Assembly (NCBI GenBank): GCA_040954595.2
Contig: CM082583.2
Span: 1,188,925-1,252,924 of the forward strand
Direction of reading: 5' to 3'
Source of the DNA: Balanoglossus misakiensis
Lineage: Eukaryota > Animalia > Hemichordata
DNA length: 64,000 nt
Shown here: piece after piece, positions 1-64,000 of the stretch
How the letters are laid out: every line of letters begins with the position of its first letter
How positions within the stretch are numbered: the first letter of the stretch is position 1
The notes under the pieces: model-generated
Seen by the model: only the letters and a program-made list of their open reading frames with translations
Database searches by the model: none
What the model was told of the DNA's origin: nothing
Made by a program: the position numbers and the translations under genes

Positions 1-3000
1 GGTTATCACCGGTTCTGGAGAAGAAGATTTTTTTAAATTTAAGCCAGATTTCAGAAAAAAAATTGTAGCAAAAAAACTGCAACATTGACAGCAAAATTTC
101 CAATTACAAAAATGATGAGTAGAAGGTAGTCTACCTGCATGCCAAATTTGAAGTCGATCTGACTTGTAGTTTCTGAGATCTGAGATTTGCATTTTTTCAG
201 AAAATCCAATATGGCCGCCAAGTCACGTGACTAATTAAGTATTCACAAATCACTGCACATCTACTCATTGACCTTGACCACTGTAGCAAGTTTGAGCAGT
301 GTACCTGCAGTAGTTTCTGAGATTTAGTTGGCCGAAGAATTGACAGGAGAATAAAGAAAGAAAGAAAGAAAGAATTAAAGCTGCAAGCAGCATTGTCCGG
401 GCCCAAGCTCTATTATCTGATCTGATTATTAGATATGCACTTAATTAATGAGTAGAAACATAATGCTGTGTTTTATCCCATGAAACATCTATGTTTGGTG
501 TTGACATAGTGTTAAGTAGGTCAAAGGTCACCCAGAGGTCACCCACAATTTGGGCAGAAAATTTTGACCAATAGTGGTCCATGTCCAACAAAAACCAGAC
601 CTCTAGCCCTTTTGGTTAGCCCGGAATTAGGTATGCACATAAATAGTGAGTAAAGCAGGCGTCACAGGTGACCCAAAACTTTGGCTTTTCATTATGGCCC
701 CATACCTCCAAATGCCAAGGCTGTGCCTGCTTTGGATGCTGAGATATGCAAAAGTAGGTCAAAGGTCATCTGAGGTCATCCAAAATTTGGGCAAAAAAAT
801 TTGACCCCATACTGGTCCATGTCCAACAAAAACCAAACCTGTAGCTCAATTGGTTCGCCTGTAATTAGCTATGCACATAATTAATGAGGTCAGCAGAGGT
901 CAAAGGGGTCATGAAAAGTAGCAAAATATTTTGATCACACACTAATCCACATGCATCAAAAACAAAACGTCTTGCCCTATAGGTTAGCCTGGAAATAGAT
1001 ATGCAGAAATAATAATGTGTGAAAAGTAGGTCAAAGGTCATGTGAGAAATCGCCAAAAATTTGTAACATATTGTAGTCATATGACGATTGATATCCATAA
1101 AAAGAATTTGTATGCTATTAGTTTTTATACTAGAAAAAGGAATTTTAATTTTTCACTGCTTTTTACAAAATCCAATATGGCCGCCATAATCTTCGACCAA
1201 TCACATTCCTCTTCCCAAACTTGATAGACATCTGTTTAATGACCACACACACCAAATCTTGCGACTCGGTTATTGCCGGTTCTTGAGAAGAAGATTTTTG
1301 AAATTTTACTAGGGTTTTTCGAAAATCCAATATGGCCGCCATAATCTTCGACCAATCACAATGATCTTCGCAAACTTGATAGACATCAGTTAGGTGACCA
1401 CATACCCCAAACCCCGTGTCTCGGTTATCACCGGTTCTGGAGAAGAAGATTTTTGAAATTTAAGCCAGATTTCAGAAAAAAAATTGTAGCAAAAAAACTG
1501 CAACTTTGTCAGCATAATTTCCAATTACAAAAATGATTGACAGAAGGTAGTCTACCTGCACGCCAAATTTGAAGTTGATCTGACTTGTAGTTTCTGAGAT
1601 CTGAGATTTTCATTTTTTCAGAAAATCCAAGATGGCCGCCAGGTCATGTGACTAATTAAAAATTCATGGGTTCAATGCACGACTACTCATTGACCTTGAC
1701 CACTGTAGCAAGTTTGAGAACTGTACCTGCAGTGGTGTCTGAGATCTAGAGCGACAAAGAATTGACAGAAGAATAAAGAAAGAAGAAAGAAAGAATTAAA
1801 GCTGCAAGCAGCATTGTCGGGCCCAAGCGCTGATCTTGAATTATATATGCACAGTATGAATGAGAAGAAACATAATTTTCTATCGGGTGTATTATCTCAT
1901 GACATAACAAGGGCGTATGTATTTTTGCAGCTGAAATAGGGTAAAGTAGGTCAAAGGTCACCTGAGGTCATCCAACATTTGGGCAAAATATTTTGACCCA
2001 TGCTGGGCCATGTCCAACAAAAACCAAAACTCTAGCTCTATTGGTTCGCGTGTAATTAGGTATGTGTATATTTAATGAGGTCAGCAGGTGTCACAGGTGA
2101 GCCAAAAATTTGGCTTTACATTTAGGTCCCATCCTGCCAAATGCCAAGGCTGTATCTGCTCTGGATGTTGAGATATGCGAAAGTAGGTCAATGGTCACCA
2201 GAGGTCACCCAACATTTGGGCAAAAAATTTTGATCCCATACAGGTCCATGTCCAACAAAAACCAAACCTCTAGCTCTATTGGTTCGCCTGTAATTAGCTA
2301 TGCACATAATTAATGAGGTAAGCAGAGGTCAAAGGGGTCATGGAAAGTAGCAAAATATTTTGATCACACACTTATCCACATGCATCAAAAACCAAACATC
2401 TACCCCTATAGGTTAGCCTGGAATTAGATATGCAGAAATAATAACATGTGAAAAGTAGGTCAAAGGTCATGTGAAAAATCGCCAAAAATTTGTAACATAT
2501 TTTAGTCACATGACGATTGATATCCATACAAAGAATTTCTATGCTATCAATGTTTAGAGTAGAAAAAGGAATTTCAATTTTTCAATGCTTTTTACAAAAT
2601 CCAATATGGCCGCCATAATCTTCGACCAATCACAATGTTCTTTGCAAACTTGATAGACATCAGTGTAGTGACCATACTCCCCGAATCTTGTGACTCAGTT
2701 ATCGCCCGTTCTGGAGAAGAAGATTTGGGGAGTTTTACTATGGTTTTTCGAAAATCCAATATGGCCGCCATAATCTTCAACCAATCACAATGATCTTCGC
2801 AAACTTGATAGACCTCAGTTAGGTGACCCCATACCCCAAACCGCGTGACTCTGTTATCGCCGGTTCTGGAGAAGAAGATTTTTGAAATTTTGACCAGATT
2901 TCAGAAAAACAACTGTAGCAAAAAAACTGCAACATTGACAGCAAAATATCCAATTACAAAAATGATGGGCAGAAGGTACACTACCAGCACGCCAAATCTG

Positions 3001-3441
3001 AAGTAAATCTGACTTGTAGTTTCTGAGATCTGAGATTTGCATTTTTTCAGAAAATCCAATATGGCCGCCATGTCACGTGACTAATTAAAAATTCATGGGT
3101 TCAATGCACGACTACTCATTGACCTTGACCACTGTAGCAAGTTTGAGAACTGTACCTGCAGCGGTGTCTGAGATCTAGAGCGATAAAAAATGGACAGGAG
3201 AATAAAGAAAGAAAGAAAGAAAGAAAGAAAAACCCCAACGAAACCAATAGGGCCCAAGCGCTTGCTTGCGCTTGGGCCCTAAAAATTCCAACGAAACCAA
3301 TACGGGCCCAAGCCTGGCTTGGCTTGGGCCCGTAAAAAACCCCAACGAAACCAATAGGGCCCAAGCGCTGGTATGCGCTTGGGCCCTAAAAACCCCAACG
3401 AAACCAATAGGGCCCAAGCGCTGGTATGCGCTTGGGCCCTA
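1..3441 (-). mobile_element. Nested stack of at least 3 (probably 4) Helentron/HINE-like non-autonomous elements, ~1.45 kb each
   Basis: Four stacked 5' palindromes GGGCCCAAGC...GCTTGGGCCC at ~3249-3441, followed on the minus strand by (TTTC)n. Bodies lie at ~1795-3248, ~374-1794 and 1-373 (runs off the window). The complete bodies end in sub-TIR GCTTGGGCCC plus hairpin GCTGCTTGCAGC. Same family as 6229-7727. Confidence 0.75.
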
Positions 3442-3480
3442 ACAATATTGAAAATCATTTGCCGAACTATTGAAACTGGG

Positions 3481-3571
3481 CACACACACAGACACACACG
3501 CACACACACACACACACACACAGACACATACACACACACACACACACACAGACACACACACACACACACAC
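3481..3571. repeat. (CA)n microsatellite
   Basis: Directly visible, with a few interruptions. Confidence 0.95.
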
Positions 3572-3789
3572 AAACAAAGTCAACATCGTGAACATCAAAG
3601 TCAAAATAAGTCTATTTCCTAATAAAGTCATTCACTAAAAAGTCCTTAAATGATAAATCTTCCGTAAACTGTTACACGATGTTTGTCATAAGCCATCCCT
3701 ACATCGGTTTAGTATATAGTAAATATGACATACTGTCCGCACACTGATATAGAAATATTTATAAGGAATAGGAACATTATAAAGTTGGG

Positions 3790-4125
3790 TTTAGCTGCTT
3801 TTTGTTTTTCTTCAGATGAATGTATAAACATTATAAACAGTCATAACTTATAATTTGAGGCACCTATCTAAAGTATCGATAGAGCTCTTTGACGTTTGAT
3901 TTTGTGAATTACAATTTAATACATGTCTATTATATTTCAAATTTTCAAACCAAATTCAAGAGTTTGGGAATTTATTTGCAAATCTTCAGAAGAAGTTTGA
4001 AATACCAAAAGTTGACGGACGACGGACGACAGACGACAGACGGACGGATGGACAGACGACGGAGGGACACTTATCAACCTACTGCTACAGCTCGGCTGAC
4101 ACAAGTGACAGCAGAGCAAAAATAA
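3790..4125 (-). mobile_element. HINE-like fragment of a different family
   Basis: (GACG/GACA)n microsatellite followed by an imperfect palindrome and an A-run, the typical HINE end. Left boundary approximate. Confidence 0.4.
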
Positions 4126-4709
4126 ATAAATAAACAAAAAAAAAAAAAAAAAAAAAAAAAATAATAAAAAATAAACAAACAACAACAAAAAAGACAAAAC
4201 AACAACAACAAAAAAAAAAAGCTTAGGCTGTTGAACTTGAAATCATCCTCCAACATGTCATTTTGGTATTGGGTGTATTATACATAGTGATGATGTGTGA
4301 AGATGAGAAAGTCAACAAAACTGTTTCCCAAAGGGTTGTAATGATGGCCCCTTAGCCCCTCGGGCCCATATAAAGTACTGTTTCCATCCGTTTTAACCTC
4401 TTCATAGGCCCTTCTGCCCCTCGGGCCAAATTAATGGACCTGGGGACCATCTTTTCCACCAATATCACCTTTTACATTCAACCAGGTCTTCTTTCACCGT
4501 CGTCCAGTGAATAAAAGTTGTTGTTGTTGTTGTTGTTGTTTTATCGATACAATCCACACATTTTCTGTCGTGGTTGTCATCCTGCAAACACATGTGAAAC
4601 TGATCATCAGAAACAATCTGTTTTCAAGACCCTTGTTTTATTGTTATTTGAGTACACTTCTCTATTTCCTGTATAACTCTACCAAAAGGAGAAAACGTAT
4701 TACTCGTAA

Positions 4710-4744
<35 letters not shown>

Positions 4745-4905
4745 AGAAATAAATAAAAGGAAATGCCTACAGTGTTATCCCTTACCTTGACATTTGCTGC
4801 TCACAATTCCAGCGGTACAGTGGACACTCCATCGGCTAGCACTTTTCGTTTGATGTAGAGGTAATTCATGTTAAGATTGTTTGTTATTTGACTTGTTGTA
4901 TTTTA

Positions 4906-7900
4906 TTAAAGAAATTTTCCACTCATATTTGCATAGTTTCTGAGTGATTCATTCATTTTATGATGAATTGCCTCAACACCGTTCTCCCCTAAAAACCCAA
5001 GGCCAACTCCATATTTCTGTATCTGAGGCAGAACATGTTCCTCGAGCATGTGAAGCTTGGGTGTTATGGGTACTTGGGGAAAATGAACTCTGAGATATAT
5101 AAACAACCCTCTTATGTTAGTACCTGTAAATGAAAAAAAAAAAAAAAAGAATATTGTGTATGAACGAATTACATGTATGTAAGTATATGCAATAAAATGA
5201 GAGTGAGGACATGCTGTTTGAAAGTAGTATCTAATTCATGTATGACGTATAATCCACATATGTGTAAAGAATATAATTATAGTATTTTACACTATTTTCA
5301 ATCAACAAGATAATTCAAACACTAGGGTAACAGAATAGTCTAGTTATTTTATACTTACTCAAGGATTCTATTTCATCACCAGTTAATGGCCTACACAGGT
5401 TATATATATTGTGACAGTTGGCAAAGAACATGAAGAGTGGTTGGTACTTGTCATATATATACTCGGCGTCCTCTAAAAGCTCTGGGCAAACATCTGTTAC
5501 CACAGTTACTGGAGTTAAGCAAATCTTCTCAACATGCTGGGGCTAAACAAAGAGAAAAGACATGAAATAATACTTATTATTTGGCATGAAGAATGCAACT
5601 ATGCATTTATAGCATTCACAAAACAGCAAATTTAATGACAAAATCCTAGCCAGTTAATAACCTGTTTACAATCTGCAAGCACTGAAATGTCATAAAAAGA
5701 TCACCCTTTAATAATATTTTGATCCTTGATCACATAAAATTAACCAAATTCTCAATTAGAGAGAGCAGTTAATGGTGGTTACATCAGTACATCAGTACTA
5801 ATGTATTTCGACAGAAGGGAAGTTTCTTGAAAACCTCAGACACGTATACACTGACTATGAAGTGAAAAGCATGCATGCAGGATAATTTGATGCTGACAAA
5901 CCTTACAACACCTATCTACATGATTACCAACAAATGAACGCCCATGGTATGCCTGCCTGTGTACTTTTATACTGACCAATGTCCTATCTAGTGCTCTAAA
6001 ACAATAACCTACTTCAGTAGGTAACAAACTGTCTAAATCCCTGGCTTCAATTTCCTAGAAATATCAATGAGATCATGGTTAAAAAGTTGCAGTCACTACA
6101 TCTTTAGATAGGAAATATCACTAAACAAGGTATTACTATTTGTAACTTATGTTGAAACTGAAATAGCTGAATATTTTATCAATGTGAATCACAGAATCCT
6201 AATAAAACATGAACTTCATGCAACCTAGTTAGGGCCCAAGCCAAGCCAGGCTTGGGCCCTATTGGTTTCGTTGGTATTTTTCAGTCTTTCTTTCTTTCTT
6301 TCTTTCTTTCTTTATTCTTATGTCAATTCTTTGTCGCTCTAGATCTCAGACACCACTGCAGGTGCAGTTTTCAAACTTGCTACAGTGGTCAAGGTCAATG
6401 AGTAGTCGTGCATTGAACCCATGAATTTTTAATTAGTCACGTGACCTGGCGGCCATATTGGATTTTCTGAAAAAATGCAAATCTCAGATCTCAGAAACTA
6501 CGAGTCAGATCGACTTCAAATTTGGCGTGCAGGTAGACTACCTTCTGTCAATCATTTTTGTAATAGGAAATTATGCTGACAAAGTTGCAGTTTTTTTGCT
6601 ACAATTTTTTTTCTGAAATCTGGCTTAAATTTCAAAAATCTTCTTCTCCAGAACCGGTGATAACCGAGACACGGGGTTTGGGGTATGTGGTCACCTAACT
6701 GATGTCTATCAAGTTTGCGAAGATCATTGTGATTGGTCGAAGATTTTGGCGGCCATATTGGATTTTCGAAAAACCCTAGTAAAATTTCAAAAATCTTCTT
6801 CTCAAGAACCGGCGATAACCGAGTCACAAGATTTGGTGTGTGTGGTCATTAAACAGATGTCTAACAAGTTTGCGAAGGGGATTGTGATTGGTCGAAGATT
6901 ATGGCGGCCATATTGGATTTTGTGAAAAACGATTAAAAAGTAAAAATTCCCTTTCTAGCCTAAAAATTGATAGCACAGAAATTCTTTTTATGGATATGAA
7001 TCATCATATAACAAGAATAAGCTATAAATATTTTGGTAATTTTGGCAATGACCTTTGACCTACTTTTGACGCATCATTTTTCTGCATATCTAATTCCAGG
7101 CTAACCAATAGGGCTATAAGTTTGTTTTTTGATGTATGTGGATTTGTATGCGATCAAAAAATTTCGCTACTTTTCATGACCCCTTTGACCTCTGCTGACC
7201 TCATTAAATATGCGCATACCTAATTACAGATGAACCAATAGACCTAGAGGTTTGGTTTTTGTTGGACATGAACCAGTATTGGGTCAAATTTTTTTGCCCA
7301 AATGTTGGGTGACCTCGGATGACCTTTGACCTACTTTTGCATATCTCGACATCCACAGCAGATACAGCCTTGGCGTTTGGAGGTATGGGGCCATAATAAA
7401 AAGCCAAAGTTTTGGGTCACCTGTGACACCTGCTTAACTCATTATTTATGTGCATACCTAATTCCGGGCTAACCAAAAGGGATAGAGGTCTGGTTTTTGT
7501 TGGACATGGACCACTATGGGTCAAAATTTTCTGCCCAAATTGTGGGTGACCTCTGGGTGACCTTTGACCTACTTAACACTATATCAACACCAAACATAGA
7601 TATAACCTTGATATTTCATGGGATAAAACACAGCATTATGTTTCTACTCATTAATTACGTGCATATCTAATAATCTGATCAGATAATACAGCTTGGGCCC
7701 GGACAATGCTGCTTGCAGCTTTAATTATAATTTGTTTTGTTCCTCATCAATTTTGAAAACTGAACACTTCATAAAAGCTATACAACAGTTCACTATCTTG
7801 ATCACTAGCTTATAGCGTTTGTGTAATTGTAGGGTTGCAGAATGCTGGTCACCTAATCATTGTATGTTCAGTATTACCCAAAAGATTATTACCTTCTCCT

Positions 7901-10116
7901 CAGCACTACACAGTAACTCGACTCTTTCCTCTTTCAGTCGATGAACTTCACCCAAGGGTACATCGTCTTTGTCATCCTCATCGAGGTACCCAAAGGCGAT
8001 AACACTAAAAATCTATGCTACATTAGACACAATGGTCAATGACAAACAGATTTTTGACAATTATATGAAACAGTATCTCTCAGACAAGATACAAAAGTGA
8101 TTTTTAGAAGAAAAAAAAATCCATAGTAACATTGTGATGGAATGTAATTTCACACAAGTTTTATAATGTTTGATAACATGTGTAATCCGTATGTAGGTTT
8201 GTGTAAAATGTGTAAATATACAATGTACTAATATATAAACTGACTATACCTTTTCTATAGTTTCAATGTATGTGTTAAAGTTTGCAGGTTGAATGACAGG
8301 TTCATCCACCTCCCCTGTTGTGCTTAGTTTCTTGTATATTTTCTTGTCAAGTTCTATACACTCAGACTCAAGCATCGTAAAGAACATAAGATATACGCCG
8401 AGACTGATGTGCAGCCCTGGCACTGCTACCTGTAAAATAGACAAACATCCAATAATGCAAGTAACTGTCATAAATGGATAAAAGTCACTTCTGTCTTTTC
8501 TTTCCATTAAACAAAGACTAGGAAGAATGAATGCTATAATATTGGAGAGAATACACATTGCACTGGAGAAGAAGTCAACAGACCCCCCTACATCATATAT
8601 ATAGTTGCATTTCATGTGGGTTGGTTAGACTGTGTGATATAATAAGGTTGATTATAGCACATTGCTTTAAAATTGGCAGTATGTACTCACTCTTTCTATT
8701 GGGATACTTATGAGTGGAGTGCGGACACAGTTGTTGTACAGTTTTGCTTTCTTCAACACTCCACCACCATCTTTTTCATATTTATTATGGTCAGAGATGA
8801 TTGATTCCAAGGTCCTAGCCTGGACTTGAGGTCTGTCTTCAGGTACCATGGAACATATGTCCTTTGTTGTCAGGCACCACAAACAAAAGTGTTTTCCTTG
8901 GATAAAAAAAATAGATGAATCTGATCATAACTAACTTACTCATGAAATAGTATGCACCTTAACAGAATAACAAACAGGTTCACAACAACATCAAAGACAG
9001 TTAACCAGAATAATGATGACTGACTGTGTGCATGTACATGTGACAAAATTTTTACAATGTACATCTTACAATTATCAAGCACTTATCATTTGGTCCACTC
9101 AGTCCATACATTTTGGTTAGATATTCATAATCACCCATTACATGCACCTTGATTCTGAAATCTCTGCATAAACAATAGACAAAAAAAATGTAAGTCAGTA
9201 TGTGCTTAATAAATGATTGAAACTCAATTTTAAAATGTGTATAGAATAGGTGCATGTAAAAGAGGGAATGAATGGGCCAAACAGTTGATGATTACAGAAG
9301 ACAGGTATGAGACAGGTAGGTAAATGGGTGATGTATGAGTCACTAGCTTACAGGTAAAATGTGTAAACTATTTTAGTATTAACATGTTAAGATGTGTTCT
9401 ATGATATATTTATGGTATCTGCAATTTCAGGCTACATCACCAATGGATGAATATATGAGGGGGACTATCTAAACCTGTTATGTATTGCCCATACAAGCAA
9501 GGGTCAGATCAAACTGTTTGATTAAATACAGTATGACTTGAAATTTTGATAAAGCATACCTCCATTTAGAATAATCAAGATGGTTTACTTCAGACATTAG
9601 ATGTTCAGTTGCTGTTTGGAGGTTGTGGTAGGTATCAGTGCCGCGATACATGTTTAGGATTATTGTGCTCTTGATGGAATTTGGGTGTTCAACATTGCAC
9701 ACCTCCAAACACGTCTTCATTAGATCGCCTCCTTTATCACCACCGACTTTAATCCAAATCTCTTCTTCTGGTATTACTGCTCCATGCCACGTCAATTTGT
9801 CAGACCTGAATTGAAATAATTTTTAATCAGAGGTGAAGATATTAAATTGTATGCATCAACTGTTCAATCACTTTGAGAGATTGGACATTTATTAAATATG
9901 CTTCCACAACATTGAGCTATTCTGAAATTAGACAATTTAATTCTTCAAACACGAATTTATCTTCCAGTAACCTGGATTACTTATACATGTATCTGACTGC
10001 AAGGCATGAAACTTAGGCATATTACTTATTATGTACTACGGTGTTACTGGTAGTATAATTTTATATTACTATCATACATATAAGTCACTGTATGTGACAG
10101 TACACAACTTGTTCTA

Positions 10117-10159
<43 letters not shown>

Positions 10160-12207
10160 ATGTATGTATGTATGTATGTATGTATGTGTTTTATCATTGT
10201 TTTCAATTGATCTCTTAGTGAATTATATTACAAATTACCTATCTAGTTCCTGAAGGTATCTGAAACAAATACTCTCCAAGTTGGTGCTAATGCTTGGTGC
10301 CAGTCTACATTCAGTGCCAAGATTTCCAGTCACTGGATTTTTCACATGGAACTGAAGGAGTAGGTTCTTGGCTGACACTTCAATTTCTCCAAGTAGACTC
10401 TTTGCTTCTTCCCTATCCCTATTCTCTCCAGGAAAATTTATTTTCCATTTTTTCAACCACCTATGAATACAACAAGTACATAATGCAATGGCAAATGTAA
10501 ACATGAAGAAAATACACATGAGAGTGATATCATCATGACAACTTTTGGTTATGTTGTACTCATGAATCAGTAAATCAGTAAAATAAATTTTGCCTTTTAT
10601 ATTTCATGGTTAATGTCAATGTACCTAAATTCAAAACATACCTCCGCAATTTTCTCAACTTGTTCCATGGGATTGAGAGGTCTGCTTTGACTGCGAGTCC
10701 TGCACCAGGAGGGATTTGTGGTGTGGTCTTGAGAACATTGTTTGCTCTCCTCCATTCAGTCTGTAGTTGTGTTTTGTTGGAGAGATCATCCTCCCCACTC
10801 AAAACCCTCCTTTGAGACTCGATGTGTTGAGCTCTGCTTCTTTTTGTTGTTGAAGATGCAGTACTACTCTTTGTCTTAGGGTGAGGTGTATATGTCATAT
10901 GGAATGGCTGGTTGTAGCAATGTAAATGTAGAAAGAAAAAAAAGTATTTACTAGTATGTAACAATTCATATTTATAATATGAAAGACACATGATGCAAAT
11001 GCAAACTGATTTCACAATGTAGATAACTGTAGTGTTAAAATCAATGTAGATTTATGAAATGATACTGCCAATTGATACATGAAAACACACTTACCCCTCC
11101 TTTTGTTTTGAATCGTACAGGTGCTCCTTTCCTACTATCATCTGTTAGATCAAGCTTTCGCTTTACACACTTAGTTGTCAGGTCTTCAAATCCAGGGGTC
11201 TGTTCAATGTTTGGAGTGTCAAGCAATATTTGGACAGCCTTATGTACGTAATGATGAGATTGTTCTCTCCTTACAATTGGAGCAGTCTTGATCTGTGGTG
11301 GAGTTTCTACTGGTTCTACTGGTGATGGTTGTGGCAAGAGGGCATAATCATGCTCAACAAAGATTGGTACAGGCGTGGACTTAACCTGACAATTCTTAAC
11401 ATGATCTTTCAATTCACTAAGTTTAACAATAGCTGTACACCCTTTCCACGCATAGTCACAGGATAGCTTTAGGTCACTAATCAAATTCATCAAGTGCACA
11501 GGAATAGGCAATATACTTGTGGGTGTGATGTCTTTCCTGCATATTGGGCATGTTGGCGAGCTATTCACCCAGTGTTTTATGCATGGAGCACAATAGATAT
11601 GATGACCCTCACACATTAGCTGTATGGGTTCATCAAAAACCTCTTTGCATATTAGGCATTCTAAATTTGCTGTTATTGAATTAAATCTTTCCACACATAA
11701 AGGAATTTGTGTCTTTAATGATTTACAAGCTTTCATTGTAATTTCCTGTTCTAAACTTTCCACTAAATTTCTGTCTACACTGGTGCTTGCTTGTTTAGAA
11801 TTAAATATATCATTTTCAGAAGCACTGGAACAAGGTGTACACTGGGACCTTTGCTTACTAGGTTTCCCCCCCCCCCCCCCCTTCTTACTGTACCTGATAC
11901 ACACATGGCATTCACCAGTTCTTGAGTGTTTGCACCATTCTGCAATTACTATTTTATGGCTGCAAGATTTTCCAGACAGAGTTGCTGATTTCAAACGTCC
12001 AAGTGTCTTTTTGCATTTGTGGCAGAAATTAGCTGGGTAAGTGGCACTGCTTTCCGGACAATCGATTCCAAAATAAATACGTAAATCCTCCTGAAAATCT
12101 GCACATTTATAAATGCGAGACGATCCTCCAGACGAGCGAATTTTATCTCCACAAATGCGACAACTACTATTGAGGACAAGTTGATGAAAATCAAACGTTT
12201 GAGCCAT
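4906..12207 (-). CDS. RAG1-like DDE transposase (Chapaev/Transib/RAG1 lineage), ~994 aa, 11 exons, with N-terminal Cys/His domain, C3HC4 RING and a second Zn finger
   Basis: Phase-consistent exons: 12207-11095, 10907-10642, 10460-10239, 9805-9560, 9163-9087, 8896-8691, 8429-8250, 8012-7893, 6054-5902, 5542-5359, 5123-4906. Motifs in order: CRICG..FCHKC..W.KH..C.VC; RING CLIC..C.GHHIYC..C..CPIC; C...GC..H...C; GLAVKADLSIPWNKLRKLRR; KVGGDKGG (D1); MGDYE (D2); HFCLWC; PGLHISLG; FVGNH; TPKLHMLEEH; GENGVEAIH (E). The intron-5 donor reads ATAAGT. The C-terminal end is uncertain. Confidence 0.85.
6229..7727 (+). mobile_element. Full-length HINE/Helentron-like non-autonomous element in intron 8 of the RAG1-like gene
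   Basis: 5' AGGGCCCAAGCCAAGCCAGGCTTGGGCCCT palindrome, then (TTTC)n and internal degenerate repeats. The 3' end is GCTTGGGCCCGGACAATGCTGCTTGCAGCTTTAAT. No TSD seen; T-rich flanks. It is the reverse-complement homolog of 374-1794. Confidence 0.75.
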
Positions 12208-12954
12208 AATTAAAGATGAACTATTCGGAATTATCGGAAATGTAAACAAATGCCGGCTACCATCAGCTGTCGGCAGAATTGAAAAGGGCGCTCTTTTTAC
12301 GTAATACGTAAACAATCGATCGTTACCATGGAGCGACCGCGGCCGAGAAAGTCTGACTGCGGCCTGGTGCAAACACTGCTTGAACTTTCACACAATGAAT
12401 CACACTTCACAGTAAAATTACGTTGCATATCATAAAAAATCTTTTTAATGATAAAACGTGGCTTAAAATACATACCGTCGATCTAAAAAATAGTGTCACT
12501 TCCGGGTAATGGTCATGGTTTTGGCAAAGGGTTACGTTGACTTCGCGTGAAATATTTCATACAACATTGACGTCGAGCGACTGAACCTTTGACCCCTGAA
12601 ACGTCCGAGAGTTTACGATGTCGAAACGATTATCTTCGTGCTTGACTATGCTTCCATATTTGGAAAAATACGGCAAAATGCCGGACCTGTCCGAAGGAAT
12701 CCGAAATGGACGCCATCATAGTCTCGTTCGATATTACAAGTTATCGCGTTAATCTATGAGAACTACCGTGCGTTGGTTGTGTTTTCTCTACTCCAATCAG
12801 TATGTCGCCCGCACGCGATAATAACAGACGTGACCACTCATCGCCTCCTCTGCCTCCTCCCAACATCATGCTTTGCAGAAAGTCCACCAATCAAAGCACG
12901 TTCCATATATACTTAGCCATATCTCAATTTTCCACCAACTTAGGGGACCATGTC

Positions 12955-13545
12955 TGCCTCCTCCTCTTCCTCCTCCTCCTCCTCCTCCTCCTCCTCCTCC
13001 TCCTCTTCCTCCTCCTCCTCCTCCTCCTCCTCCTCCTATTCCTCCTCCTCCTCCTCCTCTTCCTCCTCAGCTCCTCCTCCTCCTCCTCCTCAGCTCCTCC
13101 TCTTCCTCCTCCTCCTCCTCCTCCTCCTCCTCCTCCTCGGCTCCTCCTCCTCCTCCTCCTCAGATCCTCCTCCTCCTCCTCCTCCTGATCCTCCTCCTCC
13201 TCCTCCTCCTCCTCCTCCTGATCCTCCTCCTCCTCCTCCTCCTCCTCCTCCTCTTCCTCCTCCTCCTCCTCCTCCTCTTCATCCTCCTCTTCCTCCTCTT
13301 CCTCCTCAGCTCCTCCTCCTCCTCCTCCTCCTCCTCCTCCTCCTGATCCTCCTCCTCCTCCTCCTCCTCCTCAGCTCCTCCTCCTCTTCCTCCTCCTCCT
13401 CCTCCTCCTCCTGATCCTCCTCCTCCCCAAATCCGAGTGCTACGGCTCCTCCTCCTCCTCCTCCTCAGCTCCTCCTCCTCTTCCTCCTCCTCCTCCTCCT
13501 CCTCCTCCTGATCCTCCTCCTCCCCAAATCCGAGTGCTACGGCTC
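12955..13545. repeat. (CCT)n low-complexity tract, ~590 bp
   Basis: Directly visible. It ends in a duplicated CCCCAAATCCGAGTGCTACGGCTCC motif. Confidence 0.95.
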
Positions 13546-13555
13546 CAACCTATAC

Positions 13556-16500
13556 TACTCCGCTCTAAAGTGCCGGGGCTTCAGCTAAACCATGCCGTAG
13601 GAAATCCGACGTAATCACCGTTGATAACTTACGCCAGTCTGTGTCATATAGAGCCGGTGCACCAGCCGAGTCACGCCGTAGGAAATCTGACTTGATCAAC
13701 GTGGTCAATGTACGCCTGTTTCTGCTCTAGAGTGCCGGGGCTTCAGCTGAGCCAGGCCGTGGGAAACCCGACGTGATTACCGTTGTTAACTTACGCCAGT
13801 TTGTGTCCTATATATAGTGCCGGGGCATCAGCCGTGCCAGGCCGAAGGAAATGTGAGTAGATCAACGTGGTCTCTGTACGCGTGTTTCTGCTCTAGAGTG
13901 CCAGGGCTTTAGCCAAGCCATGCCGTAGGAAATCTGACTTGATCAACGTTGCTAACGAACGCTAATGTCTGTCATAGTGTGCCGGGGTTTTAGTCGAGCC
14001 AAGCCGTAGGAGATCAGACTTCATCAACGTGGTCTCTGTACGCGTGTTTCTGCTCTAGAGTGCCGGGGCTTTATCCAACCCATGCCGTAGAAAATCTGAC
14101 TTGATCACCGTTGCTAACGTACGCTAGTGTCTGTCATATTGTGACGGAGATTTAGCCGAGCCAGGCCGTAGAAAAATCGACTTGTTCAACGTTACCAGTG
14201 TGCAACTGTTTCTGCTCTAGAGTGTCAGGGTTTTAGCCGACTTATGCTGTAGGAAATCTGAGTTGATGAACGGGAATTCAATGTTAGAAAACCCGTGTGG
14301 AAAGTATCTCTACCCGTTTGAAACTAAGAAAAGAATTTATTCTTATTTATTTTGTAAAAAAGACAATTTTTCGAAAAAAAGTCGAAAAATTGCAATTTTG
14401 TCTTGGGTGATTCAAATTATACCGCCTTTTCTGGAATTTGCAGCACTTTTTACAAGAGAACGACACTTCATGCTCCATAATATTTCCGAAAATGAAGAAA
14501 AGAGTTAATTTTTTATGATTTTTCAAAAATTTACCATTTTTGTCAAAATATGGCCAAAATGGCTATTTTTCTTGAATTCCGTCAATATCTCTGCATTTTT
14601 GGAGTGGTCGAGAGTTTTAACATACAATCAACATGTCATATATGATCAGGGCACCAAATTCGAAGAATAAAGGTTTTTTTATTTTTTTTTGTAAAAATGA
14701 CATTTTCAAGGAAAATTTGGTAAAACGCAATTTTGTCTGCAGTGAGCCAAATTAGACGGTCTTTTGTGGAATTTGTATCGATATATACATACGAAGAGCA
14801 TTCTATACTCCATCAGATTTCCGAAAATGTAGAAAACAGGTATTATTTGTAATTTTCAAAAATTTACCATTTTGACCAAATTGTGGCTAAAATTGTTATT
14901 TTCGTGATGAATGCCGCCAGTGTCACTGCTTTTAAAAGCCATAAAAACTTTTAACACACAAGCAATTGTTTATATATGATCAGGTCACCGAATTAAAAAT
15001 ATAAAGAATGTTTTGCCTAAAAATGACCTTTTTGGTGCAAAAACGAATAAAACGCAATCTTGTATTAAATCAGTTCATTCAGAGTGCATTTTTTATAATC
15101 AGCACCATTTTTACATATATTGAAAATTTCATACATCATCAGATATCCAAATATGAAAAAATGATTTAGATTTTAGATGATTGTCCAAAATTAGCTGATA
15201 TCTAATAAATGTAGTATTGAACCGTTCTGTCCCCCCCCCCCTACATTATATGCGGTACGCCGATGTCAGCTTACCCGGCAGTACTGCAGGCCGTGCCCCC
15301 AAATAACGTCGGTGTTTGAAACGCCCTGGTTAAATTCGGGCTTTCTCTATAAATTGACAGGCAATAATGCAGTCCTACCGGAACAAATGTCGAGTGTTGA
15401 CCCGCTGTGACTTTCCCTGTTCGGTTTGCCCGACTTAGCCAACGTCTTTGTACTAGAGTGTCGGGTCTTTTGCAGAGCCAGGCCGAAGGAAATCCGACTT
15501 GATCACCGTTGCTAACGAACGCTAGTGTCTGTCATGGTGTGCCGGGGTTTTAGTCGAGCCAGGCCGTAGGAGATCTGACTTGATCATCGTGGTCAATGTC
15601 CGCGTGTTTCCGCTCTAAAGTGCCGGGGCTTCAGCTAAACCAGGCCGTAGGAAATCCGACGTAATCACCGTTGATAACTTACGCCAGTCTGTGTCATATA
15701 GAGCCGGTGCACCAGCCGAGTCACGCCGTAGGAAATCTGACTTGATCAACGTGGTCAATGTACGCCTGTTTCTGCTCTAGAGTGCCGGGGCTTCAGCTGA
15801 GCCAGGCCGTAGGAAACCCGACGTGATTACCGTTGTTAACTTACGCCAGTTTGTGTCCTATATATAGTGCCGGGGCATCAGCCGTGCCAGGCCGAAGGAA
15901 ATGTGAGTAGATCAACGTGGTCTCTGTACGCGTGTTTCTGCTCTAGAGTGCCAGGGCTTTAGCCAAGCCATGCCGTAGGAAATCTGACTTGATCAACGTT
16001 GCTAACGAACGCTAGTGTCTGTCATAGTGTGCCGGGGTTTTAGTCGAGCCAAGCCGTAGGAGATCAGACTTGATCAACGTGGTCTCTGTACGCGTGTTTC
16101 TGCTCTAGAGTGCCGGGGCTTTATCCAAGCCATGCCGTAGAAAATCTGACTTGATCACCGTTGCTAACGTACGCTAGTGTCTGTCATATTGTGACGGAGA
16201 TTTAGCCGAGCCAGGTCGTAGAAAAATCGACTTGTTCAACGTTACCAGTGTGCAACTGTTTCTGCTCTAGAGTGTCAGGGTTTTAGCCGACTTATGCTGT
16301 AGGAAATCTGAGTTGATGAACGGGAATTCAATGTTAGAAAACCCGTGTGGAAAGTATCTCTACCCGTTTGAAACTAAGAAAAGAATTTATTCTTATTTAT
16401 TTTGTAAAAAAAGACAATTTTTCGAAAAAAAGTTGAAAATGGTAATTTTGTCTTGGGTGATTCAAATTATACCGCCTTTTCTGGAATTTGCAGCACTTTT

Positions 16501-19500
16501 TGCAAGAGAACGACACTTCATGCTCCATAATATTTCCGAAAATGAAGAAAAGAGTTAATTTTTTATGATTTTTCACAAATTTACCATTTTTGTCAAAATA
16601 TGGCCAAAATGGCTATTTTTCTTGAATTCCCCCAATATCTCTGCATTTTTGGAGTGGTCGAGAGTTTTAACATACAATCAACATGTCATATATGATCATG
16701 GCCCCAAATTCGAAGAACAAAGGTTTTTTTATTTTTTTTTCTAAAAAAGACATTTTCAAGGAAAATTTGGTAAAACGCAATTTTGTCTGCAGTGAGCCAA
16801 ATTAGACGGTCTTTTGTGGAATTTGTATCGATATATACATACGAAGAGCATTCTATACTCCATCAGATTTCCGAAAATGTAGAAAACAGGTATTTTTTGT
16901 AATTTTCAAAAATTTACCATTTTGACCAAATTGTGGCTAAAATTGTTATTTTCGTGATGAATGCCGCCAGTGTCACTGCTTTTAAAAGTTATAAAAACTT
17001 TTAACATACAAGCAATTGTTTATATATGATCAGGTCACCGAATTAAAAATATAAAGAATGTTTTGCCTAAAAATGACCTTTTTGGTGCAAAAACGAATAA
17101 AACGCAATCTTGTATTAAATCAGTTCATTCAGAGTGCATGTTTTATATTAAGCACCATTTTTACATATAATGGAAATTTCATACATCATCAGATATCCAA
17201 ATATGAAAAAATGATTTAGATTTTAGATGATTGTCCAAAATTAGCTGATATCTAATAAATGTAGTATTGAACCGTTCTGTCCCCCCCCCCCCTTACATTA
17301 TATGCGGTACGCCGATGTCAGCTTACCCGGCAGTACTGCAGGCCGTGCCCCCAACTAACGTCGGTGTTTGGAACGCCCTGGTTAAATTCGGGCTTTCTCT
17401 ATAAATTGACAGGCAATAATGCAGTCCTACCCGACCAAATGTCGAGTGTTGACCCGCTGTGACTTTCCCTCTTCGGTTTGCCCGACTTAGCCAACGTCTT
17501 TGTACTAGAGTGTCGGGTCTTTTGCAGAGCCAGGCCGAAGGAAATCCGACTTGATCACCGTTGCTAACGAACGCTAGTGTCTGTCATGGTGTGCCGGGGT
17601 TTTAGTCGAGCCAGGCTGTAGGAGATCTGACTTGATCATCGTGGTCAATGTACGCGTGTTTCCGCTCTAAAGTGCCGGGGCTTCAGCTAAACCAGGCCGT
17701 AGGAAATCCGACGTAATCACCGTTGATAACTTACGCCAGTCTGTGTCATATAGAGCCGGTGCACCAGCCGAGTCACGCCGAAGGAAATCTGACTTGATCA
17801 ACGTGGTCAATGTACGCGTGTTTCCGCTCTAAAGTGCCGGGGCTTCAGCTAAACCAGGCCGTAGGAAATCTGACGTAATCACCGTTGTTAACTTACGCCA
17901 GTCTGTGTCCTATATATAGTGCCGGGGCATCAGCCGTGCCAGGCCGATGGAAATGTGAGTAGATCAACGTGGTCTCTGTACGCGTGTTTCTGCTCTAGAG
18001 TGTCAGGGCTTTAGCAAAGCCATGCCGTAGGAAATCTGACTTGATCAACGTTGCTAACGAACGCTAGTGTCTGTCATAGTGTGCCGGGGTTTTAGTCGAG
18101 CCAAGCCGTAGGAGATCAGACTTGATCAACGTGGTCTCTGTACGCGTGTTTCTGCTCTAGAGTGCCGGGGCTTTATCCAACCCATGCCGTTGAAAATCTG
18201 ACTTGATCACCGTTGCTAACGTACGCTAGTGTCTGTCATATTGTGACGAGATTTAGCCGAGCCAGGCCGTAGAAAAATCGACTTGTTCAACGTTATCAGT
18301 GTGCAACTGTTTCTGCTCTAGAGTGTCAGGGTTTTAGCCGACTTATGCTGTAGGAAATCTGAGTTGATGAACGGGAATTCAATGTTAGAAAACCCGTGTG
18401 GAAAGTATCTCTACCCGTTTGAAACTAAGAAAAGAATTTATTCTTATTTATTTTGTAAAAAAGACAATTTTTCGAAAACAAGTCGAAAATGGTAATTTTG
18501 TCTTGGGTGATTCAAATTATACCACATTTTCTGGAATTTGCAGCACTTTTTACAAGAGAACGACACTTCATGCTCCATAATATTTCCGAAAATGAAGAAA
18601 AGAGTTTTATTTTTTATGATTTTTTAAAAATGTACCATTTTGTCAAAATATGGCCAAAATGGCTATTTTTTCTTGAATTCCGTCAATATCTCTGCATTTT
18701 TGGAGTGGTCGAAAGTTTTAACATACAATCAACATGTCATATATGATCAGGGCACCAAATTCGAAGAACGAAGGTTTTTTTATTTTATTTTTCTAAAAAT
18801 GACATTTTCAAGGAAAATTTGGTAAAACGCAATTTTGTCTGCAGTGAGCCAAATTAGACGGTCTTTTGTGGAATTGGTATCGATATATATATACGAAGAG
18901 CATTCTATACTCCATCAGATTTCCGAAAATGTAGAAAACAGGTATTTTTTGTAATTTTCAAAAATTTACCATTTTGACCAAATTGTGGTTAAAATTGTTA
19001 TTTTCGTGTTGAATGCCGCCAGTGTCACTGCTTTTAAAAGTCATAAAAACTTTTAACATGCAAGCAATTGCTTATATATGATCAGGTCACCGAATTAAAA
19101 AAATAAAGAATGTTTTGCCTAAAAATGACCTTTTTGGTGCAAAAACGAATAAAACGCAATTTTGTATTAAATCAGCTCATTCAGAGTGCATTTTTTATAA
19201 TCAGCACCATTTTTACATATAATGGAAATTTCATACATCATCAGATATCCAAATATGAAAAAATGATTTAGATTTTAGATGATTGTCCAAAATTAGCTGA
19301 TATCTAATAAATGTAGTATTGAACCGTTCTGTCCCCCCCCCCCCTACATTATATGCGGTACGCCGATGTCAGCTTACCCGGCAGTACTGCAGGCCGTGCC
19401 CCCAAATAACGTCGGTGTTTGAAACGCCCTGGTTAAATTCGGGCTTTCTCTATAAATTGACAGGCAATAATGCAGTCCTACCCGAACAAATGTCGAGTGT

Positions 19501-22500
19501 TGACCCGCTGTGACTTTCCTTCTTCGGTTTGCTCGACTTAGCCAACGTCTTTGTACTAATGTGTCGGGTCTTTTGCAGAGCCAGGCCGAAGGAAATCCGA
19601 CTTGATCACCGTTGCTAACGAACGCTAGTGTCTGTCATGGTGTGCCGGGGTTTTAGTCGAGCCAGGCCGTAGGAGATCTGACTTGATCATCGTGGTCAAT
19701 GTACGCGTGTTTCCGCTCTAAAGTGCCGGGGCTTCAGCTAAACCATGCCGTAGGAAATCCGGCGTAATCACCGTTGATAACTCACGCCAGTCTGTGTCAT
19801 ATAGAGCCGGTGCACCAGCCGAGTCACGCCGTAGGAAATCTGACTTGATCAACGTGGTCAATGTACGCCTGTTTGTGCTCTAAAGTGCCGGGGCTTTAGC
19901 TAAACCATGCCGTAGGAAATCCGACGTAATCACCGTTGATAACTTACGCCAGTCTGTGTCATATAGAGCCGGTGCACCAGCCGAGTCACGCCGTAGGAAA
20001 TCTGACTTGATCAACGTGGTCAATGTACGCCTGTTTCTGCTCTAGAGTGCCGGGGCTTCAGCTGAGCCAGGCCGTAGGAAACCCGACGTGATTACCGTTG
20101 TTAACTTACGCCAGTCTGTGTCCTATATATAGTGCCGGGGCATCAGCCGTGCCAGGCCGAAGGAAATGTGAGTAGATCAACGTGGTCTCTGTACGCGTGT
20201 TTCTGCTCTAGAGTGTCAGGGCTTTAGCAAAGCCATGCCGTAGGAAATCTGACTTGATCAACGTTGCTAACGAACGCTAGTGTCTGTCATAGTGTGCCGG
20301 GATTTTAGTCGAGCCAAGCCGTAGGAGATCAGACTTGATCAACGTGGTCTCTGTACGCGTGTTTCTGCTCTAGAGTGCCGGGGCTTTATCCAACCCATGC
20401 CGTTGAAAATCTGACTTGATCACCGTTGCTAACGTACGCTAGTGTCTGTCATATTGTGACGAGATTTAGCCGAGCCAGGCCGTAGAAAAATCGACTTGTT
20501 CAACGTTATCAGTGTGCAACTGTTTCTGCTCTAGAGTGTCAGGGTTTTAGCCGACTTATGCTGTAGGAAATCTGAGTTGATGAACGGGAATTCAATGTTA
20601 GAAAACCCGTGTGGAAAGTATCTCTACCCGTTTGAAACTAAGAAAAGAATTTATTCTTATTTATTTTTTAAAAAAGACAATTTTTCGAAAACAAGTCGAA
20701 AATGGTAATTTTGTCTTGGGTGATTCAAATTATACCACATTTTCTGGAATTTGCAGCACTTTTTACAAGAGAACGACACTTCATGCTCCATAATATTTCC
20801 GAAAATGAAGAAAAGAGTTTATTTTTTATGATTTTTTAAAAATGTACCATTTTGTCAAAATATGACCAAAATGGCTATTTTTTCTTGAATTCCGTCAATA
20901 TCTCTGCATTTTTGGAGTGGTGGAAAGTTTTAACATACAATCAACATGTCATATATGATCAGGGCACCAAATTCGAAGAACGAAGGTTTTTTTATTTTAT
21001 TTTTCTAAAAATGACATTTTCAAGGAAAATTTGGTAAAACGCAATTTTGTCTGCAGTAAGCCAAATTAGACGGTCTTTTGTGGAATTTGTATCGATATAT
21101 ATATACGAAGAGCATTCTATACTCCATCAAATTTCCGAAAATGTAGAAAACAGGTATTTTTTGTAATTTTCAAAAATTTACCATTTTGACCAAATTGTGG
21201 TTAAAATTGTTATTTTCGTGTTGAATGCCGCCAGTGTCACTGCTTTTAAAAGTCATAAAAACTTTTAACATACAAGCCATTCTTTATATATGATCAGGTC
21301 ACCGAATTAAAAAAATAAAGAATGTTTTGCCTAAAAATGACCTTTTAGGTGCAAAAACGAATAAAACGTAATTTTGTATTAAATCAGTTCATTCAGAGTG
21401 CATTTTTTATAATCAGCACCATTTTTACATATAATGGAAATTTCATACATCATCAGATATCCAAATATGAAAAAATGATTTAGATTTTAGATGATTGTCC
21501 AAAATTAGCTGATATCTAATAAATGTAGTATTGAACCGTTCTGTTTCCCCCCCCCCCTATATTATATGCGGTACGCCGATGTCAGCTTACCCGGAAGTAC
21601 TGCAGGCCGTGCCCCCAACTAACGTCGGTGTTTGTAACGCCCTGGTTAAATTCGGGCTTTCTCTATAAATTGACAGGCAATAATGCAGTCCTACCGGAAC
21701 AAATGTCGAGTGTTGACCCGCTGTGACTTTCCCTCTTCGGTTTGTCCGACTTAGCCAACGTCTTTGTACTAGAGTGTCGGGTCTTTTGCAGAGCCAGGCC
21801 GAAGGAAATCCGACTTGATCACCGTTGCTAACGAACGCTAGTGTCTGTCATGGTGTGCCGGGGTTTTAGTCGAACCAGGCCGTAGGAGATCTGCCTTGAT
21901 CATCGTGGTCAATGTACGCGTGTTTCCGCTCTAAAGTGCCGGGGCTTCAGCTAAACCAGGCCGTAGGAAATCCGACGTAATCACCGTTGATAACTTACGC
22001 CAGTCTGTGTCATATAGAGCCGGTTCACCAGCCGAGTCACGCCGTAGGAAATCTGACTTGATCAACGTGGTCAATGTACGCCTGTTTCTGCTCTAGAGTG
22101 CCGGGGCTTCAGCTGAGCCAGGCCGTAGGAAACCCGACGTGATTACCGTTGTTAACTTACGCCAGTCTGTGTCCTATATATAGTGCCGGGGCATCAGCCG
22201 TGCCAGGCCGAAGGAAATGTTAGTCGATCAACGTGGTCTCTGTACGCGTGTTTCTGCTCTAGAGTGTCAGGGCTTTAGCAAAGCCATGCCGTAGGAAATC
22301 TGACTTGATCAACGTTGCTAACGAACGCTCAATATTTTTAAGCGTAATTTGAAAACATACCTTTTTACTCGGTTTTATGTGTAACGTGTTCGATTGTGTC
22401 CTTTGAACTATTTTTACCAGCCTTGTATTTTTTAATCTACTGTTTTAGCTGTGCACAATGCGCTGAGACGTATGTGTAGCGCATTTTAAACAATTCTTAA

Positions 22501-25500
22501 TAATAATAATAATAATAACGCTAGTGTCTGTCATAGTGTGCCGGGGTTTTAGTCGAGCCAAGCCGTAGGAGATCAGACTTCATCAACGTGGTCTCTGTAC
22601 GCGTGTTTCTGCTCTAGAGTGCCGGGGCTTTATCCAACCCATGCCGTTGAAAATCTGACTTGATCACCGTTGCTAACGTACGCTAGTGTCTGACATATTG
22701 TGACGAGATTTAGCCGAGCCAGGCCGTAGAAAAATCGACTTGTTCAACGTTATCAGTGTGCAACTGTTTCTGCTCTAGAGTGTCAGGGTTTTAGCCGACT
22801 TATGCTGTAGGAAATCTGAGTTGATGAACGGGAATTCAATGTTAGAAAACCCGTGTGGAAAGTATCTCTACCCGTTTGAAACTAAGAAAAGAATTTATTC
22901 TTATTTATTTTTTAAAAAAGACAATTTTTCGAAAACAAGTCGAAAATGGTAATTTTGTCTTGGGTGATTCAAATTATACCACATTTTCTGGAATTTGCAG
23001 CACTTTTTACAAGAGAACGACACTTCATGCTCCATAATATTTCCGAAAATGAAGAAAAGAGTTTTATTTTTTATGATTTTTTAAAAATGTACCATTTTGT
23101 CAAAATATCGCCAAAATGGCTATTTTTTCTTGAATTCCGTCAATATCTCTGCATTTTTGGAGTGGTGGAAAGTTTTAACATACAATCAACATGTCATATA
23201 TGATCAGGGCACCAAATTCGAAGAACGAAGGTTTTTTTATTTTATTTTTCTAAAAATGACATTTTCAGGGAAAATTTGGTTAAACGCAATTTTGTCTGCA
23301 GTAAGCCAAATTAGACGGTCTTTTGTGGAATTTGTATCGATATATATATACGAAGAGCATTCTATACTCCATCAGATTTCCGAAAATGTAGAAAACAGGT
23401 ATTTTTTGTAATTTTCAAAAATTTACCATTTTGACCAAATTGTGGTTAAAATTGTTATTTTCGTGTTGAATGCCGCCAGTGTCACTGCTTTTAAAAGTCA
23501 TAAAAACTTTTAACATGCAAGCAATTGCTTATATATGATCAGGCCACCGAATTAAAAAAATAAAGAATGTTTTGCCTAAAAATGACCTTTTTGGTGCAAA
23601 AACGAATAAAACGCAATTTTGTATTAAATCAGCTCATTCAGAGTGCATTTTTTATAATCAGCACCATTTTTACATATATTGGAAATTTCATACATCATCA
23701 GATATCCAAATATGAAAAAATGATTTAGATTTTAGATGATTGTCCAAAATTAGCTGATATCTAATAAATGTAGTATTGAACCGTTCTGTCCCCCCCCCCC
23801 CTACATTATATGCGGTACGCCGATGTCAGCTTACCCGGCAGTACTGCAGGCCGTGCCCCCAAATAACGTCGGTGTTTGAAACGCCCTGGTTAAATTCGGG
23901 CTTTCTCTATAAATTGACAGGCAATAATGCAGTCCTACCCGAACAAATGTCGAGTGTTGACCCGCTGTGACTTTCCCTCTTCGGTTTGCCCGACTTAGCC
24001 AACGTCTCTGTACTAATGTGTCGGGTCTTTTGCAGAGCCAGGCCGAAGGAAATCCGACTTGATCACCGTTGCTAACGAACGCTAGTGTCTGTCATGGTGT
24101 GCCGGGGTTTTAGTCGAGCCAGGCCGTAGGAGATCTGACTTGATCATCGTGGTCAATGTACTCGTGTTTCCGCTCTGAAGTGCCGGGGCTTCAGCTAAAC
24201 CATGCCGTAGGAAATCCGTCGTAATCACCGTTGATAACTTACGCCAGTCTGTGTCATATAGAGCCGGTGCACCAGCCGAGTCACGCCGTAGGAAATCTGA
24301 CTTGATCAACGTGGTCAATGTACGCCTGTTTCTGCTCTAGAGTGCCGGGGCTTCAGCTGAGCCAGGCCGTAGGAAACCCGACGTGATTACCGTTGTTAAC
24401 TTACGCCAGTCTGTGTCCTATATATAGTGCCGGGGCATCAGCCGTGCCAGGCCGAAGGAAATGTGAGTAGATCAACGTGGTCTCTGTACGCGTGTTTCTG
24501 CTCTAGAGTGCCGGGGCTTTATCCAAGCCATGCCGTAGAAAATCTGACTTGATCACCGTTGCTAACGTACGATAGTGTCTGTCATATTGTGACGGAGATT
24601 TAGCCGAGCCAGGCCGTAGAAAAATCGACTTGTTCAACGTTACCAGTGTGCAACTGTTTCTGCTCTAAAGTCTCAGGGTTTTAGCCGACTTATGCTGTAG
24701 GAAATCTGAGTTGATGAACGGGAATTCAATGTTAGAAAACCCGTGTGGAAAGTATCTCTACCCGTTTGAAACTAAGAAAAGAATTTATTCTTATTTTTTT
24801 TCTAAAAATGACATTTTCAAGGAAAATTTGGTAAAACGCAATTTTGTCTGCAGTGAGCCAAATTGGCCGTTTTTTTGTGGAATTTGTATCGATATATATA
24901 TAGAAAGAGCATTCTATACTCCATCAGATTTCCGAAAATGTAGAAAACAGGTATTTTTTGTAATTTTCAAAAATTTACCATTTTGACCGAATTGTGGCTA
25001 AAATTGTTATTTTCGTGTTGAATGCCGCCAGTGTCACTGCTTTTAAAAGTCATTAAAACTTTTAACATACAAGCAATTGTTTATATATGATCAGGTCACC
25101 GAATTTAAAGAATAAAGAATGTTTTCCCTAAAAATGACCTTTTTGGTGCAAAAACGAATAAAACGCAATTTTGTATTAAATCAGCTCATTCAGAGTGCAT
25201 TTTTTATAATCAGCACCATTTTTACATATAATGGAAATTTCATACATCATCAGATATCCAAATATGAAAAAATGATTTAGATTTTAGATGATTGTCCAAA
25301 AGTAGCTGATATCTAATAAATATAGTATTGAACCGTTCTGTTCCCCCCCCCCCCTACATTACATGCGGTACGCCGATGTCAGCTTACCCGTCAGTACTGC
25401 AGGCCGTGCCCACAACTAACGTCGGTGTTTGAAACGCCCTGGTTAAATTCGGGCTTTCTCTATAAATTGACAGGCAATAATGTAGTCCTACCGGAACAAA

Positions 25501-28203
25501 TGTCGAGTGTTGACCCGCTGTGACTTTCCCTCTTCGGTTTGCCCGACTTAGCCAACGTCTTTGTACTAGAGTGTCGGGTGTTTTGCAGAGCCAGGCCGAA
25601 GGAAATCCGACTTGATCACCGTTGCTAACGAACGCTAGTGTCTGTCATGGTGTGCCGGGGTTTTAGTCGAGCCAGGCCGTAGGAGATCTGACTGGATCAT
25701 CGTGGTCAATGTACGCGTGTTTCCGCTCTAAAGTGCCGGGGCTTCAGCTAAACCAGGCCGTAGGAAATCCGACGTAATCACCGTTGATAACTTACGCCAG
25801 TCTGTGTCATATAGAGCCGGTGCACCAGCCGAGTCCGCCGTAGGAATCTGATTTGATCAACGTGGTCAATGTACGCCTGTTTCTGCTCTAGAGTGCCGGG
25901 GCTTCAGCTGAGCCAGGCCGTAGGAAACCCGACGTGATTACCGTTGTTAACTTACGCCAGTCTGTGTCCTATATATAGTGCGGGGCATCAGCCGTGCCAG
26001 GCCTAAGGAAATGTGAGTAGATCAATGTGGTCTCTGTACGCGTGTTTCTGCTCTAGAATGCCAGGGCTTTAGCCAAGCCATGCCGTAGGAAATCTGAATT
26101 GATCAACGTTGCTAACGAACGCTAGTGTCTGTCATAGTGTGCCGGGGTTTTAGTCGAGCCAAGCCGTAGGAGATCTGACTTGATCATCGTGGTCAATGTA
26201 CGCGTGTTTCCGCTCTAAAGTGCCGGGGCTTGAGCTAAACCAGGCCGTAGGAAATCCGACGTAATCACCGTTGATAACTTACGCCAGTCTGTGTCATATA
26301 GAGCCGGTGCACCAGCGGAGTCACACCGTAGGAAATCTGACTTGATCAACGTGGTCAATGTACGCCTGTTTCTGCTCTAGAGTGCCGGGGCTTCAGCTGA
26401 GCCAGGCCGTAGGAAACCCGACGTGATTACCGTTGTTAACTTACACAAGTCTGTGTCCTATATATACTGCCGGGGCATCAGCCGTGCCAGGCCGAAGGAA
26501 ATGTGAGTAGATCAACGTGGTTTCTGTACGCGTGTTTCTGCTCTAGAGTGCCAGGGCTTTAGCCAAGCCATGCCGTAGGAAATCTGACTTGATCACCGTT
26601 GCTAACGAACGCTAGTGTCTGTCATAGTGTGCCGGGGCTTTAGTCGAACCAAGCCGTAGGAGATCAGACTTGATCAACGTGGTCTCTGTACGCGTGTTTC
26701 TGCTCTGGAGTGCCGGGGCTTTATCCAAGCCATGCCGTAGAAAATCTGACTTGATCACCGTTGCTAACCTACGCTAGTGTCTGTCATATTGTGACGGAGA
26801 TTTAGCCGAGCCAGGCCGTAGAAAAATCGACTTGTTCAACGTTACCAGTGTGCAACTGTTTCTGTTCTAGAGAGTCAGGGTTTTAGCCGACTTGTAGGAA
26901 ATCTGAGTTGATGAACGCGAATTCAATGTTAGAAATCCGTGTGGAAAGTATCTCTACCCGTTTGGAACTAAGAAAAGAATTTATTCTTATTTATTTTGTA
27001 AAAAAACAATATTTCGAAAAAAAGTCGAAAATGGTAATTTTGTCTTGGGTGATTCAAATTATACCGCCTTTTCTGGAATTTGCAGCACTTTTTACAAGAG
27101 AACGACACTTCATGCTCTATAATATTTCCGAAAATGAAGAAAAGAGTTAATTTTTTATGATTTTTTAAAAATTTACCATTTTTGTCAAAATATGGCCAAA
27201 ATGGCTATTTTTTCTTGAATTCCGTCAATATCTCAGCATTTTTGGAGTGGTCGAAAGTTTTAACATACAATCAACATGTCATATATGATCAGGCACTAAA
27301 TTCGAAGAACAAAGGTTTTTTATTTTTTTTTCTAAAAATGACATTTTCAAGGAAAATTTGGTAAAACGCAATTTTGTCTGCAGTGAGCCAAATTAGACGG
27401 TCTTTTGTGGAATTTGTATCGATATATACATACGAAGAGCATTCTATACTCCATCAGATTTCCGAAAATGTAGAAAACAGGTATTATTTGTAATTTTCAA
27501 AAATTTACCATTTTGACCAAATTGTGGCTAAAATTGTTATTTAAGTGTTGAATGCCGCCAGTGTCACTGCTTTTAAAAGTCATCAAAACTTTTAACATAC
27601 AAGCAATTGTTTATATATGATAAGGTCACCGAATTAAAAAAATAAAGAATGTTTTGCCTAAAAATGACCTTTTTGGTGCAAAAACGAATAAAACGCAATT
27701 TTGTATTAAATCAGCTCATTCAGAGTGCATTTTTTATAATCAGCACCATTTTTACATATAATGGAAATTTCATACATCATCAGATATCCAAATATGAAAA
27801 GATGATTTACATTTTAGATGATTGTCAAAAATTAGCTGATATCTGATAAATGTAGTATTGAACCGTTCTGTTCCCCCCCCCCCTACATTATATGCGGTAC
27901 GCTGATGTCAGCTTACCCGGCAGTACTGCAGGCCGTGCCCCCAACTAACGTCGGTGTTTGAAACGCCCTGGTTAAATTCGGGCTTTCTCTATAAATTGAC
28001 AGGCAATAATGCAGTCCTACCGGAACAAATGTCGAGTGTTGACCCGCTGTGACTTTCCCTGTTCGGTTTGCCCGACTTAGCCAACGTCTTTGTACTAGAG
28101 TGTCGGGTCTTTTGCAGAGCCAGGCCGAAGGAAATCCGACTTGATCACCGTTGCTAACGAACGCTAGTGTCTGTCATGGTGTGCCGGGGTTTTAGTCGAG
28201 CCA
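13556..28203. repeat. ~2.05-kb macrosatellite array, left part (~7 units)
   Basis: The AT block recurs at ~14262, 16312, 18362, 20577, 22819, 24710 and 26907. Each unit has ~11 GC-rich 81-bp monomers, an AT-rich block of three degenerate ~335-bp subrepeats, and a poly-C spacer. Confidence 0.95.
22330..22516 (+). mobile_element. 5'-truncated non-LTR retroelement 3' end (L2/CR1-like or SINE tail)
   Basis: Absent from the other satellite units. Flanked by the direct repeat AACGCT (22324-22329 and 22517-22522). Contains stem-loop ATGCGCT..AGCGCAT and an (AAT)n tail. Confidence 0.75.
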
Positions 28204-29249
28204 CACTGCAAATTCTTCTGGCTTTCCTGCAAGCTAAATTCAAGCCAAATTCAAACCGGCTTGTTTGTCGCAAATCGGCTTCTTTCATTTCTTCAAAACT
28301 GGCTTGAATTTGGCTTGAATTTGGCTTGAATTTAGCTTGCTGAGTTGCCGCTTTATATAACTTGCCGGCGTGCTAATAGACCACAGTAAGTTTGAAGAGT
28401 GGTGTGTGGGCCAACCATAGAAATAAAATCTGGCTTGCTGGCATGCCATTCTATTCACGAATTTAGCTTGAAGTCACACCAAGTTTATAATGCAGTGGTT
28501 TGGGGACAAACCATTCCAAAAACTAGGGGGTTTGTACATAAACCAATAAAAATTTATGATGGCTTGCCTGTAAACCGTCACAAAATATAAGGGGTTTGTA
28601 CATAAGCCGATAAATACTAACAGCGGCTTGCTTGAAAGCCACCTTTTACTTAAAATTGGTTTGCAGGCAAACCAAACAGGGGCCCATTGTAGTTTGCTGG
28701 TAAACCAAAATTATGTGTTTCTAGGTGTGCAGACAAACCAAATTTGCAAATTTTTCCAAGCAATGGCTTAAAATTAAGCCACTCTGCACAGATTGTGGCA
28801 TATTTAGCTGGCTGCCAGGCAGGCCAGGGATAGTGGGGCAGGCTGTTGGTAGGGGTTGGGGTGGGCTCAATCTGATTACCAGATATTAACTGAATATGCT
28901 CACGTGCAGTACTGTGATAAGTTGACAGAATAACAAGATTAGAAAAACCAGTGTTAAACCAATTTGGTTTATAGTGTATATGGTGTAAGGGTTGTGTGTT
29001 GCACCATTGTGAAATGTAAACATGTTTGTGGAATTGTTGCCTTGTCAATTTTTGTAAGGGGTTATGAGTCATGTACCCCATCCTGAACTGCATAAAAAGA
29101 TAAGTCTATGGAATTCTAAAACTCGTTGATCAAAAATGGCAAGAAATATACCAAAAAGTATGAATATTTCACCAGATTTCAACAAATCTGATTTCTGTTC
29201 ATGCCTAAGAACCTCTTTAACAAGTTTCAATAAGGAAGACATTTTGGCA

Positions 29250-30056
29250 AACAACAGGTTACTCAGACAAATCTGACTGATATCACATATATGAATTCCC
29301 ATTCAAAGTTTCCAATCAATTGGACTTGTGGTTTTACTTAAGACTATTTTGCCAAACCCTGCAGAATTCCCAAAAAATACAATTATGCACATTTCTTTAC
29401 AATTTGATCATATCTGACTGAGATCACCCCTAGAAACCCAAATACAAAGTATCAAAACAATTGCACTTACAGTTTCACGGGATTTGATTTTTTGACAAAA
29501 ACAGGAAATATTGCCCAAAAATGCATTTTTGCAAATTTCACCACCGTTTGCACAAATGTGATTCAGGTAAGCCCTATGAACCTCCATATCAAGTTTCCCA
29601 TCAATTGGACATGTAATTTCAGAGAAGAAATTTGTTTAACAAAACTGCAGAAAATTCCCCCAAAAATTCATGAAAAATAGCAAACGCCAGATACTGACTC
29701 CACCTGAACAAAATCATACGAGGTCTTCCCATAGTACTTGCACACCAATGCACGCCAATTTTTAACTGAATCTGATCCGCTGTTATTAAGTTTTTCAATT
29801 TTGACTATTTGAACATTTTTCCAGTTAATACCAGTATGCATTTTTTCGCAAAAACAATTTCTATGTACACACTAAATATCAGTAGTTTCAAGTTTTTGAT
29901 GTTGATGGACATACACATACATACATCAATACATTTAGACGAAACTGATCCATTCGCAAAATACATAATTCTGTATGAGGCACACATACAGACATACATA
30001 GACGACGGACACCAACTTATGCTATAAGCTGACATTGATATACATGTTAGCCAAAA
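29250..30056 (-). mobile_element. HINE-like repeat
   Basis: (ACAT/ACAG)n followed by the GCTGACAT..ATGTTAGC palindrome and an A-run at 29980-30056. Left boundary approximate. Confidence 0.35.
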
Positions 30057-30984
30057 ACCAAAATCAACCTCAAAATAGATATTAAAATATATTGCACCAC
30101 CATGAGAAGACAAATTCATTCTTCGACAAATTTTCTGGGGCGTCATTGATATAGCATGGCATATTGTCAAAGTACGTAGTCTCTGTGATAAGATTCCATA
30201 CACACAAAATGGTAACCTTGGAAGTCCAGCTGACGTAGTTATGCAATGGCGTCTCGTGTATTCCGTCGCCAAAAAATCATCGTAAAATTGATAATCGGGG
30301 TCACAATTCAAGACGACTTTCTCTAAATTCTTTATGAATGGATTAAATCGAAATCGAAATGTTGACGTATGACGTATGGAATGAGATCTGAACAGACATT
30401 CAATGTTATCATTCTCGCTCGATCACATATTGGGTAGGCCATCTAGCAATCGCTATATAGTATTGGCGATAACAGACTGTCTATAAATTCACAAAACGGA
30501 TTTTACTGTTGAGTGTGATCAACCGCCACGTTATTTTTCTCTGAACAATAGACAAATAGAACGCCTGGTGACATTTTGAGATTGACTGCGTGAGGACCAC
30601 AATATGCGTGAATCATTTACGGTTTGTCTTGATGAATGGGTCACGTCATAGTCATAACGCGGATTCGGCTGCACGCCAACTATCCGCCATATTGTCTCCA
30701 CTAACTTACTCGTAAGTAGTTTCAAACTTCATTTGAAAAGAGTATTCGTCTGACGGTCCAGTAGATTAACAATTTACGCTCTATGAAGCAACTAAACAAC
30801 GTTAGCTTCCTTGTGGATTCACGTAGGGAAGTTATTCGTAACGACGGGTACAGCGTCTGAGCATGGACAGAACAACGGCAATATCGCCAGGAATGTCTCG
30901 TTTCACAGCGCCCTCAAACAGTCGATCTCCTCAAACTATCGTTTCCACTGGTCATATATGCGGCATTAACGAAAGCTCACATAG

Positions 30985-31144
30985 ACAACCATGTAATAGA
31001 AAAATTAAAACTTAAATAACTTCATTAATATCAAAGCCACACCCACCAAAACCTTTTCAGTTCTTGCCATATGATATCTGAACCTGTGTACTAAATTTGG
31101 TGGAAATCGGTTCAGCGGTTCTTGAGATATCGGGTATACAGACA

Positions 31145-31186
<42 letters not shown>

Positions 31187-31245
31187 TACACACACACAGA
31201 CATCGCTAAACCATAAGCTCACGTGATTTTCACGTGAGCTAAAAA
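30985..31245 (-). mobile_element. Short HINE-like element end
   Basis: (CA)n followed by the hairpin AGCTCACGTGA-TTT-TCACGTGAGCT and AAAAA. Confidence 0.55.
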
Positions 31246-31561
31246 TCAGATGTAGGGAACGGCGACGTCTTTTACTTACGCGGTACGGTATTCTTATGCT
31301 GTCACCCCACACTGCATCTGACCAATGCCCATTGAAGCTCCCATTCAAACTCTCTGGCTTTACTGGGCCAGTGAACCAATCAGAAGGTGCCTTATAGCGA
31401 ACGATAGACACCTTCAGTCTTGATAGACATAACTTGCAATCTGATTGGACTGGCTGCAACAGGAGCTTCTATGGGAGTTGATCAGATATAGTGTGAGGGG
31501 AGACAGCAAAAGAATACCGCATCATGTAAGTAAAAGACGTCATCCTTCCCTAAATCTGATT
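31244..31561. mobile_element. Foldback MITE, ~315 bp
   Basis: Long imperfect inverted arms, e.g. AATCAGATGTAGGGAA..GACGTCTTTTACTTAC versus GTAAGTAAAAGACGTC..TTCCCTAAATCTGATT. Confidence 0.7.
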
Positions 31562-32116
31562 TTAATCAGATTGGGGTGGGCTGTGTTCAAACATTTTCCA
31601 ATCCTGGCCCACAAATGAGAATGGGAATGATGGTAACCTGTCAAAAAAGCACACTGAGAATTTTTTTTGTCAAATATTATTATTGCAGTTAACAATAAAA
31701 AAAAACCTGAACAATAACAGATCAATAGTATAAGTGATAAATGAGATTTAAAAAATAAAAGATAAATATAAATAAATGCCTTCTTTATGCCACTACTATT
31801 TCATTTTTGATTACGTCAGTGTGATCATTGTTTACCCAACTATCATATGACAAGCAATTTAAATTATTTTCCAAAAACTAGTTTTCGTGATGTTTTGTGT
31901 TAATGCTTTGAGATATCTGGCTTAAATTGGCATTAATGCAAGCTGTCTTAACTGTTATACAAAGTGTGTCTCTGATTTCTTTAAAACCAAGAAGCTTAAT
32001 TTTTAAGACGAAAAAGTGTCTGATTGACTAGGGTTTATTCACAGCTCTGGTCACACTGAAGTAACCAAAATGTTCTATATCTAAGCTTTCAGGAAACATA
32101 GTAAACATAAATAAAC

Positions 32117-33079
32117 AATAAACAAACCTAAATAAACTTTCATATGTAAATAAAATAAATATTTTACTCTTGAACCTTTTCTGAAATGATTCACTGTATC
32201 AAAAACAAAGGATCAAAAACAAAGGAGATTTTTATCAATAAAATAAAATAAAACAGCAAAACAACATAACAGACTAACTCGCTGTCAACTTACAGTTCAC
32301 ACTTCTCATGAACAATAACACAAGTGCTTTCAGAGAGAAAAAGCCAATTCCTGACAGAAGACTAACTGATGGATGGACAGCAGACAAACAGCTGACAAGC
32401 ACCATGTTGCTACAAGCAAAAGAAACATCCACTCTTGTGATCAGTTACTGACTTGCAGTCAAATAGAAATGTCTTTCTCAATATGTATGCCAGTTGACAA
32501 AATGAAAAACTTAATGATTTCCCATTATAGAAATGCCCATTTGTTTGATTCTACCCCTCATTGATGATTTATCTCTTGTGGTCAGCCAAAAGTATTCACA
32601 TAAACAAACCTAAATAAACTTTCATATGTAAATAAAATAAATATTTTACTTTTGAACCTTTTCTGAAATGATTCACTGTATCAAAAACAAAGGATCAAAA
32701 ACAAAGGAGATTTTTATCAATAAAATAAAATAAAACAGCAAAACAACATAACAGACTAACTAAGTGTCAACTTACAGTTCACACTTCTCATGAACAATAA
32801 CACAAGTGCTTTCAGAGAGAAAAAGTCAATTCCTGACAGAAGACTAACTGATGGATGGACAGCAGACAAACAGCTGACAAGCACCATGTTGCTACAAGCA
32901 AAAGAAACATCCACTCTTGTGATCAGTTACTGACTTGCAGTCAAATAGAAATGTCTTTCTCAATATGTATGCCAGTTGACAAAATGGAAAACTTAATGAT
33001 TTCCCATAATAGAAATGCCCAATTGTTTGATTCTACCCCTCATTGATGATTTATCTCTTGTGGTCAGCCAAAAGTATTC
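32117..33079. repeat. 482-bp tandem duplication of the 3' end/UTR of the SAM-domain gene
   Basis: Near-identical ORFs at 32373 and 32855 (offset 482). The sequence is duplicated up to GTCAGCCAAAAGTATTC. Confidence 0.9.
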
Positions 33080-33261
33080 CAAAAATACACAAGCTGTCTT
33101 AACACATTTAGCATAATCAAAATTACACACAAAATGCACTCCTAGGTAAGCCAGCAGAGCAGTTACAATGTCATTGCTCTCAACACTGCAGAATATCATT
33201 CCTTCAAGCAATATTATAAATTGTCTCACTTGCTCTTGGTACATGAGGACACCTAAAAGAG

Positions 33262-36200
33262 CACTGCATGAAAACCTAATAATACTTACAATATAAGCAT
33301 GGACAATCGCCTGTATTTTAGTTGAATACAGTCTAGTCCATTGTTAATATAGAAAGTATTCACTGTGAATACAGATATATTCATAATGGATAGACAAGTA
33401 TAAGCACTATTCTGTATACCAGCTAATACACTGCAAGAATTCATCAGTATTTTTCAAAGAATAAAGATTTGGACTTGTCTGTATTCATCTGTGCTTTAGG
33501 AAAAATACAGACATGAATTCGTGTGATTTTTTCATTGCAGGTAATGGGTTCCATATTGATTCATGACTGATTTTACATCAAATTAATGACTTTTGATCTT
33601 TGCTTCTTCATTAAATTTATCCTGCGATTTTCTTCATATAGGGCATACTGTTTATTTGCAGAATTACCCCATGTAATTGATAGCATTCCAGTAAATCTTT
33701 CAGCACAATCAATCCTGATTTCAGGCTACAGGCAGAAAAATTAACTGGTTGAATTTTATCAGTATTGTGTAAACATCTTCAAATATATCATGGGTCATAT
33801 GGGAATACAGACTGACCAAAGCTGTGACACAAGACAAGACATCTCCCATCCATACATCCTCTCATGCTACTAGTACATTCATGCCAACAATAAAACATAA
33901 TGAAGAGGGTAAATTTTTCATTATTCACTTTTTATTATTATTCATAAATAAATTACAATAAAAAAGATAGCTGTTAAAATCAAACTTAAATAAGAGATTA
34001 ACTCCACAAATTTTTTCTGTTTTTACACATTGCAATATTATAAAAATGGCAGGAAATGTAAGATGAAGAATAAAAAGATATCCTGAGATTGGAAATAATG
34101 GTGACAATTTCAAGCTTCGGCAGGAGACTAGAGGAAAAGGGAATTTTAGTCAATTTAAATGTAACTGAGGTTCTACATAGTTTTCTGAATAAACATTGAT
34201 TGGACGGGACCGGGATGATGGAGTTGCTGAGCATTGCCTTTTTTTGACTAGACTGCCTAAAATTCCCTTTTCCTCTAGTCTCCTGTCAAGTGTTTTGATC
34301 AGTTCATTAAGGGGTGCAGCTCTCCAGGCCGGCGACTTGACTAAAACTATGTCCTCTGATTCACCAACTTCCTCGTCCGACATTAGTTCCGCCTTTACCC
34401 TTGCCCAGAATTCTTTCTCATCTGCATTGACGACCCTTTCTCTCCTTTTTAATGTCTGAAAATAAAAAAAAATGAACTGTATTAATATTTTTTTAAAATC
34501 TAACATATTAAGTCAAATTTTTCTTTGAATGGCATTTCGTATTATGGTGAACCTGCCTGCTGAAAGATGCCTCTTGAATGACAACCTTTACACAGGCTTC
34601 AATTCTCCAGTTTTATATTGTTCTCTTCACTACAATGCAAAACATGACAAAGACATGCTTATCTCCAGGTGTCATGAACAATAGAGATGTCACAAACAAT
34701 AGTGATGAAGTGTGCAAGCTTATTGTGTGCAGTTTGTTAATGCCTTGTGTATGTGTTAAAGTTAGTTTATCAAGCACATGTGTCATTTCCTGCAGAACAA
34801 TGAGTATTTTGGGGTAGCATGGAAGAATGAGTGACTCTCATTACATTTGTTAAGTGAACATAATCATGGCAATTTTCCATCATGCATCCGCTAACCAAAC
34901 AACTCCCTTCAAAAACACACAAATGACTAAGTGATGTTCATCATATGTCTAAAAGCAAAGGCAGTACGCTTTTATTGCCTACAGAACACACTTTCGGCCA
35001 TTGGATTCGAAGTAACTGCTACAGTTCAAACAGACTGATTTATGAATGTGCAGATTAATGTCAACGATTTAAAACATAGTAATTACCTGCTGCACGGACA
35101 TCTGGACTGGCTATGCTGCTGACGGTTGGAGTTCGATCGGTCGAAGTAGGAAGACATCTCAGTCAGCGAGCTTTGCCCATCTTCTCTTGACTGCCTTGAA
35201 GAATAAAAGTTTGGTACTGGTCTTGTTGGAGGATCATCATCGCTTGAAGTTGAACGTGACGTACTTGCGGACGGACGAATTGGAGTTGACCGCACAATGT
35301 CATGTGCAACTTGGTCAGCTGTTAATCGACTAGCAACTCGCGATCTTGATCGATAGCTCATATCTTCTGTACTATAAACTCTTTAAAAAATATGACTGGA
35401 GTGGATCTCTGGTCTTGCTCTCTGCTGCGCACTGTTGTCACTGTAGTTCATTCAGCTCGGCTGCACTGCTGAACTTTAACCTTTCAAATTCGAGATATAT
35501 ACCCTATGGTGGCGATGTACAGGTACCCCTATGCTACTCTAAATAATCAATTCTTAACTCTTTTCAAAACGCCGAAACTTGTATTGCTTTGCAAAATGCT
35601 GGCAGCTTCGTAGTCTGTATATAGTGTGTCACACCTTTTACTGAATGGTATGTTCTTAAACCTACGCAAGCTGAGATCAGGCGAACCCCCCCCCTCCACA
35701 CACACACAGGAGTGCCCCCAAAGAGCTCAAAATGGATGTCAAATTATTTTTAGGGTGATTGCGCTTAAATTAAGTTTGATCTGTTGGGATATGGCTTGAA
35801 TTAGCGCATTGTGGCCTTTTCTCCCTTTTTTGCTCCTGCTGTCTCCAGGGCATATCTCGATCTGGCAGTCTTCGGGGATCTAAGGGCAGTCATTGGCATA
35901 GCTATGCGTACAGGTCTGTGTGTTCCCGGCGTTACACGGCCTCTACCACTATGGTAACGCCGGTAACACACAGACCCGTACGCAGGGCTATACATGACCG
36001 GGCCAGGTGCGGGGAGCACCTGCACGTGTCAATCATTTCACTGGCGGTCAGTCGTGTCATTTTCACAAACATTACTGTCTTTTGTTCACCTTGATCGGTA
36101 GTTTATTGGCCCACCAGATGACTCATATAGACGCCTGGGGCACTTGTAACAATGGTACAGACGTCCTGAAACTTCGTTTTGGTAGAGAAAGTGTCACCAG

Positions 36201-37467
36201 GCCAAACATTTTTACAGAAAGTAAAATGAATCACCAGTGTTGTAGAACAGTGTTGTGTTGTGTTCCGTTCCGTTCCGTACCTCCATGCATGGTTCACACT
36301 GCGTTACTAGAAAAGACTGTTGGGAAACTCTATATTGTTCGGAAGGTGTGAAGGAGGTGTTAACTAGAAAAGTACTCTCAGTGTTTACCGAATCGAGCAT
36401 CTTACAATGGACAGCCATATGGTTTCCCAACCGTCTTTTTTAGTAACCGTTGTTGAACGCACAGGTTATTGTAGCCTATGGCTCGCAGTCAGCACATTTC
36501 TGAGATATAACGATCATATTTGGATTGTTAGATGTAGAATGGCGAGAAAGTTCGGCCACGGCACATTCGCTCGAGATTTGTAACGTGGTGCGCCGGACTG
36601 CCCATTTTTTCTATATCAGATCACAGGGTCTGTCCGTCTCGCCGCGTGACTAGGCTGTTGGTCCTCCGCAGTGGGGAAGCCGCGCAGGTGAGGCTAGGCA
36701 AAGCCGGACACTTGCAATCTTGTAGGCACAGGCGAGAAATAACAATGATTGAGCAGCTACAGTCGCCGGCCAGCTTCAGGCCATTGAATAGGCTACAGCG
36801 TATAGTCTTTTCCTGCACAAGTTTTTTTCTGTGCATGGCCAAATTGACGCAATTAAGTGCTGGCAGTATAAAGCCTTCATATATATGTAACTTGCAAGCT
36901 TTGAATTTACGGATATTAAAATCGTCTTAACACTTCGGCAAGAACTAAGTTTACACCGTTGTTCCATGGAGGTATAAGGAAAGATTGCATCCATGGTTTT
37001 TCCTACTGATATTATAGATGGATTAAATTGTATTGTGTATGTTGCTTGTTTCGATCACAAGGATCGATGGACTACTAGTATTTTAGATCTACCAAAGAGG
37101 GACTGTGGCCTGAATCAGGTTGACCTTCACACTGGTCGGGTCATTCTAGTAATGATATGCAAATAGAACTTAAATCTCTGCGAATACAGATTGTATTTTG
37201 CAGTACCATTTCAAACTGGTCTTTATGAATACATCGTCTATCTATTCTTAATACAGAATGTATTAAAGACTTGTACAATCTGTATTTTTCAGTACTATGC
37301 ATGGATTTAGAATAGTGCTTATACTAATGAATACAGACAAAAATCCATTGCTTGTATTCAGCAAGCCTATATTCATGTGGACTCACAAGAATTAGCGTGT
37401 ATTAGCCTAAAATACTGGCAACTTGATTTGTGTGAATTTGTCTGTATTATAGGGTTTTCATGCAGTG
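33262..37467. mobile_element. Nested non-autonomous CACTA-type element, 4,206 bp
   Basis: Perfect 15-bp TIR CACTGCATGAAAACC and a 3-bp TSD GAG. GAATACAGA/TCTGTATT subterminal repeats. Excision restores the reading frame KLPLLGVLMYQ of the host exon. Confidence 0.9.
34150..35361 (-). CDS. Partial gene with a C14orf93-like C-terminal motif inside the nested element
   Basis: First exon 35361-35087 (Ser/Arg-rich, GT donor). Last exon 34455-34150 reads ELMSDEE..VKSPAWRAAPLNELIKTLDRRL. The two exons are out of phase, so a middle exon is missing or unresolved. Confidence 0.5.
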
Positions 37468-38010
37468 GAGGCAGCTTTCCATGTTTCCCTTTTGTTGACA
37501 GTTTTCCTGCATCCTAGTGGAGAAAAAAAGTTCATAATCATAAAATGAATACAATATTGCCAAACTAAATTTGTTGTTATTGCAAACAAAGTCATTAATT
37601 TGCTTTGAGAAATGCGGACACATAAGTGCATACATGAGCCTAAACTAGTTAGAAACTGTGTTTGGATATGTGTTTGTTATTCTAACTGTATTATTTGAGT
37701 GGTGGTGAAATTACATTGTAATATTATCATTCCTCTTCATTTCATGAAACAGTGATACATTGTAGTTGTAATTATGCTCCTAAAGATGACTGTTTGATTT
37801 TATTAACACACTGCACTACAGTTTTTCTCTTAGGTCAAATTTGAAATGTAAAGGAATATCAAAGATATACTCACATCAACTACTGTAATGATCTTTCCAA
37901 TGGCTGATTGCCCACCAAAAACGCTCTCCAGCACTCTGACTGCTGCCAATGTTCCATTCCCTGTAGAGAAATAATGGACACAGAATTAAAATTGTACACT
38001 TATTACAAGG

Positions 38011-38369
38011 TAGCCTGTTCACCATGCCCAGTGTGTTTTAGTTTTAGATAGAATCACACACAGGGCCTGGCCTCGCAGTCAACTGTCCCTTGGTTTTCTC
38101 ATGTTTCTAGGTCTGCATATCAGTAGAACTCAAAGTGCAATGTCACGCCAAAGAGGTCACCACATGGTCTTGACTCTGACGTTGTTCAAGTCAATCACCT
38201 TACACAACACACTACAGATTGGACGGAGTAATAGCACGGGCGTTCCTCATTAATGCTAATTACTTTCAAACTATTAGCAACACCCGTGCTATTACAGTTG
38301 ACTGCGAGGCCAGGCCCTGCGTGTGATTCCATCTAAAACTAAAACACACTAGGCATGGTGAACAGGCTA
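38011..38369. mobile_element. MITE with TAGCCTG termini and a 9-bp TSD (AcademH-like)
   Basis: ~75-bp near-perfect TIRs TAGCCTGTTCACCATGCC... The TSD ATTACAAGG lies at 38002-38010 and 38370-38378. Confidence 0.85.
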
Positions 38370-39531
38370 ATTACAAGGTAAATCCAGTAATAACATTACT
38401 GTTATCCAAATGCACTGTATATGCATGTACATGTAGTAAGTTTTCACCTTGACATGCTGTGTACAGTAAATCTATAGAAGTACAGACAAAAAGGACAGCA
38501 AGTCAACTCAACATGAATAAACGCATTTGATGATCTTGTGTAGTTTATGAAACAAGTTTTTCATAAAATATCCTACAAAGTTAATTGTGATAATTTATGG
38601 TACAATCAACCACTTGGGCAAACACGTGGACATTCAAAACTTTTTTGGATTAGTCATGTTGATCTACCTTTGGCCTGTTTTGCATACATGTATAAAGATT
38701 TTATTAACATTGCTTACCTGTGACATCTATGTTTTGTGACGTCCCATATCTAATAAGACAGGCTTCTATATGTTTCCATCGTTCCTGCAACATCTCCATG
38801 TTTAACTGTGAGATTGTACCAGTACTCTTTTCTATGGTGTGTATCATGTCCCGCACAGTCTGTATATTAAAACATAGCCAATGTCAGCTCATTAGTATAA
38901 ATCTAATGGAGAATTTGACAGAATGCAGCAGCATGCATCGCTTTGCATGGTTCATTTTCTAAGCAAAACATGTGTGGAAGCAATAAGGGTTAGGCAATTT
39001 AACATTTAGCACAATGATACACAGGAATTGAGCTAGCCCATGATCATTATTCTGACTGCACAAAAAACATGCTAAAACTTGGCAATAATTGATGGTACAT
39101 GACACTGTAAGCAAACACTTACAGCATGGTTTATGGAGTTAAACCTCCCAATACTCAACAGCTTAATGCTTGTAATTGTAATTGTTTTTCTCTTTTATGT
39201 GTTCAAATTACATACATTTACATTAGATGAATGTTCTTGCTGAATACCATTGCATATGTAGAAGGACATGAATATGTGTGATATTTAAAATTAAAAGGTT
39301 TCCAGAGAACCTATTTGTACTTGCCTTCTCTGGTTCTTTTTGATAGAATGGGTATCTCTTTATAGTTTCATTCGCTCTCAGGGAAGGTGGTTGTTCATGG
39401 ATCCATGACACACGGAAATCTGCCGAAAGCTTAAATAGCTCATCTAATACAACCTTCCTCGGTCGTGCTTTGGATATTTCCAAGATAAGTTTTTTGTCAT
39501 TTCTCTCTTGTGTTGCATTGTCACTTTTTTG

Positions 39532-40092
39532 GGATGACTCTGCTGGGGGAATCACAGGGCTGGTAGTGTGACGATTACCTGTGGATGACTCTGCTGGGGG
39601 AATCACAGGGCTGGTAGTGTGACGATTACCTGTGGATGACTCTGCTGGGGGAATCACAGGGCTGGTAGTGTGACGATTACCTGTGGATGACTCTGCTGGG
39701 GGAATCACAGGGCTGGTAGTGTGACGATTACCTGTGGATGACTCTGCTGGGGGAATCACAGGGCTGGTAGTGTGACGAATACCTGTGGATGACTCTGCTG
39801 GGGGAATCACAGGGCTGGTAGTGTGACGATTACCTGTGGATGACTCTGCTGGGGGAATCACAGGGCTGGTAGTGTGACGATTACCTGTGGATGACTCTGC
39901 TGGGGGAATCACAGGGCTGGTAGTGTGACGATTACCTGTGGATGACTCTGCTGGGGGAATCACAGGGCTGGTAGTGTGACGATTACCTGTGGATGACTCT
40001 GCTGGGGGAATCACAGGGCTGGTAGTGTGACGATTACCTGTGGATGACTCTGGTGGGGGAATCACAGGGCTGGTAGTGTGACGATTACCTGT
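39532..40092 (-). repeat. Coding 51-bp VNTR, 11 copies (TGNRHTTSPVIPPAESS)
   Basis: Directly visible, in frame within ORF 39223-40572. Confidence 0.95.
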
Positions 40093-40960
40093 ATGTTCAT
40101 CCAATCGTCCATCTTTCTTTCGCTTTTGTTTGGGTTCTTTATCACTTTCCAGTTTTTCCAAACTCTCTAGTCTCCGTTTCATCGTGTGCTCCTTGTTTTT
40201 CCATCGGACACGAATTTGTTCTGTCAATACAGACTCCTTTGGCCCATCGTCACTCAGAGATGCCAGGCAGGGATATGCTCTAACAAAGTCTCGTGCTATG
40301 GCATCCCTCTCTGGTTTCAAAGGCTTACGGTCCAGTTTCAGTTCAATAAAAGATTGAATGCTTCTACATGATTGTAGGTAAACCTTCCATGGAAGATCTT
40401 TTGCTGTTTTTTTCTTGAGTAAGGAATCCAAATGATCTGGTAATTTTGGATTGGTAAAAATTTCGAAATCCTCCTTCCATGAGAGGGTCTTTGCTTGGGT
40501 TAACTTTCTTTTGACACTGCTCTCCTCCATACATGTATTTTTTTTTGGGAACTTCTGCAACATTTTGCACACTTTCTGTCAGCATTCCTTGGAAAGGAAT
40601 GCTGGTAGGACTGTTCACATTTTCTGCGTTTGCAGAAGATAAAAAATCTTGCTCTTGGTAGGTGTCAAGGTCAAGTAAATTTATGGATTCTGCAATAGGG
40701 GGAGTTACAGGCATCTGTGAAAAGATAACAAGTTACAACAGTAACTGAAACCCTAAATTTTCTGTTAAGCATAATGCACAATTTAACACTACGTAGTGTT
40801 ACATAATAGTACTACTCACAAATGGCAAATTCTACACTATATGTATTTATATGTAACTATACCTGTTTTGATTTTTAAAACAAAAGATCAGATGTACCAG
40901 GGAAATCTGATCTTTTGTGATCAAAATCTTGTCTAAAATTCGTTCTTAGATCTCACATGC

Positions 40961-41722
40961 TTAAAATGAATGCCAACGAACAGACAGCTTGTTTCCATGC
41001 CATGAAAAGTGTGTTTCTCTCCTATACTTATAGTATACGCTCAAATTTGAAGTATCAATGGAGCCACCATTGTTTAGACATTTGTCATATTCCATAAATG
41101 CCCTTTCTGCTAGATATAATTCACTAACATGTCTTTTTTGAAATACTTTTTTTCGATGACTGGGCAAGTCAATTTTTTTTTTATTGACATAGAAACTTTC
41201 CAATTCATTTCCCGAAATTACAGGTCCTAAATCATTTGACAGAGAAGAACCTACATGTACATCTTTTTCAGATATAGTTGTTTCAGATAACATACATGTA
41301 TCTATTTTGTCTGCATCTGAAACAGTAGATTCACAATCGGAAAACTGAGAATGGGTGGTAGGACACTCTGTAACCACAGTGTGTCTGGTATCATGCAATT
41401 TATCATTTGTCAAATTAATATTTGTTTGTTCCCTATTTTCGTTATAACTTTGATCAGGCACTTTTGAACCACAATCAAATATACAGGTTTCAATCAGCCT
41501 CTTGAGTTTCCTTGTTTTACGTTTTTTTCGTCTCCGTAGATTCTTCCTACACATGTTAACCCTCTCAGCTTTATAAAACGGGAAACCCTTTCGGACAATA
41601 AAAACAAAAATTTTGTTGTTAGAGATAAAATTTAGTTGGTTAAATGTTAAAACTTTGACAATGTACATAGACATTACAGTAATATAAAAAGTAATATAAA
41701 ACACAAAGCATGAAGTACCCAT
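40961..41722 (-). other. Unassigned 253-codon ORF inside intron 2 of the SAM-domain gene
   Basis: Long open frame in AT-rich DNA with a basic NLS-like stretch RRRKKRKTRK. No recognised domain. Confidence 0.3.
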
Positions 41723-41743
41723 CGGTGACCATGAGACTTACAC

Positions 41744-43025
41744 ACAACACGACACTACATGCTGGTGCCATCCAATGTTATCCATAGGCAGCAACAATGC
41801 ACACAATATGACACGACACGACACTACATGCTGGTGCCATCCCATGTTATCCATAGGCAGCAACCATGCACACAATATGACACAACACTACATGCTGGTG
41901 CCATCCCATGTTATCCATAGGCAGCAACCATGCACACAATATGACACGACACGACACTACATGCTGGTGCCATCCCATGTTATCCATAGGCAGCAACCAT
42001 GCACACAATATGACACGACACAACACTACATGCTGGTGCCATCCCATGTTATCCATAGGCAGCAACCATGCACACAATATGACACGACACTACATGCTGG
42101 TGCCATCCAATGTTATCCATAGGCAGCAACCATGCACACAATATGACACAACACTACATGCTGGTGCCATCCAATGTTATCCATAGGCAGCAACCATGCA
42201 CACAATATGACACAACACGACACTACATGCTGGTGCCATCCAATGTTATCCATAGGCAGCAACCATGCACACAATATGACACAACACGACACTACATGCT
42301 GGTGCCATCCAATGTTATCCATAGGCAGCAACCATGCACACAATATGACACGACACGACACTACATGCTGGTGCCATCCAATGTTATCCATAGGCAGCAA
42401 CCATGCACACAATATGACACGACACGACACTACATGCTGGTGCCATCCCATGTTATCCATAGGCAGCAACCATGCACACAATATGACACAACACTACATG
42501 CTGGTGCCATCCCATGTTATCCATAGGCAGCAACCATGCACACAATATGACACGACACGACACTACATGCTGGTGCCATCCAATGTTATCCATAGCCTAG
42601 GCAGCAACCATGCACACAATATGACACAACACGACACTACATGCTGGTGCCATCCCATGTTATCCATAGGCAGCAACCATGCACACAATATGACACGACA
42701 CGACACTACATGCTGGTGCCATCCCATGTTATCCATAGGCAGCAACCATGCACACAATATGACACGACACGACACTACATGCTGGTGCCATCCCATGTTA
42801 TCCATAGGCAGCAACCATGCACACAATATGACACAACACGACACTACATGCTGGTGCCATCCCATGTTATCCATAGGCAGCAACCATGCACACAATATGA
42901 CACAACACTACATGCTGGTGCCATCCAATGTTATCCATAGGCAGCAACCATGCACACAATATGACACAACACGACACTACATGCTGGTGCCATCCCATGT
43001 TATCCATAGGCAGCAACCATGCACA
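41744..43025. repeat. 64/69-bp minisatellite, ~19 copies
   Basis: Unit ACACTACATGCTGGTGCCATCCCATGTTATCCATAGGCAGCAACCATGCACACAATATGACAC.. with an optional 5-bp ACACG. Confidence 0.95.
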
Positions 43026-46000
43026 TGACATGACATGACACAACATGACATGTAAACAATCATGAGACTGACACAATAAATACAATGGGACACTTTTTAT
43101 AAACAGGAATCTGACCACTGGTACCTTCTTATTTATAACATTTTGCAAACATTTTCTATTTTGACTAAATGCCAAGCCTTTTGACAATATTCACAGAATC
43201 TACTTCAAATAATGTAGAGTAAATTAATAATGTGTTTCATCAGTAACAAAACATAAAAACGATTGGTTGCCTACACTGATGGATTAATAGTACCCTGAAA
43301 GCCCATGAGATGCAACTCGATAAAATATTTAAAACTTCAGACAAATTGCCCTAAAAAAATAAAAGAAGTCTCAGCAGTCAAAAATGCCCACAATTAAAAA
43401 AAGAGCTAAATATTGCTATATGAATATATAAAGTCGCAGTAGAGTACTTTAACTTCCGTGTGTTCTAGTTTATTAGACAATGCTTTATTCGTGAGGTTTT
43501 TTAAAAGTGGGAAATGCAACATTTTCATTAGATTTTAGATTTTCCCATGGTGGCGGCAAAGCTCTATTATTTATCTGATTAAAACTTCCACATTGTCTAC
43601 CAGTACAGTTTGAAAATAAATTTAAGGACAATTTTCCCAGAGTTGCATCTCATGGGGCTAGAGAAGACATGAACTGCAAAACCAAGCCTACAGAAAACAC
43701 AGGCAGGGGATGAGGGGAAAGTATTTGATTTCTGGGGAAGATGGGTGGATGGAGAATTTGTATGGGGGGGGGAGAGAATTTAGGCAGATGGTGTGGAAGA
43801 ATAGAAAAGAAATATTCTGGCATCTGCAATCATGAGTAAAATGTGGGCTGGCAGTCAAAAATCAATGCTGTCACTGCAAACTGTAAGTGCCTGAAAAAAA
43901 ATTGCTTTCATACCCAAATACTCCCCTCCACACACATACATGTTGTACACCCAGAAATCAAATGGACTTTTACCCAATGCTCTTATCATGGAATAATCTT
44001 ACCTTGACCTTTTCAATGAAGTTGAAGATGGCTTTCTTTTCCTTGAATCGAAAATCAGACATGATGTTACAGATATCAGTCCACTGCAAACCAATAAAGT
44101 CAGATCCATCAATAGTTTCACCTACAGGAAAGTAAAGTGAAATAAGGTACAAGTTAACTGTCAAAGGTCAAAGTTACAATGATGATGTTGATGTGTTTTG
44201 TTATTATATAGGATAAATGAATTATGCGAATTTGAAATAGACACCAGAGGCAAAACCCTGTGTATGTGTTAGATATGGACATTTGTTGAAAACGATAAAG
44301 ATGTACAAGACTGGATGCATCAAACTTGCAGCTGCACTTAAAGTATTTCCAATCAATTTCTTTGCACAAGAAATGCCTCTCCCAGGCCTCAATTTTTGGC
44401 GGGCCTGTAGCGAGGGAGGTGGGGTGGGTCATCAACTCAGATTTTGATAGATTAGCCTCGGAACTGCAAAATACATACATTTAATAAAAATATTTTGCAC
44501 CGTTTCACTTGCAATATTAATACTTTTATAAATAAAGTGTAATGACACGTAGCCCTGGCAGTGTACACGTAAGAGTGTTTTCGACGTACATGTACATGAT
44601 ATGTACATGTAGTACACGGCCTCTGGCGTGCCCGCGTGTAATATGGCGAGACTGTCTATGCATGAATCTACACGATTTCAAGTGACGTTGAGAAAAACAA
44701 ATATCTGTACGGATTTGTCGAAAAGATCCATCGTACGTATTTCGTCTTCTAAATATGCGGTAGCCCAGTGAGTTTCAGATTTTCTGCATGGAGTTCAATC
44801 ACCGCTGGGCCCCACTCGCAAACGACACACAACCGAGTTTGAGACTGTTTGAGACTTCTTTAATCCTCCTCATTCCCATAATATTCAGAAAAATGACGCG
44901 GGAAGCTTTTTTGTTAAGAAACAACATGGACTACGTAAGAGAGCGAGCAGTAACAAATATATGAACATAGAAATAGCTATACATTGTACTTACGTTCAAA
45001 GACGTCCACCACTGATGAAGGAAAATTGTTCTCTCTCAGATGCTCCATTAGCTGTTCGCAAGACATCATTTCTACATGCACGTTGCTCGATGCCAAATCC
45101 ATGGTCTTTCGTGGATGTACTCGTAACGAGTGTTAAAAATGAATCGCGATATATATACGAAGGAAACTTAAACGATAACTAATGAACTCCCCTGCATTTA
45201 ACCTGACTATGCATCACAACGTGCAACCAACGTTTCTCGGTGACGTAACGATTGCGAAATATGAAAGAATGGCGCGAACAAAAGGGTCAAAGGTTGTTGT
45301 TAAGGGTGATTCGCGCGCGGTGAACTGAGCGCTGTTTTTGTACGCGCGCGTTGAATTTATGTCTTACTATACTATTTTCACCAATAGAAAATGCTGACTC
45401 GGCGTTTTTTTTTATTATCGACTATACATGGTCTTGATTTGCTTATGTTTTAATGCGGGGTTTTATTATAAAAGTAAATTTAAATACCATTGGTTAATTA
45501 ATTGAAAGAGATGACATGACAGCACTTGCAATCTTAACGACCATGCATACATCAAGACTTTACTGAAGGCGCGGTGGGGACAGCAGGGTTCCGTGAGCCA
45601 GCCAATCAGTTGCTTTTCCCAAAAGCCGCCGGAGGGAAATTTAAAAGTTTCCCGGGAATTTTCATTCCTGATTTGGCTTACACCAGTGCAGCAGGCAAAC
45701 GGCCGGGGACTAGAGAAAATACTATATCAAAAGTATCGACTGAGAGGTAAGTTGCATTTAGCAATCAGCAGTCCTATCTGCTTGCAATCGCGGCCGTTCA
45801 CTTCTTAGTTGAAAAATAAAATTGTATGACAATTCTTTCAGAGAAATGCATGGATTATCGGGAAACGCGATCGGACAAGCTTTAGTGTTTAGCTCGAGAC
45901 AACATCATAAAAAAAACGATTGCAGTTGTTCCATTCCATGTATATAAAAATACTATAATGTTGTGTATAACCACGGATAAAAATCCAACTGACCAAATTA

Positions 46001-46442
46001 TTCCTCCATGTGTGAGCAATTATATTTCATGATTGTCTATATTTACTATTATAAAATTCGTTATCATTTTGGAACAAGGCATGGGCCGGTTTCTGGCAAA
46101 TGTGTGCTTCCGTGACCGTAACTGATTTAACCCGGCCCCGCCGACTCAATGAACGACTGAAATTAAGGCTCAATATGCACTCCTCATCAGTTATGTCTTT
46201 TGCGGCTATAGTACGAGAAAGTAAACAATCTTACGTAATCCGTAATCTGTCATAGTGTAAGTAGGAAGACCATCGTGTCTCAATATATTTGCTTGCCAAG
46301 GACTATTTTCGCCTTGAAAATATACATGTAAACTGTTATCAAAGTCCAATTTCTAAAGCATGTATTTTCCATACCTAGCTTTGCAAACTGTACGCACGCG
46401 GCAACACCGACATTTATGTTTTCTCCTCCAGATTAAAGCAAC

Positions 46443-49400
46443 ATGCCAAATTTCAGATGCCCCTTCTGCACTGTATTTATTACGGTCATAATGGGTGCAC
46501 TTCTAGTTCATCTGAGACAGATGCACAGCTTCGAAAGGAGTTACGTGTGTATCCAAGGAGAATGTCCTAGAACTTTTTCCAACACAAGAGCTTTGGACCG
46601 GCATGTCTATAGGGACCACGGGGATGAATTGTGTGATAATACACCTCCACAAATCGATAATAACGAGGTAAGATAATTAGTAATTTAATGTAATCTCACA
46701 TAACGGAAATGACTGAACCACGTCTAAACATTAACGTCGTCAGCATTACCGTGTGACGGTTTGAATAGGCCTATATGAAATTTAACCATTTACCAATTTA
46801 TCGGCTGACATATACACACATTTGGCCTGTGAATGCAACTAAAACATTGCTAAAATGTCTTTATTCATCAAAACAGGTATCGGATATGAATTTAATCTGC
46901 ATACCAGATCGGTCTGGTATTACCACCACAAATGAAAGCAGTTTCAGAAACCACTGAGTCTGTTGTGTGACAAATGTGTGAGAGGACCGGATTTTCTAGA
47001 AAAGTGGTCAATTGTCTCCGAAGTATTATGTAAGCTTAGCAATGCAATTATAGCGCTTACTCAATGTGAATGTAATGTAGTTATGATTTTCAAGTAAATC
47101 TTTATCCATCCCGTTTTATGCAGATTGATGGTGACATTCAGTATCACCACGAAGAACAGGTTCATGACCATAGAGTTATTGAATACGAGCCTGTGCGAGG
47201 GCAAGGTGAACAAGAAGGTGTACCAGATATTCTTGGTGTGCAAGGTTAGGAAAATTATGATGGGGCAACAAGTTCTATTACTGTAATGATCTTTAGATGC
47301 ATACTATAATGCCATGAAGTATACACAACAATGATGCACCTTTCTGTTCATTTCAGATCGGATTGATAATGATGGAGATAAACGGATGGTGGCAGCCTTC
47401 TTGTTGGAATCAAAGACAGATAATAAATTGACACAAGTACGATATGTCGCTCTTAATATTTATGATATAAGTTTAGTTAGTGAGGTTTTAAGATCATCAC
47501 GTTCTGTCGTTCAGTTGTGCGGGAACTGAATGAGCATGTGGAATGTTATGAACACGAATGCATTAGGTGATAACCCACATTTGCACATAAACCACATACA
47601 ATGTAATATAAAGATACATTTAATTTTGTGCATCCACAAATTATTCATTCTCATACTTAAGCTTGAATTTGACATTTTCTTTGATAGGTTGCCGTCAACA
47701 ACATCCTTAGCAATGTTCAGAGTCTTATTGAAAAAACAACGAACAATATGAAGAGGTCCCTCAAGCGAAAATTCCAAGAAGCTGGTTTTAACATGGACGA
47801 TGCGGTACCCGGATGGGACGAAGATTTTGACCATGTGTTAGAGTCATTTGTCGGTTTTGAAAAGGAAACAGGGCAACGAGATTTCTTTAAGCAAGAATTT
47901 GGATTAGTGGTAAGCAGAAGATTTCTGATTCGATTGACAGACACGCTATACCAGACAAATTTGATTGACTTAAGCTACCATGGATTAGGCCTATCTCAGC
48001 AAAACATATTATGAAACGAAATATGTGAATATCGAAGTCAGTGTAGTAATACACGACATGAGAGGTCAAGTCAGTTAGGTTCACCGATGTTTACTTTATC
48101 AACTTAATCCATGAATGGGGTACACACAAAGTCAATATTGCTTAATGGTAAACAGGAGCTTGTAATCTTGATTAGCAACTGATAAGACAGGACGTGTAGT
48201 ATACAGTGTTGAAAAGAAAAGTACAGAGATTGTTCAGCAATAAATGATTTATTTTGTCAAATTAAGAACTTCCCCGTAGTATCCATATGATGTGACAAGT
48301 TTCACAGCCTTTGTCAGTTTCGTGATGTACCCTTTTTATCAGGAACCCCAAGAGGTAGTGTTGGGAACAAGTGTCGGTTTTGTTGGAATCGGACCAAAAC
48401 GCCGAATATCAGAAATTAAGGCAAAGTGTTACATTGTACCATTTTTGGACAATTTGACAGCCCTTCTGAAAAACGACCAATACAGAACCAAGATGTTAGA
48501 GACACATGTTTCTCCAAATGAACAACTTTTGGATGTCTGTGATGGGCGCTTCTTGAAAGACCACGCCGATATATTTGATGCAAACAGACAGCTTGGGCTT
48601 CAAATTTTTCTATACTACGATGACATCGAAATTTGTAACCCATTGGGCAGTAAAGTGAAAACGCACAAACTTGGCATGATATACTATACGTTTGGTAACC
48701 TTCATCCCAAGTACAGATCAAAAGCAAGCTCGATTCATCTGTATGCTGTATTTAGAGTGAGTGACTTGGCAGTATTTTCGATTGATGACGTCATTAAGCC
48801 ACTATTACGAGATATACATACTCTTAATAACGAAGGGTACACTGTCAACCTGGATGGTGGGGAACAGTTGTTGTGTAGAGGATTTGTTGTTGCTTGTGTC
48901 GCTGATACGCTGGCCTCACATTTGTTAGGGGGTTTCAAGGAAGGTGTTGGATTTTCATTGAGAAAGTGCAGGAACTGTATGGTTGACGAAAACAGCATAC
49001 AAGACACCTTTGTTGAACGAGACTGTCAGTTACGAGACCGTAATATGCATGACAATCAATGTACAGTCATAGAAAACTCCCCAACACAGGACTTGAAAAC
49101 TCACCATTCAACAAATTATGGTGTCACTCGTAGAAGTGTACTGTGTGATCTACCGAATTTCTCGGTTTGTGAAAATTTGCCCCAAGATGTCATGCATGTT
49201 CTTCTTGAAGGTTGTCTTCCACACTATCTGAAGCTGATGCTAAATTCATTTATATATGAAGAACAAATGTTTAGTCTTAAAGATCTGAACTCAAAAATTA
49301 GTAATTTTAACTATGAATATATGGACAAGAGAAATCGACCCAGTGTTATTAAAGATCAACACATAAAAGACGGTGGGTTACGCCAAAGTGCAGTGCAAAT

Positions 49401-50256
49401 GTGGACTCTAGCACGTATCCTGCCCATTTGCATGGCTGATATAATTGATTTCGAAAACGAAATTTGGCAATGTTATTTATTACTACTACAGATTACAGCA
49501 ATAGTCATGTCGCCAGTCATTACTCCACAGAAGATTGACACATTAACATTATTGATATTCCACCATTTACAGATGTATAAGAGGTTGTTCAATGAAAATA
49601 TTATTCCAAAGCAGCATTATATGTTGCACATTCCACGTCAAATTCTAACATTTGGTCCGCCAGTTAGACTATTGTGCATGCGATTTGAAGCAAAGCACAA
49701 CTTCTTCAAATCACTTTCACCAATTGCCAATTTTAAGAATATCGCAAAGTACATGTCCACCAGACATCAACTAAAGCAAGCCAGAGATTTAATGAATCCT
49801 CATTCTCACCCTTCTTTCCAATGTGATTTTAAATGTGGCCCTTGCCAACCGCATAGAAATCAAGAATATGCAAAAGATCAAATGCGTCGTCTCTTGAATA
49901 TTAACACAGAAGACCAAACTGTCTATGTGGCATCATGGGTCAAATGTAACGGCTTCGAATTCAAGATTAATAGGTGTTGTGTTCTATTTAAATCTGAGGG
50001 TGACTTTTTATTTGGAATAGTCAAGGCTATATGGATAGTTAATGGGCCCCGCCAAAGTACATATTTTAGGATACAAACTTTAGAAACTATTGAAATTGAC
50101 GATAACATCATGGCTTACATTGTAGACATACCCCCTCTTGCAGGTGGTTATGACATAGTAAGAAATGACGACCTTGTATTACCTGAGCCCTTTCCATTGT
50201 ACGAAGTAAGCGGGCGCAAGTGCATTCCTATCAAATATGATGTTGTTGATAATTAA
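46443..50256 (+). CDS. EnSpm/CACTA transposase with N-terminal C2H2 zinc fingers, ~853 aa, 5 coding exons, apparently intact
   Basis: Phase-consistent exons 46443-46667, 47124-47244, 47357-47436, 47688-47909 and 48343-50256. Motifs LYYDDIEICNPLGS..HKLG, ADTLASH..GGF, CRNC, DVMHVLLEG, PKQHYMLH and MRFEAKH. A probable 5' UTR intron spans 45747-46431. Confidence 0.9.
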
Positions 50257-50972
50257 ATGTGTATTTTGGAATGACAATTAATACCTGATGACGCAAACAC
50301 TTTTCGCAAATTTTGTTTTTGATAATTTTGTGATTCATTTTACAATAATGTAATTATCCTTTTTTGTGTTCTCAGATTCACTTCAACCTATATGATATTC
50401 TGACGTGACACAAGTTATGATTAGAGTAGATCATATTTATGATACTTTTATTTCGTTAATAAACAACCCGTTTCTATTACATAGTCTTTATTATTTAAAT
50501 ATATATAAAAAATGCAATTCATGCAACACGATGTGCACAAACAAATAAGTAAAGATATGCATGGGCATGCATGGCGTGAAAATGTGCCACATATAACGCG
50601 CGCCGTTTTTCTGGCGTGTTTTCAAGCCATAGTTACATCTTGCATGGCTGGAAAAACAACCACAAATGTCAATGGCTTGTATTAGAGCCGTTGTTTAAAA
50701 TGGTACAAATTCACGCCAGGTTTAATAATCTCGTCAGTTTGTCAGCAAACCAGGGATTCAAAAAAGTGGCATGATTATAAGCCATTTTAGTAACGTAGTG
50801 TGGTGGTGTGTATACGAACCATGTATACTAACATGACTGGCTTGCTGGCACACAACAGAAAATTCAATGGCTTGTGGATATACCGAAGTTTCGGCAAGTA
50901 TGACGAGGTGGCTTGTCAGCAAACCCGAATGGCTTGAGTACAAACCGGCTTGTTTTTGCAGAATTTGCAGTG

Positions 50973-53900
50973 CAGGCCGTAGGAGATCTGACTTGATCAT
51001 CGTGGTCAATGTACGCGTGTTTCCGCTCTAAAGTGCCGGGGCTTCAGCTAAACCATGCCGTAGGAAATCCGGCGTAATCACCGTTGATAACTCACGCCAG
51101 TCTGTGTCATATAGAGCCGGTGCACCAGCCGAGTCACGCCGTAGGAAATCTGACTTGATCAACGTGGTCAATGTACGCCTGTTTCTACTCTAGAGTGCCG
51201 GGGCTTCAGCTGAGCCAGGCCGTAGGAAACCCGACGTGATTACCGTTGTTAACTTACGCCAGTCTGTGTCCTATATATAGTGCCGGGGCATCAGCCATGC
51301 CAGGCCGAAGGAAATGTGAGTAGATCAACGTGGTCTCTGTACGCGTGTTTCTGCTCTAGAGTGCCGGGGCTTTATCCAAGCCATGCCGTAGAAAATCTGA
51401 CTTGATCACCGTTGCTAACGTACGATAGTGTCTGTCATATTGTGACGGAGATTTAGCCGAGCCAGGCCGTAGAAAAATCGACTTGTTCAACGTTACCAGT
51501 GTGCAACTGTTTCTGCTCTAAAGTCTCAGGGTTTTAGCCGACTTATGCTGTAGGAAATCTGAGTTGATGAACGGGAATTCAATGTTAGAAAACCCGTGTG
51601 GAAAGTATCTCTACCCATTTGAAACTAAGAAAAGAATTAATTCTTATTTATTTTGTAAAAAAGACAATTTTTCGAAAAAAAAGTCGAAAATGGTAATTTT
51701 GTCTTGGGTGATTCAAATTATACCGCCTTTTCTGGAATTTGCAGCACTTTTTACAAGAGAACGACACTTCATGCTCCATAATATTTCCGAAAATGAAGAA
51801 AAGAGTTAATTTTTTATGATTTTTTAAAAATTTACCATTTTTGTCAAAATATGGCCAAAATGGCTATTTTTTCTTGAATTCCGTTAATATCTCTGCATTT
51901 TTGGAGTGGTCGAAAGTTTTAACATACAATCAACATGTCATATATGATCAGGGCACCAAATTCGAAGATAAAAGGTTTTTTTATTTTTTTTTTTCTAAAA
52001 ATGACATTTTCAAGGAAAATTTTGTAAAACGCAATTTTGTCTGCAGTGAGCCAAATTAGACGGTCTTTTGTGGAATTTGTATCGATATATACATACGAAG
52101 AGCATTCTATACTCCATCAGATTTCCGAAAATGTAGAAAACAGGTATTTTTTGTAATTTTCAAAAATTTACCATTTTGACCAAATTGTGGCTAAAATTGT
52201 TATTTTCGTGTTGAATGCCGCCAGTGTCACTGCTTTTAAAAGTCATAAAAACTTTTAACATACAAGCAATTGTTTATATATGATCAGGTCACCGAATTAA
52301 AAAAATAAAGAATGTTTTGCCTAAAAATGACCTTTTTGGTGCAAAAACGAATAAAACGCAATTTTGCATTAAATCAGCTCATTCAGAGTGCATTTTTATA
52401 ATCAGCACCATTTTTACATATAATGGAAATGTCATACATCATCAGATATCCAAATATGAAAAGATGATTTACATTTTAGATGATTGTCCAAAATTAGCTG
52501 ATATCTGATAAATGTAGTATTTAACCGTTCTGTTCCCCCCCCCCCCCCCTACATTATATGCGGTACGCTGATGTCAGCTTACCCGGCAGTACTGCAGGCC
52601 GTGCCCCAACTAACGTCGGTGTTTAAAACGCCCTGGTTAAATTCGGGCTTTCTCTATAAATTGACAGGCAATAATGCAGTCCTACCGGAACAAATGTCGA
52701 GTGTTGACCCGCTGTGACTTTCCCTGTTCGGTTTGCCCGACTTAGCCAACGTCTTTGTACTAGAGTGTCGGGTCTTTTGCAGAGCCAGGCCGAAGGAAAT
52801 CCGACTTGATCACCGTTGCTAACGAACGCTAGTGTCTGTCATGGTGTGCCGGGGTTTTAGTCGAGCCAGGCCGTAGGAGATCTGACTTGATCATCGTGGT
52901 CAATGTACGCGAGTTTCCGCTCTAAAGTGCCGGGGCTTCAGCTAAACCAGGCCGTAAGAAATCCGACGTAATCACCGTTGATAACTTACGCCAGTCTGTG
53001 TCATATAGAGCCGGTGCACCAGCCGAGTCACGCCGTAGGAAATCTGACTTGATCAACGTGGTCAATGTACGCCTGTTTCTGCTCTAGAGCGCCGGGGCTT
53101 CAGCTGAGCCAGGCCGTAGGAAACCCGACGTGATTACCGTTGTTAACTTACGCCAGTCTGTGTCCTATATATAGTGCCGGGGCATCAGCCGTGCCAGGCC
53201 GAAGGAAATGTGAGTAGATCAACGTGGTCTCTGTACGCGTGTTTCTGCTCTAGTGCCGGGGCTTTATCCAAGCCATGCCGTAGAAAATCTGACTTGATCA
53301 CCGTTGCTAACGTACGATAGTGTCTGTCATATTGTGACGGAGATTTAGCCGAGCCAGGCCGTAGAAAAATCGACTTGTTCAACGTTACCAGTGTGCAACT
53401 GTTTCTGCTCTAAAGTCTCAGGGTTTTAGCCGACTTATGCTGTAGGAAATCTGAGTTGATGAACGGGAATTCAATGTTAGAAAACCCGTGTGGAAAGTAT
53501 CTCTACCTGTTTGAAACTAAGAAAAGAATTTATTCTTATTTATTTTGTAAAAAAACAATATTTCGAAAAAAAGTCGAAAATGGTAATTTTGTCTTGGGTG
53601 ATTCAAATTATACCGCCTTTTCTGGAATTTGCAGCACTTTTTACAAGAGAACGACACTTCATGCTCCATAATATTTCCGAAAATGAAGAAAAGAGTTAAT
53701 TTGTTATGATTTTTTAAAAATTTACCATTTTTGTCAAAATATGGCCAAAATGGCTATTTTTTCTTGAATTCCGTCAATATCCCTGCATTTTTGGAGTGGT
53801 CGAAAGTTTTAACATACAATCAACATGTCATATATGATCAGGGCACCAAATTCGAAGATAAAAGGTTTTTTAATTTTTTTTTTCTAAAAATGACATTTTC

Positions 53901-54724
53901 AAGGAAAATTTTGTAAAACGCAATTTTGTCTGCAGTGAGCCAAATTAGACGGTCTTTTGTGGAATTTGTATCGATATATACATACGAAGAGCATTCTATA
54001 CTCCATCAGATTTCCGAAAATGTAGAAAACAGGTATTTTTTGTAATTTTCAAAAATTTACCATTTTGACCAAATTGTGGCTAAAATTGTTATTTTCGTGT
54101 TGAATGGCGCCAGTGTCACTGCTTTTAAAAGTCATAAAAACTTTTAACATACAAGCAATTGTTTATATATGATCAGGTCACCGAATTAAAAAAATAAAGA
54201 ATATTTTGCCTAAAAATGACCTTTTTGGTGCAAAAACGAATAAAACGCAATTTTGCATTAAATCAGCTCATTCAGAGTGCATTTTTATAATCAGCACCAT
54301 TTTTACATATAATGGAAATGTCATACATCATCAGATATCCAAATATGAAAAGATGATTTACATTTTAGATGATTGTCCAAAATTAGCTGATATCTGATAA
54401 ATGTAGTATTTAACCGTTCTGTTCCCCCCCCCCCTACATTATATGCGGTACGCTGATGTCAGCTTACCCGGCAGTACTGCAGGCCGTGCCCCAACTAACG
54501 TCGGTGTTTGAAACGCCCTGGTTAAATTCGGGCTTTCTCTATAAATTGACAGGCAATAATGCAGTCCTACCGGAACAAATGTCGAGTGTTGACCCGCTGT
54601 GACTTTCCCTGTTCGGTTTGCCCGACTTAGCCAACGTCTTTGTACTAGAGTGTCGGGTCTTTTGCAGAGCCAGGCCGAAGGAAATCCGACTTGATTACCG
54701 TTGCTAACGAACGCTAGTGTCTGT
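50973..54724. repeat. ~2-kb macrosatellite array, right part (~2 units)
   Basis: Resumes exactly where the array was interrupted at 28203. AT blocks at ~51563 and ~53455. Confidence 0.95.
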
Positions 54725-54926
54725 TATGGAAAGCCGTTGGGGACCCCCGACAACTTCTCTCAATACATGGGTAAAGTCCATAGACAAACGATAGGAACGC
54801 ATATGCTGAAAATATGACGCACATTGGGTGCCGACGCCGTAATCTAAAATGCCGGTAACAACCAAATTTTTGCCGACACCTTTACTCCATCTACCGGCGC
54901 CGACAAAATCACAACCGGTGATTTGA

Positions 54927-55300
54927 TGAGTTGTCGCATCGGCGTTTCTACAGAGTTGTCGCATCGGCGTTTCTACAGAGTTGTCGCATCGGCGTTTCTG
55001 GAGAGTTGTCGCATCGGCGTTTCAGCTAGAGAGTTGTCGCATCGGCGTTTCTGGAGAGTTTTGTCGCATCCGCGTTTCTGGAGAGTTTTGTCGCACCGGC
55101 ATTTCTACACATGCGCATCGGCGTTTCAGCTAGAGTTTTCTCGCATCGGCGTTTCTGGAGAGTTTTGTCGCACCGGCATTCTACACATGCGCATTGGCGT
55201 TTCAGCTAAAGAGTTTTCCCGCATCGGCGTTTCTGGAGAGTTTTGTCGCACCGGCATTCTACACATGCGCATTGGCGTTTCAGCTAAAGAGTTGTCGGCG
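54927..55300. repeat. Subterminal ~24-bp repeats GAGTTGTCGCATCGGCGTTTC
   Basis: Directly visible, with higher-order variants. Confidence 0.9.
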
Positions 55301-55587
55301 ATTTTGGACAGCGGCTTTTTCTTCTCGGTCTCCTCTTTAGTTAAGGTTTTGTAGTCAAAGAGTAAATCACAAGGCAAAATCTCGAGATGCTGAACTGCTG
55401 CTAGGTCTCCCATGCATTTGTTAGAACACTGAGCTAAAAGTCTTTCAACGTTATAGGCTTAGATATTTTAAATAAATTATTGTTATTAGCAAATTATAAT
55501 TTTTACGTTTGTTATCATATGGTCAACCGATGTTCGTACAGAGCATGCGCATAAGATCAACATGCTACTCCAAGGCAACTGTTGCTG

Positions 55588-62571
<6,984 letters not shown>

Positions 62572-62577
62572 GTCAGT

Positions 62578-64000
62578 TATATAATAATAATAATAATAAT
62601 AATAATGTTTTATTTACCCATTAATTAAAGGGTACATATGATAGGTAAAAATACAAATGGTGGGTAAATATGGAGTCAGGAAATAGCCACAGCTAGTCTA
62701 GCCTGTACTCCTACAATATAGCTTGCTTGGTTACAGAAAAAAAAAGATAATGTTGAGGGAACGCTTGAAGCGTGATTCAAGTACGATCTCACTACAACAG
62801 TGTAAAGTTATCCATTGCAAATGGTAATGGAAAAAAGAAAGGAACAACAATCACAAACAAACAAACAAAACAGCATCATACTACATCAAGAAAATTACAA
62901 ATTCATTTGTACTGGTTTAAGAGGTGTTGTTTAAATGTCCTACGAAATTGGCATAAAGTATTTGAAGACTTAATTTGTGGAGGAATATCGTTCCAGATTT
63001 TTGCTCCAGTATGTTATATCGAGAACTGGCCTGAGTTTGTTTTGGCATGGAACGGGCGTAGATAGTGATGTAACCAAATTCTGGTATTATGCTCATGACT
63101 TGTTGTGTTAAAATAATCTGAAAGTGAATGTGGAGATTTCTGGTGATATAAATAATAAATGAAGGAACCTAGTAAATAACTGTGAAGCTTGGTAATATCC
63201 AAAATATTCAGTTGATTAAAGAGAGGAGAAGAATGGTCCATGTGTGATTTGAAAAGCATTATACGTACAATTGTTTTTGGGGCAACTTGGATACAACGTA
63301 ACTTTGTGGGGTAAGTATTGCCCCAAACCTCAAGACCATATGTAACATGGGGGAGTATGAAGGCGTTGTAATACAAAATTCTGATATGGAGTGGTAAAAT
63401 ATTTCTAATCTTGTATAAAATTCCACAGTGCTTCCTAATGAGATTATTTATTTTGGTAATTTGATGTGACCATGACAGATGCTTATCCAATAAAACCCCA
63501 ACAAATGGTATCACATCAACCTCTTTGATTTCTTCATTCTGGATTTGCAATGACCCAAGAACATTAAGTTTTTTCTGCCGACCCCTAAAAATAATAAAGT
63601 GAGTCTTGGCCCTATTAATTGTTAGTTTGTTGGCATTGCACCATTGCTGAACATCATTTAAATAAGAGGATATATGAGTCAAGTTAATACTATCTGCACC
63701 TGAGAAGGAATGGAAGAGATTGGAGTCGTCAGCAAATAAACGGAAATCAAAAAATGTAGAAGAATTTGGAAGGTCATTGATATAAATAAGGAAAAGGGTT
63801 GGGCCCAAAACTGATCCCTGTGGGACTCCATTGTGGATCAAGGACTTTTCTGAAACATGACTGGTTAATGTGACATACTGTGAGCGGTCTGTGAGGTAGC
63901 TGTTAAACCAATGCTGGCAGGGGCCCCTAAACCCGTAATGTTCAAGCTTGGACAATAAAGTGGCATGGTGAATGGTATCGAAAGCTTTGCTGAAGTCAAT
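62578..64000 (-). mobile_element. CR1-group (Crack/L2-like) LINE 3' part with reverse transcriptase, premature stop
   Basis: Motifs DFSKAFDT, GVPQGSVLGPTLFLIYINDL and LFADD. An in-frame TAA at 63014-63016 precedes the natural end at ~62903. The 3' UTR ends in a (TAT)n tail at ~62578-62606. Confidence 0.88.

Follow-up and report, generated by a model that had tools for sequence, protein, structure and literature searches.

Introduction

Chapaev DNA transposons are recognized by the C(2)C, LH and H(4)H motifs of their transposase, by CAC..GTG ends and by a 3-4-bp target site duplication (PMC4079192), and their transposases correspond to the Pfam family DUF1280 (PMC3985635). Kapitonov and Koonin (2015; PMC4411706) described Chapaev subgroups that carry a Chapa domain and a RING, and their supplement aligns the Chapa domain, the RING and the second finger in seven named Chapaev families. 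The zinc ligands of a type I Chapa domain are defined in bioRxiv 2026.01.24.700457, which notes that experiments have yet to validate what the Chapa domain does in Chapaev systems. Here we analyzed a gene in a 64-kb stretch of contig CM082583.2 from the acorn worm Balanoglossus misakiensis (hereafter the window), and we conclude that it very probably belongs to a Chapaev DNA transposon of the RING-bearing kind, present here as a damaged copy.

Gene model

As the sequence-only reading had proposed from eleven in-phase ORF pieces, eleven minus-strand exons were spliced from the window sequence into a protein of 994 aa that contains no internal stop:

11095..12207, minus strand: exon 1 (aa 1-371), with the Chapa/NZD domain, linker, RING, second zinc finger and a helical region
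10642..10907, minus strand: exon 2; the intron downstream of it is common to four of four relatives
10239..10460, minus strand: exon 3, from the joined model
9560..9805, minus strand: exon 4, with the first catalytic Asp, D557 (9736-9738), and the Pfam DUF1280 match
9087..9163, minus strand: exon 5, with the second catalytic Asp, D627 (9130-9132), an Asp in nearly all relatives with a residue there
8691..8896, minus strand: exon 6, with C646 and C649 (ZnC2), from the sequence and the relatives' alignment
8250..8429, minus strand: exon 7, with the LH motif (aa 716-717), from the sequence and the relatives' alignment
7893..8012, minus strand: exon 8 remnant, its 5′ part lost at 8001/8002 relative to the contig of public DNA run X1
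5902..6054, minus strand: exon 9, 61% identical to Ptychodera P0002
5359..5542, minus strand: exon 10, from the joined model
4906..5123, minus strand: exon 11, with H947 and H952 (ZnH2) and the catalytic E973 (4972-4974), cut off near 4915

Nine of the ten introns are GT-AG, the exception being intron 5, with an AT donor at 9086. The motifs GGDKGG (aa 555), GDYE (626), CLWC (646), PGLHISLG (714), TPKLH (943) and GENGVEAIH (968) were found in the joined protein, and these include every core motif that had been quoted beforehand. The introns after aa 459, 641 and 710 (three of ten) recur at the identical codon and phase in all four related elements tested, which, together with 59% identity to a protein of Glandiceps, places the gene far beyond chance. 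In the scripted intron comparison no full junction was recovered for introns 1, 3, 7 and 8 in any of four relatives; by eye, intron 1 matches the related elements L080 and L036. A 12th exon near 4360-4410 was rejected, since it has no pyrimidine tract and the last exon of the relatives reaches the stop without an intron. The length had also been likened to that of RAG1; the figure of 994 aa stands, but the copy that it describes is a damaged one, so that the closeness is partly accidental.

N-terminal zinc domains

Exon 1 encodes three zinc-binding segments:

11899..12186, minus strand: Chapa/NZD double zinc finger, from the match to the mouse RAG1 NZD (21WB) and the ligand pattern
11539..11658, minus strand: C3HC4 RING (aa 184-223), Pfam zf-RING_2, E 7e-8
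11389..11460, minus strand: second zinc finger (C250, C257, H269, C273), from the sequence

By inspection, the ligands C16, C19, C62, C65 and H8, H94, C100, C103 form the type I Chapa pattern, and by eye they agree with the published Chapa alignment (PMC4411706). Residues 1-116 matched 21WB with an E value of 2.6e-6, the best match in the PDB. When the exon-1 model was used in a fold search, 21WB was not among the matches and the list was filled by RING matches, so that support for the Chapa fold comes from sequence comparison. The predicted RING-ZF model was matched to RAG1 1RMD, listed first (Z 11.0, rmsd 2.6, 109 aligned residues), and TRAF6 and LNX tie with it, within 1 Z. The second finger of the sequence-only reading is present, but its last ligand is a Cys (C273) and not a His. 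The RAG1-like order of an N-terminal Cys/His domain, RING, second finger and DDE core was confirmed.

The catalytic core

Exon 4 matched DUF1280 with an E value of 4.9e-19 (69 bits against a cut-off of 25), and this family is present in 25 of 25 aligned relatives. Among the relatives with a residue at the position, D557, D627 and E973 are kept in 100/100, 96/97 and 74/79, respectively, and E973 aligns to the Glu of the ProtoRAG GNE motif. The Chapaev motifs C(2)C (C646/C649), LH (L716/H717) and H(4)H (H947/H952) were all found, and with DUF1280 they bear out the earlier view that the core motifs lie nearer to Chapaev than to canonical RAG1. No RAG1 core family was matched in the Pfam search of the window protein. 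The GRPR/K motif, which in RAG1 and RAG1L-A marks the start of the NBD, is absent at the exon 1-2 boundary, where the RAG1 layout would place it.

The core fold was predicted with AF2 for the Glandiceps relative, 59% identical, in place of the joined protein of the window. This model was aligned to the RAG1 core with Z 23.9 (413 aligned residues, rmsd 3.9, 16% identity), to ProtoRAG with Z 22.1 and to HzTransib (PDB 6PQX) with Z 20.1 (368 aligned residues, rmsd 4.1, 14% identity); core identity to RAG1 and ProtoRAG in these structural alignments was 12-16%. The proposed RAG1/Transib-type fold is thus borne out through the model of the relative, whose Z against RAG1 is about 24. An NBD equivalent is not: the match of the predicted structure to RAG1 begins only at RAG1 residue ~459. 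We infer that D557, D627 and E973 form an RNase H-fold active site with a zinc site at C646, C649, H947 and H952, as in RAG1 and Transib.

Transposon ends

One end of the element was located by its similarity to L080, a complete related copy:

12741..12770, minus strand: 5′ terminus, begins CACGGTAGTT, similar to the 5′ end of L080

The CAC of this terminus, at 12770, lies 563 nt upstream of the ATG, and the flank outside it begins, on the plus strand, with CGTT, which would be the expected 4-bp target duplication. When the 1,715 CAC-starting 30-mers of the window were compared with the L080 5′ end, 12741..12770 scored highest (35.5, the next being 30.0). At up to one mismatch CACGGTAGTT has three matches in the window, with 2.65 expected by chance, and it is exact only at the 12770 end. 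A 5′ end at 12495 (CACTAT) was dropped in favor of 12770 after comparison with the relatives.

The window yielded no 3′ terminus, partner end or target duplication of this copy, and when 3600-4950 was compared blindly with 12200-15500 for inverted repeats, only low-complexity or short (≤11 nt) matches came up. Except for a microsatellite frame, positions 1-4900 contain no ORF of at least 110 aa that might encode RAG2L, but the 3′ end of the copy is lost. With its 3′ end lost or displaced, the window copy would be non-autonomous and immobile.

Damage to the window copy

The gene downstream of exon 3 was compared with contigs of the locus from public DNA runs X1 and X2. The copy had been treated as intact, but against these contigs it shows four lesions, namely an AT donor, a deletion of ~126 nt, a 1.5-kb intron insertion and a cut C-tail. 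Two of them are delimited as follows:

9085..9086, minus strand: intron-5 donor lesion, AT where the X1 and X2 contigs both have GT
6229..7726, no strand assigned: 1.5-kb repeat in intron 8, foreign to the transposon, with 86-92% identical copies at 373-3282

The GT of intron 5 is found at the identical codon and phase in four of four relatives. In-frame cryptic GT donors are present for this intron, so that a shortened protein is possible. At the start of exon 8 about 126 nt, comprising the acceptor and ~18 codons, are gone at 8001/8002: the X1 contig has 486 letters in this region where the window has 360 bases, the loose ends of X2 translate to the ~18-aa segment that is absent here in comparison with the Glandiceps protein, and the deleted piece was not found elsewhere in the 64-kb window. 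The exon 8 start listed earlier is therefore an artefact of the deletion, ~18 aa short against the Glandiceps protein, and bases 8003-8012 are probably intronic sequence taken into the exon by a cryptic acceptor. The intron-8 repeat is absent from the X1 contig.

With the stop at 4906, 21 aa follow the catalytic Glu, whereas the relatives have a median of 52 aa there and 67 of 74 have at least 45 aa. In both X1 and X2 a second version diverges from the window at 4915 with its frame open, and this continuation was not found in the window; the truncated version is the deeper one in X1 (132 against 62). The run contigs are nearly uniform at the locus, with very few differences, and both exonic differences between the window and the runs change an amino acid (2/2, small numbers). 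Some of the lesions could be errors of the window assembly. The run contigs have the GT donor and the bases lost here, and one version has the open C-terminus as well; a less damaged form is likely still present in this species.

Relatives and phylogeny

The closest relative is Glandiceps talaboti LOC144451311 (P0001), 59% identical over 827 aligned residues; the next reaches 39%. The family comprises 878 clusters at E ≤ 1e-30. Of the 41 related loci examined, 15 have paired CAC..GTG ends together with a 4-bp duplication, a count made without a shuffled control. In the relatives whose 5′ end is nearly identical to that at 12770 the duplications are of 4 bp. Four copies (L075, L078, L079 and L080) are 99.8-100% identical and share common termini, with four different 4-bp duplications. 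In L080, L047 and L036 the Chapa domain, the RING and the core lie within a single element of 4.4-4.8 kb, and the complete L080 carries one gene and has no room for RAG2L. It is thus only in the relatives that the termini are seen as a pair, that 4-bp duplications and near-identical copies at separate sites are observed, and that the element is seen to carry a single gene. At 49 of 80 loci Chapa and RING matches were seen, a count that takes in the flanks and carries no weight here.

In a quick core tree (53 rows, SH-aLRT support only) the window protein was sister to the Glandiceps protein, with SH-aLRT 100, inside the family. This tree was built from proteins of at least 780 aa with full cover of the core, which excludes P0002 among others. 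The label Chapa plus RING is scattered over it and needs at least eight changes, and therefore does not mark one separate clade; the "none" labels may include truncated gene models. A homolog search among proteins of 1998-5000 aa returned none. The tree covers the family without RAG1, RAG1L or the named Repbase Chapaev sequences, so that the placement rests on Pfam, the motifs, the termini and the published alignment, compared by eye. The separate lineage proposed by the sequence-only reading is contradicted, in that the protein nests in a described family, Chapaev, the outcome that the reading had named beforehand as counting against it. Nor is the RING a mark of RAG1 and RAG1L only, as had been stated, since Chapa and RING are reported in Chapaev (PMC4411706) and occur together in 23 of the 181 other proteins retrieved.

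Discussion

We strongly favor the explanation that the gene is part of a RING-bearing Chapaev transposon, of which the window contains a damaged copy. When intact, this element would encode a DDE transposase of ~1,040 aa, which is predicted to excise it at the CAC...GTG ends and to reinsert it with a 4-bp target duplication. Transib performs hairpin-type cleavage without a RAG2 partner, and by analogy the Chapaev enzyme may do the same. The RING, by analogy to RAG1, may serve both in ubiquitin ligation and in dimerisation.

It is improbable that a Chapaev transposase has instead been domesticated here as a host gene, conserved among acorn worms in single copy, with the window representing a bad allele or a mis-assembly. 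The identity to the Glandiceps protein is far above that of the next relative, all catalytic residues are retained, the 64-kb window holds no second copy and the run contigs are nearly uniform; so few differences may mean a low copy number, as a host gene would also give. Against this, a recognisable 5′ transposon terminus is kept, one copy carries several disabling changes, the C-tail-truncated version is the deeper one in X1, and the two exonic differences, small as their number is, both alter the protein.

Still less credit is due to a separate RING lineage between Chapaev and RAG1L, or to a Chapaev core with a captured RAG1L N-terminus. The RAG1 NZD is the best PDB match of aa 1-116, 1RMD heads the list for the RING-ZF model, and the N-terminal and core similarity ranks of 23 relatives are only weakly correlated (rho 0.25, p 0.24). 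However, none of the PDB matches in these searches is named as a Chapaev transposase, so that RAG1 may come first for want of a competitor, and TRAF6 and LNX score level with 1RMD. P0166 and P0002, which match the N-terminus best, are themselves close core relatives, and the scattered label in the tree and the architecture already published for Chapaev (PMC4411706) both argue against this reading. A true RAG1L (ProtoRAG/TransibSU) gene is largely refuted and has almost no probability left: it would share the domain order and fold, but core identity is far below that of TransibSU or RAG1L-A, the family profile reaches ProtoRAG only weakly (E 0.04), no RAG1 core Pfam family is matched, and in the relatives the duplications measure 4 bp instead of 5 bp and the elements leave no space for RAG2L.

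Since the Chapa plus RING layout of Chapaev and its bearing on the origin of RAG1 were described in 2015 (PMC4411706), the Chapaev copy in the window is an ordinary find. The more intact version of the locus in the public DNA runs, or the L075-L080 copies, could provide material for a first biochemistry of a RING-Chapaev. We consider it unlikely that, of all Chapaev, this acorn-worm branch has retained the N-terminus (type I Chapa, C3HC4 RING and zinc finger) most like that inherited by RAG1 and that an intact mobile copy also survives in the species; if true, this would offer the first tractable system in which to ask whether the ubiquitin-ligase and NZD modules of RAG1 already functioned in a transposon, ahead of domestication.

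Among the described systems, the families Chapaev-1/2_BF, -1/2_NV and -4/6/7_HM, as presented in PMC4411706, resemble the window gene in having the Chapa domain, the RING and the second finger before a DUF1280 DDE core. RING-bearing Chapaev further share the C(2)C, LH and H(4)H motifs, the CAC terminus and the type I Chapa ligands; the comparison with the named families was made by eye, with a damaged copy whose 3′ end is missing from the window. The unannotated gene models P0001 of Glandiceps and P0002 and P0003 of Ptychodera flava (59% and 39-40% identity) have the same architecture and break at the exon-9 boundaries of the window gene, and P0001 lacks the Chapa domain and exon 9 but has the 18 aa that are absent here.

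RAG1 and RAG1L/ProtoRAG (6XNX, 4WWX, 6B40, 21WB, 1RMD) are alike in domain order, in the NZD-type finger and RING-ZF module and, in the predicted model, in core fold and in the D-D-E and zinc positions. They differ in that the core of the Glandiceps relative is only 12-16% identical, whereas the TransibSU core is >30% identical to RAG1 (PMC4411706) and that of RAG1L-A 35-39%; in addition, the window protein has no GRPR/K and its second finger ends in Cys. ProtoRAG makes 5-bp duplications, whereas those of the relatives are of 4 bp, and their complete elements have no RAG2 partner. Transib (HzTransib, 6PQX) shares the predicted core fold and the single gene, but it has neither the Chapa domain nor the RING, both of which the window protein carries.

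The eleven-exon gene and its versions

Splicing and translation of eleven minus-strand exons gave a protein of 994 aa with no internal stop. An intron-rich gene with pieces that join in phase to about 994 aa, as the sequence-only reading had proposed, was thus reproduced, and the motifs quoted in that reading were found at their places in the translation. The following features were considered here:

12207 to 4906, minus strand: eleven-exon gene
6229-7726: single inverted copy of a ~1.45-1.5-kb repeat, in intron 8
1-3443: tandem run of the same repeat; the repeat contains a 155-bp internal duplication, and its ends include GGGCCC

Nine of the ten introns have GT-AG borders. Intron 5 starts with AT (at 9086), and its canonical in-frame donor alternatives add or remove residues beside D627 and the CxxC, some of them dropping D627. 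All four related elements compared share the introns after aa 459, 641 and 710, with identical codon and phase, and each of the introns after aa 615, 861 and 922 is shared by two of the four; therefore, intron richness is a family trait and intron 5 normally begins with GT. Two DNA runs (X1 and X2) of one sample, possibly but not necessarily the source of the window, contain the stretch, and in the contigs of both the intron-5 donor is GT. At 8001/8002 one X1 contig is longer by about 126 bases, and loose X2 ends at this point translate to EQAECIETE, the segment missing from the window model relative to the Glandiceps protein. At 4915 both runs carry an alternative version, whose first 30 new letters leave the frame open and resemble the next helix of the relatives, and X1 also has a window-like version that runs on into multi-copy sequence. 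The X1 depths at this point are 62 (open version) and 132 (window-like version); since depth is not copy number, we infer no more than the presence of two or more versions of the locus. Neither the ~126-base piece nor the continuation after 4915 was found elsewhere in the window. The window protein extends 21 aa past E973, versus a median of 52 in relatives.

A 1,844-nt contig (depth 205) spans 4915-6225 and 7760-8002 with 38 letters between them, and lacks the intron-8 repeat if its two listings, of the same length and depth, are one record; because of this contig, the repeat is likely a polymorphic insertion. A short hairpin near one end of the repeat is reminiscent of Helentron-type non-autonomous elements.

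We conclude that the window gene very probably belongs to a RING-bearing Chapaev cut-and-paste element, of which it is a copy that is decaying and non-autonomous; domestication of the gene is improbable.

Element ends and complete relatives

A metagenome collection scan gave 106 related stretches, the best 80 of which were kept. CAC..GTG pairs with 4-bp duplications were observed in 15 of the 41 longer related loci examined, and two families, whose members share their ends but not their duplications, were convincing (L075/L078/L079/L080 and L055/L061/L066/L067). The L080 element (4,678 bp, about 6814-11491) carries Chapa (the N-terminal double zinc finger), RING and core in one gene, a layout similar to that of L047 and L036. 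L075, L078, L079 and L080 form a complete 4.7-kb RING-bearing Chapaev family, whose copies are 99.8-100% identical (L078 carries an insertion) and lie at different 4-bp duplications, which points to recent activity. For experiments, this family is preferable to the window copy.

On the minus strand, 12770 starts CACGGTAGTT, the best of 1,715 CAC sites in the window when compared with the L080 5′ end, and lies 563 nt ahead of the ATG; in relatives the Chapa match begins about 450-520 nt inward of the element end. A search within the window found no partner (3′) end. The intact enzyme would bind the CAC ends, cleave via its D-D-E site and, needing no RAG2 partner, produce a 4-bp duplication on insertion.

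Other features of the window were as follows:

12957-13523: (CCT)n tract, about 185 copies, just beyond the transposon's 5′ end
13559-28203 and about 50970-54730: higher-order tandem array; its ~2.05-kb units reach 98% identity, and every unit contains runs of an 81-bp subunit
39223-41737, minus strand: three ORFs (451, 122 and 258 aa), one of which contains 18-aa repeats in a run; Pfam gave no convincing match
48280-50256, plus strand: open frame of 658 aa, presumably an EnSpm/Mirage-type DDE transposase by its motifs; no Pfam match at E up to 1
58831-60237 and 60238-61089: reverse-transcriptase-like ORF, then GIY-YIG-like ORF; an inverted partial copy spans 58021-58950, and 58021-61089 as a whole resembles a Penelope-type retroelement; no Pfam match below E 0.08

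N-terminal domains and relatives

Residues 1-116 matched the mouse RAG1 NZD structure 21WB (E 2.6e-6), and the zinc ligands C16/C19/C62/C65 and H8/H94/C100/C103 agree by inspection with the type I Chapa pattern given in bioRxiv 10.64898/2026.01.24.700457. A C3HC4 RING occupies residues 184-223 (Pfam, E 7e-8); for exon 1, an AF2 model with a mean pLDDT of 68 matched RAG1 RING-ZF 1RMD with Z 11.0 (rmsd 2.6, 109 aligned), in a tie with TRAF6 and LNX. By analogy to RAG1 only, the RING may confer ubiquitin-ligase activity. A 16-base C run (11866-11881) encodes five Gly in the exon-1 linker with the frame intact; at this place the relatives show a GGRP..GRP stretch.

The nearest relatives were Glandiceps talaboti LOC144451311 (59%), Ptychodera flava (39%) and Diadema (29%); in a profile search 878 clusters scored E 1e-30 or better, the best 150 of which were listed. 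The public models P0001 (the Glandiceps protein), P0002 and P0003 (both Ptychodera flava) skip, or stop at, exon-9 boundaries, and P0001 is without the Chapa domain, so that they are likely mis-predicted transposases. Chapa and RING occurred together in 23 of the 181 relatives' proteins collected. A quick core tree (53 rows) placed the window model as sister of the Glandiceps protein, and on this tree the Chapa plus RING label needed 9 changes, at least 8 of them forced by starred branches. The separate RING-bearing lineage suggested earlier was therefore not borne out, as the combination is not confined to one clade; its scatter fits old presence with repeated loss, or truncated gene models. 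An intermediate lineage is very improbable. The text of Kapitonov and Koonin (2015; PMC4411706) describes Chapaev transposons with Chapa plus RING and infers that the two domains had already joined the core in the ancestor shared by Chapaev, Transib and RAG1, and the RAG1-assembly scenario that the first reading hoped to inform is already proposed there.

Catalytic core and comparison with RAG1, ProtoRAG and Transib

Exon 4 matched Pfam DUF1280 (E 4.9e-19), a family of Chapaev transposases according to PMC3985635, and no exon, nor the Glandiceps relative, matched any RAG1 core family in Pfam with an E of 1 or less. D557, D627, E973, C646/C649, LH716-717 and H947/H952 are kept across about 100 relatives; motifs of the C(2)C, LH and H(4)H type are given as characteristic of Chapaev in PMC4079192, and C(2)C plus H(3-4)H as common to the wider CMCT clade in PMC12730594. 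The proposed RAG1/Transib/Chapaev-type core thus held for the Chapaev motifs, DUF1280 and the predicted fold of the Glandiceps relative.

The core fold was read from the AF2 model of that relative (mean pLDDT 75.6), which matched RAG1 cores with Z up to 23.9 at 14-16% identity, ProtoRAG with Z 22.1 and HzTransib with Z 20.1; a Foldseek search with the model reached E 2e-15. By sequence, the family profile reached ProtoRAG only at E 0.04. The window enzyme is therefore predicted, from this modelled fold, to work like RAG1/Transib, yet the protein lies far outside RAG1L, whose family A cores are reported in PMC10462144 as 35-39% identical to RAG1. The text of bioRxiv 10.1101/100735 keeps Chapaev matches apart from RAG transposons, and gives the target duplication of ProtoRAG as 5-bp.
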